From positions 2,272,001-2,336,000 of the forward strand of contig CH464491.1 of the NCBI GenBank assembly GCA_000002445.1: a stretch of DNA of 64,000 bases. Reading direction: 5' to 3'. The DNA comes from Trypanosoma brucei (Eukaryota). The notes beneath the pieces were generated by a model that worked only from the letters and a program-made list of their open reading frames with translations, was not told the DNA's origin and searched no databases. How positions within the stretch are numbered: the stretch's first letter is position 1; the number at the start of each line of letters is the position of its first letter. The position numbers and the translations under genes were made by a program. This document shows, in pieces, positions 1-64,000 of this stretch.

Positions 1-476
1 GGAGCAATAACTTCAAGCACTCCGTTACATCTTTTTTTTCTCTTTGGAAGAGGAAGGAGTAGTAGTAAGTTGTTCCCCCTCCAATATCTGGATAAACTGT
101 GTGTGTGTGTACATCGTTTCTCCACAGTTCCGTTTCTTATAACCCTCGGAGCGATGGGGTACTTTAAATTTTTTTCTGTTTCCCCCTTTTTTAATCACAC
201 TTTTCACTGCTAAATCTTCTCCTTTTTCTTTTTTCATAGTATCTGCAGAAATCGCTTGAATCTAACTGTTTAGACGTAAAATTTTGAGTGTCAACAAAAC
301 TATACTGCCATCTGGAGGGAGCACTGCAAAGAAGGGTGTTTGTAAGGAAAGCATTTTTCTCCACCTCCCTGATTGTGCCCACTGAGAGGAAAACAAAAGA
401 AAAAACAAAGAGGAGGGCTCCTGCCTCGTTGTTAGCGGTACGCCAGAACGGACACTCGGACTTACAGTTGTAACTT

Positions 477-2465
477 ATGTCGTCAAAGAAGAAGGGCTCG
501 AAGTTAAATGCGGCAGCCAATTCTACAACTGACATAAAGGGTCTGAACTTTTGTTCGGTTAAGGAGTACGGACAATTTAATAGCAACGAGTACAAAATAT
601 TCGTAGCTCCCAACCGACCTCTTCAAAGTCGTTTAGTCAACCTCAACTCCCTTCGCCCACACGGCGCTGTTGGCTCTGCGGAACTGAGATCCCGTTTCCA
701 CAGCCATCCCGTCCCCGAAAACGTAGTAAAAGATATTTTGACGTTGGTAAATGATGCGCAGAGTAGGGTGCACCGTTGCCCTGATTTCACTTTAGTAACT
801 AGCGTGCGAGAAGCGATGGAGTCGCTACATTCTACTGCTTATGAGCAATGGTGGATGGATCACATAGCCAAAGGGTGTTTGAGTACCAACGCATACCCCT
901 TTTCGTCTCTTCGCTTTGCGGCACCACATGAAAACTCGCAGGGTTGCTCAATGAATAGTAACTCTTCGGTACCTGATTCCTTGTCAGGGATTGCTGAAGC
1001 TATACAACGCATCCTCTTCGTATGCACACAATCCTCAAACAATGGTGACCAAGCAACTGAAAAGTTGTTGTTTCATTCCATTCGCAATGAAAAGGCATCA
1101 TTGAAAGAGTTGGTGTTGACAAGTTATAACAGCAACCACATTCTCGTTTGCTGTGGTCTGTACTTTTATCGACTGAATGTGCTTGATGAAAATGGTGTGG
1201 CTATTAATGTGGGTGACATCACGTCGTTGCTGCGTGCCGTGAAGGAGCATGCGGAAGCCACAGAAAAGGCACTCCGTGAGCAGTTGCTGCTCCCTGATGT
1301 CATGAATGACTTGGTTCAATTCCATCACATGTTAGGTTACATGAGCGAAATTGCCAATCCCGAGTGTGCGGCTCTGATGGATCGGTTGAGACGTGCAAAC
1401 TCTGTTAATGCAGCCGCTCTTGACATCATGGACTCCAGCATTTTTACTGTGGTGCTGCGAAACCCCTGTGAAGCTGGCTCCCCTCGTGCTAGATGGTACC
1501 GAACCGGCATGTTACTGGAGGAAGATGATGATGGAAGACTTCTTACTCTGCGGGCGCACACAATAATTACAGATCACACATCTCTTGTGGATTTCCTCAC
1601 GCAAGTGATAAATTGGAGGGATGAGCACGAACGACTTGGCAGGTCCAGTTGCTTATTGGGTAAAACAAAGGATGAATACTTTGTTTCCACTCCCAACGAG
1701 CCGGCTATGATTGAGCACTTGAACCTCTGGCTCCCATGGAAACATCGCAAACCCATGTGGCCATACCCACAAAAGAATGCCATGCCCAGCGTATTTCCTC
1801 TTGAGTTTACAACCCTGGGAGAGGGAGTAGTTACCTTTTCGTGCCTTTGCCTAGCCGCTGTGCTAGCAGTGCAGGAGGTGCTCACACCAAGCCACGGTTT
1901 CCCCACTGTTTTGGTTGCATTTCCCCACAAGCGAGGTGGCGTCTCTTCGGCGTTGCTTTATTCTAAAGTTGTGGAGGCTTTCATTCAATCTCTACGTAGT
2001 GAATCAGCTCTGGTTGAAGCGGTTACCGTGCGACACATGGCGCGTGCAGCGTTGCAAGCTCTGAATACTATAATAAATGCCTGTTTCAGTGAGCAATATC
2101 CCCTGTACACGATGGCGCAACTTCTTCTTTCTGAGGGAAAGGCGGAAGCAAAGGATGCCACTCATGATGGTGGTATGTTAGGTGCTGTGGATCTTGTACT
2201 ATCAATAGACCCTTTGAGTTGTGGCGGAGATATCCTCCACTCCGAGACTCAACTTGTAATGCCGACGCCATTTGCAATCCGCAGCGTGGGGAGGTGTACT
2301 CCCGGCGCAGCTCGGCAGCAAACGAATGTAAAACTGCCTTCCGCTCTTGAAGTGACCGATGCAGCACTTCTGCAGATGCCGGGAGCAGGGGAGTCATCCA
2401 CAGGCAGACGGCTCTCGGCGTGCATTTTAGAGAGAAGTCAGGTGTTGTTAACGCTGCTGAAATAG
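477..2465 (+). CDS. Conserved hypothetical protein, 662 aa; possibly a divergent choline/carnitine O-acyltransferase family member
   Basis: Uninterrupted 1,989-nt ORF starting at an ATG, on the same strand as all neighbours. The segment ARWYRTGMLLEEDDDGRLLTLRAHTIITDHTSLVDFLTQV is patterned like the carnitine acyltransferase catalytic region (RWFDK...AEDGS..LVYEHAAAEG..VTLLDYV): RW[FY], an acidic run with DG, a hydrophobic stretch, then the catalytic His followed by a hydrophobic LxDF/Y motif. The size (~660 aa) fits the family. The N-terminal LPxLPxP signature is not recognisable, so the assignment is tentative. Confidence 0.5.
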   Translation: MSSKKKGSKLNAAANSTTDIKGLNFCSVKEYGQFNSNEYKIFVAPNRPLQSRLVNLNSLRPHGAVGSAELRSRFHSHPVPENVVKDILTLVNDAQSRVHRCPDFTLVTSVREAMESLHSTAYEQWWMDHIAKGCLSTNAYPFSSLRFAAPHENSQGCSMNSNSSVPDSLSGIAEAIQRILFVCTQSSNNGDQATEKLLFHSIRNEKASLKELVLTSYNSNHILVCCGLYFYRLNVLDENGVAINVGDITSLLRAVKEHAEATEKALREQLLLPDVMNDLVQFHHMLGYMSEIANPECAALMDRLRRANSVNAAALDIMDSSIFTVVLRNPCEAGSPRARWYRTGMLLEEDDDGRLLTLRAHTIITDHTSLVDFLTQVINWRDEHERLGRSSCLLGKTKDEYFVSTPNEPAMIEHLNLWLPWKHRKPMWPYPQKNAMPSVFPLEFTTLGEGVVTFSCLCLAAVLAVQEVLTPSHGFPTVLVAFPHKRGGVSSALLYSKVVEAFIQSLRSESALVEAVTVRHMARAALQALNTIINACFSEQYPLYTMAQLLLSEGKAEAKDATHDGGMLGAVDLVLSIDPLSCGGDILHSETQLVMPTPFAIRSVGRCTPGAARQQTNVKLPSALEVTDAALLQMPGAGESSTGRRLSACILERSQVLLTLLK

Positions 2466-3427
2466 TAACAATTTTGTGTCTTTCTTGTCTGGGTTTTGCG
2501 TGTAATGTGTGTGTTGGGGGATAGATAAAATGTGCAAGTGTGGTAGTGAGGGGTAATTCTTTCTCCAGTCCCTCACACTTTAACCATCACGGCCAGCTAC
2601 TCTCTGTGGAACGTTTGGTTTCACCTGTACGTAGAGTTGTATTTTTATGTATAATAATATATTGTTGATGTACACAAGGTGATGGCCGTATTGAAGAATA
2701 ATGGAGACCCTTTCTAACATTTCCTTTCACACTTTCCCAGTATTTGGCATTTGTTTTGGTGGATAAAAAGAGCCCACCTCCATGCGGAAATTGTGCTCGT
2801 GATGTGTGTGCATATATATATATATATATATATGCTCTCTACCGTCCACACTATTTTGTGTGTCATGTGATGTGTCTGTATGTGTGATTGTGATCGTAGT
2901 GAGTGGAGAATAGATTATGATGAAACAGATACGGCATGAGCGCTTCTCTTTTCCGCACCGTTTCCCTCCTATACATTTACTGTTATTTCATTCATTTTCA
3001 CACTTAGTGGGAGTACGCGTTCTCACTTTTTATTTTTTTGTTCACTGTGCTTGGCGTCAACATTGCCTCTGCGTCTTTGAACCTCGGTCTACGTCCTCTT
3101 CTGTCATTTCTCATACATTCTTTGATTTTTTTTTGTTGGTGTGTGTACTCTTACACTTCCTTATTGACTTGTCGGTTCATATATGAACGTACACGCACAT
3201 ATATATATGTATATATATTCATTTACTTAGCAGTGATCTGTCATTGGTGAAGTTCAATAGCTTTCCCATTAGTACGTGGAGGGATCCGGAAGAAGGGAGG
3301 GAACCCGAACGTATTTATTACCATTACATCAACCAACTAACAAGGTAGTGCAGCGTCTGAAGCTTCCATTCTTTATTATTATTGTTATTTGCTCGAAGGT
3401 TGTGATACGGTAAACTTTTTTCCTCAT

Positions 3428-4594
3428 ATGTCGACGCTAGCTTCTGCTTTGCCACTTCTGGCAACAAAAAACGTTCTTTGCGGCGTGACTGGCAGCACCA
3501 TACAATTCTTTTGTGATCTGACTAGAGATTACGGCCCCACTTCGACAAAAAAGAGTGTGATTATTGCATCATCGTGCGGCAATAGACCAATAGGCACTAC
3601 AGGAGCCCACATTGTTCTCAACGTATTCTTTGCAAAGGAAACGAAACCACAATTAGATGAAGATACTTTGGCTCCACTGCGAACGAGGGAAGTTTTTGGA
3701 CTGTATTGCTACCGGAGTGTGGTTGGGGAGAAAATACTTTGCATTGAGGTTGATTTCAACGATGTGGGTACCAAAAAGGTTGGTAAGGGCCGAGGCACTG
3801 TGCTTGCCACTAGCAGAGGATGCAGACCATTGGGAAACACAGGGATTTATTGTAGCTTCAACTGCTTACGGTCCCTTGGAGCACCATCAAACCTTTCGGA
3901 ATTATCTTCCGTCTTTCAGCCCTCCACCCATCCTGTTGGCGAGAAGGTTGATTTAGGGAATGGTTTCATAATGAACGTGGAGAGCTCAACACAGATAACC
4001 ATCGTATACGAGTGCGGTCGCGACGAGATGTGTGACACGGTGCGGCTCAGGCCGTATTTACTCAATGGAGTAATTAACCTCAACATGTGTATTCGGTGCG
4101 GGGTGAAACGAAACGCAGCATATGAGAATGAGAGCAGTAAAAAAAGAACTCTCCTTTTGAGTAATTCCTCCGTCTTTGCCAAACCATCTCTAACTGCACG
4201 AAATGCCAAGGCACGATATACTGTGACACCAGGGGTAAATACTGAGCGAATCCGTCTCGAGGTGCGGTTTGATCCGACATATATTCATTACAATGGAGGT
4301 TGGAATGAACCAATCATTGTGTCCAATACGGGCGGTTGGGTCACTCTGGAAGATGGCGTTATGTTTACTTTTTGTGCGCATAGGTCGCCAGTATCACTTG
4401 CATCCGATACCGTAGTAGATGCTGTTAGGGAGGTGCTTGGAGGGTTTTCACCGGAAGAGCTGGCGTACCTACGCTTTAAAGAGGTTTATCGGAAGGTTTT
4501 TGAAAAAGTTGGGACTGCCAATGCGGAGGAAGATGATATGAAGGAGGAAGTGAGGTTGGCGATAATTAGTCATTTTCATAGGAGGGCGTTTTGA
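3428..4594 (+). CDS. Hypothetical protein (389 aa from first ATG; ORF-track start 3389 is a TTG)
   Basis: Long ORF on the common coding strand with non-repetitive amino-acid composition, flanked by pyrimidine-rich intergenic sequence. No domain recognised by eye. Confidence 0.5.
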   Translation: MSTLASALPLLATKNVLCGVTGSTIQFFCDLTRDYGPTSTKKSVIIASSCGNRPIGTTGAHIVLNVFFAKETKPQLDEDTLAPLRTREVFGLYCYRSVVGEKILCIEVDFNDVGTKKVGKGRGTVLATSRGCRPLGNTGIYCSFNCLRSLGAPSNLSELSSVFQPSTHPVGEKVDLGNGFIMNVESSTQITIVYECGRDEMCDTVRLRPYLLNGVINLNMCIRCGVKRNAAYENESSKKRTLLLSNSSVFAKPSLTARNAKARYTVTPGVNTERIRLEVRFDPTYIHYNGGWNEPIIVSNTGGWVTLEDGVMFTFCAHRSPVSLASDTVVDAVREVLGGFSPEELAYLRFKEVYRKVFEKVGTANAEEDDMKEEVRLAIISHFHRRAF

Positions 4595-6321
4595 CTTCCC
4601 TTTGCATTCCAGCGACGGTAACTGTCGGCATGCATACAAACGCAAACGCAAACGTGCTCACACAAATGAGTCTCCGTATATGTGTACGTTAATGCTTGTG
4701 TTGAAATGGGGAGAGCAAAAGCAAAAGGGAAAAGAAGAGAAGGTGTGGGTTTTCTCAGAGGGAAATTAGGTTAAAATTTTTTTTTAAAAAGGGAGAGGAA
4801 AAGGGGGAGAGGGAGGTGTAATAAAAGGTAATGCGAGTCTAGCAAGTATCATATATTCGAACGTTGGCGTCCGTAAGCTCATTGGTTAACCCACAGGACC
4901 GGGGCGGCGTACCTCATTGTTCCATAATTCTGTTGGGCTGCCTTTCTTCTTTTTCATTTGTATGCGTTTTCGATTTTCTTCTCTGTTTATTCTTTTAAAA
5001 GTTTCGTTAGTTTATTCCTCCATTATTTTTCTAGTTCAAATGGTGCTCTTTGTAACGTTGTTTGTGTCTCAGTCCTTCAGATATATATATATATATATAT
5101 TATGTACTTGATCCCCTTCCACCACAACATGCTCGTGTATTCGGCGGGAGAAATAAGTTAGAGTAAAAGAGGAGAACCAGAGGAAACGGTCGGCGACAAC
5201 ACTGTTTTTTTTTGTTGCTTGCTTTGAGTAAAAATGATAATAATAATATAATAATAATAAGTAAAAAAAATGAAGGGAGAAGGGAGGGAAACCGTAAATG
5301 CGTTTATACATTTAAGTTTGTCCTTCACTGCAGCAAGCATCCAATGGTCACTGTTCCTGCTCTTTGCTTAAACATTTATTTATTTATTTCTCCATTACTA
5401 TCGTTGTGGGAAGGGAAAGAAAAAGGTGGAAAATGATATTAAAGGTAGACAGTGAGTGAAACTGGGAACTTCTACGACTTTGAGTGAAAACTTAGCGTAA
5501 TGCCCCACTGAACTGATACCGTTTATTATGTCCACCTAGTGGAGAAGAGAATGAAAGGCATTAATTACTGCTGCAACTGGGGTAAGTTTTGCTCTTTTTT
5601 GAATGATGTATGGGATGAATTAGTGGGTTGATGAGCATTGCTTTCGTTAAATTAAAAAAAAAAATGCTGCAATTCCTTTAAGATCCCACCCACCAAATGA
5701 ATTAGTTGTTAGCATGACTTGACGAGTGCGTGCGATCAAAATAACGATACGATATTCCAGCATGCGTATTTGTACAATTGATCAGTGGTTTGCCACCGCC
5801 AGTTACTTTTTTCCCCCTCTGCGCGTGTGGCCGGTGGGGAAAGGCATGAGATTTCTGCGGTGATGCAGTTGGATAATGCGGCGTGCCAAACTTTTTCTAT
5901 CAAATTTATATTTAAGTATTGCGTACATCTTTACCAAAAGTGGCTCAGGTACCCGAGAGGCATACGCGTATTTGTAATCTAAAATGACTTGTTTATCCTT
6001 TTATTTTTTTTTTTTGGTGCTTCACGCATTTTATCAGGGGTGCACTGTAATCACTGGCATTTTACTTTTTTTTTAAAAAAAAAACATAAACAGATGGGAC
6101 AAACATTGCCTTCTTGCTCCCATAAGTTTTAGTTTGTGACTAAGTTGGGCGTGGAAAAAAAAAAACAACTGAGGATTTACGATAGAATCGGATAGAAATA
6201 CAACAGGAGGAGGGAAATAGAGGGAAGGGGATAACATTACATAACAGGTACAGATATCAAAAGTAAATAAGGCATAACAAATAGGCGAGTGTGACGGAAA
6301 CACATTTGAGGTATTGATAAA

Positions 6322-7626
6322 ATGATGATGCGAGTGGTAGGTAAGGGGAAAAAAACAAAAGAGGTGAAAAAGAGCCGTGAGGCGTCTTCGGAGAAAAAAA
6401 TCCCGTCTCCTTTGGAAGTGGAGGGAGCTCAAGACGTGCCAAACGCCAACAATGTCCGTTACATCCTTCACAACCAATGGTCATTGACGTTGCTTGTGGA
6501 TATCTATGAGACGGAACGGCTTACGCAAATAGCTGTTGCCAATGGCGCAGCAATAGGGGACCTTCCTGTTCAGTTAAATCTGTCCGTATGGGCCCTCAAG
6601 AAAATGGGTGTGGGGAAATCCAGTCAGTCCCTTAGTGGATTATCAACGGAGTTGGTTGATGCCGGAAAAAATGTAAAGTGGATGTTGGGCGGGAGACTGC
6701 TGAAAATGGTTATTGATTTATCCGAGGGGCCCGAGTGCAGTGCATCAGCGGAACCGGGAAGATACACTTCACTTGCATCGATGAAACAGAGTTCGAAGTT
6801 GGGTGAGTCAAACTACAGAGTGACCGTAGACCTGTTGTGTGAAGGTGGTAATAAGTGGCCCGTATTTGGCACACCCGAGTCAACATGCAACACATCAGGG
6901 GACTCATCGCCAACAAGTATAGTCCCCCGTGCGTTAAAATTTAGCCTGTCTCCCGTCACCACGAGAGAAGCTAGTGCTTCATTAGACCAATCTGTCCTCA
7001 TGCAGCTGAATGAGTTTACCACGTTGGATACCAGTAGGTTTCCTGTTGTGAAATTATGCCTCAGCATGGAAGGGGAGAAGGGCCGAATTGTACATTTTGC
7101 GGAGCGCATATTTTCAGGGATAGGCGTAAGTGTGGACGTGCGGTGCTTGAGTGATGAGGAATTATCTCCTGAGGCCCGCAGAGAGCCAGGGACTGGAGTG
7201 AACATAACTGCTTTTGAAGAGCACGACAGTGAGGGGAGAGAATACCTTTTTATCGAGTTAGACTCTAGCAAGGATTACGGTGCAGTGGGCGACGACGAAC
7301 GGATAATTAGTAATGCAAATCACGTGCGCGTCGGGTCTCGTTACCTGCTGAACTTCACAGCTACGCGCCCAGCACCGCGACTGCCGGATTTTGCAGAGGT
7401 GTATAGAAGTGTTCGCGACCACCTTCACCAGTTGCCCAATGCATTGAACAACCTCAACATGCCGAGCGTGCGGGCTGCTGTAGTGAAAGATTTGGTCCAA
7501 CATGTGGCTTCGCGGGAGTTGAAAAACATGATTTGGGAGGCTGTTCGTTTGTATATTATTAGGGACTACCTGGAAGCTGATCAACGGAGTATCTCAACAT
7601 CTCCTATAGTGATTCGAACCCTTTGA
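6322..7626 (+). CDS. Hypothetical protein, 434 aa, lysine-rich N-terminus
   Basis: ATG-initiated 1,305-nt ORF on the + strand with complex composition. Preceded by a polypyrimidine tract and AG dinucleotides typical of kinetoplastid trans-splice acceptor regions. No recognisable domain. Confidence 0.55.
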   Translation: MMMRVVGKGKKTKEVKKSREASSEKKIPSPLEVEGAQDVPNANNVRYILHNQWSLTLLVDIYETERLTQIAVANGAAIGDLPVQLNLSVWALKKMGVGKSSQSLSGLSTELVDAGKNVKWMLGGRLLKMVIDLSEGPECSASAEPGRYTSLASMKQSSKLGESNYRVTVDLLCEGGNKWPVFGTPESTCNTSGDSSPTSIVPRALKFSLSPVTTREASASLDQSVLMQLNEFTTLDTSRFPVVKLCLSMEGEKGRIVHFAERIFSGIGVSVDVRCLSDEELSPEARREPGTGVNITAFEEHDSEGREYLFIELDSSKDYGAVGDDERIISNANHVRVGSRYLLNFTATRPAPRLPDFAEVYRSVRDHLHQLPNALNNLNMPSVRAAVVKDLVQHVASRELKNMIWEAVRLYIIRDYLEADQRSISTSPIVIRTL

Positions 7627-8690
7627 GTAACGTTTCTCTTCACCACAAGCACTTATGTTGTCGTTTTTATTTGTGGTTGTACGTGTTTGTTAGAAGAAAT
7701 TATATCTGTGCGAGGGATTTAGTTATTGCTCGCAGCCGAGCGTTTGTACGTTTTGACGTGCGTCGCAGCGGTGCTCAGAGGTGGGGTCCCTCCTACACTT
7801 TCCTCTAAAAAGGAAAATTATCCACTGAAACTTTGACTTGTATATTAGCTGCGAATATCCACGTGGCTATTCTCGGAAGGAGGAGAGTGGGGGAGCAAAT
7901 GCACCGTATCATTTTCCGTCCCATTTTTTTTTTTCAATCTTCTTCACCTTCCCTTTTGTTTGTTGTGATGCTGCTGCAGGGATGTCTGTGTGACACTGAT
8001 GTGTTGTGCTTCTTCAAACAGACTTTAAGAAAATGAGCAAGCAGATAAATTTACATTCATTTATGCACCCGTGGTTACACTTGTACATTTATTTATTTCC
8101 AAAAAATATAAATACATGAATCGCATACAAGTGTGTTTGTATGCACCTGCAGGCTTTGGGAGGAAGAAGGGAGGAGGGGAAAGTTGGCAGCGACTGTTGC
8201 TGCTGTTGGCTCTGCCTTTCTATTTTTTCAAAGTTCCTTCGGTTTGGCGGTGGAACTCCGCCGTTCTCCATTGTTTTTCCCTTTACTTTCCAATTGTTTT
8301 CGAATCATAGTCCTCGTTTCTTTCTTCCCGCTCCTCCCACCTGTGACGTTTCTTTTTGAGAGCCGTGACAAGGCCGAATCTACCGGGAAAACTTCTTCTT
8401 TTCTTTGTTTCTTTCTTTTGCGACTTCAGCACCTGCGACACCCCCAAATATATATATATATATACACAATTGGAGTAAATTAAAACTATTTTTAACACCC
8501 TCAGGAAAAAAGAAGAAACGGGATCAGCAAACGGAGGATCAACTTTACGCTGTGTTTCTGAGATCGGAGGTCAGTTACAAGACCAAAAAAGTAAGAGGGG
8601 AAGGAAAAGTACATTTCGCACGCACACATCATCTTATATATTTATATTCATTTATATATAAAGCACTGAAGGATACTGTTGAGAACGTAT

Positions 8691-9995
8691 ATGCGTGTAG
8701 GAGGATATATGGGTACTTCCGAAGAGGATGGAAATACGGAGCTTTCCGTGAACGGCTCTTTGGATGGTGAAAAATCCATGGGCTTTCGCTGCCTAAAATG
8801 CGTCGGTGAAATTAGTACGTGGACGAAACTGACGAAACACCTGGACACGAGCTGGCACTACTCTGCTGCATGCGTTGAGTGCGGGAAGAAACACAGTTAC
8901 TTTGGTTCGTCACAGCCACACCGACACGAGATGAGCACCAAACATCGCGGATTCCTTGGCATATTCCATGAAAGAAACGACTACAAGATCGACCATCCGA
9001 TGGTACTTACGCGGGATCAGTATCGCTGCCATTGTGGCACATCATTCTTGTGTGTCCTGCATCTTGCCATTCATCTTCGCGACGAGCATCATAACCAATA
9101 CATCCCAAAGACGGTGAAATGTCTCACTTGCCAGGAGGAAGGCATGCTGGATGAGATGGCGGAACACTGGACGACAAAAAAAAGTGAAAACCGGAAAGGG
9201 CGGGGCTTACGATCGAAAAGGGGAACAGGTCCATGCGATGAAGGAGGGGTGCCGAAGGATTGTGAATTCGAAGTTGAAGGTTTCGGAGTGGATCAATTCC
9301 TCGTCCCATTCCCCAAGCGCCCACCTCGCAGCCCAAACGGGAGTCAATATGTCATTTTGTATCAGTGCCCGACTTGTCGACTTTTGTTTGATGAGTGGGC
9401 GGACATCCGGCAACATATTGAGGAATCAAACCACGTCCACGGACTTCCACCGGCACTTCTCCGTCGCCGAATAGAAAGAAGGGTTGGTTTAATAGAGCAG
9501 GGCTCGACCGGATATGGGCAGGTGGACTATCGGACAGCGGGAAATCGCTCGGCGGTTCGATACCTTAAAGAATTACTTGAAGTGTTTGCTGATATCAATA
9601 ACCCTGCCGTGAGGGAGCTTTTGTACAGATATGCCCCCACCAACAAAAATGTCGATCCGGATGATGAAGAAGTATTTGGTTACCAATGCCCCCTCGAGGA
9701 GTGCTCACAAGCCTTTCTAACCTATGGCGAGTTTCGAAGTCACATGAAAAGTACAAAACACCAAACGGAATGTAATATCGACCCGGTAACGGGAAAGCCG
9801 TGGCTCCCTTCGTGGGAGTCAAATCCGTACGCCTTTGAGGTGACCTTCACCATGAGACAATTGGTTGAAGTGTTTGGCTACCGCAAATGCGGGGAGTGCA
9901 ACCGCCCTTACAGGCCAGGAGAGGAACATTATCACTACCAAATGCACCACTTCACCGAAAAAATTGATTTCCGAATCCTGGAATCCACTCTGTAA
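8691..9995 (+). CDS. C2H2 zinc-finger protein with about four widely spaced U1/matrin-like fingers (first ATG; ORF-track start 8679 is a TTG)
   Basis: Zinc-finger motifs read directly from the translation: CLKC..x12..H-x5-H (HLDTSWH); CHC..HLAIHLRDEHH; C-x2-C (CLTC)..H; YQCPTC-x12-H-x5-H (HIEESNH); YQCPLEEC-x12-H-x6-H. The H-x5/6-H spacing is characteristic of dsRNA/RNA-binding C2H2 fingers. Confidence 0.7.
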   Translation: MRVGGYMGTSEEDGNTELSVNGSLDGEKSMGFRCLKCVGEISTWTKLTKHLDTSWHYSAACVECGKKHSYFGSSQPHRHEMSTKHRGFLGIFHERNDYKIDHPMVLTRDQYRCHCGTSFLCVLHLAIHLRDEHHNQYIPKTVKCLTCQEEGMLDEMAEHWTTKKSENRKGRGLRSKRGTGPCDEGGVPKDCEFEVEGFGVDQFLVPFPKRPPRSPNGSQYVILYQCPTCRLLFDEWADIRQHIEESNHVHGLPPALLRRRIERRVGLIEQGSTGYGQVDYRTAGNRSAVRYLKELLEVFADINNPAVRELLYRYAPTNKNVDPDDEEVFGYQCPLEECSQAFLTYGEFRSHMKSTKHQTECNIDPVTGKPWLPSWESNPYAFEVTFTMRQLVEVFGYRKCGECNRPYRPGEEHYHYQMHHFTEKIDFRILESTL

Positions 9996-10372
9996 AGAAA
10001 CATTTCTTTATGCCACGAAGAGTTTAACATGTACTGGAAAGAGGAGAAGAACGAAGATGAACGAGACGTTGAAATTTACGAGGATTATCATAATCAATAA
10101 TATTTTGCGCCTTTCTTTTTAAGGAAGAAAAGAAAAAGAAGGCAGAGTCCGTCGCATTAAGTATCTGACGTGGATAGATTGTACGAGCACACATAAAGGA
10201 GATGAGACTACGCCGATTTAACTTTTTTTAATCTTCAACGACCCCGGGAAGGTAAGTGAAACAGATAGTTTTTCACCCCTTTTTTCTTTTTTTTTCTTCT
10301 TGTTGCTTTGTTTTGTCTAGAGAGGAATGATATAAAAGGAAGGATAGAGGGGAACAGGAGAGCGTGTATTTG

Positions 10373-10406
10373 TATGTGTGTGTATGTGTGTGTGTGTGTG
10401 TGTGTT
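10373..10406. repeat. (GT)n microsatellite
   Basis: The sequence reads gtatgtgtgtgtatgtgtgtgtgtgtgtgtgtgtgt and lies in the intergenic region. Confidence 0.9.
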
Positions 10407-12358
10407 AAATGTATGCGGAGAAGGAATGAGTAGCTGAAATGCGGAGATTATTCCGTGGGAATTTTTATCCGAAACGAAGATAAATGCAAAACACCCCGCC
10501 CTTACCTGCTCCCCTCTTTTGAATTTTTCCTCTCTTTTTTTTTTCCTTCTTTCTACAATATGTTACATTCCTTTTTTTTTTTCTTTTAGGCCCTGCGCTG
10601 CCAAACCCGTATTTCATTTTATGTATGTGTTGTGTGTTTCTCACTGTGACGTGGCCGGGAAGGACTAAAGTAACTGCGAGAAGGAACTAATAATAAAAGA
10701 GCCTAAAAAAGGCTTCGGAAATCGGACCTCGCCAGGCGCTGAGGCCGCGTTTTTCTTTCTTTTTTTTCCTTTTATATTTTTGTTTTTGGTTTTGTTCGGT
10801 CGGACTCGATGGCCAAAACTCAAGCGGACAATACGCCGAGGGCCGCGTCCTCCCTCTTCCATTCCCTTTGGCAGTCGGGCGTTCAAACCGTCACTTGACA
10901 CTGTTTCGACAATTAAACATAGCCTTCAGTTTCTTTTTCTAAGTTTGTAACCTCCTGTTGTAACTTCATTTTCTTTTTTCTTTTTTCTTTTTTCTTTTTG
11001 TTCCCTTCCCTTCCCTTTTCTTCCCTTTTCTCTTCCTTTTCCTTTTCTTCTTACTTTTACACTTTTTTTTGTTTTATCCTTCTCGCCCCTTCCGCCACTT
11101 AACTGCGTTCACACCACTTGCTAAATAATTTTTTTTTCTTTTCTCCTTTCCTTTCCTTTCCTTTTTTTTTTTGAAAGTTGTTTGCTTAAATTTTTCCGTT
11201 CAGTAACTTGACAGGTTGTTTATATTCTTATATTTAACTATATATTCAAATGCAGAATGCACACGAATGTATAAATGCATAAATATATATAAATATATAT
11301 ATGTATTAATAATATTTATTTGGTTTCCACCCCTTTTCTTAAGGGTACAATGGAACTTTCTCTTATTCATTATTATTTATGCAGAAAGACAGCAATACAT
11401 GCCCGTGCATATATTTATATATTTAATTTGGTATGTTGGATTACTTTACCAACACAGAATTTGGATAAATATCCTAACTGCCACATGAAGATGCGGAAAC
11501 CGAGTTGTTTCTCCTCTCATATATTCCAATCTTACTGTTTATTGTCTCTGTTTTAAATTGTTAACGGCTTCAGTCTTCTATCTTTTTCGTGTTTTTTTTT
11601 TCGTCTGTATCCTCTCGTGTGATGTCTCCTCTCGTTCTCTTCATCGATAAAGATTTAAAAAGGAAAAAAAATAATATGATATTATATATTTATATTTATA
11701 ATGTTGTTGTTATGATTGCTATGATTGTCTGTCGTTTGTGGTTCCCTTTCCATGTGTCCGGGTCCCGTTCTTATTGCCACGTGGCGCGATTTGCTTTTTT
11801 GTTTTGTTTTGTTTTCTTCCCTCACTTCTTAATTATATTTTTCTTTCACCCTTTTCTTTGTCAAATCGTTGATGTATTAATGACGTCTTTTTGTCGTTGT
11901 GTTGTCCTTCCTTTTTTTTTTGTTTTTTTTTTCAATGTATCATCCCTTTTTTTGTCTCGCTTTGTTTCCCCTTCTCCCCCCCCGTATTTCACTTCCTCAT
12001 TGCTTGCGTTACCGTTTCGCGTCCTTCCATCGGGGAAGCGTTCGTATGAATTATCAGTGATCAGCAAGAACTGTGAGCAAAAAAAAAAAAAAGAATTCTA
12101 CGGCCCTTCCATCAAGTGAAAAGAAAAGAAAAATGTAATATGTATTTATACTTATATATGCGCCGGGGAGCGAAAGCAAATGTGGGAGTTTTTTTTTTCA
12201 TTTTGTCTTTGCGTTTTTTTTTGTGTGTGTGCTTTGGTTAGGAGGAGGGAGTCTGGGGAAACAATGTTTGTGGTTCATTCAATTACAGAGGAAAGGGTAG
12301 ATTACCGAGCGTAACCTGAAGTAACTGAACCAAAAGTCGTTTGAGTCATCCGATTAGA

Positions 12359-12363
<5 letters not shown>

Positions 12364-12393
<30 letters not shown>
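12364..12393. repeat. (TA)15 microsatellite
   Basis: The sequence reads atatatatatatatatatatatatatatat and lies in the intergenic region upstream of the AAA ATPase gene. Confidence 0.95.
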
Positions 12394-12396
<3 letters not shown>

Positions 12397-12667
12397 TAAA
12401 TGGATCGGCTTTCCCGCCTGCAATACGATGTTGTTTCCGTCACATGAGGCTTTCCAACTCTAAAAAGAAAGAAATCCGTTATTTATTTATCCGTTATAAA
12501 ATTTGAGAAAGCTACGTTATTTAAGGTGCGCATGCACACTCCACCCATCTCTTTAGCGCTCGTGTCATTCAATTATATATCTCTTCTTTAATGTGTTTTT
12601 TATCTTCTTTCTTAACTTCTCAATTTTTGCTATTTACTGCTAACCCTCAAAGTGTAGAAGGAGTGAT

Positions 12668-14332
12668 ATGAGCACATCTAATGACGTGCTGGTGAATAGC
12701 AAGAACTCGGTCAGTGTAGCGCGTCGATACGCTCTATACTCCAACTATGAGTTGGCCCTCGCTATTTACAACAGCCTTGACAAGGACTTTGACGCATATC
12801 TTGATTCGTGCAAAGATAAGCAGGAACATAAAAAATGGAAGCAAGTTAAGGAAAGGATAGCTGAGGAGGGGGCACTTGTACGCGCAATTCAGGACGAGTT
12901 ACGAGCATTCGTGAACCCAAGCGAGGCGGCACGAATCGATCGGCAACAATGGAGGAAACAGCAGGAGGAGTTCAAACCGATTTGTGGCGGGGAAGAAAAT
13001 GGACAGAGTGACCGGGGTGCAGGCAAGGCGGCCCGTCTGACGACTCTTCACATCACAAAATCCGTCCCACCGAATTTAAGTAGGTTAGCTTCCCAATCGT
13101 TGTTCGAAAGCAACCCCTCTACTCGTAATCAACTGCTGTATGGCGATAAGGATCGATTTGGCCCACCAGAGGGACCCGTAATCCGAAAAAGCAAAGCGGT
13201 AAATCCACAACCGGCTCAAAGGTTTGCATCACCCGTAGTCCGGCGTCGCCCGGTCATCACATCGAGCAACACAGCAAGTCTTACCAATGGCTCTCAAACG
13301 GTTCCACCCAAGGCAAAGATAGCTCCACGACGTGTTGAACGTCCGAAGGAAAATGCCACGCGGGGACAAATGCCACGTTCTTCAGTTCCACGATTTGTAC
13401 CGCGTAGTGGGGAGGAAGAGCTTGTGGCACTCATAGAAGCTGACATGCATGTAGGATCGCTTAGTGTTGGTTGGGAGGATGTTGCTGGTTTGCAGGACGC
13501 CAAGGGACTGCTGGAGGAAGCCGTGGTGTACCCCGTGCTGATGCCGGAGTATTATCAAGGCATTCGACGGCCTTGGAAGGGTGTTCTGTTGTATGGTCCA
13601 CCGGGTACGGGCAAGACGATGCTTGCGAAGGCAGTAGCGGCGGAATGTAACACAACGTTCTTCAATATTTCACCCGCCACACTGACGAGTAAATGGCGCG
13701 GGGACAGCGAGAAACTTATCCGCGTGCTCTTCGAAATGGCGCGGCACTACGCGCCTAGCACAATCTTTGTGGACGAAATTGACGCCGTGTGTAGCCAACG
13801 TGGCGAGAGCAGTGAGCATGAGGCTTCACGGCGTGCAAAGGGGACACTCTTGGCACAAATGGATGGGTTAAGCGTGGATCCTGGAAAAACTGTTATGGTA
13901 CTCGGGGCCACGAACCATCCGTGGTCGATCGATGAAGCGATGCGCCGGCGCCTGGAGAAGCGTATTTATATACCCCTTCCCGACTATAAGGATCGTCTGG
14001 AGCTGTTCCGTATCAACACGAAGACTTTAAAACTGTCCCCGGATGTTGACTTTGATAAGTTGTCCAAGATGCTTGAAGGGCGCTACTACAGCTGTGCGGA
14101 TCTAACGAATTTAGTTCGTGATGCAGCCATGATGACGATGCGGCGTTTCATGGAGGAGATGGACAAGACAGAAGTGAAAAGGCGTGCGGCGGAGATTGGG
14201 AAGTTGGTTGCTGAACAACCCATCACAATGGATGATTTCTTAAATGCTGTCAGAAATGTTCCCAGTAGTATTAACGTAGAGCAAATTAAAAAATTTGAGA
14301 AGTGGAAGAAGGAGTTCGAGGTAAATGTTTAG
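12668..14332 (+). CDS. AAA+ ATPase, meiotic clade (katanin p60 / spastin / fidgetin-like)
   Basis: Walker A GPPGTGKTMLAKAVA, Walker B IFVDEIDAV, sensor-1 VLGATNHPW, and an arginine-finger region IDEAMRRRLEKRIYIPLPD. The single C-terminal AAA domain with an N-terminal non-ATPase region and a C-terminal helix is typical of katanin/spastin-type microtubule-severing enzymes. Confidence 0.85.
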   Translation: MSTSNDVLVNSKNSVSVARRYALYSNYELALAIYNSLDKDFDAYLDSCKDKQEHKKWKQVKERIAEEGALVRAIQDELRAFVNPSEAARIDRQQWRKQQEEFKPICGGEENGQSDRGAGKAARLTTLHITKSVPPNLSRLASQSLFESNPSTRNQLLYGDKDRFGPPEGPVIRKSKAVNPQPAQRFASPVVRRRPVITSSNTASLTNGSQTVPPKAKIAPRRVERPKENATRGQMPRSSVPRFVPRSGEEELVALIEADMHVGSLSVGWEDVAGLQDAKGLLEEAVVYPVLMPEYYQGIRRPWKGVLLYGPPGTGKTMLAKAVAAECNTTFFNISPATLTSKWRGDSEKLIRVLFEMARHYAPSTIFVDEIDAVCSQRGESSEHEASRRAKGTLLAQMDGLSVDPGKTVMVLGATNHPWSIDEAMRRRLEKRIYIPLPDYKDRLELFRINTKTLKLSPDVDFDKLSKMLEGRYYSCADLTNLVRDAAMMTMRRFMEEMDKTEVKRRAAEIGKLVAEQPITMDDFLNAVRNVPSSINVEQIKKFEKWKKEFEVNV

Positions 14333-15190
14333 AGCACTCATTGGTGCATTGTAGTTATATCATTGCTTACTCGTATTATTATTATTATATCATTACAACG
14401 ACCACTACGACTACGGCTGCTGTTATTTGTTCTCCCTCAGGGCGAAATGGAAGCCAATGGATTTCCCCAGTGGTTTGCTGCATGGAAACGGATTAGGAAG
14501 GCGAAAGAAGCAAGCGTTTGTGTATTTAAAAAAAAAGGTGGCGAAGGCCACGAGGAGGGAAATAAAGACGGCAATCGAGCACTTCACCACAGGGATACTG
14601 TAAACTGTGGCTTTGCAGACGTCGATCTGCATATAACGCGATGCGGAGAGTGTCGTTTCTTTTTTGTTTTTTTTTTAGTTTTTTATTGGTATTGTTATCT
14701 TTTTTCTTTTGTACGTAGGTATGTGAAGATGCCGAGATGGAGAGCCAGAAACGTTCCGTGTTTGTCGTCCTGCAATTCATTTCCTCGTTTTGGTAGTGAT
14801 TTATATTTAGTCGAAGAGCAAATAAATAAAAACAATATATTGTTGCTCCCGTATGTTTAGGTGTTTCCTTCCCCTTCTATCTCCCCCTCCCCCCCCAAAA
14901 AAAAACAGCCAACTACAACAACAGGAAAGCGTGTATCGTTGTGAATTTTCCAATGACTTGAATTGTCATGTACGTGATATATTTTGCTGGTAACTGTTTC
15001 AGCCTCTGCTGTTGTCGTTGTTGTGTTGTCACAATAATCCCCACCGACTTTAAAAAAAAAAGCACAAACAAACTTACCAATTAATTGCTTTTACATTTTT
15101 GTCTTTAACAGGACACATTGGAGTCTCACTATACAAAACACTGCAGTGTGAGCCGGGGAAAGTAAAAGATATAAGCGGGCCGTGATCGGC

Positions 15191-17869
15191 ATGTCTGATT
15201 CGCACCACAGCGGGTATGATGAGAACAGTGGGAGAGGAAACGCCCAGAAACGCCCTAGAAGTGAATCAACTCATGGAAGTTCAAACAGTTGGCAAATTGT
15301 ATCGAGCAGTCGTTGCATCGCTTGCGGACGTTTGCGGTCCTTGTGTGAGTGCCGCAGCCTTCGAGTGGACCCGGAACTGAGGCGGAAGAACCTTGACACC
15401 TTATTGCTTAACACTCCTTATGTTCGCTGCAAACAACTGAAAGCATTAGATGAGGCTGGCCGTGAAGAGGAAAGACACCGCCGGTGTATCGCTGAGGAAT
15501 GGTACTCGAAGATGCGTATCATCAAAAGGGCTGCGCATACTGACAAGTATCTTCTTCGTGTGACCCTCGATGAGGTGAGGGGACGCGAGAACCTTTCAGC
15601 GTTGGAGCGGAAGGAATGGGTGGAGGGTATGGCTCTTAGTGACAAGTATATGGTTCTGCTTGCTCTAGTTCAGCGTGAGCGGGAGGAGCGGCTGAAGTTC
15701 TACGCTTCAGCAGAACGTGCGACAAGGATGTTAGGAACATGGCATAACACAGTATTCCACCTACTCGGTTTGCAGAGCCGTGAGGTGGCATTCCGGAGAA
15801 CTCTTGTTAACAACGAAGCGGCAGCGCGGGCGTCACTATTGAGCATTGAGTTAGAAGCCTTGAAGGTTATGGAAAACAATGAGAAGAGCAGGCTCGAATT
15901 CTTTGAGTTATTCTGGGCTAGCCGCGAGTCGGTTGCAGATGCGTGGATGCAAGGTGTAGAGGCGCTGGAGTGTGCCATGGCGGAGACCGTTCAAAATCTC
16001 GAAAAATGTTTTCAAGAGCGCACTCGCTGTTTCGAAATCGTGTTGAAGCGAAGAGATGAGCTGCTACTGGAGGAAGAGAATGCCAGACAACGTTTGCACA
16101 GTCTTTTTGAGGAGGAAAACGACTTTTTGGAAGAAAACATGCGATTCTTCCAACAGCGACGCGCTGCTGTGATGCAACAGGAAGCGTCAGCAAGGGGTGT
16201 AATATGCCAAGAGGCCACGGATGCTTACAGTGCTCTCTTCCTCGAATGTAGGCGTGACAGAGAAAAGGCTTGCGAGGCAGAGTCCTTTAAGCGACGACGG
16301 CGTGAGGAAGAATTTCATGCTGCCGTTGCTTCTCTGCAAGATATAATGAAAGAGGAGGAGGCAGCCCTCGCACTCCTGAAAACTCAGGAACACCACGAAA
16401 GAGAACTCCGCTACCAATGGATGTTGGAGAGGGAAAAGGCGATCATTAGCGCAGAAAATACACTTCTTCAACATGTACAACTGCTCTTCTCCGAGGAAGA
16501 GAAGGCGCGCGGCGCAATCGTGCATCTTATGCAGCAGCAGGAGGCTGAAACTGCTTCATGGCTTCGGCACAAGGAACGGAAGCTGCGCGAGATCATTGAG
16601 ACTGCATTAGAGGAGAAAAGTCAGATGCTGCTACTCGAACACGAGGAGCGCTTTTCCCTAGTCTCTCAGAAGGCGGAACATGAAGACGCTGTGCGGCGGT
16701 GGGTTGATCACAAGGAAAGCGCAAGGCAGAGCCTAGCTACGGCCGAAACCACTCACCGCAACCGTTGGGTGGATATGGAGCGCAACGCACGGGAGGAGCT
16801 CTCCTGGCGCTTTGGTGAGGGGCTGGAGACCTGTTACTCGCAAGTTCAGCAGCGAATGGAGGCACTGACGAAGCTCCAGCAGCGAGCTTTCCATGCAAAG
16901 GAGGGTATCGTGAAGCAGGAAGAGGAGGCGCTGCGCCTTCTGTTAGGAACATTGCGGGATGATGAGGAACGGTCCCTTAGGGAAGAGATTCACCGCAGGG
17001 TAGTTGATATTCTTAACACCGAGACAGAGCACCGCAGCCATTTAACTCAGCAGGAGGTTGGAAACAGGGAAAGTATTACAACGATGTTCTTGATGCAGGA
17101 GCGGTTCTTTAAGAAGGAGGCCCAGGAACTGCTGAAGGCGCAATTATATGAAATTGTCGCAGCTGAGGAGAGCCACCGCCGCGTGCTGTTGCAGGATGCC
17201 GATGACTCGGTAGAGCGCCTATATCACAGCTATAAAAAGTTATTAGAAGAAGCCCGGCGAAGGGAGGAGGAGCGTGTACGTGAGGAACGTCGCCAGCGTG
17301 AAGTTGCCCTCTTGGAGGATCCGCGCTTGTACCGCGAAGAGGAGGATTGCGACCTTTGTGTCGATGGCGCCTCACCTCCTACCGGACTCGATGATGGCTG
17401 CTACAATGATATGAAGATGGGGCCACTCGGGGAAACATGGATGCTCCAGCGGCAACACGTTGTTGAGGATTTGGGTGGAGAGAGTGCGGACGTCGTGCTG
17501 CTCACTCATGAGACGACTGCGTTTCTCTTCAGCATTGTTAATGCCATCACTGAGAGGGAGGCGATCCTAGCGGCCGAGAGAACCAAAGCCGAATCGACAA
17601 TGAAGAACATACAAAAGAAAATTGAACGACAGAAGTCAGTTTTTGCCAACGTCAAAGAACAGTTGGAGGAATCACAGGAAAAGTTGAAGCGCGATGCTGA
17701 GAACCACAGCAAGCGTTTAGCGACACAGCGTGAAGCCCAACAGAAGTTGGAGGCACAGCTGGCTCGGGAGCGGACGCGCTTAAAGGAGAAGACTGAAGAA
17801 CTGCAACGAACGAAAAACAGTGTCTCGGAGATGCGAGACTCTATTCACAGCCAGTACAAGAAAAGGTGA
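15191..17869 (+). CDS. Large coiled-coil protein (~892 aa), E/R/L/Q-rich; hypothetical
   Basis: A 2.7-kb ORF whose ORF-track start at 15182 is a GTG; the first ATG is at 15191. Long heptad-like charged stretches (EEE..RR..L) run throughout. No enzymatic motif seen. Confidence 0.6.
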   Translation: MSDSHHSGYDENSGRGNAQKRPRSESTHGSSNSWQIVSSSRCIACGRLRSLCECRSLRVDPELRRKNLDTLLLNTPYVRCKQLKALDEAGREEERHRRCIAEEWYSKMRIIKRAAHTDKYLLRVTLDEVRGRENLSALERKEWVEGMALSDKYMVLLALVQREREERLKFYASAERATRMLGTWHNTVFHLLGLQSREVAFRRTLVNNEAAARASLLSIELEALKVMENNEKSRLEFFELFWASRESVADAWMQGVEALECAMAETVQNLEKCFQERTRCFEIVLKRRDELLLEEENARQRLHSLFEEENDFLEENMRFFQQRRAAVMQQEASARGVICQEATDAYSALFLECRRDREKACEAESFKRRRREEEFHAAVASLQDIMKEEEAALALLKTQEHHERELRYQWMLEREKAIISAENTLLQHVQLLFSEEEKARGAIVHLMQQQEAETASWLRHKERKLREIIETALEEKSQMLLLEHEERFSLVSQKAEHEDAVRRWVDHKESARQSLATAETTHRNRWVDMERNAREELSWRFGEGLETCYSQVQQRMEALTKLQQRAFHAKEGIVKQEEEALRLLLGTLRDDEERSLREEIHRRVVDILNTETEHRSHLTQQEVGNRESITTMFLMQERFFKKEAQELLKAQLYEIVAAEESHRRVLLQDADDSVERLYHSYKKLLEEARRREEERVREERRQREVALLEDPRLYREEEDCDLCVDGASPPTGLDDGCYNDMKMGPLGETWMLQRQHVVEDLGGESADVVLLTHETTAFLFSIVNAITEREAILAAERTKAESTMKNIQKKIERQKSVFANVKEQLEESQEKLKRDAENHSKRLATQREAQQKLEAQLARERTRLKEKTEELQRTKNSVSEMRDSIHSQYKKR

Positions 17870-18576
17870 GAAGAAAGTATAATAAAGTGAAGAAAGGTGG
17901 GAAAAGGCAAGGGTCACAGAGGAGGAGGAGACACATAATTTACCAGTGGCTATATGACAAAAAGGACAACAAGCATACCATCGGTATCGTCAAGATGCGC
18001 GTGTGTATTTGCAACACGCGCACCTGCCCGAGTACGAATGGGCGCCGGGCAAGCATAGGCTTGTTTTTCTTTTAATTTTCCGTGTGGGTGCGGTGGGAGC
18101 CTCCTTCATTGTTGTTAGAGTTGTTTATTCAGTAGATGCGTAGACTGTTCCTTGACGTTTTTTAACCTTTTCGTTTGGGTAAAGGGGGCGGTTTGGGTGG
18201 CCAGGAGCCCGTCGTCCAACTGGAACTGATCCGTCGCATGCTCGGCAGGTCATTGTTCTCCACGGAAAAGAAATATGGGACTAATGAAGATGGTGGCTAC
18301 TCTCATGTTATGCTGATTCTGCTGGATTAAAGTTGAGCGCTGATAGGGGTTGATGCCATCATCAATTGTATCTGTATCGCACGGTGGGGGTTTCCTGTGC
18401 CCCGCAGCTATTCGTGTAGTTTCTAGATGTTTCTCTTTATTCCTAATATCGTGTATATGTGTGATTACCGGTGAGGTAAGTGGCTATCGGCTTTTAACTT
18501 TCTGCCGAGCAGTTTTCTTCTGTTCATTTGTTGTCTAGCATAAACGTTTTGTCATCTTTTTTAAATTTTTTATATC

Positions 18577-20484
18577 ATGGAGACCAAAGCAATAATGCTA
18601 TTAGTGGTGTCGGCCATCGGTGTCGTGATGCTCACGTGGTTGTTTGTGAGCATTTGCACCCGTAAGTCTAAAGACGATGATATGCACAACGAACCATTGT
18701 TGTCAAAGCATGCAAACTCAAAGCTTATGGAAGTGGATGGAAGGGTCTTGGTCCTTTATGGCTCACAAACTGGCACTGCTGAAATGTTTGCGAGGAACCT
18801 TACACGAGAAGGTTCACGACGTGGCTTTCCCTTGAAAGTACTTGATATTGAGAAGTATCAGGCTTCCAATCTTGTCAAGGAGAAGCGTGTAATTATCGTA
18901 TGTGCCACCTATGGTGATGGTGAGCCCACAGACCCTATGGTTGAGTTCCACGATTGGTTAATGAGTGATTCTCGCGTGATGGGAGAGGAATTGAGTGGGG
19001 TGAGGTACACGGTGTTCGGCCTTGGCGACAGGCAATACGTCAATTTCTGCCGTGAAGGCATCACAGTGGACCGCCGCATGTCTGAGTTAGGCGCTCAGCG
19101 TTTCTATCCCCTTGGTCGCGGCGATTACAGTGATGACATTGAAGAAGATTTCGACAAATGGCGTTCCGGACTTTGGCCAGCACTGAGCACTGAGCTTGCA
19201 CTTGATGTAAAATCGGGCGAAGAGGGGCCGGTAGCTCCGGAATGCTGCATGAAAGCATTGGAATCTTCGGATGAAGCCCCGTTGCCGTTTCCGAAAGCGG
19301 ACCCGGGACTGGAACCAACACAACGATTGCCTTCTTGGGCACCAGTGAAGGTGAACAAGGAGCTGCTGAGCAATGCTACCGGAAGAAGTACAAGGTTGAT
19401 TGAGTTTGATACATCAGAAACTGTTATCTCCTACCAGGCTGGTGACCACCTCGGTGTTCTTCCTAGTAACCCCAGCGAAATGGTGAACACTTATCTGCGG
19501 GTGTTGGGCGTGAGCGAGCAAGAATCAAGTCAGGTCATCTCGTTAGAAAATAAAAATACTGGCGAGTGTGTTTTTCCTTGTCGCGCGTCGATTCGCACCG
19601 CACTCACGTGGTACATCGATCTTGCCGGGCCCCCCAAGAAGTCTACTTTGCGTGCTTTCGCCCACTATTGCACTGATCCCGTTGAAAAGGACACCTTGTT
19701 AAAACTGCTGAGTACTGAACCCGAGTCGGTGGAGGCGTATGGCAAGCTTGTTTTGGAGTTAAGGACTGTCCTTGGCTTTTTGCAGCGATTCAAGTCGATG
19801 TCTCCCCCGCTGAGTTTCTTCTTGGAGATGATGCCGCGGATTGCCCCACGGTATTTTTCCATTTCGTCTGATTCTCTGACCCACCCGACGAGTGTGGCCA
19901 TTACTGTTGCTGTGGTCGAGGGTGGCCTCTGCACAAATTTGCTTCAGCAGGCAGCCGTGGGTCAAAACATTCCCGTATTTGTGCGAAAATCGAACTTCCA
20001 CCTTCCGCTTCAAGCCGAGGATCGACCAATCATCATGATTGGCCCGGGCACGGGTGTAGCGCCTTTTATTGGATTTCTCCACCGCCGTAGCGCGTGGCTG
20101 GAAAAGGGTAACAAAGTTGGTGATGCACTTTTGTTTTTTGGTTGCAGGAGGCGTGAGGAGGATCATATATATGCCGACTTTATGGAGAAGTGTCTATCGA
20201 ATGGGGCACTCTCCGTGCGGGATGTTGCTTACAGCAGAGAACAAGCGGATAAAGTTTATGTGCAGCACCGCTTAGCGGCACGCGGGAAGGAAGTATGGGA
20301 AATAATCAGCAGAGGAGGAAATGTTTACGTATGCGGGGATGCAAAGAATATGGCGAGGGATGTCGAGAGGCAGCTACTGGACATCGCGCAGAAATATGGT
20401 GCAATGAAGGAGGATGAGGCGACGGCATTGCTTGAGAAACTCGCAACTGATGAACGGTATTTGAAGGATGTCTGGACGGCGTGA
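18577..20484 (+). CDS. CPR: NADPH-cytochrome P450 reductase (diflavin reductase) with N-terminal membrane anchor
   Basis: N-terminal hydrophobic segment, then flavodoxin/FMN motif LVLYGSQTGTAEMFA, FAD-binding region (RYFSISS), NADPH-binding GPGTGVAPFIGFL, and C-terminal YVCGDAKNMARDV...DVWTA with the terminal FAD-stacking Trp. This is the canonical CPR architecture. Confidence 0.9.
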   Translation: METKAIMLLVVSAIGVVMLTWLFVSICTRKSKDDDMHNEPLLSKHANSKLMEVDGRVLVLYGSQTGTAEMFARNLTREGSRRGFPLKVLDIEKYQASNLVKEKRVIIVCATYGDGEPTDPMVEFHDWLMSDSRVMGEELSGVRYTVFGLGDRQYVNFCREGITVDRRMSELGAQRFYPLGRGDYSDDIEEDFDKWRSGLWPALSTELALDVKSGEEGPVAPECCMKALESSDEAPLPFPKADPGLEPTQRLPSWAPVKVNKELLSNATGRSTRLIEFDTSETVISYQAGDHLGVLPSNPSEMVNTYLRVLGVSEQESSQVISLENKNTGECVFPCRASIRTALTWYIDLAGPPKKSTLRAFAHYCTDPVEKDTLLKLLSTEPESVEAYGKLVLELRTVLGFLQRFKSMSPPLSFFLEMMPRIAPRYFSISSDSLTHPTSVAITVAVVEGGLCTNLLQQAAVGQNIPVFVRKSNFHLPLQAEDRPIIMIGPGTGVAPFIGFLHRRSAWLEKGNKVGDALLFFGCRRREEDHIYADFMEKCLSNGALSVRDVAYSREQADKVYVQHRLAARGKEVWEIISRGGNVYVCGDAKNMARDVERQLLDIAQKYGAMKEDEATALLEKLATDERYLKDVWTA

Positions 20485-21766
20485 GTGTTATGTGGTTTGG
20501 GCCCGATGATGGTGGAGGACGTCGACCCATCGGTAATTGTGCATATCCACACCCACTTTCTCATGCGTTGCCAGTGCTTTGGAATAACGCACGCTCACAG
20601 TTTTACTTCCGTAAATTTCCTATCGGTTCCTGCCGGTTTATATTTGTTTGTCGCAACGGTTTCGATGCCAATGGTAGTATGTGCTGACGGCGTGCACGTT
20701 TGTACCCTTTCTCGGGGCAACCGGATGGTTTCTCAGTTCTAACTCTGCTGCCGCTTGGTGTGTTTAAGGTGTTGGGGCGGTGTTGGAGAATTGATTGATT
20801 GTGAAATCATTTTAGTTTGTTCGGCGAAAAGGGACGGAGGAGGTAAGAAATGCTCGTGGCCCGGTGGGGACGCCTTGGGTGTTTTAATCCTTGCACGTTT
20901 GGCTACGTCATTAAACTGATAGGCGCATTTTCTGGGTTTAATGAATGAACTGCGATGTTGGAAGTGAAGGGAGAACGGGTGCTTACTGCCACGCGTGCGT
21001 AAGTGCTTTCTCTTCTTTTAATTTTCATCGTTGGTATTGACCATTGTTGCAACAAGAGGGGGAAAGGTAAATAGAGGGCCCGTCGATGATTTTCCTTTTT
21101 TTTCTTTTTGCGGGACGTGTTGGTAAATGTTTTTCCGTTGGGAGTTGGTTGACCCGCCTATCAACATGCTTCTAACTGTGCGAGGGGGCGGCGAGTGCTG
21201 CTACCTTTCCTTGCATTACTGCTTGTAACCAAACTTGCTGCTTTCAGCAAGTTGAACTCAATGCCAAAAATGAGCATATCGGTTGTTGTAGTAACTACAA
21301 TTAAGGAAGTAAACAGCGTCGAAGTGAGGTCAATAATCTTTTTTTTTCTGACAAAAGAAAATGCGGGTGTATTCAATTACGCGAATGATAATATTTGGTT
21401 AGTCACTGGTTGAAGGTTTAATTGGTTTTAATTCAGAGGGAAATATATACATACAAAAGTATATGTAATATTTCTATCATGTATTAACTGGGCTTCTCTT
21501 TCTCATAGGGTGTAAAAAGGAAAAAGGGGAAGACATCGTGCAGAAATAGTTGAAGTGACGGAAAAGAAACTCACATACACACATATATATACACACACAC
21601 ACAAACACACATATATACATATATATATATATATAAGACAGCCAACCCCTTGTGAAACATACGCAACTTCACAATTTTTTTTAAAAAAAAAGTGAAGAAG
21701 AGCATTGAACCCACAAACTGATAGAACTGGCCTCCTATCGACGGGAGGTTCCCGTTAGGCAGCGGA

Positions 21767-23032
21767 ATGGTGTTCATCCTCTTGGCATGCAGTGATATAT
21801 GCGGGAAGAAGGTAAATGTAACGTTGCCCTTCGAGAGGCCTCCCGAGTCACTCGATGAGCTTTACCGCGTCGTGGAGCAGTTGTTTCGTGGGGAGGAAAC
21901 GGATATAAAACGTACGGTCGACGGTGGCGAATACCGGACGCGCCCCTCTGAACCCTTTACCTGCCGTCGCATCCAGCGCTTCGATGATGAAACGAGAACT
22001 TGGGTGGAAGTAACAAGTGAGAAGCAGTTGGCCCCGTATGATCAATTGTATGTCTTTCGAAAGAACGCGACGCGAGCTGATATTTCCACTGAGCGGGAGC
22101 TACCGGAACCTCGCAGCAGCATTCACTTCCCCCAGACGGATGGCAGACTCAATGGGTTATACACTTCCAATGCCAACCGACGTGCCAGCACGGCAACGGT
22201 GAGTCATTTGACAAGCTCGCCGCACACGCCCACGACACAACAACAAACGGCCTCTTCGTCCCGCCGCGGTGGGGAGAGCCGCAGGTATAGTCTCTCCCGA
22301 GAGAGGGAAAAGAGTCGCGTTACAAGCAGCAGCTGCGTTCCTGAATGTATTGGTGGAAATGGTTCTCCGCAGGGGTTTGATATTAATGCGCGTGCTGATA
22401 AAGTGGTGAGGAAGCACGTAGAGGCTGTTTACTCCATTGGAGACGCATGCAAGAAAGGTTATCTAACCGCACGAGAGTTTCAGGGCATTTTTCGGTCCTG
22501 CCATATAGACTTCCCCTTCGATGCTATTGATGATATATATCGGGTGTTCGCTGATGACCGCGACGGGGATCGGGCCATGACAATTCGGAACTTCTACGAG
22601 TTCGCGCATAGTTTCAACCAAACTGTTAATATTGCTTATGCGCGCTTCAGCAACGAAAGGAGACAGCAAGTTGTGGAGCAGGAACAGCGTGGGGCGGAGT
22701 CTGCGCTTGAAGAACTGCAAAAGCAGAAACGAATACTTGAAGAGCGGTTGGAGGAAATGCAGAAGCAAATAGTTAAGGAGCAGGAGAGGCGGGCGCGTTT
22801 GCAGAATGAAGCAGATGAATTACGTATGTCCAGGGATCCGTCTTTGCGGGAAGAAGAACAACGATTACTCGAGAAGGAAGTGAGTGTGTTCCAATACAGG
22901 AAGAAACTTCTGCAAGAAGAAGTGGATTATGAGAAACTGGTAGCAGAGCGTCGTCGCCGGTCGGCGGCTGTAATGGGTCACACTAAAATGCTTCCCCAAA
23001 CATTCAAATATGGGTACGACATTCATGACTGA
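21767..23032 (+). CDS. Hypothetical protein, 421 aa, with a degenerate EF-hand-like segment and a C-terminal coiled coil
   Basis: ATG-initiated ORF on the + strand. The central segment LTAREFQGIFRSC...FADDRDGDRAMTIRNFYEF resembles an EF-hand helix-loop-helix but is not canonical. The C-terminal ~100 aa (EQEQRGAESALEELQKQKRILEERLEEMQKQ...) is coiled-coil-like. Confidence 0.55.
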   Translation: MVFILLACSDICGKKVNVTLPFERPPESLDELYRVVEQLFRGEETDIKRTVDGGEYRTRPSEPFTCRRIQRFDDETRTWVEVTSEKQLAPYDQLYVFRKNATRADISTERELPEPRSSIHFPQTDGRLNGLYTSNANRRASTATVSHLTSSPHTPTTQQQTASSSRRGGESRRYSLSREREKSRVTSSSCVPECIGGNGSPQGFDINARADKVVRKHVEAVYSIGDACKKGYLTAREFQGIFRSCHIDFPFDAIDDIYRVFADDRDGDRAMTIRNFYEFAHSFNQTVNIAYARFSNERRQQVVEQEQRGAESALEELQKQKRILEERLEEMQKQIVKEQERRARLQNEADELRMSRDPSLREEEQRLLEKEVSVFQYRKKLLQEEVDYEKLVAERRRRSAAVMGHTKMLPQTFKYGYDIHD

Positions 23033-23523
23033 ATGAAATCAAGTTCCTAAAGTAGGAGCGCTACCGTTGATAGCGTCGTTTGTTGTAACCCGATCTGGGC
23101 GAAGCTGGGTGCGCCTCATTATCGATACGAGAGAAATATCGGGAAGGAAGGCTTTCTTTTTTTTTTGTTTTTTGCCTCTCCTCTGTTACTGTTGGGCAGC
23201 AGCCCGTACCCATTTATGCGGTTTTGCGTCTCGTATTTTGTTTCTTTCTTTTGAGTCTCCTTTGGCATCATCGAGACCGCCAGAGATGAGGGTTACATGC
23301 AGCGCTTAGACTTTATTATGTGCCAACTGATTGTGCATATCAATTTTGCTGTGGCGTGCCCATGCGGTATTTCGGCCTATTTACACTTATATAGAAAGGG
23401 TTCCTCTTTGCTTCGTTTTTGTTTGTTTGTTTTTTGGGGGGTGATAGTGGTGCCAGTGTTGGTTCCACTTTCCGTGAAAATTTTTTTGTTGATAGATCGA
23501 AGTCTACTCGCAATTTACAAAAG

Positions 23524-23550
23524 TATATATATATATATATATATATATAT
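23524..23550. repeat. (TA)n microsatellite
   Basis: A TA dinucleotide run in the intergenic region. Confidence 0.9.
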
Positions 23551-24186
23551 CCATTTTTCTGACCCATAAATGCATTTATATGCTGTTCTTTCCGCCTCCT
23601 AAAATTTACCCTCGTGTAATTGTGCAACAACAGAATTCATGTGATGGTCTTAAACATCTTTCCCTTGCCTGGAACTCTGTTTTCGTCTTTTTTTTTCCTT
23701 GCGAGTATTGTCATATCGATATATGCCCACATCGGTGTGCACACTTCACAAAACGAGTGAGGGAGTGGTACTAAACTAACAACAATACTAACAAAAGGAA
23801 TAAATAGGAGTGCTAACAAGGGGGACGAGCCGCTTCTTGTGTGTGTGTGTGTTGTGGTTGTTTCGGAAGCTTCCGAAAGCAACAGTGGCATGCAGGTGTG
23901 TGGGCTCACTTGTGTTCGGCGTCCACCTCATTTTTTAAAAAAAACGAGGCAATTTTAGCGGTAAGGGGCTTCTGAAAATAAATAAACAATAATAGTAAAA
24001 GTACGTAGTTGTGCTTGAAAGTACATACCATAAGGTGTCCATATCCTTACTTTGGATAGTATTCGCTTCCATGATTGGTTCGCTGCGCACAGTGGCACGC
24101 ACAAACACACGCCTCGCAGAGTGTAATCCGGGCAGTGCACTAAAAATACACTCATTTGTTTATTCATTTGTTTCGGCCGTTGGCAC

Positions 24187-25647
24187 ATGATTCGCTTGAG
24201 CGAAGTTGTGCGCCGCGTGTTGCTTCACGCTTCAGGTGGACGTTCGTGTAGATCATTCAGAAATGGATGTGGTGTCGAGAACGACCACGAAAACGGCAAC
24301 GCGGACCTTTTATCGTTGCGCTCCACCCTGCCCAATCAAAATGACTTTTTCTTTTCACGTTCTTCAGCCTCAAACTGTTGTCGCCTTTGCGGGGAGGTGT
24401 CTCAAACAATTCTTTCACACACTGGTTCACAGGCACATGTTACGGTAGAGGCACTCATGTGGCTGTTGTTTCAGAGAGCGAGACAATATAAGGATGGAGC
24501 TGTTGGTGTTTCTCCAACTGCAGCACGAAATTTTTTTGTTGAGGAGGCCAGAAGGTGGGAGGGAATACTGCAGTGTTCCTTAGTTAACCAGCGCTCGTCA
24601 TCACTTCATGCCATTACTGAGGATGGGTCACCTTGTCTTGAAGAATCTGCCGTGTATCATGGGGATCCCGCAACACTTTGGAAAGAGGTTGCTGAAAAAA
24701 GTGCGTTACGGCTGCAGAGTCAAATCCGCGTCTTGGGTAAACTTGGTGTGCTGAACGTTGTAGATTCCCTCTTTACAACGGCAAGCTCTGGTGGCTTGCA
24801 GCGTGACGCTGCTTTTCAGCGGATGGAGTGCATTGGTGATCACAATTGGGGGCATTCTGTTTGTCGTCGTATCGTGCTTCTTTTTCCAGAGGTTAACTGG
24901 CGGGCAAATTCAAATGTTTTGGTGATGGATGCATTACGGACGGTTCTTGAGTGTAATCAGCACCTGGTTCATGTTTTCACCTTGCTGCAGCTTAGCGACA
25001 AGCTAGGAGGCAGAGATGTGAAGGAAAAATCAGTGAAATTTAAAGCTGATATTGTTGAGGCGATTATTGGTGAATTGCACGTGGCATTATGGTCTTTGCA
25101 GTCTAGCACTAACGACGGTTTCACATCTATACCCTCAATTCACGGGGCTCCTTATACCATTCCTTTAGTTTCTATGGTGGAAGAGTGTTTAGATGGCATC
25201 GTGGGTCTTGTTATTCTTGCATTGATGGCGCGGTATGCCGCGTCCCTCGTGCCTGCCGTTGTGGATCTTGTCCGACGTGAGAAGTATCTGCTGGATGTGT
25301 CGTGCCCCTTTTATACGTTACGTAAGCGGCGGGAACGGTTCCGACAGGACGAACACGCCATGCGATGGTTATTGCCCCCGCACCCACCACTGCAGCAGCA
25401 GAGGCAGGAGTTGTTGAAGGGACCGCGGAGTTCTGTTGACACGTGCGTGAACGAGTGGAACCTTTCGAATACCAATCCTGTTGGTGATGTACTAGCCAAT
25501 GCCTCAGGTGGAGAAAATATGGCTCTAACAAATGCAATGGAGAAGCGGACCCCGACTGGGGTGGTTTGTTGGACGAAAAAGATTTTTTTCTCTGAAATGG
25601 CAGATTTCTATGGTTTGCTTCGCCTTCCGGGTGGGCAGCCGCCCTGA
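24187..25647 (+). CDS. RNase III-domain protein (possibly mitochondrial)
   Basis: RNase III signature-like block QRMECIGDHNWG (compare ERLEFLGDA) and a downstream block KADIVEAIIGELHVAL (compare DxxEAxxGAxxxD), with the catalytic E/D positions apparently retained. The N-terminus MIRLSEVVRRVLLHASGGRSCRSFRNG is Arg-rich, amphipathic and presequence-like. Confidence 0.5.
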   Translation: MIRLSEVVRRVLLHASGGRSCRSFRNGCGVENDHENGNADLLSLRSTLPNQNDFFFSRSSASNCCRLCGEVSQTILSHTGSQAHVTVEALMWLLFQRARQYKDGAVGVSPTAARNFFVEEARRWEGILQCSLVNQRSSSLHAITEDGSPCLEESAVYHGDPATLWKEVAEKSALRLQSQIRVLGKLGVLNVVDSLFTTASSGGLQRDAAFQRMECIGDHNWGHSVCRRIVLLFPEVNWRANSNVLVMDALRTVLECNQHLVHVFTLLQLSDKLGGRDVKEKSVKFKADIVEAIIGELHVALWSLQSSTNDGFTSIPSIHGAPYTIPLVSMVEECLDGIVGLVILALMARYAASLVPAVVDLVRREKYLLDVSCPFYTLRKRRERFRQDEHAMRWLLPPHPPLQQQRQELLKGPRSSVDTCVNEWNLSNTNPVGDVLANASGGENMALTNAMEKRTPTGVVCWTKKIFFSEMADFYGLLRLPGGQPP

Positions 25648-26013
25648 AGTGTACATTGTGTTGTTGTTTTTTCTTCTTTTCCGAGCGAGGGAACAAAATA
25701 TTATGGGGGAAGATCTGTCTAAAGGTAGAGAGGTCGGCGGGGCTGGTGTGCTAACTGAAAATTTTTTCTTTATTTTTCGCTTTCTCTTGTTGGCTTTCTT
25801 CCTCATTTATACGTATTTGCGAGGCCGTCAGGGATTAAAGTACGGGCGTCCTTTCACATCCCCAAAACAAAGGAGAGAGTGTACAAGGAGAATTCATCTG
25901 TGGGACCAAAGCTGAGCGCTCCCAACGACTGCGAAGTTGAACCGCAACAACGTGGAGGAAAGGAGTGAATCCAACCTGTGGTGAGGGAAAGCAGCACAAG
26001 AAGAAACAACACA

Positions 26014-28050
26014 ATGTCACAACTGCCGTTAATTCATACGCAACAAAAAAGTACGACACGCTACTGTCCATCGGGGGATGAAAACTCGGTTGCAGTGTTC
26101 CGCCCCAAGCTTCCTTTCTTGTCTGAGGTAAACTCATGCGCTTTAGTGGTTGCATCCTCTCGTTCGCAAGGCCGCAGTGTGTCACGATCGACTTCGGAGG
26201 GTGGTCAGTTAACTTCCGCGTCACGCCTTTCTTGGTTGTTGGAGCGACGCGCTACAGCACGACCTGCCACGGGGCGGTCATTGCAATGGGTAGAACTCAT
26301 GGAGAGACAGGGGCGCCAGCTCATAAAGGCCATAGCTTACTCAACTTCACCTGTTCGTTGTTATTTTATGGCCGGAGACGACGAGGGTTGCTTTCTGCCT
26401 TCATTGTGCGAACCGTGGCCTCCTACACTAACCACAGAAGATGAGCTCAATCAAATGATCAAAAGAGCTTCCGTCAAGGCTAAGGAGCACATTTTTGCTG
26501 ATCGTTGGTTTGGCGAGGGAAAGCAATGTGCTAAAGAACCCCTAGCAAATACAGACGCCTTCAAGAGCGTGGAGGAGAGTCAGATGGATATAATGAGGGA
26601 ATTCGTGGATTTGAGGAGTAGTGTGTGTAGTGAGTTCTTGAAACAAGTAGAGATACGGCGCTCTCTAATAGATCTGGTAAAAAAAGAGAAAGAAGCGAGG
26701 GTTGCCATGCTCGGTGAATTTATCTCATGCTGTCCTCCACATCCGTGTCGCTGCCTTTTATTGGACATGGAGGTTTTAGAGGAATCCGCCATCCCACTTG
26801 AGCCTGCAGTCGGTATTACCTGTCTGTACACTTCCATTGTGATTGGGGGACACGAAACCCTGGAGGAGACGTTGCTACAACAGCGGGAGGTGGAACTTCA
26901 AGTGCTTTATGATCAACACCGTTTTTTTATTGATGCTCAGAAGGTTCTCACCGACGTCCGGAATCGGGAGCACGAACGCTTTGAATCCATGATGGCCTAT
27001 TTTGCATTCGCCCTCAGGTTACTTCGGGAACGTGAGGCGCTCTCAGTGGAAACAACAACTCCACCCGGATGTGACGAAGGCCCACGTGAAACGAAAACAA
27101 GGGGCAAACGTTTTCATATGAACTATTACAAATACCTGCATGTACTTGGCACCATAGAGGTGGAGGAAGGGGCACGCGGGCGGATTTGTGCGGGAGAGTT
27201 CACAGAAATTCGTCATATCTTGTATCATTTTGAGAGAAAATGCCGCAGTAGTATTGTTTCGACTGAGGAACTGGAACGGCAGCGCTTGCTCCTCAATACC
27301 GAGATGCAGCAGCGGTTATCTATTCAGAATGCCGAAGAATTGGCACTCAATGAGACAGTATGTCCTCGTAGCTTCCAGGAACTAATCGAGACACTCATGA
27401 AGAAAGAACGTGAGGAGTGGCAGCGAGCCCTCGAAGAGGCGCGCATCACACGGTCCATTGAGTTGGTTTGTGAATACGAGGTGTATCGGCGGCGTGAAAT
27501 TGGTTTGTTTGAACAACAGCTGCGGGCGTGTGCTCGATTCTTATTTCTGAATACCACCGATGGTGCTGGTAGGATTACTGTAGAGCGATGGATGCGCGAA
27601 CATGAGGTTCTAGTAGTGCAGCGGGAGGAGGCCGCCTTGAGGAAACGTATCGTGGAGTCGGAGGATCAGGCGCTCACCACATGGATCACAGCGCATAGGT
27701 GGATGGTGGATCATGACCGCCACCTTCAGAGTATAGCAAAAGAGAAGGAGGATAGGCGCGCAGTGGACCGTGTCATTGCGGAGGAGTGTGCTGCACGTGG
27801 CGTCGTGGAGTCTCTTTGGGCAGGTGAGCATTACGTGCTCTTCGGGGAAGTGATTCGCGTTCCTGAGGGCATTTATAAGTTTCCAGAGGGTAGACAAAGT
27901 GGTGAGGGGAGAGAGAGCAGCTGCGGTGACGGGGAAAGCACCTCTCGTGGGTTAGACATTCGTCAAGTTGTTATCGCCAACCTCGGGGAATTTTTTAACG
28001 ATCGAGCACTCTTGGGCTTTTTCGATAGGCGCCCCGTTTCACCTATTTGA
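26014..28050 (+). CDS. Hypothetical coiled-coil protein (~678 aa from first ATG; ORF-track start 25978 is a GTG)
   Basis: Long ORF on the + strand. Its second half is rich in E/R/L heptad-like repeats (EREEWQRALEEARI...). No catalytic motif recognised. Confidence 0.55.
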   Translation: MSQLPLIHTQQKSTTRYCPSGDENSVAVFRPKLPFLSEVNSCALVVASSRSQGRSVSRSTSEGGQLTSASRLSWLLERRATARPATGRSLQWVELMERQGRQLIKAIAYSTSPVRCYFMAGDDEGCFLPSLCEPWPPTLTTEDELNQMIKRASVKAKEHIFADRWFGEGKQCAKEPLANTDAFKSVEESQMDIMREFVDLRSSVCSEFLKQVEIRRSLIDLVKKEKEARVAMLGEFISCCPPHPCRCLLLDMEVLEESAIPLEPAVGITCLYTSIVIGGHETLEETLLQQREVELQVLYDQHRFFIDAQKVLTDVRNREHERFESMMAYFAFALRLLREREALSVETTTPPGCDEGPRETKTRGKRFHMNYYKYLHVLGTIEVEEGARGRICAGEFTEIRHILYHFERKCRSSIVSTEELERQRLLLNTEMQQRLSIQNAEELALNETVCPRSFQELIETLMKKEREEWQRALEEARITRSIELVCEYEVYRRREIGLFEQQLRACARFLFLNTTDGAGRITVERWMREHEVLVVQREEAALRKRIVESEDQALTTWITAHRWMVDHDRHLQSIAKEKEDRRAVDRVIAEECAARGVVESLWAGEHYVLFGEVIRVPEGIYKFPEGRQSGEGRESSCGDGESTSRGLDIRQVVIANLGEFFNDRALLGFFDRRPVSPI

Positions 28051-29087
28051 TGTAACGGTGTAACCGCGCGGTGTTGCTGACTACGCCGTGACTCAATGGA
28101 TTGAAGGCGGTTGCAGCGGTTCTTTCGTTCACGTGCAATGCAACTGACGGCTAAGGGAGACTCTCACGCTATAAGTTCGGCAAGGAACTTGTGCCTCCTG
28201 TTTACGGTTGACTGTGGCGCTACGCGTGCGGTGTGGCAGCAGTGGATGCCCTCGTGGGATCAGCGCAGGGTCTGGCACAGACTTTATTTTTTGCTTAAGA
28301 TCCTTCTTTGTGTGCGCTTGAAGTGCCACCTCTTTGCTTCGGAACAAGACAGGGACACTAATAGCTTTGCTGACACACACATACCCCCCCCCCATATACA
28401 TATATATATATATATATGCGTGCCGGGGAGTGGGCGGTTTACATGTGAAGGGAAGGTGCACTTCCCTTCACAAGTACCTTGCAACGAACGTTAGTTGGTC
28501 TATATAAAGGAGAGCAGGATGTGGTTCATTCGTATTTTACTTCCTTTCGAAGCTGCCTGGATGCTGCTTGTTTGGTGCCGCGCGGGCCGTGAGGCATGTA
28601 TCGCAGGGGCGACCTCGCCAGTTCCAGCGTGACTTTGTTTTTTGTAGGTGATTGTTCACTTTTACGTAATGTATATTCTCTTTGTTTCTTGTTGTTTTTT
28701 TTACTCCTTCGCTCTAGTAATAGGGAGGAGCTGGTGAAACAACTTAACAAACATGTTGTACAAACCGAACTGCGTGACCAAGCCTGACATGTTAACCCCA
28801 GCTCCATCTCCCAAATAAACTCTCGAATGTGTGACGCTGGCGTACCACTTTATGACTTTTCTTCCTCCGTATCTCTTCTATTTATATTTTTTGGTTTGAT
28901 TTTGATGTGCGATCGTTCGGTAAACAGGCGGAAGGCAAGTGGATTACGAGCCGAGCGCTTGTCAACTGCTTATTTCCCCTATCCCCACATTTATTAGTTA
29001 GTCTCAGTTTATTTGTTTGCGTGGTAAAGTACACGGGGCACCAGTAGGAGGGGGGAGAGTTGTGAAGCAGCAGGCGAGAAGTGGGAT

Positions 29088-29486
29088 ATGGCTGGCATAA
29101 ACACGGTTGTATCAGCTACACCATCCCTTTACGCCGTGTTGGGCGTTGCCCCCACTGTTAGCCAAGCGGAGTTGACGCGTCAATTTAAGCGGCTCTCCCT
29201 TCAGCTGCACCCCGATCGCGCGGCTTACCGCACTGGAGAAAATGAAACTGAGGTGCAGCGGCAGTACCAGAGTATTGTGGAAGCTTATGAGGTGTTGTCC
29301 AATCCGGACCACCGCAGGTCGTACGACACGAAATGTGGCGTGAACTTTTCTGCAAGGGTGGCTGCTCTTCGCCAAACGCTGGCACAGAATGAAGTTATGC
29401 CTGTGGTCAACTGTCCCACGGAACCCACCTCTGCAGAAACTGTACAAGTTACTGAAGATGAAGATGACGAAGAATACACACCCTAA
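29088..29486 (+). CDS. Small J-domain (DnaJ) protein, 132 aa, with acidic C-terminal tail
   Basis: J-domain consensus read directly from the translation: YAVLGV..SQAELTRQFKRLSLQLHPDRA...VEAYEVLSNPDHRRSYD, with the HPD tripeptide. There are no zinc-finger or G/F regions, so this is a type III J-protein. Confidence 0.85.
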   Translation: MAGINTVVSATPSLYAVLGVAPTVSQAELTRQFKRLSLQLHPDRAAYRTGENETEVQRQYQSIVEAYEVLSNPDHRRSYDTKCGVNFSARVAALRQTLAQNEVMPVVNCPTEPTSAETVQVTEDEDDEEYTP

Positions 29487-30245
29487 CCGGGGTGGAACAT
29501 GCTTTTGTGTGTTTGAAGAAGCGGGCCGTCATCGAAAGGAGGTGCGTGGGTGTGTGTGGGGGGGGGGGGGGATGGACCCGTTGTCGAGGATAACATGACC
29601 GTTGTTTCCAAAGAGAGAGAGTGTGTGAAAGGGGATTGATAGAAGCCAATTCACAGCAGACGTAGCTTCAGTGTGCTATTGCTTTTATCTATGGGAAGCT
29701 GTTGGGCGGTCGTGAAGGACGTTGAATGGCGACTCTTTGGATTTGTCCCATGTTTTGCTTGCGTACATTGTCGGGAAAGCTGTGAAAGGGATTCTTGTAG
29801 GTTCAATGCTTCAGGAAACTCTCCCCGTGGAGGATTCGGTGGCGTCGCACAATTTTTCTACTGGTGAACTGAAAAGTATTTCATCCTGCCGTGGCACCAT
29901 CGGCTTCCATCAAACCACTGATATGCCGTGTGGACTGTAGTTTTCGCAACCACCGCAAGTTCAAATTGACTTTGCTGTCCATTTGTTCCCTTTTTCCTTA
30001 CTCATCTTCTGAGTTGCATGTTCTCCACTCGACTGTTACAATTTGATTCCGTATTTTCCCCCCCTTCACATTCAATACACATTTTGGAGTTAAACAACGA
30101 CCTTGTGCGCAGTGCTTTTAAAGTGAACTAAGCACAGTGACTCGATAGTGCACGGGGCACATAACCTGTGTAAGTAGTAGACGCGACACACACACATATA
30201 TATACATATATATATATTAAAATTTTCAACGAAGCATCCGCAACC

Positions 30246-31031
30246 ATGTTTTGTGGCTCTAGGATGTTCCTCTCGAGGGCGGCCACCGTCATGTCCTTTA
30301 CGCTCAGTGAGTATGTCGGATACCCCAAATCAGCACTATGGGCAACACTCACCCTCAATCGTGAGTCTGCACGCCACCCGTGGGAAATAGAAATGCACAA
30401 AAGTAAGGCGAAGATTTACCTTAATGCCCTTCCCAAAACTCTTCTTGAAGAATCGGTGTTGGCACGGGAGTTGCTATGCGATAATATCTCACGACCCGGT
30501 TTGCACACTGCACAGATCTTATCCGTGAACGGTGTGGCTGCAGACACCATTCACTTGGTGCGACGCGCGATGAATTCTTCCAATGTGCTTGAGCTACAGT
30601 TGCTGATTCGTTCCAGGGATCTCTCCAAGTCTCAGAAATTCATGAAGGGAAAAGTGAGGAAAGGGAGCAGGATTTTGGCAGAGGGTCACAAGGCAGGCGT
30701 TGAAACTGATGGTGCGACTGAAGAAAAAGTTGCAGGTGGTGCCCGAAGGGGAAGAGGGAGGCCGAGATCTGATTCGAGGGTAAGGATGGCTGAGCCACCG
30801 CTTGTTTCCCCACCCGTCTCTTCAGCAAATATCACAGGAGCGCCCTTATTGGCGCGGTGGCCTGCAGACGTCACGGATCAAAAGAGTCGAAGAGGAAAGA
30901 AACCATCAGACCTAACTAAAGTCAGTCCTCTCTTTTCACCTGCCGTTTCCCCCGGTGTCAGCATTGTGCCAGATAAAGAGGTCGCTCCACCGCCTGCTGA
31001 ATCAGATGAAGTGGAGCAGTATCACCTTTAA
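30246..31031 (+). CDS. Hypothetical basic protein, 261 aa, with an AT-hook-like GRGRPR motif and an S/P-rich C-terminus
   Basis: ATG-initiated ORF. The motif GGARRGRGRPRSDSR matches the AT-hook core R-G-R-P. The C-terminus has SP/SPxxSP repeats (SPLFSPAVSPGVS). No other domain seen. Confidence 0.5.
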   Translation: MFCGSRMFLSRAATVMSFTLSEYVGYPKSALWATLTLNRESARHPWEIEMHKSKAKIYLNALPKTLLEESVLARELLCDNISRPGLHTAQILSVNGVAADTIHLVRRAMNSSNVLELQLLIRSRDLSKSQKFMKGKVRKGSRILAEGHKAGVETDGATEEKVAGGARRGRGRPRSDSRVRMAEPPLVSPPVSSANITGAPLLARWPADVTDQKSRRGKKPSDLTKVSPLFSPAVSPGVSIVPDKEVAPPPAESDEVEQYHL

Positions 31032-32835
31032 AGCATATTTCGTGGGGCTAGCCTCATGGTTTGCTACGTTTTTTTTTATATTTGTGTTTTCCCCACCTTC
31101 TTAGTTCGTGCAAGTGAGAGTAAGTGCTTTGTGTAAGCATGAGTGGGAAGCGCACCTGCTTTTTCTTTCCTGTTTTCTTTTTTGCTTTTGTACATTTATT
31201 CACGTTCTGTCTTGGTCATATTTTTCATCTATTCTTGTACCGTAGATATTATGCACTACTTCGATTTCCAAAACTTTTGTTTTTTTTCTTTGAATCTATT
31301 TTTATGTGTGTGTGTGTGTGTGCTCATGGGTTCATGGGTTTTGTTGTTTCTTGCAAAACTACTTGGCGGAACTTCAGTTACCCACTTGTGCGACGGCACG
31401 ACGCCTGAAAGTGTGGGTATAAAAGGGAATAGGGGGGGGGAAGTAGTTCAACCGAAAGAAGTTCAACACCACGAGCAAAGTGTCATTATTATTATTATTA
31501 CTTTACCCTTTTTTTTTCCTTTTATTTCCCTTATTTTATTACCTTTTTAAAAAAATTCTCAATTCCTTCATTATGCAGTAGATGATTCCTCCGTCGTGTT
31601 GTGTGTTTTTATGAAGGCGGTTGAAAGAAAAGAAGTCAGTCAAGGGAAATAATGGAAATAAAAGGAAAGGAAATGAAGCGCACGTCACAACACTGGAGGG
31701 ATAGGTTACTGAATGAAATAGTGAGTATATCTACGTACGTGCATGTATTAGTATATATTTATTTATTTCAACGTATGTTATTAGTACCTCACAACTCGAC
31801 CGCACTGCTCCTTCAGACAAGCACTCCTTTGCGAATTTTTTTTCTGAAAGTTTGATGTATGCGTGTTTGTGTGCGTGCGTGGGTGGGAACGTGTTGTTAA
31901 TTCGTTCGGTTGCGCGTTGGTGGTTGGGCGACGCGACTATTACTTTTGCGCGTTTACTTTTTTTTTGTTTTTTGTAAGCTCCTCTCGCCTTCCACAGCTT
32001 CCCCCCTTTTCCCTCCCAAAACGTACACACGTGATTGAAGGCGGTAGATTCTCCCGTCACACATGTTCCTGCAGCACATGCCATTAAACTCCCAACAGCA
32101 CTACGCGACACGCTTCGCCTTTACAGCAACGGAAGCGGGATGTCTCTCTGGTGACAATTACTGTTGCCCTTATATCCAACAAATGTTTGTGTGCTATGTG
32201 TATCTTTAATGCTTCTTTTTTCCTTTCTTGCCTATTTGATCGTTGTTTATTAGCATTGTTTGCTTAATTTTCACTTATTGCTTTTTTTTTCCCCCCATAC
32301 GATCGCGTGCGCGGTCCGTGGAAGTAGAGTACAATTCTTCCATAATAGCTTCAAAGAAGGACATTATTAATACGCAATGGAATTAAACTCGTGAACGGCT
32401 TATGTCGCTTACTGAATTTCCATTCCCGTGCCGGGTGGTTATGACTCGTAATATAAGGAGGGAAAACTGCACGACGAGGTGAGGTCCGGTAATGACAAAT
32501 TCGTTTCAAATATATTTTAGTTGGCTCCTCAACTTACCGGAGTTTGTGGAAAATGGCGAAAAGGTCTCGGTAATCTGTTGGAGTGGATTTGTTGAGAAGA
32601 GGCCGGCGATTTTCTCCGCGAACGTCTCGATGAGTTTGGTAGGAGGAGATGTCTTCTACCTCACTTTTACGTTAGGGTTTAAACATTTTACTCTTTATTC
32701 TTGTGAAGCTGTTGTTGTTGCTGTTGTTGCTATGGTGTGTCCTAAACTATAAATTCGTGATAGTTGACTTCGGTTGAAACGTAATATTACGTAACTATTA
32801 TATCACTCTTTTTCCCCCACTCACCGTCTCGCCGC

Positions 32836-33699
32836 ATGAGTTTAGTAAGCGTCACAAATCGAATGACCTACCGTGCAGCTGTTGTTGATCTGGATGGCAC
32901 CCTGTTAAATGAGAATCACCGTATCAGTGCTTACACTCTCGATACCATCCAAAAGTTATTAAAGCGCAATATTCCTGTTGTTATTGCTACGGGCCGCCCA
33001 CATCCCGATGTCTTTCACACAATAAAAAGCTGTGGCCTACAGGGAACCTATGTGATTACTTCCAATGGTGCACGTGTTAGTGACCCGCAGCTTAATGTCA
33101 TTGCCTCTTTTAACCTTAGCGAAGATGTGGTGTCGGAGCTAATTGGGCTCGGATCATCTGGGGAGGACATTCAGGACCCAAAAGAGGTACCGTACACAGT
33201 TAATTTGTTTCAACACGATGAGTGGGTAACAGATGCTGCAAGGGATGAGTTGCTTCTAATGTTTGCTTCTTCCGGTTTCCATTACAGAGTAGTGGATGAC
33301 TTGCAGGCCCACCAAAAGGATGGTGTGCATGAGCTTGTCTTCTTGGCACAACCAAATACTTTGCATTTGCTGGAGGGAGTTGTGAAGAAGCGCTTCGAGG
33401 GCAGGATCTCCGTCATGCGCTCCACATCAATTACACTCGATGTTGTCCACCACAATGCAAATAAAGCTACTGCTATGGCGAAGGTGGCTGAACTTCTGGG
33501 TTTGGAACTGAAGGACATTGTTTCCTTTGGGGACGGCATGAATGATGTCCAAATGCTTGCTGCCGCTGGAAAGGGTTATATCATGGGAAATGCACAACAA
33601 CGTTTAAAAGATGCCCTTCCACATCTGGAGGTTATTGGCACCAATGCGGAAGACAGCGTGGCGAAGAAACTTCGCGAACTGTTCAATATTGAAGACTAG
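32836..33699 (+). CDS. HAD-superfamily hydrolase, Cof-type (HAD-IIB) sugar-phosphate phosphatase-like
   Basis: Motif I VVDLDGTLL, motif II VVIATGRP, and motif III/IV region ...K..A...FGDGMNDVQMLAAAGKGYIMGNA. The cap region and length (287 aa) are typical of Cof/YbiV-like phosphatases. Confidence 0.85.
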   Translation: MSLVSVTNRMTYRAAVVDLDGTLLNENHRISAYTLDTIQKLLKRNIPVVIATGRPHPDVFHTIKSCGLQGTYVITSNGARVSDPQLNVIASFNLSEDVVSELIGLGSSGEDIQDPKEVPYTVNLFQHDEWVTDAARDELLLMFASSGFHYRVVDDLQAHQKDGVHELVFLAQPNTLHLLEGVVKKRFEGRISVMRSTSITLDVVHHNANKATAMAKVAELLGLELKDIVSFGDGMNDVQMLAAAGKGYIMGNAQQRLKDALPHLEVIGTNAEDSVAKKLRELFNIED

Positions 33700-34413
33700 G
33701 GGATGAGAACACATCCGCAAGCGATTATACATGTGAACAAATACACACATGAACACATAAAAAGAAAAAGAAAAATAGACACGCACGCGGACACGTGTGT
33801 GAATGTAAATTACATGTGAGTGAAGCTGTAAAGGGGTAAACCGAGCCGTGAATTTTACACCATTTCCGTGTGCCGTTTAGGAAGAAAAAATAAATTCTTT
33901 TCCTTGTGCGTGTTCCTTACACGACAAAATACGTGAAGCAAAAGAAAAAAAAGAAACAATGACCAGACCGAGGAGAGAAGAGAAGAGAAGAGAAGGAAGA
34001 AAGAGGTTGATGCGCTGGAGTTGTTCTCTTTTACTCGGCGTCGCATGTTATGCATCGGTGGCGCGTCTGCTGTTGCTGTTGCCTCATGGTATGAATATAT
34101 ACACAAATATGCCTCAACATCTGTTGTTCCTCGCTCACACACATACGCATTTCCTTTCCGTCCACGTATTGCCATACCATCCTTTATTGATAAACTATAT
34201 TAAAAGAAAAAAAAACATTTTCGTTTTTTTCTCTTGCTGCTACTCTCAGATGCATGAGAACTTATGAGGGGCACCTCCTCTCTTCCATGTGCACTCTGCC
34301 AAACTTCTGTTTCGTTTTGTTTTGCTTTACCGATGCTGATGCTGATACTGCTTCCCTTACGTTTCTGCATACTTGTATCATCCCGTCAGCTTGACACCAT
34401 ATTAATACGTAAA

Positions 34414-34426
<13 letters not shown>

Positions 34427-34452
<26 letters not shown>
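34427..34452. repeat. (AT)n microsatellite
   Basis: A ~26-nt AT dinucleotide run in the intergenic region. Confidence 0.9.
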
Positions 34453-34456
<4 letters not shown>

Positions 34457-35663
34457 ATGTAAGAAAACCTATACATATGCACGCTAATCTCTTTGTGCAC
34501 GTGTTTTGTTTTGTTTTCCTTTGTGCATTCTCCTTTTCTCTGTATTTTATCTGCCTGCCTCATCCCTTCGCCTCCCCTTCTACTCATGCGCATACCTGTA
34601 TATGTTTATTTACTCATATGTTTTCATTTATTTATTTCCTCCTGTCGTGTCCATACCATCATCTCGCTCCCTCTTTTTCATTCAGTCCCCCACCCGCATT
34701 TTTTTCTTTGTAAATTCATGCGGGATGAAGGAAATATGGGTGAGCTGATGGTGAGGATGGAAATGGAAGATGAACAAGAGAACAGGAGGGTTTATATAAA
34801 TGTAAGTGAATACAAATGTGTAAAATAATAAAAGAAAAACAAAAAAAAAATCCTTTTTTTAAAAAAAGAGAAGGGGCTGGTGTGGGAGTCTGACGGCGGC
34901 AAAGTTGGAGCAAAGGGAAGTGTATGTGTATGTATGTGTGTGTGTGTGTGTGTCTTGGGATGTTGATGATGTGGCGTGACGAAAAGGTGGAGGTAGCCGA
35001 GAAAAACACTGAGAAAGGGAAAATGAAGTGAAATGAAACAAATTAATTAATTATTAATGAGTAAAGTTAATGGAGATAATATGGCAGAGCATTAAGGTCA
35101 GAGAGGGAGGTAGGTAAAATAAAGGGGAGCGTGTATGTATGAATATGTGTGAAGAAGAAGCATACATGTAGGGGGGAACTGTGCTCCATTTCTCTAACAA
35201 AAAGAACTTCGTCTTATACAGGATTTGTTCCAACCTACCGCTGAAGGAATAGTAGTTCATTCCCTCTCCCGGACTGGTGATTTAGCTTTACTGATTTTTG
35301 ACCCAATAAACGACTTGTTTCAGGTGTATGTACGTACATCTTTCTCCACGGGAATATTTGTAAGGGTTACCTTCCCAATGTTAAGTTACTTCTTGTAAAA
35401 CCCTATGCAATTTAAGGCAAAGAAAGTTTATTACGCATGTTTCCCCCTCTTTTGTATGATACTACCATGCCATATGTTGTTTGTAACACTTCCGTTAGCG
35501 ACAAAAGACCCGCTCTTTACTACCAAAATAACAAAATATCGCGGGATTTTAGCGAGCTTTGGGAAGAAAAGGCACTCGTGTATAAACTTTAGCCACTGGG
35601 TAGTGGGCATACTAAATATAGATTCAGTTTCATTACACACACGAAAGAAACGAAAAAGAAAAA

Positions 35664-36563
35664 ATGCATGGTGGCGCAAACTCTGCAGTGGCCTCTGTGC
35701 ATGTAGATCCGACTGCCCAGCTGCAATACAACAGGCAGCGGGGGACCGAAGCTTACGCGGAATGCGAATATTCTGACGGTTCTGCGGATGAGAACAATCG
35801 TTACCCCCAACGGGGGCAGCCGCCACAAACGCATGAAACAGCGGCCGTCTCCATAACGGACAACAGGCAGCAGAGCAACATGACACCACGTGCGCACGCA
35901 GGCGGGACCGGGGGCGGTGGCGGTGGCTCAACCATGCGACGCAATGTTATTAATAGGTTTGATTATGGAATCATATCACCTAGTGATGCACGCAGTCTGT
36001 TTCTAGGTGCATCCCTGCTCAACATCTTTTTCGCTATTCTTGGTACTTCTCTATCGCAACTCGACGAAGTTGGTGGTGCGTGTTTTACTTTTTGGGGTTA
36101 CAAAACGGATTGTGACTCGGTAAGTTACACTATCCGCACTCAACTTCTGCCGTGTGCACCCATTCGCGGGAGACTTCAGACTGGAGCCGCATTTTCTATC
36201 ATATCTATTTGCCTCTTGGCATCAATTATTTATCTTTATATCAGGTCTGCGTTGGCAAAGTACATGTCACAATATAATGCAGAGGGGCAAACTCCGGCAC
36301 GCAGGATGGAATCGCGTAGCGGCATCTTGCCAGCGGAAGACTCGATTGTGGCGAGTAATAAGTGGACTATTGTAGCGGTGGGTGGTGTTGTGGTATTGTG
36401 TGAGGTCATTAGTTGGGCAATGACTATAAGTGTGTACGTATCCCGTTTCTGTGAGGATGCCAGTTTGGATCGTAACAAAGTTTATGGACCTGGTTTCGCC
36501 CTTTTAATAGTGGGGACGCTGTTGTTTCTAATGGCGCTTGTAGTTTTCGCACTTAGGGCATAG
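35664..36563 (+). CDS. Amastin-like surface protein (299 aa) with a ~100-aa N-terminal extension
   Basis: Contains the amastin signature C-[ILVF]-T-F-W-G-x-K-x-D-C within DEVGGACFTFWGYKTDCDS. The signature is preceded by a hydrophobic TM segment (LFLGASLLNIFFAILG) and followed by three more predicted TM helices (AAFSIISICLLASIIYLYI; WTIVAVGGVVVLCEVISWAMTI; FALLIVGTLLFLMALVVFAL). This is the four-TM amastin topology. Confidence 0.65.
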   Translation: MHGGANSAVASVHVDPTAQLQYNRQRGTEAYAECEYSDGSADENNRYPQRGQPPQTHETAAVSITDNRQQSNMTPRAHAGGTGGGGGGSTMRRNVINRFDYGIISPSDARSLFLGASLLNIFFAILGTSLSQLDEVGGACFTFWGYKTDCDSVSYTIRTQLLPCAPIRGRLQTGAAFSIISICLLASIIYLYIRSALAKYMSQYNAEGQTPARRMESRSGILPAEDSIVASNKWTIVAVGGVVVLCEVISWAMTISVYVSRFCEDASLDRNKVYGPGFALLIVGTLLFLMALVVFALRA

Positions 36564-37566
36564 AATCTCTCCTTGTGTGCCATTTAGGAGGTATTACGGT
36601 GAAAATTCTGTAGGAAGGTGGAAGGGAGGTGCATGTGTGTGTGTGTATGTGTGTGTATGTGGAGGGGAGAAGATTCGGTCCCACCCACGTTTGCGTATGG
36701 AGCAAGCTGCCAGGTAAACGAGAAAACTAAATAAATGAATTGTACCACCAAAGGGCAAGAAAAGGGGGGGAGGCATGCGGAAGTGGGGAGAAACGAGGTG
36801 GGATAAATAAAACAACAAAGAAAAACTGTACAACGGTGTCTACACTGGTGCCGAGCACTTCCCGAAGGGAAGAAATGGGAGGTTTGTTGTATGCTGGAGG
36901 GGAAGTGGAAGTGATCTCACTTTGATTTTGCAATTATTATACAATTTTACAAGAAAAAATGTTTTTGTTTTTCACCTCTCGGGTGTAGAGAAGTGTTTAA
37001 GAAAGGGAAGCCTCTCAACTGCGCACGCATATATGTTTGCATATAGACGGTATAAATTCATGCATACGACGAGCTCGTTTTATTTTAAATTTTAGTTTTC
37101 TCTCTTCCCTCTTCGGTTTGTTCCACCTTGTATTTTCATCCACATAACCCGCTTTCTGACATTTTTTTTCTCCTCCTTATGTTCTTTTGTATATCGTTTT
37201 GTAGTTTCCAGACTTCAGTGTTACTTTTTCCATTTTATTCCTTCCACCGCCCCCTCCCACAATTTTTTATGCCATTGGGCGTCTCACCCCGCCACCACGT
37301 GTTTTATCGCAATTGTAAATGAGAAGGTAATGCATGGAAGGAGGAAAGAGGGGGGTTATATTTAATATCAGCGTTTGTGTTTGTGCTTACCGCATTTCTT
37401 ATCTTTTAACGTATCTTTACTCTTTTTCTCTGATTATTTTCCATTCCCTTATTATTGCCTTGGATGTTTGGGAGAGGGAATAGGGGGTATATTTCTGCCA
37501 ATGGGGGGAGGGGGTCCTGTCGGGAGGCGGTACCAAACAAACGCCTCTGACGGGCTTTTTTATTTT

Positions 37567-37577
37567 GTGTGTGTGTG

Positions 37578-37609
<32 letters not shown>

Positions 37610-37629
37610 CGTGTGTGTGCGTGTGTGTG
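37567..37629. repeat. (GT)n microsatellite with GC interruptions, ~63 bp
   Basis: The sequence reads gtgtgtgtgtgtgtgcgtgtgtgtgtgtgtgtgtgtgtgtgcgtgtgtgtgcgtgtgtgtg. Confidence 0.95.
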
Positions 37630-37792
37630 GAGACCGTTTCTGTATGACAATAGCCGTTAAGTTCCCCCAACTCACTTTGCTTACCGTTTGTTGTTACCGT
37701 TGTAGTAGTGGCATCTACTTTTCAGATTAAGATTTTGATTCTCTACCTCCTAGTGAGCTTCATCTCGCACACGCGTATAAAATATATTTATA

Positions 37793-37795
<3 letters not shown>

Positions 37796-37824
<29 letters not shown>
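37796..37824. repeat. (TA)n microsatellite
   Basis: A TA dinucleotide run, tatatatatatatatatatatatatatatag. Confidence 0.9.
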
Positions 37825-37827
<3 letters not shown>

Positions 37828-38206
37828 TTGCTATATTATTCTTTTTTTTGGTGAGCTCGGCAACCCTCAGGTGTGGCAAAATTATCCAATCTTGCCCTTT
37901 GTGGTGTGTTCTTACAAACTCAAGTACACAAGGTAGTAGTGGCACTAGGGTGCGGATGGGTTGGTTTGGCTGCGATTAGGGGGGAGGATAGCAACTGACG
38001 TTGGGCGCGACTTTTGAAACAACAACTGAGGTAATTTTCCTTTTACAAAACTAACGATAACAACAGTGACAATACGTAAACATACACTTTAGATTTCTGT
38101 TTATTAATAACTAAACATATATCACTCCACGGCGCAAGGTGAGAGTGTATAGCGAACGGGGGAAAGGGTGAAGATAAGGCACGACCCCAATCTTGGGAGA
38201 GTGCTC

Positions 38207-39577
38207 ATGGAATCAAAACACCCCGAAGTGAGGGGGAAAACTCGCGCGGAAGCAGTGTTTGAGGAAACTGTGTTGGATGAAAGGGAGGAAAAAGAACATC
38301 CACATCCAAGGGACGAAAACAGCGCAAATGTTGTGGGGGGGCAAACCTATAAGTCGACTAATTTGAGTGATGTTTCCTTAACGTTGGATGTAACGGCACT
38401 CGGAGCGGGGCCGTCAGCGCGAGATGAGGCAACGCCCCCCGAGCCCCACTCGGAGGGTTCAGAGGCGCACTCCTCGGCGGCTGCTCCCGCATCAGAACCT
38501 TATGTGCACTCTATCAGTGAGCAGAAACCGGTGAAAGAGAAGGTATATCTGAATGGCAATGATTCCCTCCTCTCTGTTGATGTTGGGCGAAACAGCATTC
38601 CCCGTTCTTCCTCGCAGCATTCGGAATGCGTCTCCGCAGAAAAGGAAAAAGTTAATGTGGCAGAGGAAACGGAACAGCACGAGCCAGTTAATGGCAGCAG
38701 AGATAATTGTGCGGAGGAGAGGCGAGAGGAAGTAAGGGCGATATATGCCAAACTCCCCCTGTATCGATTTCCATGTGATTCAAACCAGTCACAGGAGTTG
38801 TCCCAAACGTTTGTACCATCACCAGCGGAAGCAACTACCTCCGCAGGATGTTGGGAAATGGGAGCATGTGCTACAACTGCGAGGCCCGCAGTAGCGGCGG
38901 GCAAACAACAGTGTGCGTATGTGAAGGGGCAACAGCTTCGAGCCACCAGTGATAGCGGACTTCCTCACTCTCAAAGCTCGGATGGAACCACCAGTGTCTG
39001 TACTCGCGCCCCTTCCGACCGTGCTACACTTCCTCAATGTCTTCACAATGCCTTAGTAATTTGTTGGAATACGGAGAGCCGTTGGCTTGTTGTAACATTC
39101 TGCACGTTCTTGGCTTTTCTGTTGACTCTTGTCGCTCACCCACTTTCGTTAATGGATGTTGTAGGTGGCGGCTGCTACACTTTTTGGGGCTACAAAAATG
39201 ACTGTGATAAGAGTACATACACTTACCGCACAGGTCTTCTTAAGTGTGTTGGCTTAAGGCGGGTGCTCAGTGCTGGGGTTGTATTCAACATATTAGCTAT
39301 AATTTTGCTCGCGGCGGCGTTGGGGTGCTGCATTTTGTTCTTGAAGAGAGATGTGTTCCACAAGTGGAATCTCGTGGTGTTTGTTTTGTTATGCTTAACG
39401 GCTTTAGTGCAATTAGTTTCATGGATGTTGGTTGTTACCATGTTTTTACTTCGCTTCTGCGAGGACACAAAACAACCAAGAAGAACAGCTTATGGTGTTG
39501 CGTTTGGTATGAACGTCACCTCCTGGATACTCGTCTTCGTTAGTTTAGTTGTCATGAAGGTATTTCCAAAGGGTTGA
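38207..39577 (+). CDS. Amastin-like protein (456 aa from first ATG) with a ~300-aa S/E/A-rich N-terminal extension
   Basis: Amastin signature DVVGGGCYTFWGYKNDCDKS preceded by a TM segment (LVVTFCTFLAFLLTLVAHPL), then three further hydrophobic helices (VFNILAIILLAAALGCCILFL; LVVFVLLCLTALVQLVSWMLVV; WILVFVSLVVMKVF). The ORF-track start 38168 is a GTG and the first ATG is at 38207. Whether the long low-complexity N-terminal region is translated is uncertain. Confidence 0.6.
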   Translation: MESKHPEVRGKTRAEAVFEETVLDEREEKEHPHPRDENSANVVGGQTYKSTNLSDVSLTLDVTALGAGPSARDEATPPEPHSEGSEAHSSAAAPASEPYVHSISEQKPVKEKVYLNGNDSLLSVDVGRNSIPRSSSQHSECVSAEKEKVNVAEETEQHEPVNGSRDNCAEERREEVRAIYAKLPLYRFPCDSNQSQELSQTFVPSPAEATTSAGCWEMGACATTARPAVAAGKQQCAYVKGQQLRATSDSGLPHSQSSDGTTSVCTRAPSDRATLPQCLHNALVICWNTESRWLVVTFCTFLAFLLTLVAHPLSLMDVVGGGCYTFWGYKNDCDKSTYTYRTGLLKCVGLRRVLSAGVVFNILAIILLAAALGCCILFLKRDVFHKWNLVVFVLLCLTALVQLVSWMLVVTMFLLRFCEDTKQPRRTAYGVAFGMNVTSWILVFVSLVVMKVFPKG

Positions 39578-40572
39578 AAGGGAGAAGGGTACTCTGAAGC
39601 ATTTTGTTTTTTTTCCCCCCTCATCCTTCACACTCTCAGCCCCTCTACCATCAATATTTGCTTTAATTTGTTTTGCTTTGTTCTCAGTTTGTCTGCTTGT
39701 CATAGCCTCCCATACATAAGCGGATGGAAAGAAGAAGGAATATGATTGATGTGTTTCTAAATTTCATTTCTGCCCGAAGCCGGATTCTACTTTTTTGTAT
39801 TCCCCTTTTGAGGCATATATGTAATATTCACGAAGGCAACGATCGGTGTCTGCTTATGTGCTATTGTTTATTGCGCTTCGTTGGTTGTTTGGCAATTTTT
39901 TTTCTGTTACTTCTATACACTTTCTTTTCTCTTCTTCTGCCATTTACCATACACAAACAATAAACATGTAAGGACTCGAAGAGTTTAAGGCATCCAGCTG
40001 ACAAAATTAAATATCATCAACTGATTTTACGGTGGTGTGACTATTTCGAAGTAAAAAATAAGAAAATAAAAGGAAGGAAAACAAGTGAGCACATACCTAT
40101 CCATAAATTACTTTTTATCGACTGTGTGAAGTATCACGCATTTGATTCCACCAGTCAGAGTAAGGAAGGAAGTGCGAGCGTGTAACAGAAGCGGAAGGTT
40201 TCATTCTTTTGTTGTGTCTGTGTAAAGCCTGAACTTCACCAAGGGGGAATAAAGAAGGGAAAAGAAAAAAGTTTCTTTCCTTTCTTTTTTTTTTTCGTCC
40301 TGCTACGACTGGGCGGCCGATATCCCCTCCAATTCAGGATTACTCCCACGAGGAGCAAATATATTGCGGAGGTGGAAGCTCAACAGTTACTACCGTTGTG
40401 AGAAAAGCAAGTGGGAAGAGAGATTGTTATCATTATTATTATTTATTTTCATCATTATTATTTTTCGACTGAAGGAGTCAGAGAGGAGCGGAAAGAAACA
40501 AACCAATAAGTCAACAAGCGGAGGAAAGGGAAAGAGAGAAGAAAGAAGGGGGTAAAGGCAGAACCAAGAATT

Positions 40573-41196
40573 ATGAGCGTGGGCAAACCTATCACACGTG
40601 ACTCTTCCAAACAACTCTGGCGGCACATCAAATCAAGTGGGGAAGAGGAGTTGACTTACACGCATAATCCATATGATGACTCCCCAAATCGCCGTAAGGA
40701 ACGGGAAAAATCTCTAAATGTCTGCCGTCACTACGCGGAGGGTCGTTGCAATCGCGGTAGCACTTGCCGTTTCCACCACGAGACGCGGCACAACATCATC
40801 GTAACGCCACACGTCACTCCCAAATTCTCAAGCATTGCCCCCCTCAAGGGATTACCAACATCACCGCTTGGAGCATATTTGAGTTCACCTCCCAACAGAT
40901 CGTGTAATGGTTGCTTGCTTTCGCCTACGCATCACAACAACAGTATGAGTTACAACAGCAGCACGAACAGTTCCATGAAAATATTGAGTGAATCCTCCAG
41001 CACTATTCCTCACCTTCAGCTTCCTGAGAGCTTATCAACTCACTGCCGCTCTTCCACTTATGTTGCGTCAGGTATGAATGGGGAGCAACCGCCCCATGAC
41101 GTTTTGATATTGAGTTCGTCGCTTGGTTCTTTGAATGTTGGCGATCATGTTTCCAGAAATAACGGCGGCTTTTTGCTTACTGCGCAGCAAAGGTAA
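40573..41196 (+). CDS. CCCH (C3H1) zinc-finger protein, 207 aa
   Basis: A single C-x7-C-x5-C-x3-H motif (CRHYAEGRCNRGSTCRFHH) with the aromatic/Gly spacing typical of trypanosomatid ZC3H RNA-binding proteins. The remainder is an S/N/P-rich low-complexity tail. Confidence 0.75.
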   Translation: MSVGKPITRDSSKQLWRHIKSSGEEELTYTHNPYDDSPNRRKEREKSLNVCRHYAEGRCNRGSTCRFHHETRHNIIVTPHVTPKFSSIAPLKGLPTSPLGAYLSSPPNRSCNGCLLSPTHHNNSMSYNSSTNSSMKILSESSSTIPHLQLPESLSTHCRSSTYVASGMNGEQPPHDVLILSSSLGSLNVGDHVSRNNGGFLLTAQQR

Positions 41197-41199
41197 GAG

Positions 41200-44100
41200 C
41201 AAAGAAAAAAGAAAGAGAGAGAGACACCTCATTTCTGCTTGCCTTTACCTTGCCCGTCCTCTGGCTCTTCTTTTCTACTTTTTATTTCCTCTCACTAATT
41301 CATACTGTTCTTTCTTTTGGTAACTTCTTTTGTTTGTTTTTCTCGTGCCTTTCTTTTTTACTTTTTTTTTTGTGCTTCATCCTACTAAGATTCTTTATAT
41401 ATATATAATTTGGCTCTCCAGCTGGTATGGTAACAACACTTTATGATGGGCCCTCCAAAGGGCAATAAGTTGTTTGTCCACAACGAACGAGTATCTTTCG
41501 CTTGTGTTTGTTTTTTTTTAAATTAAAAAAAAAAATTTCCCGTTTTGTTTTGAGCGAAACGTTTTCGGTTGCTTTGTTGGTTTCCACGTTCCTTCGTTCC
41601 AATACATCTATATATATACTTGTATATATTTGTATATATGATTTTTTTTTTGCGTGCGTTTGAAGAATAACAATAGCGGTACCAGCATTGATATTACTAT
41701 TGTTATTTCGCTTACAAGCATCTTCTCGTAACTGGCGCCGTAGCAAAAAAAAATCTTAAAAAAAAAGAGAGAAAGGAAGGAAGGAAAATAAAACGAAGGG
41801 AAAGGGAAAGGAAACGGTAGATTATATTTCAATATGTTTGCATTTCAAAAATGACAACATGTTTCTGGTTCCCTTTTCACCTTTTACTTTTCGTCATTTA
41901 TAAACCCATCGGTTCGTTTGCTTGTTCGTTTTTTTTATTTTTTTCCTCCCTTGTTGATGCCGTGACAGGCTGCGACAGTAGATATATATAAATTACAAAA
42001 GTTGGCCCCTTTCCTTTTTTGTAAAAAAAATACCTTTCACGGTAAAAAAACAAAAAATAAATTTTATCTATATCTATCTATATCTATCTATATATACATA
42101 CATGTACATATATATTTTATATATTTTATATATTTATATATTTATATATGCTGATTTGTACCATAAAATACCAAAGTGAATTTACAAATGATAAACTGGC
42201 GTTTCTTCTCCCTTCTTATTTATTACTTTACTCTTTATTAAGAGGATATGCTCGTACGTGTCTGTCTCTGTGTGCTTGTGTGTGTTTATTTGTATGGCTG
42301 TGAGAAGTGAGGGGAAAAGGGAAGTTATGATTATGAAAATAATAATTATTATAATTGCAATTTTGGTGTGCATACAGTGAGTGGTTGGTTTATATTTGTT
42401 CATGTTTTTGATAACTTCTCTGGGTATCTCAATGTATTTTTATGTAGTTTGTTCGCCTCGGAAATACGAAAAGTGGAAGGGTTTGGTGAAAGTAAAGTAG
42501 AAAATAAAACTAAGAGGATATGTTTTAATTTTTGAAAAAAAAAAGCAACAGAAAGACAGAGAAATGGTAAATGAGGAAGTGAATCACTAGCGGAAATATA
42601 AAAGGCGAGTAAAAGAAAAACAACACCAACAACAACGACAAATAAGTCACTACAGCGGCGGGAAGCGCACGAGTCCACCCGCTAGACAACCGTTAGCCGG
42701 TTCACACGGCGTCATGTTGTAAAAAGAAGGTAAAAAAAAAACGGAAACGGTGGTAACGTTAAATATATTTAATAATTTTTTTATTTATTATGGTTGTACA
42801 GCTGAGTACGTCGGTTCACACTCGGATTGTTTTTTTTTCTTGTTTGATCTTTTCCACCGCTTGCGTTTATGATATGTTTATTCCTGTCGGATCGGACGGT
42901 ATTTTTAGATGTACTCTAAGATTATTTATGTGCCCTTTTACCCGTGTACTTCATGCCATCATGTCTTCTTTTTTTTTTTTTTTACTTCCCCTTTCAACTC
43001 GGTGTTATTTTTCCTGTTAGCCACACCGCTGGTGAATAAACCGGGACGAGGGGAGCAAGAGTGGTGTAACGGGGTAGTGAAATGAAAGGTTGTGGCAACT
43101 TCTCTTCTTCTTGTTGTTACTTTGTTTTGTTTTGTTTTGTTTTTTTTCCACCCCTCCTTCTTTACTTACGTTCGATGTCATTTTTGTTTGTTTGCCAACA
43201 CTTCACCCAGCTGCAGTGCCCATTTCCCCCCCTTTTTTTTTTGTCACCGTGTTTTGCATATTCTCTTCCTTATGTGGTTCCGCCTTTCATCCTCTTAATT
43301 TCAATAAATGAGAGGAAACAAAACGAATGACCCCTTGATAAACGAGGCATGTAAGGCCGCTGCTCCACGATTTCATGTTCCATTTCTCGCTTTTTGTTGC
43401 TACCAAAAAAATAAAATAAAATAAAAATTAAAATGTATTCAATTCGGATCACATATTTGCGTGTGTATTTATACTTATTTATATTTATTTATATGTATTT
43501 ATATGTATTTAAACATCTGGGGAGCGGAAGGAACGGGATTTTCTCTCTTTCTTTTCTTTTTCCCCCCCCCCCCCCACTCCCTCCGCTTTCCTTTTGTTAT
43601 GTGGAGATTGAGAAGAAAGGAGGCGTTGTGTTGCGCTCGCCTGTTCGCATGTGGAGAATTTCTTTCGGGACATGTATAAAAAACGAGTTACGGAAATATA
43701 ACAACTTCAGCACGTTACCACAAGTGAGGAAATGCGAGAATAAGAGAGAAGGAGAAGGAGGAGGAGAAGGAAGGATATTAATTATTGGAAAGGGGGGAAA
43801 ACATATATTGCTTGAAACACCCCATAAACTGGACAGAATCTGAAGGCACAACACGGCTTTTTTAAAAGTTTAGTTCTAGTTTTAGTTTTAGTTTTTTTGT
43901 GTGTGCTTTGTTCGTTATGTTTCGTGTTTGTGTTATATTTGAAGGGTGTGCCCCATTTCCATCGTGTTACCTTTTTCTTTTTTGGCTTATTTCTCGGCCA
44001 CAACACATCACATGAGATCGCTTCACCTCACTTTCCTCTTCTTCTCATTTCTCTCACTTTTTTTTAAAAAAAAGAAATCTGCGAAGTCTTTCATTACTTT

Positions 44101-46814
44101 GTTTCCTTTGCTGTTTTACTGTTGCTGTTTACTGTTACTGTTGTTGTTTTTCCGCACTTGTAACTCAATTCCCGAGTGTGTATGCGCCTTTTCTTGTTTT
44201 ACCCGTCAATTCGGCTTCATTTTTTTCCTTTTGCTATACGGGTTAATTGTGCATTCTTGTGTGGTTATACGCGCGACCAGAATAATGATAAGCGCGGCAT
44301 ATTACAAACAAACAAACAAAATTCTTCAACTCCTTAACACTTTTTTTTTTTGATGTTTCCTTTGCTTTCATCTCATTTAAATATTGCCCGCAATTTGTTT
44401 CCAGCGATAAATAAAAATAGGGAACGTAAAAGGAATGGCGGTCAACTGCCAATCAGGGAATTACAAAAGGCCGCCGTACCGTCGGATATATTCCCCTCTT
44501 TTTGTTTTTTTTCACTCCTTTTGTATATCTGTGGTTTGCGTTAAGTCATACTTTTGTTTTTGTTGTCGTTGTTTTTCGATGTTTCTTTTCTTCCTTTAAA
44601 AAAAAAAAAAATGTTGCTTAAAGCCTTAAAGTGTGTTACGTTTGTAATTAAAGCCTGCGGTCGCCTTTTTTTTTTTTTATGCTTTTGTCATGTTCTTCTA
44701 TATATCCTTTACCCGCTGGGATTCGTTCACACCCATTGTTATTTGTTCGCCTTCCGTTATGGTTTCCCTTCTGTTTTTTTTTCTGCTTTCAACTTCTTCA
44801 GTTTCATCTTTGTTTTGCGTTTTTTTTTTTCTGTGTCTTTAATGCATATTTATTTTTCTTGCGCCGTCGCCTCTTTTTTTCTTTTTCTTTTTTTCGGCTG
44901 GACGTTTTGGAACTCCTTATGTTCTTTCGTGTATATTTGTTGCTATGGGACGTTGGGCCGCTGAAACTTCATAACAGTCGAAGCAGAAAAGAAGAGAAAA
45001 AGGAAAAGAAAAAGGCAAACAAACGAAGATGAAAAAAAAAAAGAAAAGTGGTTGAAATAAAAAGAAAAAAAAGGGAGAACTAAAGGAAGTGCCTGTGACG
45101 AACCAAAAGGGGAAGAGAGGAATATGTGTTTTGTTTGTATATTCATATATTTACAAATTATCAAAACGTGTTAATTACTTTTCTTTCGCTTCTCGAGCGA
45201 CCGTGCTTTCTTCCTCGAGAAGAAAAATTTGTCGTTTTATGTTTTTTGTTTTTAAAATAAAAAATTTATGTATTTGGTTTTCCTTTTCTTTTCTTTTCTT
45301 TTTTTTTTTACTCTCCCTCTCTCTCTCTTTCTTCTTTTTTCAGAGGAGTGTGGAGGAAAAAGAAACAGAAAACAACGACAGCACATCTTTATAATGTTTT
45401 ATTTATGCATTCGTTTTTTGTTTCTTTTTTTTTCTTTTTTGCTTTGTTCAATTTCCGATGATACGAAATATTTTCCTCTTTTTGTCACCAACGACTGCAC
45501 TGACTGGATTCGGGTTGGGAATTGAGAGTTGGTTGGTGAAGAGGGAATGAGAAATTGCAGTCGCCGCTTTCTCTTTTTTTTTCTTTTTTCTTTTTATTAT
45601 TGTCGTTTGGTTTCGTCCATTTGCTTCTGCTCACTCGTGTTTGTGCCTTTATTTTCTCAGGTAACTGCCTCATATCACCGACTGCTGCGTAGAGGGGGGG
45701 AAAAAAAAACAGCAACAACAACAACTAAAGATGTGGAAATGATAAAGTTACGGCGTTTGTTTCTCCATTCCAAGCCGTAACGCAAATTTAAAACATGTGA
45801 GTGTGTAACGCGGTGAGGAGGAAGGAACCGAGGGAAAGAAGGTTCAAAAAAAAAAAAAAAGAAACAGAGGAAAGAAAAAGAAAGAAAAACAAGGAAGATT
45901 AAATTGAACTAATTAATTAAATTATAAAATAAACAAACAAATAAATTCAAATTCAAATAAATACCAGGAGCGGTAGAAGTGTAGAGTGGAAACGAAAGAC
46001 CTCATGGCGCGGTTGATAAAAATGTTGCTCGCGGTGCATTTGGTTTTCGCAGATGTTCTGCCGCGTCAACAAAAGAGATGAAAAACTATGAAATGATCAA
46101 CTCCAACATACCATACTGTTCAATTTCCTTTTTTACTTTTACTTTTACTTTTACTTTTACTTGTTTTTTTCTTTTTTCACTTCTTTTTTTTTTATCAAAT
46201 CAATTTTTGAATATTTCCTGTTTTTTTTTTTTTACGTTACTGCGGTTGCTCATGTTTACAAACTCCAGAGGAGAAAAAATAAAATACAAAAAAAAAACAC
46301 CGCACGCACAAAAATTCACAAAAGCAACACAAACAACATGAAATTTCATTTAAAAAAAAAACAACTGTGATACACCCAAAGTGCGTTACATAACATGAAA
46401 TGATCTCTCTGTGTCTGTGTGTGTGTGTGTGTGTCTATGTGTATTTTAATATATATATATATAAATATGTCAAAAATTATTGAAAACAAAAGAGAGATAT
46501 ATATTTTTTTAAAAATGTTTTTAGTTCAAAAAGATTTTTTTTAAAACACTTCAAAAGCTTACTAAATAAAATGATCGTAAAATAACTCACAAAAAAATTA
46601 CAATAAACAACAACCATTATAACAATTTCCACAAATCTCCTTTTCAATAAACAAAGTTAAGAATACATATATACATTCAAGCCAGGTTCACAAAAGGTAT
46701 TATAGGAAGAGAACAACAAACACCTACTACAGAAACAAATGTTAAAACAACAACAGTAACAAACATTAAAGAAAAATATCAGGTAGAAAAAATGGTTTTC
46801 CCTACATGCCACCA
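41200..46814. other. ~5.6 kb ORF-poor, T-rich low-complexity tract between the last single-copy gene and the polymerase array
   Basis: There is no ORF longer than 136 aa, and all ORFs present are F/L/S-rich low-complexity. The tract contains poly(T)/poly(A) runs, (TTTTAC)5 at about 46,133-46,162, (GT)n at about 46,421-46,440, TA-rich blocks at about 42,060-42,160 and 43,440-43,510, and tttag repeats at about 43,868-43,895. Confidence 0.6.
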
Positions 46815-47163
46815 CAAAAGCATAAGGAGGTCCACTACAATTATACTGTTGTTCCCAGATATACGGGTGTGCGCCTAAAGGGACACGTGACGTTCAAATT
46901 GGATATCCCTCCCATTGTTGACCGTATCTCACATTATTGGATATGTTGTAATCACTGACGGCTTGCTGTGAACTGCCACAGCTGTACACATGCACACACA
47001 TGTGATTCGGTTTTTCTTCTCCCAATATCCTTCCTTTCATATAATATAGGCAACCACACAATATTGGCACAACACCTGCTATCAAACTACCCTAACCCAA
47101 GTGTCTGTTTGTTTCTTTACGTCACTGGGAGGGTTTTAACAAGAACTAACATTGAGTCTGACT

Positions 47164-48881
47164 ATGTGTGGGGGAGAAGAGAATGGTGGATTGGATCAGG
47201 CACATGTGTCCTACAGTGGCAGTGCGAGTGAGCAAAACATTGCGGAAATGATTGTAGACCCATCAGGTTCCCGTCAGCCCACAGCATTCCAACTCACACT
47301 CGATTGCAATAAGGCAGGAATGGGAAATGTGGATAAGGAACGTGTGGAAGCTATTATACGTAATGTAAGGGAAGGCTCACCTTTTTTATGAATGAGCAGC
47401 GTTTGGCTGAGGGTCGAGAGAAGCAACTGCAAGAGCTGAAGCGGAAATCATCTCTCTTCACTCAGTTGTTGGGTGGTGAACGAAACGCTGCGCAGCGGAA
47501 ACAGTGGGAGCTGAAGGTTTCCAAAATAGAACAGGAGCTTGAGGCTACGCGTCGACTGGGAACTTATATCCATTTAGACATGGACATGTTTTATGCTGCT
47601 GTTGAAATCAAGAAGCATCCGGAGTACGCCGCCATTCCGCTTGCCATAGGCACAATAACGAGGTTGATAACAACAAATTATGTTGCGCGTGGACGTGGTA
47701 TTCGTCAAGGTATGCCAGGTTTCCTTGCTCTAAAAATCTGCCCGAATTTGCTCATTCTGCCTCCTGATTTCGATGCTTACAATGAGGAATCCAATACTGT
47801 GCGCCGTATTGTTGCTGAATACGACCCTAATTATATCAGCTTTGGTTTGGATGACTTTACTCTCGAAGTAAGTGCCTACATAGAGCGTTTTGAGGGAACC
47901 AAAACAGCCGAAGATGTGGCTTCTGAACTGCGTGTGCGTGTATTTGGTGAAACAAAGTTGACAGCAAGTGCTGGTATTGGACCCACTGCAGCACTTGCCA
48001 AGATTGCCAGTAATATTAATAAGCCGAATGGACAACATGATCTTAATCTTCACACCCGAGGGGATGTGATGACATACGTCAGGGATTTGGGTCTACGTTC
48101 TGTGCCTGGTGTTGGGAAGGTTACGGAAGCTCTGTTGAAGGGACTGGGTATCACCACTCTCTCAGATATTTACAATAGGCGTGTTGAACTTTGTTACATT
48201 TTGCACAATAATTTATTTCGCTTTTTGCTTGGAGCTTCCATTGGCATTATGCAATGGCCCGATGCAGCAACGGCAGCCAATACCGAGAATTGTGAGGGGG
48301 CTACTGGAGAGCAACGGAAGGCAATCAGTAGCGAGCGATCCATCACTACTCCACGAACCAAAGAAGGTATGCAGGAAATGCTTGATACCGTATTCAATGG
48401 TGCCTATGAAGAAATGCGGAAGAGTGAGCTAATGTGTAGACGCATTTCGTTAAGAATTAGGTGGGCCTCCTATCGTTATCAACAATACACAAAAAGTTTG
48501 ATACAATATTCAGATGACTCTGCAACCCTTCGCCGCGCAGTGGATGGTTTACTGTTACCGCATGCTGCAAAGTATTCAGAGATTTCACTGTTGGGGGTAC
48601 GTTTTCTTGACCTTATCTCTGCAAAAGACTTTCATATGAAAAGAAAGGGTGGTAACCAACTGTCTATTTCACAATTTATTCGCCCCAAGAAGCCGGGTGA
48701 GGTAACAGCAACCACCGGTATAAAAAGGGAGAGAACTACTGAACCGAAACAGGTTGTTGGAGTGAATCTATCATCAGATGACGAGGATGAGAATGATAGT
48801 GTTGGCTTGGCATCTAGCTCCACTATACTCGTTTCAACTGACAAAGGTACTGTTGAGAGGGAAGTTACCATAATTGAGTGA
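47164..48881 (+). pseudogene. POLK: DNA polymerase kappa-like copy 1 with a -1 frameshift (pseudogene, or a sequencing error in a T-run)
   Basis: The N-terminal ORF (track 47152..47391) ends at a TGA (47389-47391) within cttttttatgaatgag. The paralogous copies read ...ccttttt(g/a)(a/t)t(g/t)aatga(g/a)... in frame, and copy 1 is 1 nt shorter at this point. The downstream ORF 47388..48881 encodes the full catalytic core (LDMDMFYAAVE, SFGLDDFTLEVS). Confidence 0.7.
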
Positions 48882-49596
48882 AATGAGGACATCAGTCAAT
48901 AGAAATTCCCACATTGCCCAATGGCATTCATATACAAATCACCTATACACAAGTACCCATAAACAAAACACATTATACACATGTATTGTTATACAGCTAT
49001 CATATGTTTTCATTTTTTGAAGTTATACTTTATATGGTTTATTACTTACATTGTTTTTTTCTTAAGCATGCTTGTGCTCATGTACAACCAGTGGAGCAAC
49101 TGGCTAATAACTCCTTCATCTTTGTGCGGACACCTTGGTGTATCCTATACTTTCTTTGAGGCCTTCTAATCCAGGTACTTTTTACACACTGTGACGCTAA
49201 TAAGTGTAGTTCTTTCTTTTGATTAATGTCTACTGCGTGCAGTGATGCGAAAAAGTCTGTACTTTATTTGTATGTTTATCTTCGGGTTTGATTTGTTTGG
49301 TTGCTGATGGCAGTGGAAGGCCTCTGCAATTATGTTTGTGTTTTTGTTTCTTTGTGTTGCTGTTTTTCTATATTTTTGGAGTTTGTTTTTTTTCTTCCTG
49401 TTTTTTTGCACTTCTTTTCTTTGCTTTCCTCTTGCAACATATTTTTTTATGTAATTGTATTTTTTTTGTGTGTGTAATGGTGGCGGATGTTGTTTTTGTT
49501 TTAGTAGTTGAAGTTTTTGTTTGTTGTTGGATTGAGAGCGACAACGGTAGTTTGCTGATGGTTTCGTTTATTTACAGCTGCGTCTCTAGTCGTCTG

Positions 49597-50181
49597 ATGT
49601 TTGCTAGTGTGAAGAGGGCTGTTGGGCAATATTCATGTTTTCATGTGATTTGTTCCCCGCGCTTCCACAGTAACTATGTTGTGGGGGTCAACAAGGCGCC
49701 TAGTTGGATCGCGTCCCCGACAGAAAGGCGACGAAAGTTTGGTGAAGAGTGCCTTGCCGAAGGTAAAGAGCGGGATGGCGACATGGATGTAGAGCTTGTT
49801 CCCGTGGACGTGAAAAAGCTTGCTTTGCCCCTGCACCTCACGGACTCGATCCCGCAGGATATCGTCGATAATATCGTTGCGAGAGATAGAACACTTGTTT
49901 TCGCGCCAAACATGAAGATACTAGACCTGCACAGGCGGTTGTCCCGGATGAAGTATCGGATAAGCGTCCAGCCGCTTGGGAAGGTGCTGCACTTCCGATT
50001 CTTTCGGCTGTGTAAATTGTCCAGCGGTATGCCCGGAGATGTTACAGTGGAAACCTTCCGCAGCATCCAGCAGAAACTCTCCGAGTACACAAGATTTTTG
50101 GTGATGGATGAACGTTGGCCACTGGAGTTGTCATTAGAAATTACCCCCATTATTGAGCATCAACGGAAAGCAATGCTTTGA
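49597..50181 (+). CDS. Hypothetical ORF (195 aa from ATG 49597; ORF-track 49288..50181) on a non-array insert between polymerase copies 1 and 2
   Basis: The array spacer sequence is interrupted at 49335, immediately after gcaattatg. A T/G-rich UTR-like tract (49335-49596) follows, then a complex-composition ORF ending at a TGA at 50179-50181, 5 nt before the 100-N gap. No domain recognised. The upstream part of the track ORF (49288-49596) is low-complexity and probably untranslated. Confidence 0.4.
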   Translation: MFASVKRAVGQYSCFHVICSPRFHSNYVVGVNKAPSWIASPTERRRKFGEECLAEGKERDGDMDVELVPVDVKKLALPLHLTDSIPQDIVDNIVARDRTLVFAPNMKILDLHRRLSRMKYRISVQPLGKVLHFRFFRLCKLSSGMPGDVTVETFRSIQQKLSEYTRFLVMDERWPLELSLEITPIIEHQRKAML

Positions 50182-50186
50182 TGCCA

Positions 50187-50286
50187 NNNNNNNNNNNNNN
50201 NNNNNNNNNNNNNNNNNNNNNNNNNNNNNNNNNNNNNNNNNNNNNNNNNNNNNNNNNNNNNNNNNNNNNNNNNNNNNNNNNNNNNN
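50187..50286. other. Assembly gap (100 N)
   Basis: A run of exactly 100 n characters. The sequence resumes inside the array spacer (acatgtattgttatacacc...). Confidence 1.
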
Positions 50287-50991
50287 ACATGTATTGTTAT
50301 ACACCTATCATATGTTTTCATTTTTTGAAGTTATACTTTATATGGTTTATTACTTACATTGTTTTTTTCTTAAGCATGCTTGTGCTCATGTACAACCAGT
50401 GGAGCAACTGGCTAATAACTCCTTCATCTTTGTGCGGACACCTTGGTGTATCCTATACTTTCTTTGAGGCCTTCTAATCCAGGTACTTTTTACACACTGT
50501 GACGCTAATAAGTGTAGTTCTTTCTTTTGATTAATGTCTACTGCGTGCAGTGATGCGAAAAAGTGTGTACTTTATTTGTATGTTTATCTTCGGGTTTGAT
50601 TTGTTTGGTTGCTGATGACAGCGGAAGGTCTCTGCAATTATGAAAACTCATAAGGAGGTCCACTATAATTATACTGTTGTTCCCAGATATACGGGTGTGC
50701 GCCTAAAGGGACACGTGACGTTCAAATTGGATATCCCTCCCATTGTTGACCGTATCTCACATTATTGGATATGTTGTAATCACTGACGGCTTGCTGTGAA
50801 CTGCCACAGCTGTACACATGCACACACATGTGATTCGGTTTTTCTTCTCCTAATATCCTTCCTTTCATATAATATAGGCAACCACACAATATTGGCACAA
50901 CACCTGCTATCAAACTACCCTAACCCAAGTGTCTGTTTGTTTCTTTACGTCACTGGGAGGGTTTTAACAAGAACTAACATTGAGTCTGACT

Positions 50992-52704
50992 ATGTGTGGG
51001 GGAGAAGAGAATGGTGGATTGGATCAGGCACATGTGTCCTACAGTGGCAGTGCGAGTGAGCAAAACATTGCGGAAATGATTGTAGACCCATCAGCTTCCC
51101 GTCAGCCCACAGCATTCCAACTCACACTCGATTGCAATAAGGCAGGAATGGGAAATGTGGATAAGGAGCGTGTCGCTGCAGTGATACATGAGATGTCTGC
51201 GGGATCAGGGTACCTTTGCAATCAGCAGCGTTTATCAAAAAGTCGAGAGAAGCAACTGCAAGAACTCAAGCGGAAATCATCTCTCTTCACTCAGTTGTTG
51301 GGTGGTGAACGAAACGCTGCGCGGCGGACGCAGTGGGAGGTGAAGGTTTCCAAAATAGAACAGGAGCTTGAGGCTACGCGTCGACTGGGAACTTATATCC
51401 ATTTAGACATGGACATGTTTTATGCTGCTGTTGAAATCAAGAAGCATCCGGAGTACGCCAACGTTCCGCTTGCAGTTGGAACTAAAACAATGCTAACAAC
51501 CGCAAATTATGTTGCTAGAGGTTGTGGTGTCCGTCCTGGTATGCCAGGTTATATCGGATTGAAGATTTGCCCGAATTTGCTCATTCTGCCTCCTGATTTC
51601 GATACTTACAATGAGGAATCCAATACTGTGCGCCGTATTGTTGCTGAATACGACCCTAATTACATCAGCTTTGGTTTGGATGAACTGACCCTTGAGGTAA
51701 GTGCCTACATAGAGCGTTTTGAGGGAACCAAAACAGCCGAAGATGTGGCTTCTGAACTGCGTGTGCGTGTATTTGGTGAAACAAAGTTGACAGCAAGTGC
51801 TGGTATTGGACCCACTGCAGCACTTGCCAAGATTGCCAGTAATATTAATAAGCCGAATGGACAACATGATCTTAATCTTCACACCCGAGGGGATGTGATG
51901 ACATACGTCAGGGATTTGGGTCTACGTTCTGTGCCTGGTATTGGGAAGGCTATGGAAGCTCTGTTGAAGGGACTGGGTATCACCACTCTCTCAGATATTT
52001 ACAATAGGCGTGTTGAACTTTGTTATATCTTTACCGAAAAAACATATCGCTTTTTGCTTGGAGCTTCCATTGGCATTATGCAATGGCCCGATGCGTGTAA
52101 TATACCGGGTGGCTCTGTCGATGATGGGACAGGTGTGGGAAGGAAGTCAGTTGGTAGTGAACGTACATTCAAAATATTGCAAAGCAAAGAGGAATTACAG
52201 GAAATTGTTGATTTTATTTTTAATTCTTCGTATGATGAACTAAAGAAACATGAGCTGATGTGTAGACAGGTTTCGTTAAGAATAAGGTGGGCAACCTATC
52301 GATCCCGGCAGTATACTATGAATTTAGCCCAACATTCAGATGACTCTGCAACCCTTCGCCGCGCAGTGGATGGTTTACTGTTACCGCATGCTGCAAAGTA
52401 CTCAGATATGTCGTTACTGGGGATGCGTCTGTTAGACCTTATCTTTGCAAAAGACTTTCATATGAAAAGAAAGGGTGGTAACCAACTGTCTATTTCACAA
52501 TTTATTCGCCCCAAGAAGCCGGGTGAGGTAACAGCAACCACCGGTATAAAAAGGGAGAGGACTACTGAACCGAAACAGGTTGTGGAAATAATAATATCAT
52601 CAGATGACGAGGATGAGAATGATAGTGTTGGCTTGGCATCTAGCTCCACTATACTCGTTTCAACTGGCAAAGGTACTGTTGAGAGGGAAGTTACCATAAT
52701 TTAG
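50992..52704 (+). CDS. POLK: DNA polymerase kappa-like (Y-family/DinB) copy 2, variant A little-finger cassette
   Basis: Y-family motifs are present: motif I LDMDMFYAAVE, motif III SFGLDELTLEVSAY, and HhH/thumb SVPGIGKAMEALLKGLGITTLSDI. Copy-specific cassettes are ANVPLAVGTKTMLTTANYVARGCGVRPGMPGYIGLKI and CNIPGGSVDDGTGVGRKSVGSERTFKILQSKEELQEIVDF... The ORF-track start 50980 is a TTG; the first ATG is at 50992. Confidence 0.9.
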   Translation: MCGGEENGGLDQAHVSYSGSASEQNIAEMIVDPSASRQPTAFQLTLDCNKAGMGNVDKERVAAVIHEMSAGSGYLCNQQRLSKSREKQLQELKRKSSLFTQLLGGERNAARRTQWEVKVSKIEQELEATRRLGTYIHLDMDMFYAAVEIKKHPEYANVPLAVGTKTMLTTANYVARGCGVRPGMPGYIGLKICPNLLILPPDFDTYNEESNTVRRIVAEYDPNYISFGLDELTLEVSAYIERFEGTKTAEDVASELRVRVFGETKLTASAGIGPTAALAKIASNINKPNGQHDLNLHTRGDVMTYVRDLGLRSVPGIGKAMEALLKGLGITTLSDIYNRRVELCYIFTEKTYRFLLGASIGIMQWPDACNIPGGSVDDGTGVGRKSVGSERTFKILQSKEELQEIVDFIFNSSYDELKKHELMCRQVSLRIRWATYRSRQYTMNLAQHSDDSATLRRAVDGLLLPHAAKYSDMSLLGMRLLDLIFAKDFHMKRKGGNQLSISQFIRPKKPGEVTATTGIKRERTTEPKQVVEIIISSDDEDENDSVGLASSSTILVSTGKGTVEREVTII

Positions 52705-53509
52705 TGAAGTGAGGACATCAGTCAATGGAAACGCTCACATTGCCCAATGGCATTCATATACAAATCACCTATACACAAGTACCCATAAACAAAACACATT
52801 ATACACATGTATTGTTATACAGCTATCATATGTTTTCATTTTTTGAAGTTATACTTTATATGGTTTATTACTTACATTGTTTTTTTCTTAAGCATGCTTG
52901 TGCTCATGTACAACCAGTGGAGCAACTGGCTAATAACTCCTTCATCTTTGTGCGGACACCTTGGTGTATCCTATACTTTCTTTGAGGCCTTCTAATCCAG
53001 GTACTTTTTACACACTGTGACGCTAATAAGTGTAGTTCTTTCTTTTGATTAATGTCTACTGCGTGCAGTGATGTGAAAAAGTCTGTACTTTATTTGTATG
53101 TTTATCTTCGGGTTTGATTTGTTTGGTTGCTGATGACAGCGGAAGGCCTCTGCAATTATGAAAACTCATAAGGAGGTCCACTATAATTATACTGTTGTTC
53201 CCAGATATACGGGTGTGCGCCTAAAGGGACACGTGACGTTCAAATTGGATATCCCTCCCATTGTTGACCGTATCTCACATTATTGGATATGTTGTAATCA
53301 CTGACGGCTTGCTGTGAACTGCCACAGCTGTACACATGCACACACATGTGATTCGGTTTTTCTTCTCCCAATATCCTTCCTTTCATATAATATAGGCAAC
53401 CACACAATATTGGCACAACACCTGCTATCAAACTACCCTAACCCAAGTGTCTGTTTGTTTCTTTACGTCATTGGGAGGGTTTTAACAAGAACTAACATTG
53501 AGTCTGACT

Positions 53510-55228
53510 ATGTGTGGGGGAGAAGAGAATGGTGGATTGGATCAGGCACATGTGTCCTACAGTGGCAGTGCGAGTGAGCAAAACATTGCGGAAATGATTG
53601 TAGACCCATCAGCTTCCCGTCAGCCCACAGCATTCCAACTCACACTCGATTGCAATAAGGCAGGAATGGGAAATGTGGATAAGGAACGTGTGGAAGCTAT
53701 TATACGTGGTGCCGGGGAAGGCACACCTTTTTTATTAAATGAACAACGTTTGGTTGAGGGTCGAGAGAAGCAACTGCGGGAACTCAAACGGAAATCATCT
53801 CTCTTCACTCGGTTGTTGGGTGGTGAACGAAACGCTGCGCAGCGGACGCAATGGGAGGTGAAGGTTTCCAAAATAGAACAGGAGCTTGAGGCTACGCGTC
53901 GACTGGGAACTTATATCCATTTAGACATGGACATGTTTTATGCTGCTGTTGAAATCAAGAAGCATCCGGAGTACGCCACCATTCCGCTTGCCATAGGCAC
54001 CATGACGAGGCTACAAACAGCAAATTACATTGCGCGTGGACGTGGTATTCGTCAAGGTATGCCAGGTTTCCTTGCTCTAAAAATCTGCCCGAATTTGCTC
54101 ATTCTGCCTCCTGATGATGATTCTTACAATGAGGAATCCAATACTGTGCGCCGTATTGTTGCTGAATACGACCCTAATTACATAGTTGTTGGTTTGGATG
54201 AACTAGCCCTTGAGGTAAGTGCCTACATAGAGCGTTTTGAGGGAACCAAAACAGCCGAAGATGTGGCTTCTGAACTGCGTGTGCGTGTATTTGGTGAAAC
54301 AAAGTTGACAGCAAGTGCTGGTATTGGACCCACTGCAGCACTTGCCAAGATTGCCAGTAATATTAATAAGCCGAATGGACAACATGATCTTAATCTTCAT
54401 ACCCGAGAGGATGTGATGACATACGTCAGGGATTTGGGTCTACGTTCTGTGCCTGGTGTTGGGAAGGTTACGGAAGCTCTGTTGAAGGGACTGGGTATCA
54501 CCACTCTCTCAGATATTTACAATAGGCGTGTTGAACTTTGTTACATTTTGCACAATAATTTATTTCGCTTTTTGCTTGGAGCTTCCATTGGCATTATGCA
54601 ATGGCCCGATGCAGCAACGGCAGCCAATACCGAGAATTGTGAGGGGGCTACTGGAGAGCAACGGAAGGCAATCAGTAGCGAGCGATCCATCACTACTCCA
54701 CGAACCAAAGAAGGTATGCAGGAAATGGTTGATACCGTATTCAATGGTGCCTATGAAGAAATGCGGAAGAGTGAGATAATGTGTAGACGGATATCCCTCA
54801 CAATTAGATGGGCGTCTTATCGTTATCAACAATACACAAAAAGTTTGATACAACATTCAGATGACTCTGCAACCCTTCGCCGCGCAGTAGACGAGCTCAT
54901 GTTACCGCACGCTGCAAAGTATTCAGAGATGTGTTTGTTGGGGGTACGTCTCTCGGACCTTATCTCTGCAAAAGACTTTCATATGAAAAGAAAGGGTGGT
55001 AACCAACTGTCTATTTCACAATTTATTCGCCCCAAGAAGCCGGGTGAGGTAACAGCAACCACCGGTATAAAAAGGGAGAGGACTACTGAACCGAAACAGG
55101 TTGTGGAAATAATAATATCATCAGATGACGAGGATGAGAATGATAGTGTTGGCTTGGCATCTAGCTCCACTATACTCGTTTCAACTGACAAAGGTACTGT
55201 TGAGAGGGAAGTTACCATAATTGAGTGA
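53510..55228 (+). CDS. POLK: DNA polymerase kappa-like copy 3, variant B cassette set
   Basis: Shares the same conserved blocks as the other copies. Motif III reads VVGLDELALEVS. It carries a unique PPDDDSYNEES block. The thumb/little-finger linker is CEGATGEQRKAISSERSITTPRTKEGMQEMVDTVF, shared with copies 1 and 6. Confidence 0.9.
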   Translation: MCGGEENGGLDQAHVSYSGSASEQNIAEMIVDPSASRQPTAFQLTLDCNKAGMGNVDKERVEAIIRGAGEGTPFLLNEQRLVEGREKQLRELKRKSSLFTRLLGGERNAAQRTQWEVKVSKIEQELEATRRLGTYIHLDMDMFYAAVEIKKHPEYATIPLAIGTMTRLQTANYIARGRGIRQGMPGFLALKICPNLLILPPDDDSYNEESNTVRRIVAEYDPNYIVVGLDELALEVSAYIERFEGTKTAEDVASELRVRVFGETKLTASAGIGPTAALAKIASNINKPNGQHDLNLHTREDVMTYVRDLGLRSVPGVGKVTEALLKGLGITTLSDIYNRRVELCYILHNNLFRFLLGASIGIMQWPDAATAANTENCEGATGEQRKAISSERSITTPRTKEGMQEMVDTVFNGAYEEMRKSEIMCRRISLTIRWASYRYQQYTKSLIQHSDDSATLRRAVDELMLPHAAKYSEMCLLGVRLSDLISAKDFHMKRKGGNQLSISQFIRPKKPGEVTATTGIKRERTTEPKQVVEIIISSDDEDENDSVGLASSSTILVSTDKGTVEREVTIIE

Positions 55229-56030
55229 AATGAGGACATCAGTCAATAGAAATTCCCACATTGCCCAATGGTATTCATATACAAATCACCTATACACAAG
55301 TACCCATAAACAAAACACATTATACACATGTATTGTTATACACCTATCATATGTTTTCATTTTTTGAAGTTATACTTTATATGGTTTATTACTTACATTG
55401 TTTTTTTCTTAAGCATGCTTGTGCTCATGTACAACCAGTGGAGCAACTGGCTAATAACTCCTTCATCTTTGTGCGGACACCTTGGTGTATCCTATACTTT
55501 CTTTGAGGCCTTCTAATCCAGGTACTTTTTACACACTGTGACGCTAATAAGTGTAGTTCTTTCTTTTGATTAATGTCTACTGCGTGCAGTGATGCGAAAA
55601 AGTCTGTACTTTATTTGTATGTTTATCTTCGGGTTTGATTTGTTTGGTTGCTGATGACAGCGGAAGGCCTCTGCAATTATGAAAACTCATAAGGAGGTCC
55701 ACTATAATTATACTGTTGTTCCCAGATATACGGGTGTGCGCCTAAAGGGACACGTGACGTTCAAATTGGATATCCCTCCCATTGTTGACCGTATCTCACA
55801 TTATTGGATATGTTGTAATCACTGACGGCTTGCTGTGAACTGCCACAGCTGTACACATGCACACACATGTGATTCGGTTTTTCTTCTCCCAATATCCTTC
55901 CTTTCATATAATATAGGCAACCACACAATATTGGCACAACACCTGCTATCAAACTACCCTAACCCAAGTGTCTGTTTGTTTCTTTACGTCACTGGGAGGG
56001 TTTTAACAAGAACTAACATTGAGTCTGACT

Positions 56031-57746
56031 ATGTGTGGGGGAGAAGAGAATGGTGGATTGGATCAGGCACATGTGTCCTACAGTGGCAGTGCGAGTGAGC
56101 AAAACATTGCGGAAATGATTGTAGACCCATCAGGTTCCCGTCAGCCCACAGCATTCCAACTCACACTCGATTGCAATAAGGCAGGAATGGGAAATGTGGA
56201 TAAGGAACGTGTGGAAGCTATTATACGTAATGTATCTGAGGGTTCTTCCTTTTTGATGAATGAGCAGCGGAAGGCTGAGGGTCGAGAGAAGCAACTGCAA
56301 GAGCTCAAGCGGAAATCATCTCTCTTCACTCAGTTGTTGGGTGGTGAACGAAACGCTGCGCGGCGGAAACAGTGGGAGCTGAAGGTTTCCAAAATAGAAC
56401 AGGAGCTTGAGGCTACGCGTCGACTGGGAACTTATATCCATTTAGACATGGACATGTTTTATGCTGCTGTTGAAATCAAGAAGCATCCGGAGTACGCCAA
56501 CGTTCCGCTTGCAGTTGGGAGTGTGTCAATGTTGTCTACCGCAAATTATGTTGCACGTGAATGTGGTATTCGCTCCGGTATGCCAGGTTATATCGGATTG
56601 AAGGTCTGCCCGAATTTGCTCATTCTGCCTCCTGATTTCGATGCTTACAATGAAGAATCCAATACTGTGCGCCGTATTGTTGATGAATACGACCCTAATT
56701 TTACCTCTCTCGGTTTGGATGACTTGACCCTCGAGGTAAGTGCCTACATAGAGCGTTTTGAGGGAACCAAAACAGCCGAAGATGTGGCTTCTGAACTGCG
56801 TGTGCGTGTATTTGGTGAAACAAAGTTGACAGCAAGTGCTGGTATTGGACCCACTGCAGCACTTGCCAAGATTGCCAGTAATATTAATAAGCCGAATGGA
56901 CAACATGATCTTAATCTTCATACCCGAGGGGATGTGATGACATACGTCAGGGATTTGGGTCTACGTTCTGTGCCTGGTGTTGGGAAGGTTACGGAAGCTC
57001 TGTTGAAGGGACTGGGTATCACCACTCTCTCAGATATTTACAATAGGCGTGTTGAACTTTGTTACATTTTGCACAATAATTTATTTCGCTTTTTGCTTGG
57101 AGCTTCCATTGGCATTATGCAATGGCCCGATGCAGCAACGGCAGCCAATACCGAGAATTGTGAGGGGGCTACTGGAGGGCAACGGAAGGCAATCAGTAGC
57201 GAGCGATCTTTTTATGTGTTACATAGCAAAGAGCAGTTGCATGAAATGATTTACAGTATTTTTGAAGAGGCCTATGAAGAAATGCGACAGAATGAGATGT
57301 TGTGTCGTCAGATCTCCTTGCTTGTGCGTTGGTCGTCTTATCGTTATCAACAATACACAAAAAGTTTGATACAATATTCAGATGACTCTGCAACCCTTCG
57401 CCGCGCAGTGGATGGTTTACTGTTACCGCACGCTGCAAAGTATTCAGAGATGTGTTTGTTGGGGGTACGTTTTCTTGACCTTATCTCTGCAAAAGACTTT
57501 CATATGAAAAGAAAGGGTGGTAACCAACTGTCTATTTCACAATTTATTCGCCCCAAGAAGCCGGGTGAGGTAACAGCAACCACCGGTATAAAAAGGGAGA
57601 GGACTACTGAACCGAAACAGGTTGTGGAAATAATAATATCATCAGACGACGAGGATGAGAATGATAGTGTTGGCTTGGCATCTAGCTCCACTATACTCGT
57701 TTCAACTGACAAAGGTACTGTTGAGAGGGAAGTTACCATAATTTAG
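56031..57746 (+). CDS. POLK: DNA polymerase kappa-like copy 4, variant C linker
   Basis: Motif III reads SLGLDDLTLEVS, a D-D version. The palm cassette is ANVPLAVGSVSMLSTANYVARECGIRSGMPGYIGLKV. The linker ...SERSFYVLHSKEQLHEMIYSIFEEAYEEMRQNEMLCRQISLLVRW is unique to this copy. Confidence 0.9.
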   Translation: MCGGEENGGLDQAHVSYSGSASEQNIAEMIVDPSGSRQPTAFQLTLDCNKAGMGNVDKERVEAIIRNVSEGSSFLMNEQRKAEGREKQLQELKRKSSLFTQLLGGERNAARRKQWELKVSKIEQELEATRRLGTYIHLDMDMFYAAVEIKKHPEYANVPLAVGSVSMLSTANYVARECGIRSGMPGYIGLKVCPNLLILPPDFDAYNEESNTVRRIVDEYDPNFTSLGLDDLTLEVSAYIERFEGTKTAEDVASELRVRVFGETKLTASAGIGPTAALAKIASNINKPNGQHDLNLHTRGDVMTYVRDLGLRSVPGVGKVTEALLKGLGITTLSDIYNRRVELCYILHNNLFRFLLGASIGIMQWPDAATAANTENCEGATGGQRKAISSERSFYVLHSKEQLHEMIYSIFEEAYEEMRQNEMLCRQISLLVRWSSYRYQQYTKSLIQYSDDSATLRRAVDGLLLPHAAKYSEMCLLGVRFLDLISAKDFHMKRKGGNQLSISQFIRPKKPGEVTATTGIKRERTTEPKQVVEIIISSDDEDENDSVGLASSSTILVSTDKGTVEREVTII

Positions 57747-58551
57747 TGAAATGAGGACATCAGTCAATAGAAATTCCCACATTGCCCAATGGCATTCATA
57801 TACAAATCACCTATACACAAGTACCCATAAACAAAACACATTATACACATGTATTGTTATACAGCTATCATATGTTTTCATTTTTTGAAGTTATACTTTA
57901 TATGGTTTATTACTTACATTGTTTTTTTCTTAAGCATGCTTGTGCTCATGTACAACCAGTGGAGCAACTGGCTAATAACTCCTTCATCTTTGTGCGGACA
58001 CCTTGGTGTATCCTATACTTTCTTTGAGGCCTTCTAATCCAGGTACTTTTTACACACTGTGACGCTAATAAGTGTAGTTCTTTCTTTTGATTAATGTCTA
58101 CTGCGTGCGGTGATGCGAAAAAGTCTGTACTTTATTTGTATGTTTATCTTCGGGTTTGATTTGTTTGGTTGCTGATGACAGTGGAAGGTCTCTGCAATTA
58201 TGAAAACTCATAAGGAGGTCCACTATAATTATACTGTTGTTCCCAGATATACGGGTGTGCGCCTAAAGGGACAGGTGACGTTCAAATTGGATATCCCTCC
58301 CATTGTTGACCGTATCTCACATTATTGGATATGTTGTAATCACTGACGGCTTGCTGTGAACTGCCACAGCTGTACACATGCACACACATGTGATTCGGTT
58401 TTTCTTCTCCCAATATCCTTCCTTTCATATAATATAGGCAACCACACAATATTGGCACAACACCTGCTATCAAACTACCCTAACCCAAGTGTCTGTTTGT
58501 TTCTTTACGTCACTGGGAGGGTTTTAACAAGAACTAACATTGAGTCTGACT

Positions 58552-60267
58552 ATGTGTGGGGGAGAAGAGAATGGTGGATTGGATCAGGCACATGTGTCCT
58601 ACAGTGGCAGTGCGAGTGAGCAAAACATTGCGGAAATGATTGTAGGCCCATCAGGTTCCCGTCAGCCCACAGCATTCCAACTCACACTCGATTGCAATAA
58701 GGCAGGAATGGGAAATGTGGATAAGGAACGTGTGGAAGCTATTATACGTAATGTATCTGAGGGTTCTTCCTTTTTGATGAATGAGCAGCGGAAGGCTGAG
58801 GGTCGAGAGAAGCAACTGCAAGAACTCAAGCGGAAATCATCTCTCTTCACTCAGTTGTTGGGTGGTGAACGAAACGCTGCGCAGCGGAAACAGTGGGAGC
58901 TGAAGGTTTCCAAAATAGAACAGGAGCTTGAGGCTACGCGTCGACTGGGAACTTATATCCATTTAGACATGGACATGTTTTATGCTGCTGTTGAAATCAA
59001 GAAGCATCCGGAGTACGCCGCCATTCCACTTGCAGTTGGGAGTGTGTCAATGTTGTCTACCGCAAATTATGTTGCACGTGAATGTGGTATTCGCTCCGGT
59101 ATGCCAGGTTATATCGGATTGAAGGTCTGCCCGAATTTGCTCATTCTGCCTCCTGATTTCGATGCTTACAATGAGGAATCCAATACTGTGCGCCGTATTG
59201 TTGCTGAATACGACCCTAATTTTACCTCTCTCGGTTTGGATGAACTGACCCTTGAGGTAAGTGCCTACATAGAGCGCTTTGAGGGAACCAAAACAGCCGA
59301 AGATGTGGCTTCTGAACTGCGTGTGCGTGTATTTGGTGAAACAAAGTTGACAGCAAGTGCTGGTATTGGACCCACTGCAGCACTTGCCAAGATTGCCAGT
59401 AATATTAATAAGCCGAATGGACAACATGATCTTAATCTTCATACCCGAGAGGATGTGATGACATACGTCAGGGATTTGGGTCTACGTTCTGTGCCTGGTA
59501 TTGGGAAGGTTACGGAAGCTCTGTTGAAGGGACTGGGTATCACCACTCTCTCAGATATTTACAATAGGCGTGTTGAACTTTGTTATATTTTTACCGAAAA
59601 AACATATTGTTTTTTGCTTGGAGCTTCCATTGGCATTATGCAATGGCCCGATATGTGCAGCATACTTGGTGCCTCCATCGATGATGGGACAGGTGTGGGA
59701 AGGAAGTCAGTTGGGTGTGAACGTACATTCAAAACATTTCAAAACAAAGAAGAATTGCAGGAAATGGTTGATTTCTTAGTCGACTACTCATATGATGAAC
59801 TAAAGAAACATGAGCTGATGTGTAGACAGGTTTCGTTAAAAATTCGATGGAATTCCTACCGTCATCAACAATACACAAAGAATTTGACTCAATATTCAGA
59901 TGACTCTGCAACCCTTCGCCGCGCAGTAGACGAGCTCATGTTACCGCACGCTGCAAAGTATTCAGAGATGCGGCTGCTGGGGGTACGTTTTCTTGACCTT
60001 ATCTTTGCAAAAGACTTTCATATGAAAAAAAAGGGTGGTAACCAACTGTCTATTTCACAATTTATTCGCCCCAAGAAGCCGGGTGAGGTAACAGCAACCA
60101 CCGGTATAAAAAGGGAGAGGACTACTGAACCGAAACAGGTTGTGGAAATAATAATATCATCAGATGACGAGGATGAGAATGATAGTGTTGGCTTGGCATC
60201 TAGCTCCACTGTACTCGTTTCAACTGACAAAGGTACTGTTGAGAGGGAAGTTACCATAATTGAGTGA
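58552..60267 (+). CDS. POLK: DNA polymerase kappa-like copy 5, variant A-prime linker
   Basis: Motif III reads SLGLDELTLEVS. The palm cassette is as in copy 4. The linker MCSILGASIDDGTGVGRKSVGCERTFKTFQNKEELQEMVDFLVDYSYDELKKHELMCRQVSLKIRW is related to copy 2 but distinct. Confidence 0.9.
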   Translation: MCGGEENGGLDQAHVSYSGSASEQNIAEMIVGPSGSRQPTAFQLTLDCNKAGMGNVDKERVEAIIRNVSEGSSFLMNEQRKAEGREKQLQELKRKSSLFTQLLGGERNAAQRKQWELKVSKIEQELEATRRLGTYIHLDMDMFYAAVEIKKHPEYAAIPLAVGSVSMLSTANYVARECGIRSGMPGYIGLKVCPNLLILPPDFDAYNEESNTVRRIVAEYDPNFTSLGLDELTLEVSAYIERFEGTKTAEDVASELRVRVFGETKLTASAGIGPTAALAKIASNINKPNGQHDLNLHTREDVMTYVRDLGLRSVPGIGKVTEALLKGLGITTLSDIYNRRVELCYIFTEKTYCFLLGASIGIMQWPDMCSILGASIDDGTGVGRKSVGCERTFKTFQNKEELQEMVDFLVDYSYDELKKHELMCRQVSLKIRWNSYRHQQYTKNLTQYSDDSATLRRAVDELMLPHAAKYSEMRLLGVRFLDLIFAKDFHMKKKGGNQLSISQFIRPKKPGEVTATTGIKRERTTEPKQVVEIIISSDDEDENDSVGLASSSTVLVSTDKGTVEREVTIIE

Positions 60268-60969
60268 AATGAGGACATCAGTCAATAGAAATTCCCTTTA
60301 TTCTAGCGGCATATTTATAGATATTTATTTCGGTTTTCCCATTCGGCAGAGAGAAATACAACATGTATTAAGTATTGGGGAGCAACTGGCTAATAACTCC
60401 TTCATCTTTGTGCGGACACCTTGGTGTATCCTATACTTTCTTTGAGGCCTTCTAATCCAGGTACTTTTTACACACTGTGACGCTAATAAGTGTAGTTCTT
60501 TCTTTTGATTAATGTCTACTGCGTGCAGTGATGCGAAAAAGTGTGTACTTTATTTGTATGTTTATCTTCGGGTTTGATTTGTTTGGTTGCTGATGACAGC
60601 GGAAGGCCTCTGCAATTATGAAAACTCATAAGGAGGTCCACTATAATTATACTGTTGTTCCCAGATATACGGGTGTGCGCCTAAAGGGACAGGTGACGTT
60701 CAAATTGGATATCCCTCCCATTGTTGACCGTATCTCACATTATTGGATATGTTGTAATCACTGACGGCTTGCTGTGAACTGCCACAGCTGTACACATGCA
60801 CACACATGTGATTCGGTTTTTCTTCTCCCAATATCCTTCCTTTCATATAATATAGGCAACCACACAATATTGGCACAACACCTGCTATCAAACTACCCTA
60901 ACCCAAGTGTCTGTTTGTTTCTTTACGTCATTGGGAGGGTTTTAACAAGAACTAACATTGAGTCTGACT

Positions 60970-62685
60970 ATGTGTGGGGGAGAAGAGAATGGTGGATTGG
61001 ATCAGGCACATGTGTCCTACAGTGGCAGTGCGAGTGAGCAAAACATTGCGGAAATGATTGTAGACCCATCAGGTTCCCGTCAGCCCACAGCATTCCAACT
61101 CACACTCGATTGCAATAAGGCAGGAATGGGAAATGTGGATAAGGAACGTGTGGAAGCTATTATACGTAATGTATCTGAGGGTTCTTCCTTTTTGATGAAT
61201 GAGCAGCGGAAAGCTGAGGGTCGAGAGAAGCAACTGCAAGAGCTGAAGCGGAAATCATCTCTCTTCACTCGGTTGTTGGGTGGTGAACGAAACGCTGCGC
61301 AGCGGAAACAGTGGGAGCTGAAGGTTTCCAAAATAGAACAGGAGCTTGAGGCTACGCGTCGACTGGGAACTTATATCCATTTAGACATGGACATGTTTTA
61401 TGCTGCTGTTGAAATCAAGAAGCATCCGGAGTACGCCGCCATTCCGCTTGCCATAGGCACAATAACGAGGTTGATAACAACAAATTATGTTGCGCGTGGA
61501 CGTGGTATTCGTCAAGGTATGCCAGGTTTCCTTGCTCTAAAAATCTGCCCGAATTTGCTCATTCTGCCTCCTGATTTCGATGCTTACAACGAAGAATCCA
61601 ATACTGTGCGCCGTATTGTTGCTGAATACGACCCTAATTATATCAGCTTTGGTTTGGATGACTTTACTCTCGAAGTAAGTGCCTACATAGAGCGTTTTGA
61701 GGGAACCAAAACAGCCGAAGATGTGGCTTCTGAACTGCGTGTGCGTGTATTTGGTGAAACAAAGCTGACAGCAAGTGCTGGTATTGGACCCACTGCAGCA
61801 CTTGCCAAGATTGCCAGTAATATTAATAAGCCGAATGGACAACATGATCTTAATCTTCATACCCGAGAGGATGTGATGACATACGTCAGGGATTTGGGTC
61901 TACGTTCTGTGCCTGGTGTTGGGAAGGTTACGGAAGCTCTGTTGAAGGGACTGGGTATCACCACTCTCTCAGATATTTACAATAGGCGTGTTGAACTTTG
62001 TTACATTTTGCACAATAATTTATTTCGCTTTTTGCTTGGAGCTTCCATTGGCATTATGCAATGGCCCGATGCAGCAACGGCAGCCAATACCGAGAATTGT
62101 GAGGGGGCTACTGGAGAGCAACGGAAGGCAATCAGTAGCGAGCGATCCATCACTACTCCACGAACCAAAGAAGGTATGCAGGAAATGCTTGATACCGTAT
62201 TCAATGGTGCCTATGAAGAAATGCGGAAGAGTGAGATAATGTGTAGACGGATATCCCTCACAATTAGATGGGCCTCTTATCGTTATCAACAATACACAAA
62301 AAGTTTGATACAACATTCAGATGACTCTGCAACCCTTCGCCGCGCAGTGGATGGTTTACTGTTACCGCACGCTGCAAAGTATTCAGAGATGTGTTTGTTG
62401 GGGGTACGTCTCTCGGACCTTATCTCTGCAAAAGACTTTCATATGAAAAGAAAGGGTGGTAACCAACTGTCTATTTCACAATTTATTCGCCCCAAGAAGC
62501 CGGGTGAGGTAACAGCAACCACCGGTATAAAAAGGGAGAGGACTACTGAACCGAAACAGGTTGTGGAAATAATAATATCATCAGACGACGAGGATGAGAA
62601 TGATAGTGTTGGCTTGGCATCTAGCTCCACTATACTCGTTTCAACTGGCAAAGGTACTGTTGAGAGGGAAGTTACCATAATTTAG
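60970..62685 (+). CDS. POLK: DNA polymerase kappa-like copy 6, variant B
   Basis: Nearly identical to copy 1's downstream ORF (AAIPLAIGTITRLITTNYVARGRGIRQGMPGFLALKI; SFGLDDFTLEVS) but intact, with no frameshift. It ends VTII followed by a TAG. Confidence 0.9.
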   Translation: MCGGEENGGLDQAHVSYSGSASEQNIAEMIVDPSGSRQPTAFQLTLDCNKAGMGNVDKERVEAIIRNVSEGSSFLMNEQRKAEGREKQLQELKRKSSLFTRLLGGERNAAQRKQWELKVSKIEQELEATRRLGTYIHLDMDMFYAAVEIKKHPEYAAIPLAIGTITRLITTNYVARGRGIRQGMPGFLALKICPNLLILPPDFDAYNEESNTVRRIVAEYDPNYISFGLDDFTLEVSAYIERFEGTKTAEDVASELRVRVFGETKLTASAGIGPTAALAKIASNINKPNGQHDLNLHTREDVMTYVRDLGLRSVPGVGKVTEALLKGLGITTLSDIYNRRVELCYILHNNLFRFLLGASIGIMQWPDAATAANTENCEGATGEQRKAISSERSITTPRTKEGMQEMLDTVFNGAYEEMRKSEIMCRRISLTIRWASYRYQQYTKSLIQHSDDSATLRRAVDGLLLPHAAKYSEMCLLGVRLSDLISAKDFHMKRKGGNQLSISQFIRPKKPGEVTATTGIKRERTTEPKQVVEIIISSDDEDENDSVGLASSSTILVSTGKGTVEREVTII

Positions 62686-63490
62686 TGAAATGAGGGCATC
62701 AGTCAATAGAAATTCCCACATTGCCCAATGGCATTCATATACAAATCACCTATACACAAGTACCCATAAACAAAACACATTATACACATGTATTGTTATA
62801 CACCTATCATATGTTTTCATTTTTTGAAGTTATACTTTATATGGTTTATTACTTACATTGTTTTTTTCTTAAGCATGCTTGTGCTCATGTACAACCAGTG
62901 GAGCAACTGGCTAATAACTCCTTCATCTTTGTGCGGACACCTTGGTGTATCCTATACTTTCTTTGAGGCCTTCTAATCCAGGTACTTTTTACACACTGTG
63001 ACGCTAATAAGTGTAGTTCTTTCTTTTGATTAATGTCTACTGCGTGCAGTGATGCGAAAAAGTGTGTACTTTATTTGTATGTTTATCTTCGGGTTTGATT
63101 TGTTTGGTTGCTGATGACAGTGGAAGGTCTCTGCAATTATGAAAACTCATAAGGAGGTCCACTATAATTATACTGTTGTTCCCAGATATACGGGTGTGCG
63201 CCTAAAGGGACACGTGACGTTCAAATTGGATATCCCTCCCATTGTTGACCGTATCTCACATTATTGGATATGTTGTAATCACTGACGGCTTGCTGTGAAC
63301 TGCCACAGCTGTACACATGCACACACATGTGATTCGGTTTTTCTTCTCCTAATATCCTTCCTTTCATATAATATAGGCAACCACACAATATTGGCACAAC
63401 ACCTGCTATCAAACTACCCTAACCCAAGTGTCTGTTTGTTTCTTTACGTCACTGGGAGGGTTTTAACAAGAACTAACATTGAGTCTGACT

Positions 63491-63977
63491 ATGTGTGGGG
63501 GAGAAGAGAATGGTGGATTGGATCAGGCACATGTGTCCTACAGTGGCAGTGCGAGTGAGCAAAACATTGCGGAAATGATTGTAGACCCATCAGCTTCCCG
63601 TCAGCCCACAGCATTCCAACTCACACTCGATTGCAATAAGGCAGGAATGGGAAATGTGGATAAGGAACGTGTGGAAGCTATTATACGTAATGTATCTGAG
63701 GGTTCTTCCTTTTTGATGAATGAGCAGCGGAAAGCTGAGGGTCGAGAGAAGCAACTGCAAGAGCTGAAGCGGAAATCATCTCTCTTCACTCAGTTGTTGG
63801 ATGGTGAACGAAACGCTGCGCAGCGGAAACAGTGGGAGCTGAAGGTTTCCAAAATAGAACAGGAGCTTGAGGCTACGCGTCGACTGNGAACTTATATCCA
63901 TTTAGACATGGACATGTTTTATGCTGCTGTTGANATCAAGAAGCATCCGGAGTACGCCGCCATTCCGCTTGCCATAG
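63491..63977 (+). CDS. POLK: DNA polymerase kappa-like copy 7, 5' partial (truncated by Ns and the window end)
   Basis: Same N-terminal sequence as copies 4-6 (MCGGEENGG...NVSEGSSFLMNEQRKAEGREKQ...LDMDMFYAAV). Two single-n ambiguities occur at 63887 and 63934, then a run of N from 63978. Confidence 0.8.
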
Positions 63978-64000
63978 NNNNNNNNNNNNNNNNNNNNNNN

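What the first reader, a model, noticed from the sequence alone, without database searches (positions are those of the whole stretch)
24187..25647. RNase III-domain protein with presequence-like N-terminus and apparently intact catalytic residues
The motifs ECIGDHNWG and KADIVEAIIGEL match the two conserved RNase III blocks (E..GD and D..EA.IGA) with the acidic catalytic positions retained. The N-terminus (MIRLSEVVRRVLLHASGGRSCRSFRNG) looks like a mitochondrial targeting peptide. Kinetoplastids use RNase III-fold proteins in RNA editing, gRNA processing, mitoribosomes and RNAi. A 486-aa single-RNase-III-domain protein with no obvious dsRBD could belong to any of these. The long C-terminal region (residues 300-486) has no recognisable motif.
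Basis: inference. Interest (0 to 1): 0.5.

Follow-up and report, generated by a model that had tools for sequence, protein, structure and literature searches.

The report
Known trypanosome mitochondrial RNase III, mRPN1
This open reading frame is the already published Trypanosoma brucei gene mRPN1 (Tb927.11.8400), a mitochondrial double-stranded-RNA-cutting enzyme related to the RNA-editing nucleases, so the finding is correct but not new.

Summary
The ORF at 24187-25647 (+) is real and encodes 486 aa. It is 100% identical to T. brucei TREU927 XP_828914.1 and to the T. equiperdum protein annotated "Mitochondrial RNA processing endonuclease 1 (mRPN1)". All 12 gene-specific primers that Carnes et al. 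2015 published for mRPN1 (Tb927.11.8400) match the window exactly, at the stated offsets from this ATG.

Both RNase III motifs are present. The four core catalytic acids (E214, D218, D288, E291) align with E. coli RNase III E41, D45, D114 and E117.

- a conserved U1-like C2H2 zinc finger (C65, C68, H78, H84);
- residues 300-368 belong to the extended RNase III fold, including a 44-residue helix shared with KREN1;
- only residues 370-486 are poorly conserved and predicted disordered.

I found no dsRBD, although older papers say the protein has one.

According to the literature, mRPN1 is a homodimeric, Mg2+-dependent dsRNA endonuclease first assigned to guide-RNA precursor cleavage. A bloodstream-form knockout later showed no gRNA or editing defect, and gRNA maturation is now attributed to the MPsome exonuclease. 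The identity and biochemistry are known. Only the in-vivo substrate remains open.

Verdict: already known, low interest.

The parts
24187..25647 (+). Complete coding sequence of mRPN1 / KRPN1 (Tb927.11.8400), 486 aa plus stop codon
   Evidence: ORF list and translation. 100% identical to XP_828914.1 / Q384H9_TRYB2 and to T. equiperdum 'mRPN1'. The 12 gene-specific primers of Carnes et al. 2015 match exactly at the published offsets.
24187..24267 (+). Presequence-like N-terminus (aa 1-27), Arg-rich and amphipathic
   Evidence: 6 R/K against 1 D/E in the first 30 aa. The maximum hydrophobic moment is 0.71 at aa 2-12, above the protein-wide 95th percentile of 0.56. AF2 predicts a helix at aa 5-16 with low confidence. 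Papers describe the protein as mitochondrial. No targeting predictor was run.
24379..24438 (+). U1-like C2H2 zinc finger, C65-x2-C68-x9-H78-x5-H84 (CRLCGEVSQTILSHTGSQAH)
   Evidence: The Cys/His pattern is found in every Trypanosoma orthologue with an intact N-terminus and in several environmental relatives. It aligns weakly with the KREN1 zinc-finger region (domain 1). AF2 pLDDT is 70-79 here, with short strands followed by a helix. The literature states that the U1-like ZnF is conserved between mRPN1 and KREN1-3. No Pfam zinc-finger model hits.
24430..24576 (+). Conserved helical region after the zinc finger (aa 82-130; GAVGVSP...FF.EE..RWE)
   Evidence: Invariant columns L94, A98, G104, V106, G107, F116, F117, E120, R123 and E125 among Trypanosoma orthologues. 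Helices at aa 82-99 and 110-129 have pLDDT 88-94.
24667..25098 (+). RNase III catalytic domain with its N-terminal lead-in helix (aa 161-304)
   Evidence: Pfam Ribonuclease_3 covers aa 211-297. KREN1 alignment covers aa 193-361. pLDDT is about 90. Foldseek top hits are 9dei_C (KREN1), 9dei_D, 9dei_A, the Entamoeba RNase III 5f3p and K. polysporus Dcr1.
24814..24852 (+). RNase III signature motif FQRMECIGDHNWG (aa 210-222) carrying catalytic E214 and D218; Q211 replaces E. coli E38
   Evidence: Alignment to E. coli RNase III. F210, R212, E214, C215, I216, G217, D218, W221 and G222 are invariant in 17 relatives.
25036..25077 (+). Second catalytic block KFKADIVEAIIGEL (aa 284-297) carrying D288 and E291
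   Evidence: Alignment to E. coli D114/E117. K284, E291, G295 and L297 are invariant. D288 is conserved in 16 of 17 sequences; the exception is T. vivax, which has Val.
25159..25290 (+). [quoted passage not shown]
   Evidence: A single 44-residue helix, pLDDT above 90 over most of its length. It aligns with KREN1 aa 385-421, and the profile match to MP90 and MP61 extends through it. The RAM is described in Carnes et al. 2022, PMC9508840. The equivalence is my inference.
25294..25644 (+). Poorly conserved C-terminal tail, predicted disordered (aa 370-486); no dsRBD detected
   Evidence: pLDDT is below 50 throughout. No Pfam hit at E<=10. No PDB sequence hit at E<=10 for aa 360-486. Conservation is low.
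25321..25392 (+). Basic patch followed by a short conserved motif (RKRRERF...RWLLPPHPPL, aa 379-402)
   Evidence: L396, P397 and L402 are invariant in Trypanosoma. P397 is conserved in at least 90% of 17 relatives. Its function is unknown.

Best explanation
The ORF is the Trypanosoma brucei nuclear gene Tb927.11.8400, which encodes mRPN1 (renamed KRPN1 in a 2026 review). mRPN1 is a mitochondrial RNase III-family endonuclease and a paralogue of the RNA-editing endonucleases KREN1-3.

Its architecture, in order, is: a presequence-like N-terminus, a U1-like C2H2 zinc finger, a helical linker, an RNase III catalytic domain with all four metal-binding acids, a long RAM-like helix, and a disordered tail.

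The most likely mechanism is as follows. Two copies pair through their RNase III domains into a homodimer. Because both subunits keep E214/D218/D288/E291, the dimer has two active sites and cuts both strands of an RNA duplex in a Mg2+-dependent reaction, leaving 2-nt 3' overhangs. The editing enzymes differ: one active KREN subunit pairs with an inactive KREPB partner and nicks only the mRNA strand. With no dsRBD, the two zinc fingers probably hold the duplex across the active-site cleft.

What is shown here: the gene identity, the motifs, the residue conservation, the predicted fold and the paralogy to KREN1. What is taken from the literature: homodimerisation, in-vitro dsRNA cleavage and mitochondrial association. 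What is inferred: the RNA-binding role of the zinc fingers and the RAM equivalence.

The physiological substrate is unresolved. The original assignment to cleavage of polycistronic gRNA precursors is probably wrong or non-essential.
For: Identity:
- The protein is 100% identical over 486 aa to a cluster containing XP_828914.1 (T. brucei TREU927) and SCU71187.1, named 'Mitochondrial RNA processing endonuclease 1 (mRPN1)' in T. equiperdum.
- Every gene-specific primer of Carnes et al. 2015 for mRPN1 (Tb927.11.8400) matches the window with 0 mismatches at the published positions: -38, ATG, 362, 437, 1526, plus the UTR and integration primers.

Family:
- KREN1/MP90 in the solved RECC1 structure matches at E=1.1e-26 for the single sequence.
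- A family profile gives MP90 at 1.4e-64, MP61/KREN2 at 1.7e-22 and Giardia Dicer at 4.7e-4.
- Pfam Ribonuclease_3 hits 12 of 17 relatives.
- The AF2 model has pLDDT around 90 over aa 160-368, and Foldseek returns RNase III structures only at the top of the list.

Catalysis:
- The four acids align with E. coli E41/D45/D114/E117. They are invariant or nearly invariant in 17 relatives, including environmental kinetoplastid-like sequences.

A lineage separate from KREN1:
- A neighbour-joining tree of the core domain places mRPN1 and its relatives apart from the KREN1 group.

Literature:
- mRPN1 forms homodimers, does not associate with editosome proteins, needs Mg2+ and a conserved catalytic residue, and leaves 2-nt 3' overhangs. 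These points come from Carnes et al. 2015 (PMC4274635) and the Nicholson review (PMC3867540), both summarising Madina et al. 2011.
Against: - The Pfam RNase III score for this sequence is below the curated threshold (22 against 27 bits).
- E. coli E38 is replaced by Gln211.
- I could not read the primary biochemical paper (Madina et al. 2011), so the activity data are second-hand.
- Ribosome-profiling data cited by Carnes et al. put mRPN1 in the bottom 10-18th percentile of translated mRNAs, and the null mutant grows almost normally. The enzyme may therefore contribute little in cultured cells.
- The T. vivax orthologue carries Val at the D288 position.
- The tools could not model a homodimer or a complex with RNA.
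Confidence: 0.9

Rival explanations
1. mRPN1 is the essential endonuclease that cuts polycistronic minicircle transcripts to release mature guide RNAs (the original Madina et al. 2011 model).
For: As summarised, RNAi in procyclic cells reduced gRNAs, raised gRNA-junction precursors and lowered edited mRNAs. The protein co-purified with MRB1 components such as TbRGG2. Intact catalytic residues are conserved.
Against: A complete knockout in bloodstream forms left total gRNAs, four gRNA junctions and editing unchanged. Independent procyclic RNAi gave no growth defect (personal communication cited in the paper). Translation is very low. The authors suspect off-target RNAi effects. The 2026 review attributes gRNA maturation to uridylation-induced, antisense-controlled 3'-5' exonucleolytic trimming by the MPsome. 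mRPN1 was not detected in Perkinsela, which still edits its RNA.
Confidence: 0.12
2. It is a subunit of the RNA-editing catalytic complex: either a fourth editing endonuclease or a KREPB-type partner protein.
For: [quoted passage not shown] The best structural and sequence matches are RECC1 chains. Several orthologues are auto-annotated 'RNA editing complex protein'.
Against: [quoted passage not shown] The 2026 review does not include it among the eight RECC proteins that carry an RNase III motif, RAM and ZnF, and lists it in its protein table only as an endonuclease with an RNase III domain. In the tree it forms its own clade away from KREN1. Foldseek reports only 24% sequence identity between the model and KREN1 chain 9dei_C.
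Confidence: 0.03
3. It is a nearly silent or vestigial paralogue with no significant catalytic role in vivo, possibly drifting towards a pseudoenzyme like KREPB4-10.
For: It has very low ribosome occupancy and the null mutant has almost no phenotype. The T. vivax orthologue lacks the catalytic Asp. The C-terminal third is poorly conserved.
Against: The catalytic tetrad, the signature motif and the zinc-finger ligands are conserved across Trypanosoma and in distant environmental relatives, which argues for purifying selection on an active enzyme. Recombinant protein is reported to be active.
Confidence: 0.08

Closest known systems
mRPN1 / KRPN1 of Trypanosoma brucei (Tb927.11.8400; Madina et al. 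2011; Carnes et al. 2015)
   Same: It is the same gene. The protein sequence is 100% identical, and all published primers match at the published offsets.
   Different: Nothing differs in sequence. My domain reading differs from older descriptions: I find no dsRBM or dsRBD. Instead there is a RAM-like helix followed by a disordered tail.
KREN1 (MP90), the U-deletion editing endonuclease of RECC1 (PDB 9dei chain C)
   Same: It has a U1-like zinc finger, an RNase III domain with intact catalytic acids and a long following helix. It is the closest solved relative (E=1.1e-26 for the single sequence, 1.4e-64 for the profile, Foldseek rank 1).
   Different: KREN1 is 818 aa, sits in RECC1 and pairs with the inactive KREPB8, so only one strand is cut. 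mRPN1 is 486 aa, is reported to be homodimeric and outside the editosome, and cuts both strands. The two fall in separate clades.
Bacterial class 1 RNase III (E. coli Rnc, Aquifex aeolicus RNase III)
   Same: Both are homodimeric, have a single RNase III domain per chain, share the four metal-binding acids and leave 2-nt 3' overhangs (literature).
   Different: No dsRBD was detected. mRPN1 has an N-terminal zinc finger and extra helices instead. Gln replaces E. coli E38. The similarity is weak (24% identity over 90 aa).
Minimal or non-canonical RNase III enzymes without a dsRBD (Entamoeba histolytica EhRNaseIII, PDB 5f3o/5f3p; Mini-III type)
   Same: The RNase III fold works without a dsRBD. 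These structures are Foldseek hits at ranks 4-7.
   Different: They have no zinc finger and no RAM-like helix. They are not mitochondrial and belong to an unrelated lineage (16% identity).

Membership tests
mRPN1 (Tb927.11.8400) orthologue group | Sequence identity with the published gene | tested here: met
   100% identity over 486 aa to XP_828914.1 and to the T. equiperdum protein named mRPN1. The 12 published gene-specific primers match exactly at the stated offsets.
RNase III family (Pfam PF00636) | Signature motif (E)RLE-x-x-GD and second block D-x-x-E-A-x-x-G | tested here: met
   QRMECIGD at aa 211-218 and KADIVEAIIG at aa 286-295. The first Glu is replaced by Gln.
RNase III family (Pfam PF00636) | Four metal-binding acidic residues (E. 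coli E41, D45, D114, E117) | tested here: met
   E214, D218, D288 and E291 align with them. They are invariant or nearly invariant in 17 relatives.
RNase III family (Pfam PF00636) | HMM score above the curated gathering threshold | tested here: not met
   22 bits against a cut-off of 27, E=3e-4. 12 of 17 relatives hit at E<=0.01, best 3.3e-6. Membership therefore rests on transitive homology to KREN1 and KREN2 and on the fold.
RNase III family (Pfam PF00636) | All-helical RNase III fold | tested here: met
   AF2 gives pLDDT around 90 over aa 160-368. The Foldseek top hits are all RNase III structures: RECC1 chains, Entamoeba RNase III and K. polysporus Dcr1.
RNase III family (Pfam PF00636) | Mg2+-dependent cleavage of dsRNA with 2-nt 3' overhangs | not testable with these tools
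   Reported for mRPN1 by Madina et al. 2011, as summarised in PMC4274635 and PMC3867540. I could not read the primary paper.
Class 1 (bacterial-type) RNase III | C-terminal dsRBD | tested here: not met
   No dsrm hit at E<=10 for this protein or at E<=0.01 in any of 17 relatives. aa 360-486 have no PDB sequence match. aa 370-486 have pLDDT below 50, with one short low-confidence helix and no strands. A negative result from a low-confidence region is not proof of absence.
RECC RNase III paralogues (KREN1-3, KREPB4-8) | U1-like ZnF, RNase III motif and RAM helix architecture | tested here: met
   ZnF with C65/C68/H78/H84. RNase III domain. Helix at aa 325-368 aligned with KREN1 385-421. RAM definition from PMC9508840.
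RECC RNase III paralogues (KREN1-3, KREPB4-8) | Orthology to one of the eight RECC proteins | tested here: not met
   It forms a separate clade from the KREN1-like sequences in the core-domain NJ tree. Foldseek reports 24% sequence identity between the model and KREN1 chain 9dei_C. The tree is a simple distance tree without support values.
RECC RNase III paralogues (KREN1-3, KREPB4-8) | Stable association with the editosome as a heterodimer | not testable with these tools
   The literature reports homodimers and no association with editosome proteins.
Mitochondrial matrix proteins with a cleavable presequence | Arg-rich, acid-poor amphipathic N-terminal helix | tested here: inconclusive
   The composition and hydrophobic moment fit, and orthologues also begin with basic N-termini. 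No dedicated predictor or cleavage-site model was available.

The most novel reading that the evidence does not exclude
mRPN1 may not be a gRNA-processing enzyme at all. It could be a conserved, low-abundance mitochondrial dsRNA endonuclease that clears or trims the sense/antisense duplexes formed when both strands of minicircles (and maxicircles) are transcribed. These are the same duplexes that delimit MPsome trimming. In that case its loss would be buffered in culture and would matter only in particular life-cycle stages or under stress. A smaller novel point is that the published 'dsRBM' is not there: substrate binding would depend on the paired zinc fingers and the RAM-like helix, and the conserved basic patch plus W-x-L-P motif in the tail would be a docking peptide.
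Probability: 0.2. Interest if true: 0.45.

Novelty: already known. Interest (0 to 1): 0.12.

Why it matters
For the scan this is a correct recognition of a published gene, so nothing new is discovered. Two minor points could interest trypanosome RNA biologists. First, the enzyme's physiological substrate is still unknown, because the gRNA-processing assignment was undermined in 2015-2016, yet its catalytic site is conserved even in distant environmental relatives. Second, its domain annotation in older papers (a dsRBM, or possibly a PUF domain) is not supported by current profile and structure-prediction evidence, which instead shows the same ZnF, RNase III and RAM-helix layout as the editing nucleases.

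Tried and rejected
- I tried to read the primary paper (Madina et al. 2011, PMID 21810935 / PMC3185915) and Suematsu et al. 2016 (PMC4744118). Neither is held, so their content is cited only through Carnes 2015, Nicholson 2014 and the 2026 review.
- The first AF2 run, with 9 Trypanosoma sequences, was too poor to use (mean pLDDT 45). It was replaced by a 17-sequence run.
- A PDB sequence search with the C-terminal 127 aa found nothing.
- Cluster look-up of ten distant relatives returned no organism names. Contig look-ups showed that two of them come from environmental metagenomes, so I could not name the organisms or settle whether Leishmania has an orthologue.
- I ran no further search on that question, because it would not change the verdict.
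- I considered TbDCL1/2 (RNAi Dicer-like proteins), mitoribosomal RNase III-like proteins and KREPB6-10. I rejected them because the sequence is identical to mRPN1 and the catalytic residues are intact.
- The overlapping minus-strand ORF at 25211..25696 (161 aa, TTG start) was not examined. I assumed it is a by-product of the mechanical ORF listing, because every ORF of at least 200 aa in the window lies on the + strand.

Full report
**1. Observation**

The window has an ATG-to-stop ORF at exactly 24187..25647 on the + strand, encoding 486 aa.
- The quoted motifs are present: ECIGDHNWG at aa 214-222 and KADIVEAIIGEL at aa 286-297. The quoted N-terminus is aa 1-27.
Q211 pairs with E38.

**2. 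Identity**

The protein search returned a 100%-identical, full-length cluster. Its members are XP_828914.1/EAN79802.1 (T. brucei brucei TREU927, UniProt Q384H9) and SCU71187.1, which is named "Mitochondrial RNA processing endonuclease 1 (mRPN1)" in T. equiperdum.

To link the window directly to the gene that was studied experimentally, I took the primers published by Carnes et al. 2015 (PMC4274635) for mRPN1 = Tb927.11.8400 and searched for them in the window.
- All twelve gene-specific primers match with zero mismatches.
- They match at the published positions relative to the ATG at 24187: -38, 0, 362, 437 and 1526, plus the 5'/3' UTR and integration primers.
- The BamHI-removal mutagenic primer matches with 2 mismatches.

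The window is therefore T. brucei chromosome 11 and the ORF is mRPN1. A 2026 review lists the gene as KRPN1/mRPN1, "Endonuclease, RNase III, Tb927.11.8400".

**3. Family evidence**

| Test | Result |
|---|---|
| Pfam Ribonuclease_3, this protein | aa 211-297, 22 bits (gathering cut-off 27), E=3e-4 |
| Pfam Ribonuclease_3, 17 relatives | hits 12, best E=3.3e-6; no other Pfam family appears |
| PDB sequences, single protein | KREN1/MP90 in RECC1 (9dei_C) E=1.1e-26 over aa 193-361; KREN2/MP61 (9z0h_C) 1.2e-5; Giardia Dicer 0.15 |
| PDB sequences, 17-sequence profile | 1.4e-64, 1.7e-22 and 4.7e-4 for the same three |
| HMMER profile scan of 1.84 billion representatives | 104 hits at E<=1e-3; full-length matches only in Trypanosoma; many other proteins share the core aa ~170-350 |

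A neighbour-joining tree of the core domain separates two groups. One is an mRPN1 group: the Trypanosoma orthologues plus P0015, P0018, P0019, P0029 and P0034. The other is a large KREN1-like group that contains the 818-aa KREN1 representative. Two of the distant mRPN1-like relatives come from environmental metagenome contigs.

**4. Anatomy**

An AF2 model built from the 17-sequence alignment has mean pLDDT 66, but the confidence is sharply divided along the chain.
- **aa 1-49:** low confidence, with a short N-terminal helix. The region is Arg-rich (6 R/K against 1 D/E in the first 30 aa) and has the highest amphipathic moment in the protein. This fits a presequence, but no dedicated predictor was available.
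- **aa 50-130:** pLDDT 70-94. This region contains a C2H2 zinc finger, C65-x2-C68-x9-H78-x5-H84. The pattern is found in all N-terminally complete Trypanosoma orthologues and in several environmental relatives. Conserved helices follow it. The literature calls it a U1-like ZnF shared with KREN1-3.
- **aa 132-155:** a variable linker.
- **aa 160-368:** pLDDT around 90. This is the RNase III domain plus one continuous 44-residue helix (aa 325-368). The helix aligns with KREN1 aa 385-421. [quoted passage not shown] 2022 defined in all RECC RNase III paralogues, in the region earlier called dsRBM and later PUF. This equivalence is my inference.
- **aa 370-486:** pLDDT below 50 and poorly conserved. 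The exceptions are a basic patch followed by W-x-L-P-x-x-P-x-L (aa 379-402; P397 is nearly invariant) and a weakly conserved terminal helix.

Foldseek against the PDB ranks RECC1 chains C, D and A first, then the Entamoeba dsRBD-less RNase III, then K. polysporus Dcr1. Nothing else is significant.

I found no dsRBD. There is no dsrm hit at E<=10 or in any relative. The last 127 aa have no PDB sequence match, and the model shows no alpha-beta-beta-beta-alpha unit. [quoted passage not shown]

**5. Mechanism**

According to Carnes 2015 and Nicholson 2014, both summarising Madina et al. 2011, mRPN1 forms homodimers, does not associate with editosome proteins, needs Mg2+ and a conserved catalytic residue, and leaves 2-nt 3' overhangs on dsRNA.

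This matches the sequence. All four metal ligands are intact and are conserved in 16 of 17 relatives. A homodimer would therefore carry two active sites and cut both strands. The editing heterodimers have a single active site (KREN plus an inactive KREPB partner) and nick only the mRNA. By analogy with models of the editing enzymes, I infer that the two zinc fingers replace the dsRBD in holding the duplex.

**6. Biological role**

It rested on procyclic-form RNAi. Later evidence weighs against it.
- Carnes et al. 2015 deleted both alleles in bloodstream forms. Growth was nearly normal, and total gRNAs, four gRNA junctions and editing were unchanged.
- They cite independent procyclic RNAi without a phenotype, and ribosome-profiling ranks in the bottom 10-18th percentile. 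They conclude that mRPN1 is probably not involved in gRNA processing.
- The 2026 review describes gRNA maturation as uridylation-induced, antisense-controlled 3'-5' exonucleolytic trimming by the MPsome.
- mRPN1 was not detected in Perkinsela.

The in-vivo substrate is therefore open. Conservation of the active site argues against a dead gene. One untested possibility is the clearance of mitochondrial sense/antisense duplexes.

**7. Verdict**

The object is a named, biochemically characterised gene, so it is already known. The only additions here are a cleaner domain map (ZnF present, RAM-like helix, disordered tail, no dsRBD) and the note that the function remains unsettled. Interest is low.

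Noticed in passing
window 50980-62685 (five ORFs of about 575 aa with a period of about 2.5 kb), plus 47388-48881: A tandem array of Y-family DNA polymerase genes. Pfam IMS, IMS_HHH and IMS_C hit the two copies tested. There are five near-identical-length copies plus a shorter, related sixth ORF upstream.
   Followed up: partly
whole window 1-64000: All 22 ORFs of at least 200 aa lie on the + strand, as expected for a single trypanosomatid polycistronic transcription unit. Pfam assigns some neighbours: an NADPH-cytochrome P450 reductase-like protein (18577-20484), a HAD hydrolase (32836-33699) and an amastin (35664-36563). The immediate neighbours at 21767-23032 and 25978-28050 have no Pfam match.
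   Followed up: partly
orthologue P0008 (T. vivax Y486), aligned to window aa 288 (25048-25050): The T. vivax orthologue has Val in place of the catalytic Asp288 (KFKAVVVEAIAGEL). It is the only one of 17 relatives without the Asp. This could be a sequencing or assembly error, or a lineage-specific inactivation.
   Followed up: no
window 25321-25392 (aa 379-402): A short conserved element sits in the otherwise variable, predicted-disordered tail: a basic patch (RKRRERF) followed by W-x-L-P-x-x-P-x-L. P397 is nearly invariant even in environmental relatives. It may be a docking or localisation peptide.
   Followed up: no
window 24817-24819 (aa 211): Gln replaces the first Glu of the RNase III signature (E. 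coli E38) in all Trypanosoma mRPN1 orthologues and in relatives P0015 and P0018. P0019 has His, while P0029, P0034, P0016, P0020, P0022 and the KREN1-like sequences keep Glu. It may serve as a lineage marker.
   Followed up: partly
locus of P0015 (JGI metagenome 3300059473, no DNA returned); L001 (ENA ERZ1292633 contig, 2295 bp): mRPN1-like proteins with the same ZnF plus RNase III layout occur on environmental metagenome contigs, presumably from free-living kinetoplastids. On the P0015 contig the next gene downstream encodes 667 aa, similar in length to the 690-aa ORF downstream of mRPN1 in the window. This may be conserved gene order.
   Followed up: no
orthologue P0004 (T. congolense IL3000, 411 aa): The T. 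congolense entry starts at the position aligned with window M91 and lacks the presequence and zinc finger. This is probably a mis-called start or a truncated gene model rather than a real difference.
   Followed up: no

Follow-up and report, generated by a model that had tools for sequence, protein, structure and literature searches.

The DNA polymerase kappa (POLK) genes that form a tandem array on chromosome 11 of Trypanosoma brucei brucei TREU927 are patchworks of identical and strongly divergent segments, and the combinations of these segments conflict among copies. This pattern, first proposed from the sequence alone, was confirmed, and it is probable that the array consists of ancient paralogues whose backbone has been homogenised by recombination while islands were spared and swapped.

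The window, a stretch of 64,000 nucleotides from contig CH464491.1, holds six full-length genes and a seventh cut at its end (positions 47164-63977). The proteins of copies 2-6 exactly match EAN79812-79816 of TREU927. The assignment to the Pol kappa/DinB type of Y-family polymerases was upheld: the array genes carry IMS, IMS_HHH, and IMS_C domains (Pfam), among solved structures, human Pol kappa ranks first (E about 1e-72), and the AlphaFold model of copy 6 resembles human Pol kappa-DNA complexes with a TM score of 0.85 (normalised to target). The seven units lie head-to-tail on the forward strand, spaced by 2418-2521 nt except between copies 1 and 2 (3828 nt), and repeat-unit homology begins 331 nt 5' of copy 1. 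Beyond the window are further array copies (EAN79818, EAN79820, and EAN79821). The whole array sits within one polycistronic transcription unit, bordered by a CCCH zinc-finger gene and by a degenerate third Y-family paralogue. The earlier count of six or seven copies stands with the qualification that copy 1 is frameshifted and that only 487 nt of copy 7, with Ns, are available; its nearest relative is copy 6 (3 differences in 484 nt).

Table 1. Features of the POLK array, in positions of the window; each copy begins at its ATG, and residue numbers follow the protein.
Feature	Position	Strand	Remarks
In-window part of array	46821-63977	+	Runs on past window end
Copy 1, EAN79810	47164-48881	+	Frameshifted hybrid; annotated as 497 aa from 47388
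kappa3 5' fragment, EAN79811 (234 aa)	49477-50181	+	Third, highly divergent Y-family paralogue
Assembly gap	50187-50286	.	100 N
Copy 2, EAN79812	50992-52704	+	'Beta' type; most canonical
Copy 3, EAN79813	53510-55228	+	'Alpha' type
Copy 4, EAN79814	56031-57746	+	Mixed
Copy 5, EAN79815	58552-60267	+	D/E 'beta-prime'
Copy-5-specific 3'UTR segment	60293-60377	+	
Copy 6, EAN79816	60970-62685	+	'Alpha' type
Copy 7, first 487 nt	63491-63977	+	Ns at 63887 and 63934; N run from 63978
Block A (61-85), copy 2	51172-51246	+	N-clasp; residue difference up to 60%
Block A, copies 1, 3, 4, 5, 6	47344-47417, 53690-53764, 56211-56285, 58732-58806, 61150-61224	+	
Block B (156-193), copy 2	51457-51570	+	Fingers; up to 42%
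Block B, copies 1, 3, 4, 5, 6	47628-47741, 53975-54088, 56496-56609, 59017-59130, 61435-61548	+	
Block C (194-235), copy 2	51571-51696	+	Fingers end and palm motif III, scattered differences; up to 21%
Block C, copies 1, 3, 4, 5, 6	47742-47867, 54089-54214, 56610-56735, 59131-59256, 61549-61674	+	
Block D (346-354), copy 2	52027-52053	+	Last thumb helix; up to 78%
Block D, copies 1, 3, 4, 5, 6	48198-48224, 54545-54571, 57066-57092, 59587-59613, 62005-62031	+	
Block E (367-450; 367-449/450 for copy 2), copy 2	52090-52338	+	Thumb-PAD linker and first half of PAD (little finger); up to 56%
Block E, copies 1, 3, 4, 5, 6	48261-48512, 54608-54859, 57129-57380, 59650-59898, 62068-62319	+	
Block F (451-495; 450-494 for copy 2), copy 2	52339-52473	+	Second half of PAD, scattered differences; up to 16%

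Across the six full coding sequences, 319 of 1709 sites are polymorphic, and these sites are clustered, with a dispersion index per 30 nt of 7.05, whereas random placement gave 0.88 (no more than 1.46 in any of 2000 trials). Divergence within the blocks (Table 1) reaches 51% of bases and 78% of residues, whereas the other 321 codons differ between copies by at most 2.1% of bases and the intergenic DNA between units by 0.7-1.6%. The description of conserved and highly divergent cassettes given by the sequence-only reading was thus accurate (about 320 codons are at least 98% identical), and all of the block sequences that it quoted are present.

When block types are defined at no more than 4% nucleotide divergence, the copies group differently from block to block. 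Copies 4, 5, and 6 share a block A type, with copies 1, 2, and 3 each having their own; in both B and C, copy 1 pairs with copy 6 and copy 4 with copy 5, leaving 2 and 3 alone; in D, copies 1, 3, 4, and 6 agree, and 2 and 5 each differ; in E, copies 1, 3, and 6 agree, and 2, 4, and 5 are all distinct. Copies 1 and 6 had been assigned a single cassette set, which holds for blocks B to E but not for A. For copies 2 and 5, the proposed shared set extends only to membership of one family in D/E, where they are nevertheless separated by a dN of 0.14 and a dS of 0.8; in blocks A-C, copy 5 groups with copy 4 instead. Two other descriptions were borne out: copy 4 is a mixture (A as in copies 5 and 6, B and C as in copy 5, D alpha, E 'gamma'), and copy 3 is unique in places, with private variants of A, B, and C.

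The mosaic carries a strong recombination signature: over the six full coding sequences, a PHI-like statistic was matched in 0 of 1000 permutations, Rmin was 34, and shared tracts were significant in all 15 copy pairs. The same locus in the same genome has been described as array 112, 'DNA polymerase kappa' (Tb11.01.0080 and neighbours); 10 copies are annotated for T. b. brucei against 7 for T. b. gambiense, and concerted evolution and five catalogued gene-conversion tracts are reported (Jackson, 2007, PMC1855330; Jackson et al., 2010, PMC2854126). The first of these papers lists five events detected by GENECONV/SISCAN, the lowest p being 5e-21, and the second gives a PHI p<0.001, together with 9 LRT and at least 10 GARD breakpoints. 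Copy number, recombination, gene conversion, and mosaicism in this array are therefore not new. The published statistics for array 112 are whole-gene values (Ks 0.21, Ka 0.09), in contrast to the blockwise values given here, and the passages on it do not include a domain mapping of blocks, the contrast between old islands and a young backbone, or a flag on copy 1. What is new here is the age of the segments, the youth of the backbone, the domain mapping, the persistence of cassettes between subspecies, and the oddity of copy 1.

In blocks A, B, and E, dS ranges from 0.5 to more than 1.5, against 0-0.05 in the backbone, and synonymous difference in the blocks, at 0.5-0.7, is near saturation (pS 0.3-0.7 when the blocks are pooled). 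Similarly, among codons for the same amino acid in copies 6 and 2, 39 of 75 differ synonymously in blocks but only 7 of 310 in the backbone. Over blocks D and E, identity between alpha and beta inside the array (52%) is about that between beta and T. congolense (54%); an old origin is not fully separable from a fast-evolving alpha lineage by this comparison. These data indicate that the variable blocks are old and that the backbone was homogenised recently, with block ages and dN/dS figures only rough because dS is saturated in the blocks. Segmental gene conversion, as originally suggested, is consistent with the recombination signature, but its polarity is not the one that was implied, the recent event being homogenisation around old blocks. 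In addition, pN/pS in the blocks is about 0.4 (range 0.35-0.59; Fisher p 3e-3 to 2e-13), which shows that the blocks are not neutral and that the islands are under purifying selection.

The blocks were mapped by alignment to human Pol kappa, using the domain limits and contact residues in PMC2686167 (N-clasp, residues 25-74; fingers, 110-170; thumb, including 339-401). Block A aligns to human residues 36-60, around Phe49; B to 124-161, within the fingers; C to 162-203; D to about 386-394; and E to about 404-478. The islands lie where the enzyme grips template, nascent base pair, and duplex, in modules that contact DNA and substrate; this speaks against the refuting case named by the sequence-only reading, in which the blocks would be surface loops with no role in substrate contact and dN/dS near 1. 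The linker part of block E (residues about 368-383) is, in predicted models, a low-confidence loop (pLDDT <50); beyond it, the PAD portion of the block follows with confidently predicted secondary structure (one strand, one helix, then two strands). Active-site positions are also affected. Residue 167, equivalent to human Met135 (block B), is Met in copies 2, 4, and 5 and Arg in copies 1, 3, and 6; residue 231, equivalent to catalytic Glu199 (block C), is Glu in copies 2, 3, and 5 and Asp in copies 1, 4, and 6. Residue 474 (block F), the equivalent of human Arg507, is invariant in 39 other Pol kappa sequences, and within the window copy 5 alone retains the Arg, the others having Ser or Cys. 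At 73 family-conserved positions, alpha-type copies depart from the consensus 11-12 times and copies 2 and 5 only 4-5 times (4 in copy 2). Alpha and beta types fold equally well in silico.

We propose that the copies descend from paralogues that split long ago. Homologous recombination among the repeats, by gene conversion and unequal crossing-over, would have brought some 320 codons, together with the DNA between the genes, to near-identity; these codons encode the N-terminus, motif I, the palm for the most part, the HhH thumb, and the C-terminal tail. Six islands would have been spared: N-clasp, fingers, motif III, thumb end, the linker with the adjoining half of the PAD, and what remains of the PAD. 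Each island would be kept in three or four old versions, and conversion tracts with both ends in identical backbone would occasionally transfer a whole island or a few bases, which would account for the conflicting block combinations. Since cassettes are 98-100% identical between subspecies, the shuffling is slow and evolutionary rather than an active diversification.

We infer that selection, and not a mere lack of homology, holds the islands apart. Functional specialisation of the isoforms is plausible, and a difference in catalytic efficiency or lesion range is a tentative reading with somewhat less than an even chance; a 2025 review grades T. brucei POLK as 'homology' only. The main competing view, which is a little less probable than that but still a serious contender, is that the array serves gene dosage with functionally interchangeable isoforms, homogenisation having proceeded wherever identity sufficed while segments under the weakest constraint diverged beyond the homology threshold and then stayed frozen. 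Sharp block edges, together with a backbone that is uniform even at synonymous and non-coding sites, favour recombination over protein-level selection, and the low-confidence linker loop also fits this view; nucleotide divergence above 30%, by blocking heteroduplex formation, could alone preserve the islands. However, the fingers and motif III, usually among the most conserved Y-family parts, are islands here, changes strike family-invariant positions, the islands are under purifying selection, and the cassettes are intact across subspecies. Against specialisation, the Asp that replaces the catalytic Glu and the Arg at the Met135 position could denote weakened rather than specialised enzymes.

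That ongoing diversifying selection generates new block variation is improbable. In seven T. b. gambiense copies, codeml favoured model M2 over M1 (p=0.001), and FEL singled out five or more sites (PMC7576959). In block D, dN is 0.59-0.68 against a dS of 0.23, but this excess concerns nine codons and falls short of significance (Fisher p=0.62), and the pooled pN/pS and pS values given above argue that the difference is mostly old and under constraint. Single-tree codon models are, furthermore, unreliable for alignments this recombinant.

It is very unlikely that the mosaic was created by the collapse or misjoining of repeats during assembly, even though the array holds a 100-N gap and further Ns, copy 1 combines the first and last copies, and the 2025 review gives only Tb11.v5.* identifiers for TREU927 POLK where the 2010 table uses a Tb11.01.* identifier for the array. 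The cassettes, and several whole isoforms, recur at 98-100% nucleotide identity in the gap-free array of T. b. gambiense DAL972, and therefore the mosaic is not an artefact; array cassettes also occur in T. equiperdum, and single sequencing reads vouch for four of five recombinant tracts in the account of Jackson (2007, PMC1855330). Copy 2 matches DAL972 g2 (98.8% nucleotide identity), copy 3 g6 (99.1%), copy 6 g1 (97.9%), and block E of copy 4 g3, g4, and g5 (99.2%). The B and E cassettes of copy 5 are without a close match in DAL972 (best ≤80%) but are present in T. equiperdum RHW68308. The artefact reading is thus limited to copy number and to the placement of copy 1. A programmed diversification, with silent donor cassettes feeding an expressed acceptor on the model of VSG mosaics or of immunoglobulin gene conversion in chickens, can practically be dismissed, as nothing but the cassette-like look speaks for it, whereas the ORFs of copies 2-6 lie intact on a single strand between the same flanks (copy 1, the sixth full-length copy, has a single frameshift), there is neither a donor archive nor a dedicated acceptor, no divergent Pol kappa turned up elsewhere in T. 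brucei (the best match after the array is T. congolense, 58%), and the cassettes are almost unchanged between subspecies.

Several known systems resemble the array in part. Human POLK (PDB 2OH2, 3IN5, 6CST) has the same domain order (N-clasp, palm, fingers, thumb, PAD) and a similar fold, and T. brucei keeps the equivalents of Asp107, Asp198, Tyr112, Lys25, and Phe49. However, the T. brucei protein is about 570 aa long with no UBZ zinc fingers detected by Pfam, its gene is multi-copy, and some copies carry the above-mentioned changes at Met135, Glu199, and Arg507. In T. cruzi, a Pol kappa pair (TcCLB.503755.10 and.30; Rajao et al., 2009) at the syntenic position shows partial homogenisation of the same kind: over 578 nt, the fingers/palm core reaches 99.8% identity in genes that are otherwise unalignable, with highly divergent N-termini and PADs. 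This pair has two copies rather than about ten, and its islands are the gene ends instead of several internal blocks; kinetoplast localisation was reported for one of the two copies. Other T. brucei mosaic arrays (ISG65, GRESAG4, amino-acid and hexose transporters) encode mostly surface or transport proteins, unlike the Pol kappa array, which encodes a DNA repair enzyme and whose islands include active-site positions; among variable T. brucei arrays, recombinant mosaics were reported in 31 of 35 and subspecies-specific copies in 27 (Jackson et al., 2010, PMC2854126). Finally, Dbh/Dpo4 little-finger and linker chimeras (PDB 4F4W, 4F4Y, 4NLG; a little-finger swap study is cited as reference 18 in PMC6695781) place whole Y-family modules in a foreign backbone. 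These are laboratory constructs between archaeal enzymes, whereas the T. brucei mosaics are natural; by analogy, the latter may also differ functionally.

Within TREU927, the array assembly has two gaps and one suspect copy. In copy 1, one base is missing from a T run, and the resulting 1-nt frameshift leads to a stop at 47389-47391. Its blocks B and C resemble the first DAL972 copy, g1 (95.6-97.6%), and its blocks E and F and C-terminus the last, g7 (98-99.3%); a micro-tract of eight copy-2 sites is also embedded in it. The left array border forms the 5' flank of copy 1, and the right border its 3' flank. Unique DNA at 49335-50186 includes a duplicated fragment of the downstream gene kappa3 that is colinear with the DAL972 g7-kappa3 junction (98.6%), clusters at 90% with the full-length T. 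brucei genes CBH17854 and EAN79822, and has 54% identity with the third IMS gene of T. cruzi (aa 91-224, E=6e-39, tblastn). The first base past the 100-N gap corresponds to position 101 of the usual intergenic unit. The placement of copy 1 is suspect because it is a first/last-copy hybrid, has both array borders as flanks, and adjoins this gap.

A further feature, absent from the list of the sequence-only reading, concerns the 3'UTR of copy 5. Intergenic alignment and direct reading of the sequence revealed about 85 nt there in place of about 185 nt present after all other copies.

Every sizeable open reading frame (ORF) in the window lies on the plus strand, as expected for a trypanosomatid polycistronic unit. 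From position 47152 onward a 30-nt anchor occurs seven times, each occurrence marking one Pol kappa gene, and these genes form a head-to-tail tandem array on a single strand, with near-identical spacers (0.7–1.6% difference). The repeat unit measures 2418–2521 nt, with the exception of the 3828 nt that separate copies 1 and 2. Copies 2–6 are intact ORFs of 570–572 aa and correspond, by exact protein look-up, to EAN79812–EAN79816 of T. brucei brucei TREU927; copy 7 amounts to only 487 nt, followed by Ns at the window end. Additional Pol kappa copies (EAN79818, EAN79820, and EAN79821) lie past this point, in a distal part of the TREU927 array that was covered here at the protein level. The order DUF7762–HAD–CCCH–Pol kappa is common to the T. 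brucei window and T. cruzi.

Features of the Pol kappa array, its surroundings and the comparison loci (nucleotide positions in the window unless a locus is named; aa, residues of the Pol kappa protein)
Feature	Location	Strand	Remark
Upstream genes	477-41196	+	carnitine acyltransferase-like, katanin p60-type AAA ATPase, NADPH-cytochrome P450 reductase-like, HAD hydrolase, others
Two amastin genes	35664-36563, 38168-39577	+	
CCCH zinc-finger protein gene	40573-41196	+	
Pol kappa ATGs, copies 1-7	47164, 50992, 53510, 56031, 58552, 60970, 63491	+	
Stop in copy 1	47389-47391		1 base missing in a T run
Region affected by the copy 1 anomaly	47164-50286		
Unique 852 nt	49335-50186		codes for the N-terminal portion of a third Y-family paralogue, very divergent
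ORF in the unique 852 nt	49477-50181		
Proximal 3'UTR of copy 5	60293-60377		
Codon of residue 474 in copy 2	~52411-52413		
Block A	aa 61-85		N-clasp, around Phe49
Block B	aa 156-193		fingers
Block C	aa 194-235		end of fingers and motif III
Block D	aa 346-354		last thumb helix
Block E	aa 367-450		thumb-PAD linker, then first strand, helix and two strands of the PAD
Block F	aa 451-495		remainder of the PAD
Third paralogue, T. cruzi locus	L001 14168-15811		
Third paralogue, second comparison locus	L003 10001-11665		
Shared tract of the T. cruzi Pol kappa paralogues	L001 8445-9022, 12077-12654		fingers and palm

By their domain content, the array genes are classed as Y-family DNA polymerases of the DinB/Pol kappa subfamily, with catalytic core, HhH thumb, and little-finger/PAD all present: in copies 2 and 6, Pfam recognizes PF00817 (IMS; 1e-41), PF11798 (IMS_HHH), and PF11799 (IMS_C; 3e-11 to 5e-10). 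The N-clasp of eukaryotic Pol kappa is also present, with residues 42–100 aligning to human residues 17–75 and the equivalents of Lys25 and Phe49 retained; here AlphaFold predicts long helices at 58–128 with a pLDDT of at least about 85. The top Foldseek matches in the PDB (6CST, 4U6P, and 2OH2; E 1e-38 to 1e-35, target-normalized TM 0.84–0.85) are human Pol kappa complexes with N-clasp, and the copy 6 model superimposes on human Pol kappa–DNA complexes with a TM of 0.85. Confidence is equal for the models of copies 6 and 2, and the linker at 368–383 is disordered in both; disorder is also predicted for the C-terminal tail beyond about residue 513. Pfam returned no zinc-finger match at E≤0.001 for UBZ fingers, which belong to the regulatory tail of vertebrate-type Pol kappa and are not defining for the catalytic family. 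Lesion-bypass synthesis is predicted for the T. brucei isoforms. An RNAi screen found POLK to be important for tolerance of MMS, knock-down causing sensitization, while calling the reason for the POLK expansion unknown (PMC5542689). In a 2025 review, T. brucei POLK is still entered by homology only.

Variation among the copies is strongly clustered. Of 1709 aligned CDS sites, 319 are variable, with a dispersion index of 7.05 against 0.88 by chance; nearly all variation falls in six blocks (A–F), and the remaining 321 codons, the backbone, show at most 2.1% base difference. Groupings of copies clash from block to block: copy 5, for example, joins copies 4 and 6 in block A but copy 4 alone in blocks B and C, and its nearest counterpart in blocks D and E is copy 2. 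The sequence-only reading, which had described divergent blocks amid near-identical sequence, is therefore borne out and was right in outline, although the phenomenon was already published and three details need correction. Copies 1 and 6, assigned to one cassette set, differ in block A; copies 2 and 5, assigned to another, share a family in blocks D and E only and have diverged there too; and copy 1 is frameshifted and runs into an early stop. Compensated frameshifts were considered as the source of the different block E peptides of the alpha and beta cassette types (copies 3 and 6 being alpha and copy 2 beta), and were discarded because, once aligned by codon, the types differ by ordinary substitutions, of which many are silent.

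Segmental gene conversion, the process proposed from the sequence, is well supported. Shared tracts were significant in 15 of 15 pairs in a GENECONV-style test, a PHI-like statistic fell below all 1000 permutations, and the Hudson–Kaplan minimum was 34. One significant tract, an 8-site stretch of copy 2 within copy 1, can be seen directly in the aligned codons. Both the array and its mosaic nature have been described in the literature before. Jackson 2007 (PMC1855330) lists it under the name 'DNA polymerase kappa' as array 112 and gives 10 copies, a Ks of 0.2129, and a Ka of 0.0892; a concerted-evolution tree was not rejected and an orthology tree was, and Table S2 gives five conversion tracts (p down to 5e-21), with voucher reads for four of the five. 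Similarly, Jackson et al. 2010 (PMC2854126) report 10 and 7 copies in two subspecies with four isoforms in common, a PHI p<0.001, and breakpoints numbering nine by LRT and at least 10 by GARD, under a section title that speaks of 'subspecies-specific sequence mosaics'. Recombination among copies, that is, concerted evolution with partial gene conversion, is thus statistically supported both here and in published tests. What is added here is the age and polarity of the blocks, their placement in the domains, and the anomaly of copy 1.

The concern that the mosaic might be an assembly artefact does not hold, copy 1 excepted, as the cassettes recur among the proteins of T. b. gambiense and T. equiperdum. 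The T. b. gambiense DAL972 array is free of gaps and contains seven copies (g1–g7), with the CCCH gene on one side and a gene of 554 aa on the other. Nucleotide identity is 98.8% between copy 2 and g2, 99.1% between copy 3 and g6, and 97.9% between copy 6 and g1; for block E of copy 4, of the gamma type, it is 99.2% with g3, g4, and g5. Two cassettes absent from DAL972 are present in T. equiperdum, namely that of block B shared by copies 4 and 5 and that of block E in copy 5.

Copy 1 itself is suspect. Its residual ORF corresponds to EAN79810. On the 5' side it is flanked by sequence colinear with the left end of the DAL972 array, and on the 3' side by sequence colinear with the right end, the beginning of the adjoining gene included. 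In its blocks, the 5' half matches g1 and the 3' half g7, making it a hybrid of first and last copies. Since both array borders flank this hybrid beside a downstream gap of 100 Ns, copy 1 reflects either a collapse or merged haplotypes in the assembly, or a genuine one-copy haplotype derived from unequal crossing-over. The anomaly, together with the duplicated fragment of the third Y-family paralogue that follows copy 1, is relevant to copy counts and knock-out design based on the TREU927 reference.

Blocks and backbone differ sharply in age. Between types, dS in blocks A, B, and E ranges from 0.5 to more than 1.5 (dN 0.2–0.6), against 0–0.05 in the backbone; likewise, among codons whose amino acid is unchanged between copies 6 and 2, 39 of 75 carry a synonymous change in the blocks versus 7 of 310 in the backbone. 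When blocks A, B, D, and E were pooled, pS was 0.32–0.70 and pN/pS 0.35–0.59, significantly below 1, which dispels the earlier worry that this ratio might lie near 1; an excess of dN over dS in block D was not significant. Because block divergence at silent sites is high, pN/pS is below 1, and backbone dS is so low, the blocks are old and under constraint, and recombination has homogenized the backbone recently. Comparison with T. congolense, whose Pol kappa is the next nearest (58%) after the T. brucei proteins, agrees with this. In blocks D and E, protein identity is 52% between alpha and beta of the same array and 54% between beta and T. congolense; in block A, it is 42–44% between copy 2 and its neighbors and 60% between copy 6 and T. 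congolense; and in the backbone, it is 94–100% within the array versus 73–83% to T. congolense. Only in the backbone, and not in the islands, are copies closer within the species than to orthologues, silent sites included. Cassette ages are based on protein identities and within-array dS, and since the outgroup comparison consists of protein identities rather than DNA, a fast-evolving alpha lineage may be responsible in place of an old origin of the blocks.

A 2020 paper used codeml and FEL, reported positive selection among the seven copies of T. b. gambiense, and raised specialization as a possibility (PMC7576959). This evidence came from a heavily recombinant alignment. Because block-wise pN/pS is well below 1 here, that conclusion may need to be re-tested partition by partition, and the block map suggests redoing whole-gene dN/dS and positive-selection analyses of the array in the same way.

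Placed by alignment to human Pol kappa and the published domain limits (PMC2686167), the blocks occupy the N-clasp, fingers, motif III, thumb end, linker, and PAD, consistent with the earlier suggestion that they are functional modules. The catalytic carboxylates Asp139 and Asp230 (human Asp107 and Asp198) are invariant across copies. Human Met135 stacks on the template base, and M135A causes a 36-fold loss of activity (PMC2686167); at the equivalent residue 167, copies 2, 4, and 5 carry Met and copies 1, 3, and 6 carry Arg. At residue 231, equivalent to the catalytic Glu199, copies 2, 3, and 5 have Glu and copies 1, 4, and 6 have Asp, so that the position is acidic either way; Glu occupies this position in 39 of 39 other Pol kappa sequences aligned. 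In the first PAD strand, RKS becomes RKA in copies 1, 3, 4, and 6, and ERTF becomes ERSI in copies 1, 3, and 6. At 73 positions conserved to at least 90% in the 39 sequences, there are four deviations in copy 2, five in copy 5, eight in copy 4, and 11–12 in copies 1, 3, and 6. A separate observation concerns residue 474 (human Arg507, ahead of the PAD LxGVR motif), which is Ser or Cys, and Arg in copy 5 only; its equivalent is invariant in the 39 other sequences.

The account with the most support combines three elements: a single array houses paralogues of long standing, recombination would remove their differences wherever homology permits, and multiple old versions of DNA-contacting modules would persist, now and then swapped as cassettes. 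As for why they persist, the active-site substitutions, purifying selection, and conservation across subspecies favor selection that would maintain modules for different lesion ranges. A homology-threshold effect could also produce such persistence. The more specific proposal, that the alpha cassettes (copies 1, 3, 6, and partly 4), with Arg over the template base where Met135 is near-universal, Asp for the invariant Glu199 in copies 1, 4, and 6, and the altered first PAD strand, represent a neofunctionalized Pol kappa and that selection keeps both modules for differing lesion ranges or fidelities, is tentative and rather doubtful. If true, canonical and altered active-site modules would have stood side by side approximately since the T. 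brucei/T. congolense split, and a single array would supply enzymes of differing lesion range or fidelity. The block map provides a concrete set of constructs in this respect, namely cassette swaps and the point changes M167R and E231D. Ectopic donors of the blocks were also considered; among the matches listed in a protein search, no divergent T. brucei Pol kappa appeared besides the array copies. Programmed diversification of the VSG or immunoglobulin type, with silent donors, an expressed acceptor, and rapid turnover, is rejected, as the copies are equivalent and, save the frameshifted copy 1, intact, and the cassettes are 98–100% conserved between subspecies.

The ORF after copy 1 gave zero matches in a direct homology search and was identified by way of the syntenic T. 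cruzi locus and by searching with the T. cruzi protein; the fragment shares 54% identity with the third IMS gene of that locus. This third paralogue is conserved across Trypanosoma directly after the Pol kappa genes, where it is annotated as 'UmuC domain-containing' or hypothetical. TREU927 has two, the truncated EAN79811 in the window and the full-length EAN79822 beyond the final Pol kappa gene. The paralogue is unlikely to be a polymerase, since it can be aligned to Pol kappa only from motif III on (25% identity) and has Leu at the position of the motif III Asp.

In T. cruzi, the Pol kappa paralogues share 578 nt at 99.8% identity, and their N-termini and PADs are barely alignable; a T. theileri pair (P0008 and P0016) shows a similar pattern at the protein level. 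Because the two agree, partial homogenization of tandem Pol kappa genes is general in Trypanosoma.

The homogenized tail of copies 2–6 contains, at residues ~497–505, the sequence QLSISQFI, which we take to resemble a PCNA-interacting motif; its position coincides with a QxxLxxF pattern conserved across a 40-sequence alignment. At residues ~531–545, VEIIISSDDEDEND presumably resembles a SUMO-interacting motif, and copy 1 reads VGVNLSS. Finally, copy 5 is followed by ~85 nt of proximal 3'UTR unrelated to the ~185 nt found after the other copies. Trypanosome mRNA levels are governed largely by 3'UTRs, so the copy 5 isoform might be regulated differently from the other copies.

Follow-up and report, generated by a model that had tools for sequence, protein, structure and literature searches.

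In the primate red and green opsin genes, in RHD/RHCE, and in the MHC, where introns are set against peptide-binding exons, conversion homogenises non-coding DNA, whereas selection keeps coding segments apart. Studies by Shyue (1994), Innan (2003), and Teshima and Innan (2004) are said to treat such cases, in which conversion homogenises neutral parts and selection separates small coding regions. Trypanosoma brucei itself possesses the PGK A/B/C and THT1/THT2 genes, which, like the genes of the DNA polymerase kappa (POLK) array considered here, are tandem paralogues within one polycistronic unit; in both cases segmental conversion has produced chimaeric copies, and isoform-specific segments were kept (PMC1855330, in its sections on these arrays). 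According to the same sections, the PGK and THT arrays comprise 2-3 isoforms with known functional differences (glycosomal vs cytosolic), whereas the POLK array has 7-10 copies with combinatorial cassettes. The POLK array is in the literature as array 112 of Jackson 2007 (BMC Evol Biol 7:54; PMC1855330) and Jackson et al. 2010 (PLoS NTD 4:e658; PMC2854126). In the passages devoted to it, the first paper gives a Ds of 0.2129 and a Dn of 0.0892, assigns the array to concerted evolution and lists five conversion events with Sanger read vouchers, one of them 5'UTR-CDS and the other four CDS; the second gives a PHI test at p<0.001 and no fewer than 10 GARD breakpoints, and counts 10 copies for T. 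b. brucei against 7 for T. b. gambiense, with isoforms common to both. The locus is the same and the numbers in these passages agree with ours; mosaicism and concerted evolution of the array are already published.

The window, by which we mean the whole stretch of 64,000 nucleotides that was analysed, belongs to chromosome 11 of T. brucei TREU927; all genes, spacers and flanks given below lie on its forward strand. Of the roughly 2.52 kb of each repeat unit, the CDS takes up 1.72 kb and the spacer 0.80 kb, and consecutive ORFs have 571-572 codons. After a first unit, which is treated below, the copies are U1b (50992..52704, 570 aa, EAN79812), U2 (53510..55228, 572 aa, EAN79813), U3 (56031..57746, 571 aa, EAN79814), U4 (58552..60267, 571 aa, EAN79815), U5 (60970..62685, 571 aa, EAN79816) and U6 (63491..64000), which is cut by the window end and contains ambiguous bases at 63887, 63934 and 63978-64000. 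Three spacers quoted in the original prediction, 52705..53509 (805 nt), 55229..56030 (802 nt) and 57747..58551 (805 nt), had been placed correctly and are exact stop-to-ATG gaps. The others are the spacer before U1b (50287..50991), which is cut short by an assembly gap, a further one of 805 nt (62686..63490), and a variant of 702 nt (60268..60969), in which a unique 82-nt segment (60297-60378) stands in place of about 182 nt. The protein of U3 is 100% identical to the TREU927 entry "DNA polymerase kappa, putative", which lies on a contig of 5.26 Mb; Pfam finds the domains IMS, IMS_HHH and IMS_C in it, and human Pol kappa structures match it at E=8e-74, with the N-clasp inside the match.

At the start of the array the assembly is imperfect. 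In unit U0 (46821..48881), 343 nt of shared 5' spacer precede a POLK copy with its ATG equivalent at 47164, whose frame is shifted by a 1-nt deletion after 47388; the annotated product is a 497-aa ORF (47388-48881, EAN79810). There follow 453 nt of the 3' part of the spacer (48882..49334), the same part that also follows the last array copy, then the unique downstream flank of the array (49335..50186) with the 5' part of a remote Y-family-polymerase-like gene (49477-50181), and a gap of 100 N (50187..50286). The range given in the original prediction begins at 48882; beyond the first 453 nt, however, 48882-50286 is array flank and gap and not a spacer. In T. b. gambiense this flank follows the last copy; it is misplaced or joined here. 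U0 carries both unique array flanks, before it the one that lies upstream of the first copy, and after it the downstream one; its C-terminal GVNL motif is that of the last T. b. gambiense copy, and 46821-50186 is collinear with L001 17215-20579 at 97.5%. The gap, the two flanks of U0 and the ambiguous bases mean that neither the order nor the number of copies in the window can be relied on.

These same defects would fit an assembly in which collapsed or consensus-polished repeats gave falsely identical spacers and chimeric genes, and the backbone described below is, with its roughly 1.2 kb, longer than a Sanger read, which makes copy order uncertain. As the source of the pattern, such an artefact is nevertheless very improbable: the pattern, the patch positions and the types recur in the gap-free DAL972 array of T. 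b. gambiense and in the T. equiperdum assembly, adjacent patches of a gene are 30-310 nt apart and lie inside one read, and Jackson 2007, in its part on this array, checked the conversion events on individual Sanger reads (PMC1855330).

That the spacers are nearly identical and patches of the CDS divergent is real. Among the five complete units, 9 of 705 spacer columns are variable, as compared with 299 of the 780 that make up six patches of the CDS (Fisher, p=3e-84). The SNP cited in the original prediction, cacgtgacg vs caggtgacg, is present at column 562 of the spacer alignment. In 60-nt windows along the array, pi is about 0-0.02 in spacers and up to 0.32 in the CDS; spacer divergence is not comparable to coding divergence. 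The T. b. gambiense array shows the same pattern at the same positions (spacer pi 0.003, CDS pi 0.084), and the spacers of T. equiperdum share about 99% identity with those of the window. The proposed opposition of spacer and CDS holds for the six patches but fails for the other 54% of the CDS (codons 1-58, 118-156, 193-202, 243-344, 354-367, 450-459 and 495-571, in the numbering of U3), which is as uniform as the spacers: 11 of its 927 columns vary among the five complete units (Fisher p=1), with a dS of 0.006 and a dN of 0.006. The comparison should rather be framed as one of a backbone, made of spacer and half of the CDS, with six patches.

This backbone is homogenised, as had been claimed. 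Spacer paralogs are 0.2-0.7% apart (spacer pi 0.0017-0.0068); the unique flanks of T. b. brucei and T. b. gambiense differ by 1.1-2.2%. The C-terminal tail is 97-100% identical among array copies, as opposed to 22-34% in comparisons with other Trypanosoma species, and the corresponding values of the N-terminus are 97-100% and 23-47%. A tail that is uniform among copies and diverged between species argues for concerted evolution and not for constraint. A search of the spacers for an RNA gene that might account for their conservation found none.

The patches, for which U3 serves as reference, are P1 (codons 59-117, 56205..56381) in the N-clasp, P2 (codons 157-192, 56499..56606) in the fingers, P3 (codons 203-242, 56637..56756) at the palm edge, P4 (codons 345-353, 57063..57089) at the end of the thumb, P5 (codons 368-449, 57132..57377) in the thumb-PAD linker and the first half of the PAD (little finger), and P6 (codons 460-494, 57408..57512) in the second half of the PAD; P5 is the most divergent. 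Each patch occurs in 2-8 discrete types. Most blocks diverge by 0-0.014 within a type and by 0.13-0.40 between types (0.032 and 0.09, respectively, in P1b), so that the description of patches as differing at most positions was overstated: a mean of 13-40% rises to a peak of about 56% in short sub-blocks. U1b is the most divergent isoform, with its own type in every patch, and among array copies its PAD and fingers are nearest to the outgroups. In U3, an island of type C (approximately codons 393-436) lies within type A, a mosaic inside a patch. The types are common to T. b. brucei, T. b. gambiense and T. equiperdum but are combined differently. In agreement with shuffling, 44% of the pairs of informative sites show all four gametes in the four-gamete test, and for a PHI-type statistic 0 of 1000 permutations lay below the observed value (p<0.001).

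Patch dS ranges from 0.5 to saturation, a noisy estimate, as there are only 25-50 synonymous sites per patch; dN is 0.1-0.45, which means that the differences are not synonymous only. The backbone (dS about 0.006) coalesces at least 50-100 times more recently than the cassettes. Judged on protein identity alone, the age of the cassettes relative to speciation is illustrated by the fingers, which are 56% identical within the array and 69-72% identical between the array and T. vivax/T. cruzi orthologues, and by PAD types A and B, which share 50-53% with each other, as compared with 54% for type B and T. congolense. Synonymous sites near or at saturation and the recurrence of the types in three subspecies assemblies bear out the retention of divergent cassettes that had been suggested.

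The second suggestion, diversifying selection, fares worse. An ongoing arms race of the MHC or antigen kind, driving rapid amino acid change in the patches, might be read from array-variable positions that are invariant in outgroups (equivalents of M135, S137, G189, E199 and others), from a derived fingers type about twice as distant from outgroups as the ancestral-like type, and from an omega of about 1 in P4. This value is, however, restricted to a 9-codon block; all large patches have an omega of about 0.15-0.5, and no patch exceeds 1. With synonymous sites saturated, such low values indicate that patch divergence is old, not fast. Moreover, types are nearly identical between subspecies (within-type divergence p about 0-0.01), without turnover on that time scale, and a DNA repair enzyme has no obvious arms-race antagonist. 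We regard ongoing positive selection as highly improbable; an omega below 1 shows constraint only.

The distribution of the patches over the protein does not follow interspecies constraint. The fingers have the highest outgroup conservation of all segments (0.82) and nevertheless differ among array copies at 56% of their positions; in the C-terminal tail, where outgroup conservation is lowest (0.38), only 3% of positions are variable in the array. This indicates that the patches are not simply weakly constrained regions. With residue roles taken from PMC2686167, the equivalents of human D107, D198, Y112, T138, Y141, R144 and K328 are invariant across copies, and those of M135, S137 and E199 vary: residue 167 in P2 (M135) is M or R, residue 169 in P2 (S137) is S, T, Q or I, and residue 231 in P3 (the catalytic E199) is E or D. 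Since all 7 of 7 T. b. gambiense ORFs are intact and the catalytic aspartates and dNTP-binding residues are invariant, the copies have probably kept their function. The changes E199→D and M135→R, at residues invariant elsewhere, could reflect a relaxation of constraint where copies are redundant, instead of a new specificity. In their passages on array 112, the Jackson papers contain neither the partition into backbone and patches or the roughly 100-fold dS contrast, nor the mapping to N-clasp, fingers and PAD or the active-site substitutions, nor the absent correlation of patches with interspecies constraint; the domain mapping and the active-site changes may be new detail.

As to the origin of the cassettes, the original prediction had also considered donors elsewhere in the genome, from which ectopic conversion would have brought divergent segments into a young, uniform array. 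A small number of T. brucei arrays are known to undergo ectopic conversion (Tb105a, Tb32; PMC1855330, in the parts concerned), and a recent review contains unplaced Tb11.v5 POLK entries, so that some copies are unplaced in the assembly. The T. brucei POLK proteins recovered, however, all come from this one array, their accessions running consecutively along a single contig in each genome, and no ectopic donor was found among them; window positions 1-46800 are without POLK-like DNA, and in T. b. gambiense the seven genes bear the identifiers Tbg972.11.9660-9720 (PMC7576959). In the sections of Jackson 2007 on the subject, ectopic conversion is very rare and unreported for this array (PMC1855330). 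The sole neighbouring relative, the Y-family-like gene (554 aa in its full T. b. gambiense version), was rejected as a donor: it has 24% protein identity to Pol kappa and no nucleotide similarity to POLK. Import thus has very little probability, and a young array receiving foreign cassettes is less likely than an array of several anciently diverged paralogues, most likely the origin, whose flanks and conserved blocks would have been homogenised later.

The best reading, to which we assign a probability of about 70%, is that the backbone undergoes segmental concerted evolution and that ancient cassettes have long been retained and shuffled. Homologous recombination between units, probably unequal exchange between sister chromatids or homologues and gene conversion, would hold the backbone nearly identical, that is, a contiguous stretch of about 1.2 kb (C-terminal tail, spacer and N-terminus) and several smaller blocks inside the CDS, of which codons 118-156 and 243-344 are the largest. 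Exchanges ending in the backbone would carry whole cassettes between copies, giving each gene its own combination of types. Being 13-40% diverged, the cassettes would be unable to pair and would be swapped wholesale rather than eroded by short conversion tracts; homologous recombination in T. brucei is length-dependent and hindered by mismatches (PMC1904282). Selection would remove arrays that lose types. Such preservation of different types is plausible and is suggested by patches that cover DNA and template-base contacts (N-clasp, fingers, PAD), with catalytic aspartates and dNTP-binding residues invariant.

The mismatch barrier by itself could also slow the loss of types, and this leads to the only rival with some weight, namely that the patches are leftovers of old paralogues, in which 13-40% divergence prevents heteroduplex formation and anti-recombination by mismatch repair blocks conversion, and which drift slowly to loss without selection for diversity. 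The recombination properties just cited, the omega below 1 without a signal of positive selection, and sub-mosaics such as the type C island of U3, which fit slow erosion, agree with it, and Jackson 2007, where it discusses the matter, proposed that regions may escape conversion and then diverge (PMC1855330). We nevertheless consider neutral remnants unlikely. Whole-unit turnover and backbone-ended exchanges swap cassettes wholesale, as seen from the shuffling between subspecies, and a barrier does not shield types from replacement of this kind; survival by drift of 2-8 types per patch through turnovers of a backbone 50-100 times younger is hard to see; and variable fingers, the segment most conserved between species, beside uniform segments of least conservation are the opposite of escape through low constraint.

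Read as retained and shuffled cassettes, the array resembles VSG mosaics, Neisseria pilE/pilS and chicken Ig genes, in which discrete segments are moved by conversion via conserved flanks. It differs from them in having neither a silent archive nor a single expression site: every copy is a full-length ORF, the flanks are identical from copy to copy, and all belong to one transcription unit; programmed or somatic switching is not evidenced by the sequence. With the opsin, RHD/RHCE and MHC genes it shares a non-coding and silent backbone in which copies resemble each other more closely than in the functional coding segments, and islands of divergence that persist against concerted evolution. Those cases comprise two or few loci, with omega above 1 in islands of the MHC type, whereas POLK forms a 10-copy head-to-tail array with omega below 1 and a putative role of the islands.

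The long and short POLK forms of T. cruzi/T. theileri (Rajao et al. 2009) constitute the syntenic locus, with a zinc-finger gene, the POLK genes and a remote Y-family-like gene in this order. As in T. brucei, the tandem T. cruzi copies point to segmental conversion: the pair shares a single tract of 578 bp with 99.8% identity amid unalignable DNA. The layout is inverted, however. In T. cruzi, the palm and fingers tract is homogenised, and gene ends, PAD, N-clasp and flanks are unalignable, whereas in T. brucei ends and spacers are homogenised, and fingers, N-clasp and PAD differ. The 578-bp tract bears on the generality of segmental conversion among POLK genes.

Head-to-tail repeats run through the window from about 46.8 kb onwards; their period is 2518-2521 bp, and every unit pairs a spacer of about 800 bp with an ORF 570-572 codons long. 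Unit U3, whose ORF (56031-57743) serves here as reference for codon numbers, encodes a protein 100% identical to the TREU927 protein "DNA polymerase kappa, putative" of the 5.26-Mb contig, and the remaining copies match adjacent accessions within EAN79810-79816. A Pfam search with one copy identified the IMS catalytic core (PF00817, E=1.9e-41), the HhH motif (IMS_HHH, PF11798) and the C-terminal little-finger/PAD domain (IMS_C, PF11799), all exceeding the curated cut-offs; these are the elements of a Y-family enzyme of the DinB/POLK type. Human Pol kappa structures were matched at E=8e-74 from the N-clasp onwards: The phmmer alignment begins at human residue 17 and spans residues 25-74, which indicates that the eukaryote-specific N-clasp is present, and the equivalent of human F49 is found in the N-terminal extension. 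Therefore, the locus is the chromosome 11 POLK tandem array of T. brucei, which is array 112 in Jackson's list; 10 copies are counted there for T. b. brucei and 7 for T. b. gambiense. The gap-free array of T. b. gambiense DAL972 (locus L001) contains 7 copies, all of which are intact. As in the class of tandem arrays under concerted evolution described by Jackson 2007, homology is truncated at the outer flanks and the intergenic sequence can be aligned between units. Homology of the spacer to the DNA upstream of the first copy starts at about position 469, and homology to the DNA downstream of the last copy stops at position 453; the original duplication junction was therefore placed within about 16 nt (e.g. 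55681-55697).

The units were aligned, and variable columns were counted over the five complete ones. In the spacer, 9 of 705 columns are variable, compared with 299 of 780 in six patches of the CDS (P1 to P6); the remaining 54% of the CDS contributes 11 variable columns out of 927. Fisher tests gave p=3e-84 for spacer versus patches and p=1 for spacer versus remaining CDS. The original prediction, which opposed homogenised spacers to divergent coding sequence, was thus right in that the contrast is real and far beyond chance; moreover, the spacers it named (52705-53509, 55229-56030, 57747-58551) are exact stop-to-ATG intervals, and the C/G SNP it described is present. Its framing has to be altered, as more than half of the CDS is as uniform as the spacers: The boundary runs between a backbone, made up of spacers and uniform CDS, and the patches. 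Within the backbone CDS, dS and dN are both 0.006, whereas pairs of patches of unlike type have dS values from 0.5 to saturation and dN values of 0.1-0.45 (omega 0.15-0.5). Synonymous divergence shifts about 100-fold across a few tens of bases inside one 2.5-kb unit, which makes the POLK array a very clean case of segmental concerted evolution. For comparison with related strains, the complete T. b. gambiense array and one T. equiperdum locus were used. The former reproduces the profile of the window position by position, with a pi of 0.003 for spacers and 0.084 for the CDS; spacers of the latter match those of the window at about 99% identity.

The backbone is homogenised by concerted evolution and not just constrained. 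Spacer paralogues differ by 0.17-0.68%, compared with 1.1-2.2% for the orthologous unique flanks of T. b. brucei and T. b. gambiense, and the silent sites of the backbone CDS are uniform to the level of the spacer. Paralogues are closer to each other than orthologues in the backbone, but not in the patches. The C-terminal tail and the N-terminus, which are the segments with the lowest conservation among Trypanosoma species (22-34% and 23-47% identity, respectively), are both 97-100% identical inside the array. A snoRNA or tRNA as the cause of spacer uniformity was ruled out, as neither an Rfam match at E≤1 nor a tRNA was found in the spacers. The longest near-identical substrate is the contiguous stretch of tail, spacer and N-terminus, which extends over about 1.2 kb and in which perfect identity persists for up to about 400 nt at a time; homologous recombination in T. 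brucei depends on the length of the substrate and is hindered by mismatches (PMC1904282).

Clustering of the sequences of each patch gave 2-8 types, which diverge by about 0-1% within and by 13-40% between types. T. b. brucei, T. b. gambiense, and T. equiperdum have these cassette types in common but combine them differently. Local hypermutation of the patches was ruled out, because the types are discrete, near-identical within type, and common to the subspecies. The four-gamete test was failed by 44% of the informative site pairs, and a PHI-type statistic was below all 1000 permutations (0/1000) in T. b. brucei, in T. b. gambiense, and in the combined set. These tests agree with the values published for the array (PHI p<0.001, at least 10 GARD breakpoints). 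Judged by protein identity, cassette divergence seems to match species divergence in depth: For the PAD, identity is 50-53% between types A and B and 54% between type B and the T. congolense protein; for the fingers, it is 56% between the two main types, one of which reaches 69-72% with T. vivax and T. cruzi. The array thus combines a homogenised backbone, old and discrete cassettes, and recombination between copies. In agreement with the original prediction, divergent coding cassettes have been retained, being old, discrete, and common to the subspecies.

Unit U1b (50992-52704) and its T. b. gambiense counterpart CBH17848 (L001 4965-6677) possess their own type in every patch except P3a, a short sub-block of P3, and represent the isoform nearest to the outgroups in PAD and fingers. 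The two look like one coherent old, ancestral-like paralogue, and the other copies look like reassortments of two or three further types.

The proposed import of cassettes from dispersed donor copies found no support. All retrieved T. brucei POLK proteins are located in the array, none of them outside it, and POLK-like DNA was not found in window positions 1-46800, so that this sequence, having no nucleotide similarity, was ruled out as a donor. A remote Y-family-like gene lies downstream of the POLK genes in T. b. gambiense (L001 19951-21615), T. cruzi (L003 14168-15811), and T. vivax (L005 13840-15045); in T. b. gambiense it encodes 554 aa, which are 24% identical to Pol kappa and give faint IMS matches only. 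In the window (49477-50181), it is represented by its 5' part, with a premature stop beside an assembly gap. This neighbour was also ruled out as a cassette donor, since it has no nucleotide similarity to the array and a protein identity of only 24%.

The patches were mapped onto the protein via an alignment to human Pol kappa, employing published domain limits and contact residues (PMC2686167). By homology, P1 (codons 59-117) is the N-clasp, P2 (codons 157-192) belongs to the fingers and includes the template-base roof M135, P3 (codons 203-242) is the palm edge, P4 (codons 345-353) is the end of the thumb, and P5 and P6 (codons 368-449 and 460-494) cover the thumb-PAD linker and the PAD. Inside a gene, 30-310 nt separate adjacent patches. 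Every copy keeps the equivalents of the catalytic carboxylates D107 and D198, the steric-gate residue Y112, and the dNTP-binding residues T138, Y141, R144, and K328. The equivalent of E199, the third catalytic carboxylate (codon 231; U3 56721-56723), is an aspartate in about one half of all copies, among them U0, U3, U5, EAN79819, and EAN79820, and the equivalent of M135, which is positioned over the template base (codon 167; U3 56529-56531), is an arginine in most copies; both positions are invariant across all outgroup trypanosomatids examined. At the equivalent of S137 (Tb169), a serine, threonine, glutamine, or isoleucine is found.

The idea that the patches are the least constrained parts of the protein, which escape conversion (Jackson 2007), was rejected. 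Outgroup conservation is 0.56 for array-variable and 0.61 for array-invariant positions (p=0.08), and the extreme segments behave in the opposite way: The fingers have the highest outgroup conservation of any segment (0.82), yet 56% of their positions are variable in the array, and the C-terminal tail has a conservation of 0.38, yet only 3% of its positions are variable. An escape of poorly conserved regions is therefore at odds with the data from this array. Constraint and divergence here show the inverse of their usual relation, as the tail, which evolves fastest between species, is uniform, and the most conserved fingers are diverse.

Diversifying selection, the other mechanism put forward originally, was not supported in the MHC-like sense of a dN/dS value above 1; omega is 0.15-0.5 in P1, P2, P3, P5, and P6 and reaches about 1 only in P4, which consists of 9 codons. 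What the sequences do suggest is selection that preserves the cassette types, because cassettes and backbone differ at least 50-100-fold in age, omega stays below 1 with intact ORFs, the patches sit, by homology, in putative specificity elements, and the constraint relation is reversed. Exchanges ending in the backbone would transfer cassettes whole, and the cassettes may survive since they would be unable to pair with each other and since selection would preserve the types.

We consider it possible, with a probability of about 0.3, that the array represents a natural library of translesion polymerases of a combinatorial kind, in which ancient N-clasp, fingers, and PAD modules are reassorted within an identical backbone and module diversity is kept by selection. 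A trypanosome would therefore possess 7-10 Pol kappa isoforms with differing template-lesion specificities; examples of the differences would be methionine or arginine over the template base and glutamate or aspartate at the third catalytic carboxylate. If true, such a library would account for the POLK expansion in T. brucei, for which the selective pressure has been described as unknown; POLK knock-down makes the cells MMS-sensitive (PMC5542689). A functional study of single T. brucei POLK isoforms was not found in the searched literature. The cassette map leads to concrete hypotheses as to which modules and which active-site residues (Tb167 M/R, Tb169 S/T/Q/I, Tb231 E/D) differ. Note that the backbone makes the isoforms inseparable by short-read mapping, RNAi, RIT-seq, and proteomics.

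An inspection of the TREU927 assembly showed that it is unreliable for the copy order of the array. Unit U0, the first copy in the window, is bordered upstream by the unique flank that belongs to the first array copy and downstream by the one that belongs to the last copy, after which a run of 100 N follows (50187-50286). Positions 49335-50186 are not spacer but unique DNA downstream of the array, and the interval 46821-50186 aligns collinearly, at 97.5%, to L001 17215-20579, which comprises the last T. b. gambiense copy and the unique DNA after that array. In addition, a 1-nt deletion after 47388 shifts the frame of U0. Having both unique array flanks and a frameshift, U0 therefore probably results from a misjoin of contigs or represents a collapsed copy. 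In the spacer 60268-60969, a unique 82-nt segment (60297-60378) takes the place of about 182 nt; this segment has no second occurrence in the window, nor is it present in the loci of T. b. gambiense and T. equiperdum. Ambiguous bases (N) at 63887, 63934, and 63978-64000, inside the last, cut-off copy, point to low-quality sequence at that end of the array. These problems bear on the order and the number of copies but leave the core pattern of backbone and patches intact.

The syntenic T. cruzi locus (L003) contains two POLK paralogues and the same remote Y-family-like relative. The long and the short POLK (8001-9815 and 11750-13303) have in common one tract of 578 bp with 99.8% identity, which covers palm and fingers; beyond this tract the pair has no nucleotide similarity, and the rest is unalignable. 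This is a sharp gene-conversion tract, with a layout inverse to that of the T. brucei array. The pattern of the T. theileri POLK proteins is the same as that of the T. cruzi pair. The T. cruzi tract indicates that segmental conversion between old POLK paralogues is ancestral to the group, which favours a history of old paralogues whose backbone was homogenised later.

The existence of the array, the concerted evolution of its copies, and the recombinant mosaics among them have already been published; Jackson 2007 reports five conversion events in the array, confirmed on single Sanger reads. The domain map, the reversed constraint relation, and the exchanges M135→R and E199→D are additional detail and do not constitute a new kind of system. 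Unlike in VSG, pilS, and Ig pseudogene conversion, every member of the T. brucei array is a full-length ORF and shares its flanks with the others, and no dispersed donors were found. Opsin, RHD/RHCE, and MHC genes form a well-known class in which conversion homogenises silent DNA and coding islands are kept by selection. The POLK array is like this type in that its silent and non-coding backbone is homogenised and its coding islands are divergent at synonymous as well as non-synonymous sites. By homology, the islands of T. brucei are the N-clasp, fingers, thumb tip, and PAD, and not low-constraint regions.

What the first reader, a model, noticed from the sequence alone, without database searches (positions are those of the whole stretch)
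49335..50286. Foreign ORF inserted at a precise point in the array spacer, next to an assembly gap
After copy 1, the spacer is normal up to ...gaaggcctctgcaattatg (49334). It is then replaced by ~260 nt of T/G-rich UTR-like sequence and a 195-aa complex-composition ORF (49597-50181) unrelated to the polymerase. A 100-N gap follows, and the spacer then restarts from its own 5' part, so the first ~350 nt of the spacer are duplicated on both sides of the insert. The first array unit upstream at 46,815 also begins at this aaaactcataagg position, and the copy 5/6 spacer is rearranged just upstream in the same spacer half. That marks this part of the spacer as a recombination hotspot. The ORF could be a captured gene, a second alternating unit type of the array, or a mis-scaffolded contig.
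Basis: seen in the sequence. Interest (0 to 1): 0.55.

Follow-up and report, generated by a model that had tools for sequence, protein, structure and literature searches.

The report
Assembly-gap duplicate of array's downstream gene
The "foreign ORF" is the first 40% of the gene that normally sits just after this DNA polymerase kappa gene array, left stranded beside an unresolved gap in the Trypanosoma brucei TREU927 reference assembly, so it is an assembly artefact and not a biological insertion.

Summary
The spacer breaks at 49334|49335. A 262-nt T-rich tract follows, then an ORF ending at 50181, then 100 N. The spacer restarts with 356 nt duplicated.

The "foreign insertion" reading fails. 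All annotated proteins in the window are identical to GenBank T. b. brucei TREU927 chr 11 entries. The ORF from ATG 49477 is XP_828923.1 (234 aa). It equals the first 231 residues of XP_828934.1 (581 aa), a gene 11 protein accession numbers later, past the remaining array proteins.

In T. b. gambiense DAL972 and T. equiperdum IVM-t1 the array is uninterrupted after copy 1. Window 49335-50186 matches (98%) the sequence directly after their last copy, at the same ...GCAATTATG|TTTGTG... breakpoint.

The stop codon lies 8 nt from the contig end, in a stretch with four homopolymer-length differences from both relatives. "Copy 1" carries a 3' marker (GVNL) found only in the last copy elsewhere.

So the left contig reads upstream flank, exactly one unit, then downstream flank. 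That is either a collapsed repeat or a contracted allele, joined by a gap to the rest of the array.

The matching start and end phase follows from tandem duplication and is not a hotspot. The full gene is a divergent UmuC/Y-family paralogue, so it is not unrelated to the polymerase. Interest is low.

The parts
46816..49334 (+). Exactly one array unit (2519 nt), the window's "copy 1". It holds a Pol kappa gene with a frameshift near 47388. GenBank annotates only the 497-aa part, 47388-48881, as XP_828922.1. The unit is a mosaic. Its 5' and middle parts resemble the first copy and copy 6. Its 3' part resembles the last copy.
   Evidence: Unit boundaries. Against DAL972 copies, diagnostic sites switch from copy-1-like (47654-48431) to copy-7-like (48443-48876). 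Identity to copy 1 of DAL972 and IVM-t1 drops to 88-95% over 48386-48800. The C-terminal marker EPKQVV-GVNL is found only here in the window, and only in the last copy in DAL972 and IVM-t1. The protein is identical to EAN79810.
48979..49334 (+). The 3'-flank part of the spacer. It is present on both sides of the gap and so represents contig overlap.
   Evidence: 351/356 identical to 50287-50642. The last 30 nt, GATGGCAGTGGAAGGCCTCTGCAATTATG, are identical to the last-copy spacer of IVM-t1.
49335..49476 (+). The native intergenic region between the last Pol kappa copy and the downstream UmuC-like gene. It is T-rich and polypyrimidine-rich. Depending on which ATG is the true start, it may extend to 49557 or 49596.
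   Evidence: Collinear at about 98% with DAL972 L005:12172 onward and IVM-t1 L008:9736 onward. In both strains it begins at the same GCAATTATG|TTTGTG junction after the final array copy. Composition.
49477..50181 (+). Truncated 5' fragment of the conserved UmuC/IMS-domain paralogue. It is annotated in TREU927 as the 234-aa "hypothetical protein, conserved" XP_828923.1 / EAN79811.1.
   Evidence: Identical to P0027. It equals residues 1-231 of the 581-aa TREU927 protein XP_828934.1, with 233/234 identities. It is 204/207 identical to the N-terminus of the DAL972 554-aa protein. The fragment alone gives no Pfam hit, but the full-length protein hits PF00817.
50165..50186 (+). The end of the contig. 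It carries four one-base homopolymer-length differences that create the TGA at 50179-50181, a false stop.
   Evidence: The window reads CGGAAAGCAATGCTTTGATGCCA. Both DAL972 and IVM-t1 read CGGAAGCAAATGCTTGAATGCCAAGGGG. TREU927's own full-length protein reads ...RKQML and continues past this point.
50187..50286 (.). A 100-N scaffold gap of unknown size that joins the left contig to a contig internal to the array.
50287..63977 (+). The next contig. It starts inside the spacer that precedes copy 2 and carries Pol kappa copies 2-6 plus part of copy 7.
   Evidence: Repeat families with 2518/2521/2418 spacing. Copies 2-6 are identical to EAN79812-EAN79816. Copy 2 is 98.6% identical to DAL972 copy 2.
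63978..64000 (.). A second N run that cuts copy 7. It is preceded by single Ns at 63887 and 63934. The array is therefore unresolved at more than one point.
   Evidence: GenBank lists a partial Pol kappa fragment, "Tb11.12.0019, partial" (EAN79818), further along the array.

Best explanation
The window is T. b. brucei TREU927 chromosome 11 at the DNA polymerase kappa tandem array.

The array arose by tandem duplication of the segment 46816-49334. Every internal spacer is therefore the gene's 3' flank (ending ...GCAATTATG) fused to its 5' flank (AAAACTCATAAGG...). The true distal end of the array continues from ...GCAATTATG into TTTGTGTTTTTG..., then a T-rich intergenic region, and then a 541-581 aa UmuC-like gene.

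The left contig (to 50186) contains the upstream flank, exactly one unit, and then that distal flank. The contig runs out 700 nt into the downstream gene. The repeat was collapsed: a first-copy-like 5' part is joined to a last-copy-like 3' part. A 100-N gap then links this contig to another contig that starts inside the array.

The "insert" is thus a redundant, truncated second representation of the array's downstream flank. The same gene is present in full after the array as XP_828934.1. The ORF's stop codon is an artefact of the poor-quality contig end.

What is shown: the identity of the sequences, the breakpoints, the redundancy, and the absence of the block at this position in other strains. 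What is inferred: that the upstream-flank/one-unit/downstream-flank link is an assembly collapse and not a real allele.
For: - The window's proteins are identical to TREU927 GenBank entries EAN79810-79816.
- The ORF is identical to XP_828923.1 and to residues 1-231 of XP_828934.1, 11 accession numbers later; nine of the ten numbers between were recovered, all Pol kappa proteins or fragments.
- 49335-50186 is 98.1% identical to DAL972 sequence immediately after its 7th and last copy, and 97.7% identical to IVM-t1 sequence after its last copy. Both share the GCAATTATG|TTTGTG junction.
- In DAL972 and IVM-t1, copy 1 runs straight into copy 2.
- The left and right breakpoints enclose 2519 nt, which is one period.
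- "Copy 1" is last-copy-like at its 3' end, including the GVNL marker.
- The fragment ends at the gap, and its last 22 nt carry homopolymer differences from DAL972 and IVM-t1, while TREU927's own full-length protein reads on past that point.
- There is a second gap and there are ambiguous bases in the same array.
- The order Pol kappa, UmuC-like gene, 510-aa gene is conserved in DAL972, IVM-t1, T. melophagium and T. theileri, and a GP63 gene follows in the first three.
- The literature notes that T. brucei arrays can be collapsed in assembly, and lists this array with 10 copies in T. b. brucei and 7 in T. b. gambiense, with mosaic copies (PMC1855330; PMC2854126).
Against: - No reads were available, so physical linkage could not be tested.
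- TREU927's annotated last copy (EAN79821) has EIII and not GVNL. It also differs from the window's copy 1 at about 8 residues in the C-terminal half. The two "last copy plus downstream gene" representations are therefore not the same molecule read twice. This fits allelic contigs, or a second chimera, as well as it fits simple redundancy.
- The switch from first-like to last-like sequence was mapped against another subspecies' copies, and real gene-conversion mosaics are common in this array.
- About 3.4 kb of the IVM-t1 array, between loci L002 and L008, was not read.
Confidence: 0.8

Rival explanations
1. A real contracted allele. One TREU927 homologue carries a single Pol kappa unit, produced by unequal crossing-over between the first and last copies. 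The left contig would then faithfully represent that homologue, with upstream flank, one unit, and downstream gene. Only the scaffold join to the multi-copy homologue's contig would be artificial.
For: There is exactly one unit between the native flanks. The copy is a first/last mosaic, which is what unequal crossover would produce. Its 3' part differs from the annotated last copy EAN79821, as an allele would. Copy number varies between strains, 10 against 7.
Against: Assembly collapse predicts the same picture. The contig stops after only 852 nt of flank with error-like differences at its end, which suggests thin coverage and not a well-supported haplotype. Copy 1 has a frameshift at a fine-scale switch between variant types near 47388, as expected for a consensus built from mixed reads.
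Confidence: 0.13
2. A real segmental duplication in TREU927. The last-copy 3' end plus the 5' part of the downstream gene was truly copied into the array after copy 1, creating a pseudogene fragment inside the array.
For: The scaffold as deposited shows this order. The annotators kept the fragment as a gene, XP_828923.1.
Against: - The fragment ends exactly at a gap.
- The block is absent after copy 1 in DAL972 and IVM-t1.
- It occurs only once in the window and only at the array end in DAL972 and in the IVM-t1 sequence read.
- The breakpoint equals the natural array terminus, so no new junction is ever observed.
- The right-hand junction is simply missing.
Confidence: 0.05
3. A foreign or captured gene, or a second alternating unit type of the array. 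These are the first reader's other two options.
For: The fragment alone has no Pfam hit. The first database search returned nothing.
Against: One search was a false negative. The same protein family is found across Trypanosoma, always next to Pol kappa. It is a Y-family paralogue. The block does not recur in any array examined.
Confidence: 0.01

Closest known systems
Collapsed or redundant contig ends at gaps in tandem gene arrays of the T. brucei TREU927 reference. Jackson 2007 (PMC1855330) notes that arrays may be collapsed in assembly.
   Same: The break lies in a high-identity tandem array. The fragment abuts a 100-N gap. It duplicates sequence that is present in full elsewhere on the same chromosome. 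Overlapping spacer sequence lies on both sides of the gap. The contig end shows error-like differences.
   Different: The collapse here is complete, down to one unit, so the left contig reaches the far flank. The fragment was given its own gene model and RefSeq protein (XP_828923.1), which makes it look like a real small gene.
T. brucei DNA polymerase kappa tandem array. This is array 112 with sample identifier Tb11.01.0080, listed with 10 copies in T. b. brucei and 7 in T. b. gambiense (PMC2854126, Table 2).
   Same: It is the same locus. The units are 2.5 kb. The coding regions are mosaic and the spacers are nearly identical. I counted seven copies in DAL972.
   Different: Nothing is new about the array itself. 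The finding concerns only how its ends are represented in the assembly.
The conserved trypanosome UmuC/impB-domain protein XP_828934.1 (TREU927, 581 aa), CBH17854.1 (DAL972, 554 aa) and RHW68369.1 (T. equiperdum, 541 aa, named "impB/mucB/samB family").
   Same: The window ORF is the N-terminal 231 residues of this protein.
   Different: The window copy is truncated by the contig end. Its last three codons and its stop are not those of the real gene.

Membership tests
Assembly artefact: redundant or collapsed contig end at a scaffold gap | The feature ends at a run of N, and the sequences flanking the gap overlap. | tested here: met
   The fragment ends 5 nt before the 100-N run. A 356-nt spacer overlap lies across the gap, 351/356 identical.
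Assembly artefact: redundant or collapsed contig end at a scaffold gap | The same sequence exists complete elsewhere in the same genome. | tested here: met
   P0027 (the window ORF) equals residues 1-231 of TREU927 XP_828934.1. This was shown at protein level only, because the distal DNA lies outside the window.
Assembly artefact: redundant or collapsed contig end at a scaffold gap | Independent assemblies of close relatives lack the feature at this position and have it at the expected native position. | tested here: met
   In DAL972 and IVM-t1, copy 1 is followed directly by copy 2. In both, the block is found only after the last copy.
Assembly artefact: redundant or collapsed contig end at a scaffold gap | Reads or clones do not support the scaffold's linear order. 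| not testable with these tools
   No read data were available.
Y-family DNA polymerase (Pfam IMS/UmuC, PF00817), for the gene the ORF belongs to | The IMS domain scores above Pfam's gathering score. | tested here: met
   Full-length DAL972 orthologue: 24.7 bits against a cut-off of 23.2, covering profile positions 66-148 only. The window fragment alone gives no hit.
Y-family DNA polymerase (Pfam IMS/UmuC, PF00817), for the gene the ORF belongs to | Homology to a bona fide Pol kappa across the palm, thumb and little-finger regions. | tested here: met
   BLASTP gives 25% identity over 258 residues, E = 6e-13. hhalign gives probability 98.1%, E = 7e-14, over 253 columns running from residue 190 to 479.
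Y-family DNA polymerase (Pfam IMS/UmuC, PF00817), for the gene the ORF belongs to | The catalytic carboxylates are retained (the D-x-D motif and the S-L-D-E motif). | tested here: inconclusive
   In the hhalign register, Pol kappa D230-E231 aligns with L/T/V189-E190 (W-P-x-E) in all nine orthologues, so that Asp is absent. The N-terminal 190 residues, where the first motif should lie, do not align at all.
Captured foreign gene or mobile insertion | [quoted passage not shown] | tested here: not met
   The gene is a conserved syntenic neighbour of Pol kappa in four other trypanosome genomes. The left junction is the native array terminus. No right junction exists, only a gap.
Second alternating unit type of the array | The block recurs periodically within the array. 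| tested here: not met
   There is a single occurrence in the window. There is none within the 7-copy DAL972 array or the parts of the IVM-t1 array that were read.

The most novel reading that the evidence does not exclude
TREU927 is truly heterozygous at this locus. One homologue would carry the Pol kappa array contracted to a single recombinant first/last copy directly followed by the UmuC-like gene. The left contig would then be a real haplotype, and only the scaffold join would be wrong. This would be a natural example of an extreme difference in array copy number between alleles, 1 copy against 10 or more.
Probability: 0.13. Interest if true: 0.2.

Novelty: not a real feature. Interest (0 to 1): 0.07.

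Why it matters
The biological significance is small. The practical value is for curation.

The TREU927 reference carries a RefSeq/UniProt protein, XP_828923.1 / Q384H0 (234 aa, "hypothetical protein, conserved"). It is a truncated duplicate of XP_828934.1 / Q384F9 with an artefactual stop. It also carries a 497-aa "Pol kappa", XP_828922.1, from a frameshifted and probably chimeric copy.

These entries can inflate gene counts. Reads, RNA-seq and proteomic evidence will map ambiguously between the fragment and the true gene. They can also mislead analyses of array structure, as happened here.

The case also shows why array start and end points share the same unit phase without any recombination hotspot.

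Tried and rejected
(1) The search for homologous proteins with the 194-aa ORF returned nothing. This was a false negative of the word index. The full-length orthologue found the family at once, and the exact 234-aa protein is in the collection.

(2) Exact look-ups found no record. I tried the 194-aa ORF, the 234-aa ORF, the HAD gene, window Pol kappa copies 2 and 6, and TREU927 P0003. TREU927 contigs appear not to be indexed there. I therefore walked along DAL972 and IVM-t1 using proteins.

(3) Pfam on the fragment alone gave no family.

(4) I considered that "copy 1" is simply TREU927's last copy read twice. I rejected this because it differs from EAN79821 at about 20 residues and is closer to copy 6 over residues 125-375.

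(5) I considered the minus-strand ORF 49674-50150. I dropped it because the plus-strand frame is 99% identical to annotated orthologues.

(6) Paper searches for ABACAS with TREU927, for the accession numbers, and for Tb11.12 identifiers gave nothing useful.

(7) A search for the rest of the downstream gene elsewhere in the window found nothing.

Full report
**1. What is in the sequence**

The window carries a head-to-tail array of 2518-2521-nt units. Each unit encodes a Y-family polymerase with the Pfam domains IMS, IMS_HHH and IMS_C.

After the first unit, the spacer follows the array consensus up to 49334 (...CTCTGCAATTATG) and then diverges completely. What follows is:
- a 262-nt tract, 55% T;
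- an open frame ending with TGA at 50179-50181, with in-frame ATGs at 49477, 49558 and 49597;
- five more bases;
- exactly 100 N, at 50187-50286.

After the gap, the sequence resumes inside the spacer. 50287-50642 repeats 48979-49334 with 351/356 identities.

The first unit's homology begins at 46816-46821. So 46816-49334 is 2519 nt, exactly one period.

**2. Where the window comes from**

An exact look-up of the neighbouring CCCH zinc-finger protein found three records: T. b. gambiense DAL972 chr 11, T. equiperdum IVM-t1 and T. equiperdum OVI.

Cluster listings then showed that every annotated protein in the window is identical to a consecutive run of GenBank TREU927 entries:
- copy 1 (497 aa) is EAN79810;
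- the ORF from ATG 49477 (234 aa) is EAN79811 / XP_828923.1, "hypothetical protein, conserved";
- copies 2-6 are EAN79812-79816.

The window is therefore the T. b. brucei TREU927 reference, chromosome 11, at the known DNA polymerase kappa array. This is array 112 (Tb11.01.0080), listed with 10 copies in T. b. brucei and 7 in T. b. gambiense (PMC2854126).

**3. What the "insert" is**

I stitched three overlapping DAL972 loci into 43.5 kb. DAL972 has seven uninterrupted units. The spacer of the seventh ends ...GCAATTATG and continues TTTGTGTTTTTG..., which is the same junction as window 49334|49335.

Window 48700-50186 aligns collinearly with DAL972 across three elements: the last copy's 3' end, the downstream intergenic region, and the first 207 codons of a 554-aa gene. 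IVM-t1 shows the same arrangement at 97.7% identity. Its last-copy spacer ends GATGGCAGTGGAAGGCCTCTGCAATTATG|TTTGTG, identical to the window.

In both relatives, copy 1 runs directly into copy 2 with a normal spacer.

Within TREU927 itself, the 234-aa ORF equals residues 1-231 of the 581-aa protein XP_828934.1 (EAN79822). That entry lies 11 accession numbers later. Nine of the ten numbers between (EAN79812-16, EAN79818-21) were recovered and all are Pol kappa proteins or fragments; EAN79817 was not recovered.

The only difference is at residue 232, three codons before the stop. At DNA level, the window's last 22 nt differ from both DAL972 and IVM-t1 by four one-base homopolymer-length changes: CGGAAAGCAATGCTTTGATGCCA against CGGAAGCAAATGCTTGAATGCCA. 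The TGA lies in this stretch and is absent from both relatives, and TREU927's own full-length protein reads on past it. I infer that it is a contig-end error and not a real stop.

The ORF is thus a truncated second representation of the gene that natively follows the array.

**3a. The gene itself**

The gene is conserved across Trypanosoma. It lies immediately downstream of the Pol kappa genes in T. melophagium and T. theileri too, followed there by a 510-aa and a 546-aa gene respectively. In DAL972 and IVM-t1 a 510-aa gene and then a GP63 gene follow it, and T. melophagium also has the GP63 gene.

It is not unrelated to the polymerase:
- the full-length protein passes Pfam's IMS threshold, 24.7 bits against 23.2;
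- it aligns to Pol kappa with E = 6e-13 by BLASTP;
- hhalign gives 98% probability.

The first 190 residues, which make up most of the window fragment, show no detectable similarity to Pol kappa.

**4. Why the breakpoints coincide**

A tandem duplication of segment S sitting between flanks X and Y produces X-S-S-...-S-Y. Every internal junction is then (end of S)|(start of S).

In this array, (end of S) is ...GCAATTATG. The start of S is the flank-derived AAAA(G/CT)CATAAGG.

It is therefore automatic that the array begins at the "aaaactcataagg" phase and that the spacer "breaks" at the same phase when it meets Y. No recombination hotspot is needed. DAL972 and IVM-t1 end their arrays at the identical base.

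**5. How the scaffold came to look like this**

The left contig is X, exactly one unit, and then 852 nt of Y. Its single unit is a mosaic.

Against DAL972 copies, diagnostic sites are copy-1-like from 47654 to 48431 and copy-7-like (last copy) from 48443 to 48876. Identity to the first copy of both DAL972 and IVM-t1 drops to 88-95% over 48386-48800.

The C-terminal variant EPKQVV-GVNL occurs only in the last copy in DAL972 and IVM-t1. In the window it occurs only in "copy 1". All other copies that match the EPKQVV pattern have EIII.

The contig after the gap starts with a copy that is 98.6% identical to DAL972 copy 2. This is what one expects if the true copy 1 was followed by copy 2.

The unit junction region is 99-100% identical between copies for about 900 nt, covering spacer columns 2000-2514 plus columns 0-400. 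My own inference, not tested here, is that this exceeds a Sanger read length, so an assembler could jump between copies there.

The same array has a second N run and ambiguous bases at 63887-64000, and GenBank lists a "partial" Pol kappa fragment further on. Jackson (2007) explicitly warns that T. brucei arrays may be collapsed in the assembly (PMC1855330).

The most economical reading is a repeat collapse that let the left contig run from the proximal flank into the distal flank. That contig was then scaffolded, with a conventional 100-N gap of unknown size, to the array-internal contig. The meaning of the 100-N convention is from my own knowledge of the NCBI AGP convention and was not tested here.

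**6. Caveat and rivals**

TREU927's annotated last copy (EAN79821) carries EIII. It also differs from the window's copy 1 at several C-terminal residues. The two "last copy plus downstream gene" representations are therefore not one molecule read twice.

This is compatible with allelic contigs. It keeps alive the possibility that one homologue really has a one-unit locus produced by unequal crossover (probability about 0.13). In that case the contig is real and only the join is wrong.

A true intra-array partial duplication (about 0.05) would need a right-hand junction, and none has been seen. The foreign-gene and alternating-unit readings are refuted.

Only reads or clones can separate collapse from a contracted allele.

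**7. Verdict**

The feature is an artefact at an unresolved tandem array in a reference genome, and the ORF is already in the databases as a truncated duplicate gene model. Interest is low. The main value is a curation flag for XP_828923.1 and XP_828922.1.

Noticed in passing
window 47152-48881 (frameshift near 47388): Pol kappa copy 1 is split into a 79-aa ORF and a 497-aa ORF by a 1-nt deletion. The deletion sits exactly where the sequence switches between last-copy-type (CACCTTTTTTA) and first-copy-type (TGAATGAGCAGCG) variants. GenBank annotates only the 497-aa part, as XP_828922.1. This looks like a consensus built from mixed copies and not a genuine pseudogene.
   Followed up: partly
window 60297-60376 (spacer between copies 5 and 6); L008 2272-4690: In this spacer, about 180 nt starting about 20 nt after the stop codon are replaced by about 80 nt of unrelated sequence (TTTATTCTAGCGGCATATTTATAGATATTTAT...). 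This gives a 2418-nt unit. A 2418-nt unit is also present in the T. equiperdum IVM-t1 array, so the variant is probably real and shared between strains (its sequence in IVM-t1 was not compared). It is absent from the seven DAL972 units.
   Followed up: partly
window 63887, 63934, 63978-64000: Two single Ns and a second N run cut Pol kappa copy 7. GenBank has a 227-aa "Tb11.12.0019, partial" Pol kappa C-terminal fragment (EAN79818) further along. The array is therefore broken into at least three contigs in the reference.
   Followed up: partly
window 46816-63977 (all units): The coding regions of the Pol kappa copies are far more divergent than the spacers. Identity falls to 63-85% in 200-nt windows at unit columns 400-1000 and 1300-1900, whereas the spacers and 5' regions are 99-100% identical. 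The copies are mosaics of a few variant blocks. This agrees with the published recombination analyses of this array (PMC1855330, PMC2854126) but is still a striking pattern.
   Followed up: partly
L005:12394-14058 (DAL972); the window fragment is 49477-50181: The gene downstream of the array is a divergent UmuC/IMS paralogue conserved in at least eight other Trypanosoma species, and it lies next to Pol kappa in each of the four other genomes whose neighbourhood was read. In the hhalign register, the Asp of the Pol kappa S-L-D-E catalytic motif is L/T/V in all nine orthologues (invariant W-P-x-E). The N-terminal 190 residues have no detectable homologue. It may be an inactive pseudo-polymerase. 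The N-terminus (MFASVKRAVGQ...) looks to me like a mitochondrial presequence, which is an impression from memory and was not tested.
   Followed up: partly
window 46800-46835 compared with merged DAL972 16290-16330: The proximal edge of the array differs between subspecies. TREU927 reads ...AAAAGCATAAGGAGGTCCACTA, which matches the unit from CATAAGG. DAL972 reads ...AAAAGCATGTTCCGCATATCCACTA, which matches only from CCACTA. About 12 nt at the boundary have therefore been homogenised in one lineage.
   Followed up: no
window 41200-46800: About 5.6 kb between the CCCH zinc-finger gene and the array has no convincing ORF. It is pyrimidine-rich, low-complexity sequence on the coding strand. It aligns to DAL972 and IVM-t1 at only 88-99% with many indels. 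DAL972 annotates a 110-aa ORF here.
   Followed up: no
tool behaviour, one search compared: The word-indexed protein search returned no hit for a 194-aa query, even though that query is 99% identical to a cluster representative in the same database. Negative results from that tool for short queries should not be read as "no homologue".
   Followed up: yes

Follow-up and report, generated by a model that had tools for sequence, protein, structure and literature searches.

The window analysed here, a stretch of 64,000 nucleotides, derives from chromosome 11 of Trypanosoma brucei brucei TREU927 and contains the start of a tandem array of DNA polymerase kappa genes, which belong to the DinB branch of the Y-family. 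Six Pol kappa copies and a partial seventh fall within it, the six being arranged head-to-tail as open reading frames of 497-576 amino acids between 47.4 and 62.7 kb, with the seventh entering Ns at the window end according to the open reading frame listing. All lie on the forward strand: copy 1 at 47388..48881 (EAN79810, 497 amino acids as annotated), copy 2 at 50992..52704 (EAN79812), copy 3 at 53510..55228 (EAN79813), copy 4 at 56031..57746 (EAN79814), copy 5 at 58552..60267 (EAN79815), copy 6 at 60970..62685 (EAN79816), and the partial copy 7 at 63491..63977, in which motif I occurs at approximately 63902 and Ns cut in before motif III. Copies 2-6, when translated from the annotated ATG, reproduce their deposited proteins exactly; the open reading frame of copy 1 has the sequence of EAN79810 (cluster member P0133), and GenBank names all of the array proteins 'DNA polymerase kappa, putative' from T. 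b. brucei TREU927. The array has a period of approximately 2.52 kb and its spacers are nearly identical between copies; repeat units were delimited by the positions of motifs, a 2.5 kb period being beyond the 500-base limit of Tandem Repeats Finder. The genes upstream are those of an ordinary chromosome core: a katanin-like AAA ATPase, an NADPH-P450 reductase-like gene, a HAD hydrolase, two amastins and a CCCH zinc-finger protein.

Copy 1 and its surroundings carry signs of difficult assembly. A 1-bp deletion after position 47387 interrupts the reading frame that starts at the ATG at 47164. The upstream flank is the unique flank of the first array copy, and the C-terminal marker (VVGVNLSS) and downstream flank are of the terminal-copy type, as found in the last copy of T. 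b. gambiense DAL972 and of T. equiperdum. On the 3' side there is the truncated 5' part of a divergent Y-family-like gene (49558..50186, forward strand), which stops at the assembly gap, and then a scaffold gap of 100 Ns (50187..50286) separating copy 1 and this flanking-gene fragment from all other copies. Copy 1 may be an assembly chimera or a collapse of both array ends. Positions 46821-50186 of the window are 97.5% identical to positions 9658-13022 of a contig from DAL972 (L001). The divergent gene comes after the last array copy in both T. b. gambiense and T. equiperdum; no D-x-D motif I was seen in its sequence, and its sole Pfam match is to positions 66-148 of the IMS profile. Several copies of the T. 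equiperdum array are also broken, and a GLDDCTLEAS variant of motif III from that genome consequently needs to be treated with caution.

All six copies match the catalytic core Pfam IMS (PF00817) across the full 148-position profile, with E-values of 1e-40 to 1e-42, and IMS_C (little finger) and IMS_HHH (thumb motif) exceed their gathering cut-offs in every one. The closest solved relative is human Pol kappa (phmmer E 1e-72). An N-clasp is present, residues 46-140 aligning to human residues 17-111, and motif I (LDMDMFYAAVE) aligns to human IDMDAFYAAVE with the positions of D107, D109 and the steric-gate Tyr (Y112) conserved. Motif I had been described as invariant in the initial annotation and is indeed identical in 6/6 copies, the partial seventh being the same except for one N. 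An AlphaFold model of copy 6 has a mean pLDDT of 83, rising above 95 in the core, and places long helices at residues 58-128 before the palm (pLDDT >85); its best structural matches are ternary complexes of human Pol kappa with DNA that include the N-clasp (Foldseek E 6e-40, TM 0.84 on target).

Y-family polymerases are recognised by three catalytic residues. One of these, the Glu of motif III, is the residue that varies between the array copies. Motif III, on the forward strand throughout, reads GLDELTLEVS in copy 2 (51673-51702) and copy 5 (59233-59262), where the variable codon is GAA at 51682-51684 and 59242-59244, respectively, and GLDELALEVS in copy 3 (54191-54220; GAA at 54200-54202). 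In the other three copies the codon is GAC: the motif is GLDDFTLEVS in copy 1 (47844-47873; codon 47853-47855) and copy 6 (61651-61680; codon 61660-61662), and GLDDLTLEVS in copy 4 (56712-56741; codon 56721-56723). These sites occur in all six copies at the positions previously given for them, and the division into D-E copies (2, 3 and 5) and D-D copies (1, 4 and 6) is upheld, with the correction that copy 3 does not read GLDELTLEVS. The two forms had also been said to alternate along the array, but the actual order is D-D, D-E, D-E, D-D, D-E, D-D, which is not a strict alternation.

The assignment of the variable position to the catalytic Glu, which had been proposed from the motif, is confirmed by an ungapped alignment to E199 of human Pol kappa, directly after D198. 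Residues 148-247 of copy 2 align to human residues 112-211 with no gap and approximately 50% identity (HMMER), such that LD-E of the array falls on human L197-D198-E199, while the motif I aspartates fall on D107 and D109. The catalytic residues of the human enzyme are D107, D198 and E199 (PMC2686167). It had been allowed that the catalytic Glu might instead be the one within LEVS; that residue aligns to the non-catalytic final position of LDEAYLN/D, which is Asn in the human protein and Asp in most other Pol kappa, and this excludes it. The Asp-Glu dyad of motif III (human D198-E199) is kept in copies 2, 3 and 5 and is absent from copies 1, 4 and 6, where it is Asp-Asp. The first Asp is invariant and a carboxylate is kept at the second position in the D-D copies, which also retain the other active-site residues that were checked, namely the motif I D-x-D, the steric-gate Tyr and the Tyr, Arg and Lys that contact the dNTP. 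D-D and D-E copies are 83-93% identical, and the former are Pol kappa paralogues by descent. The array variants can be told apart by tryptic peptides, IVAEYDPNYISFGLDDFTLEVSAYIER and IVAEYDPNYISFGLDELTLEVSAYIER.

The rarity of this substitution was assessed in 350 Pol kappa-family proteins, all scored by alignment to one profile. They were collected by querying 90% clusters with copy 6, by a 50%-representative search covering 1.84 billion proteins and by a further search with a second trypanosomatid protein (P0151), and the T. brucei cluster members were added. D-E is present in 337/350 and D-D in 10/350. Eight of these ten D-D proteins belong to T. brucei, T. b. gambiense or T. equiperdum: copies 1, 4 and 6 together with EAN79819 and EAN79820 in TREU927, CBH17847 and CBH17849/51 in DAL972, and RHW67582 in T. 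equiperdum. The remaining two come from a trypanosomatid contig and from the amphioxus Branchiostoma floridae (a 'Pol kappa-like' protein), and natural exceptions to the motif III Glu are thus very rare, at approximately 0.6% of the non-T. brucei sequences sampled. The trypanosomatid contig (L004), which is GC-rich and comes from a public sequencing run, carries a tandem pair of Pol kappa genes, of which the first is D-E and the second, encoding P0151, is D-D. P0151 prompted the idea that D-D might mark an ancient, conserved class of trypanosomatid paralogues, which was rejected; the closest relatives of P0151, in Leptomonas, Novymonas, Leishmania, Phytomonas and Angomonas, are all D-E, and its Asp is therefore an isolated case. 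Since T. congolense, T. vivax, T. cruzi, T. theileri and T. grayi are likewise D-E, the Asp of the array is derived within the T. brucei lineage, where it now accounts for 3/7 copies of the complete array in DAL972 and 5/9 in TREU927.

Divergence between the copies is distributed very unevenly along the gene. Near-identity (dS 0.01-0.02) extends over the spacers, both protein termini and the central palm and thumb (residues 236-345), and variation is concentrated in four patches: the N-clasp (61-90), the fingers (156-200), the motif III region (201-235), and the linker and little finger (346-450). In these patches dS is 0.3-0.9 and dN/dS is 0.25-0.34, with a value of 0.27 for the motif III patch; they are old, constrained sequence types that are neither decaying nor hypermutated. 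Copy 5 is the most outgroup-like in every variable patch, combining VGSVSMLST fingers, FTSL-GLDELT, an FTEKTY thumb and an ERTF little finger. Derived patches alter several conserved positions close to the active site, of which the motif III Glu is one; others include the position of human M135, where Met is replaced by Arg, and ERTF in the little finger, replaced by ERSI or ERSF. Human M135 contacts the template base. D-D is confined to copies with derived thumb and little-finger types, and D-E occurs on all types; a strict co-occurrence of D-D with any fingers type was looked for and none was found. Other non-synonymous changes neighbour the site in the D-D lineage, namely Leu to Phe and, in T. 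equiperdum, also Phe to Cys and Val to Ala. Copy 4 has an intermediate D-D-Leu haplotype on an ancestral-like fingers and FTSL background, and from the fingers patch that it shares with copy 5 to the constant palm these two copies differ by two residues only (A/D and D/E).

The locus corresponds to array 112 (Tb11.01.0080) of earlier published analyses, which give 10 copies for TREU927 and 7 for DAL972, a PHI test at p<0.001 and at least 10 GARD breakpoints (Jackson 2007, PMC1855330; Jackson 2010, PMC2854126). Our estimates for the array (dS 0.199, dN 0.081) are close to the values of 0.213 and 0.089 tabulated for it in Jackson 2007 (PMC1855330), which we take to be synonymous and non-synonymous divergence. 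The cassette exchange suggested by the initial annotation is correct, but was already known given that mosaicism of this array has been published (PMC1855330, PMC2854126). The excerpted accounts of 2007 and 2010 treat the array statistically and make no mention there of a variant catalytic residue, nor did our literature search return a mention of the D-D form.

The history of the D allele was examined in a codon alignment of 15 copies from three genomes, which included the arrays of DAL972 (contigs L001 and L003, 7 copies) and T. equiperdum (L002); TREU927 copies 8-10 were compared at the protein level only. Throughout the 15 copies, the D/E site is in perfect linkage with position +1 (C/T) and with a synonymous Leu position at +9 (T/C). 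Of the D haplotypes, GAC TTT ACT CTC GAA is the commonest; 6/15 bases distinguish it from the E haplotype (GAA CTG ACC CTT GAG), and the haplotype of copy 4 (GAC TTG ACC CTC GAG) is intermediate between them. Upstream, the D haplotype is preceded by three different backgrounds (YISF, YIVV and FTSL), each of which is also found with Glu, and the D allele occurs with several fingers types and two little-finger types. Only 12 bp separate the D/E site from the nearest four-gamete-incompatible site, which lies upstream, and this puts a breakpoint in the conserved GGTTTGGATGA core. Among copies 2-6, no fewer than 28 recombination events are required, and a PHI-type permutation test is significant (p<0.001). 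Perfect linkage to the markers, combined with three upstream backgrounds, indicates a single origin followed by spread through short-tract gene conversion, and the constancy of the +1 and +9 markers on those backgrounds bears out the earlier proposal of cassette exchange: the D allele was not distributed by recurrent mutation.

The same distribution might be reached if E had mutated to D repeatedly and independently, or if the D-D readings were errors of assembly or sequencing, rather than a shared allele. GAA becomes GAC by one transversion, copy 1 both adjoins an assembly gap and contains a frameshift, and the T. equiperdum assembly includes broken copies. However, every GAC codon, in three independent assemblies, comes with the T of the +1 marker and the C of the +9 marker, and the markers at +3, +6 and +12 are common to most of them as well, while copies 4 and 6 are clean, full-length open reading frames that match deposited proteins exactly. 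The recurrence of the GAC haplotype in the independent assemblies of DAL972 (3/7 copies) and T. equiperdum means that D-D is not a sequencing artefact, and we regard this alternative as effectively refuted.

In our reading, one A-to-C change (GAA to GAC), on the lineage that led to the T. brucei group, placed Asp in the position of the motif III Glu in one member of the array. The D allele then gained the linked changes CTG to TTG and CTT to CTC, and later the Leu to Phe replacement together with two synonymous changes. Short-tract conversion, with a breakpoint inside the GGTTTGGATGA core, moved this allele onto different neighbouring patches, and the outcome is the present composition of approximately half D-D and half D-E copies in each of three subspecies genomes. 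The haplotypes themselves show the steps of origin and conversion; for the functional step, we infer that the D-D copies encode weakened or altered polymerases rather than dead ones, which we consider somewhat better than an even prospect. Such enzymes would bind the catalytic metal more weakly or differently, with lower efficiency and possibly another preference between Mg and Mn, and the D-E copies of the same array would provide a redundancy that tolerates them. On balance, we favour this account as a whole, that is, one derived replacement of Glu by Asp, spread by conversion, in enzymes that are weakened or altered.

When Asp replaces Glu the carboxylate is kept on a side chain that is one methylene shorter, and in Y-family polymerases the motif III Glu is less important than the two Asp residues; for these reasons, a D-D protein is probably still a polymerase. 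In the human enzyme, D107 and D198 bind metal B and E199 does not (PMC2686167). The E156A mutant of yeast Pol eta, as PMC5264235 summarises Kondratick 2001, indicates that this Glu is not essential for activity, although efficiency was strongly reduced without it. A search of the literature for Y-family polymerases with an engineered Glu-to-Asp change gave unrelated proteins only. The array is of consequence in vivo, where POLK has a part in tolerance of alkylation damage: T. brucei becomes more sensitive to MMS when POLK is knocked down (PMC5542689). With their intact reading frames and a low dN/dS in the variable patches, these copies do not resemble decaying pseudogenes; nevertheless, intact frames and low dN/dS do not prove that the D-D copies are under selection, because conversion refreshes copies from their neighbours.

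A less benign reading of the same facts is that the D-D copies are dead or nearly dead passengers, in which a slightly deleterious replacement, having arisen in a redundant array of 7-10 copies, drifted to a frequency of about one half by unbiased conversion, function being carried by the D-E copies and chiefly by the ancestral-like copies 2 and 5. The near-universality of Glu (337/350 family proteins) argues that Asp is not its equivalent, and D-D copies could therefore be close to inactive. Both D-D cases outside the T. brucei group come from settings in which additional Pol kappa genes exist or are suggested, D-D is never found on the most ancestral-like thumb and little-finger type (FTEKTY/ERTF), and the further non-synonymous changes described above adjoin the site in the D-D lineage. 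Yet Asp keeps the metal-binding carboxylate when even Ala, in the summary of yeast Pol eta cited above (PMC5264235), leaves the enzyme partly active; all the other active-site residues checked are kept; and D-D stands at no less than 3/7 copies in each complete array, with a patch dN/dS of 0.27. We consider it rather unlikely, if a serious contender, that the D-D copies are inert.

At the other extreme, D-D might be an adaptive specialisation, selected for a changed metal preference, fidelity or lesion spectrum, with both types held under balancing selection. The variable patches fall in parts that contact the substrate: the N-clasp, the little finger and the fingers, where the human M135 position is among those covered; they are very old (dS 0.6-0.9) yet constrained (dN/dS approximately 0.3) when the remainder of the gene is homogenised (dS 0.01-0.02); each of the three genomes has both D-D and D-E; and, according to PMC5542689, it is not known why POLK has expanded in T. 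brucei. Against this, there are too few substitutions at the D/E site for a test of selection, a dN/dS below 1 denotes constraint and not positive selection, and the three genomes split too recently to show long-term maintenance, such that a polymorphism shared between relatives this close says little about it. Balancing selection of this kind seems distinctly improbable to us. The broader proposition that the array is maintained as a recombining repertoire of translesion polymerases, with D-D selected for altered use of metal (for example, Mn2+) or for fidelity, strikes us as unlikely, if marginally less so. Were it true, the triad of a naturally occurring, working Y-family polymerase would be Asp-Asp-Asp, and different lesion spectra would result from the shuffling of old patches of the N-clasp, the fingers, the active site and the little finger.

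The Pol kappa genes and their mosaicism are already known, and D-D is a minor, conservative variant, and so the stakes are modest. Even so, T. brucei supplies matched natural pairs, such as copies 4 and 5, with which the contribution of the Glu can be tested directly. Depending on whether the D-D half of the array is weakened, specialised or dead, the expansion of POLK would read as added dosage, as diversification or as decay.

The structural features of the array have their closest counterpart in human POLK (2OH2, 5W2A, 6CST), which has the same domains including the N-clasp, the same motif I, the steric-gate Tyr and the Tyr, Arg and Lys that contact the dNTP. The human enzyme differs in having E199 within SLDEAYLNIT, where the array has GLD(D/E)(L/F)TLEVS with Asp in copies 1, 4 and 6; in having M135, where derived array copies have Arg; and in its long C-terminal UBZ/PIP region, which is lacking from the array proteins. 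Pol kappa of T. cruzi is an orthologue with a similar motif context, GLDELTMEV. It is reported to be mitochondrial and to bypass 8-oxoG (Rajao et al. 2009, as cited in PMC5542689 and PMC12578213), and this implies that the D-E form in trypanosomes is an active polymerase. T. cruzi has two gene types, both D-E, in contrast to the 7-10 mosaic copies of T. brucei, about half of which are D-D. In this respect the Pol kappa array belongs with the mosaic tandem arrays of T. brucei that evolve in concert (Jackson 2007, 2010).

Comparisons across the wider Y-family are less direct. The E156A mutant of yeast Pol eta affects the same motif III Glu, according to the secondary summary already cited, but it is an engineered Ala on another branch of the family, whereas the Asp of the array is natural. 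ImuB and other inactive Y-family paralogues (PMC11791113) are similar to the D-D copies in having altered catalytic acids and in persisting beside active polymerases. ImuB, however, lacks all of the acidic residues and has a scaffold role, while the D-D copies keep three carboxylates together with every other catalytic feature. A closer analogue of ImuB than the D-D copies themselves is the divergent gene flanking the array.

Across copies 2-6 of the DNA polymerase kappa array, which were compared over window positions 50992-62685, variation is limited to patches in the N-clasp, fingers and little finger (protein residues 61-90, 156-200 and 346-450). Within these patches dS is 0.6-0.9 and dN/dS approximately 0.3; the rest of the gene and the spacers are near-identical, with dS of 0.01-0.02. 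The variable segments appear to be old patches that have been kept from homogenisation. Derived fingers patches carry an arginine at the position of M135 in human Pol kappa, a residue that contacts the template base. The spacer between copies 5 and 6 lacks about 100 bp relative to the others, giving a period of 2418 bp as opposed to approximately 2520 bp elsewhere, and contains a short divergent stretch 3' of copy 5 (60297-60377).

Copy 1 and its flanks up to the end of the assembly gap (46821-50286) combine an upstream flank of the first-copy type with a 3' end of the last-copy type, which bears the VVGVNLSS marker. This is followed by the initial ~630 bp of a gene that in T. b. gambiense DAL972 comes after the array, and directly beyond this fragment lies a scaffold gap of 100 Ns. 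The region looks like two array ends that were collapsed or chimerically joined in the TREU927 assembly. In addition, a 1-bp deletion after position 47387 leaves copy 1 with an annotated protein of only 497 aa. At the other end, the partial copy 7 includes single Ns at 63887 and 63934 and a terminal run of Ns (63978-64000), which in this window cuts the copy off before motif III. Two amastin-family surface glycoprotein genes (35664-36563 and 38168-39577) lie a few kb 5' of the array, the second with a long N-terminal extension.

The gene immediately 3' of the array, present in the window as a fragment (49558-50186), is divergent and encodes 554 aa in DAL972 (contig L001, 12394-14058). It matches the IMS profile in its second half only (positions 66-148, E 2.5e-5), and no D-x-D motif I was seen in its translated sequence. 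The gene may encode a Y-family paralogue that is catalytically inactive.

The D-D form of motif III, with aspartate in place of the catalytic glutamate, also occurs outside T. brucei. A trypanosomatid contig of 63% GC (L004, Logan run SRR18067485) contains a tandem pair of Pol kappa genes (486-4775), with a D-E motif in the first (GLDELTMDVT) and a D-D motif in the second (GLDDMTLDIT); here glutamate was replaced by aspartate independently, in a duplicated gene. A third gene, similar to the divergent gene downstream of the T. brucei array, follows this pair. The 'Pol kappa-like' protein of Branchiostoma floridae (XP_035667769) is likewise D-D (SLDDAYMDLT).
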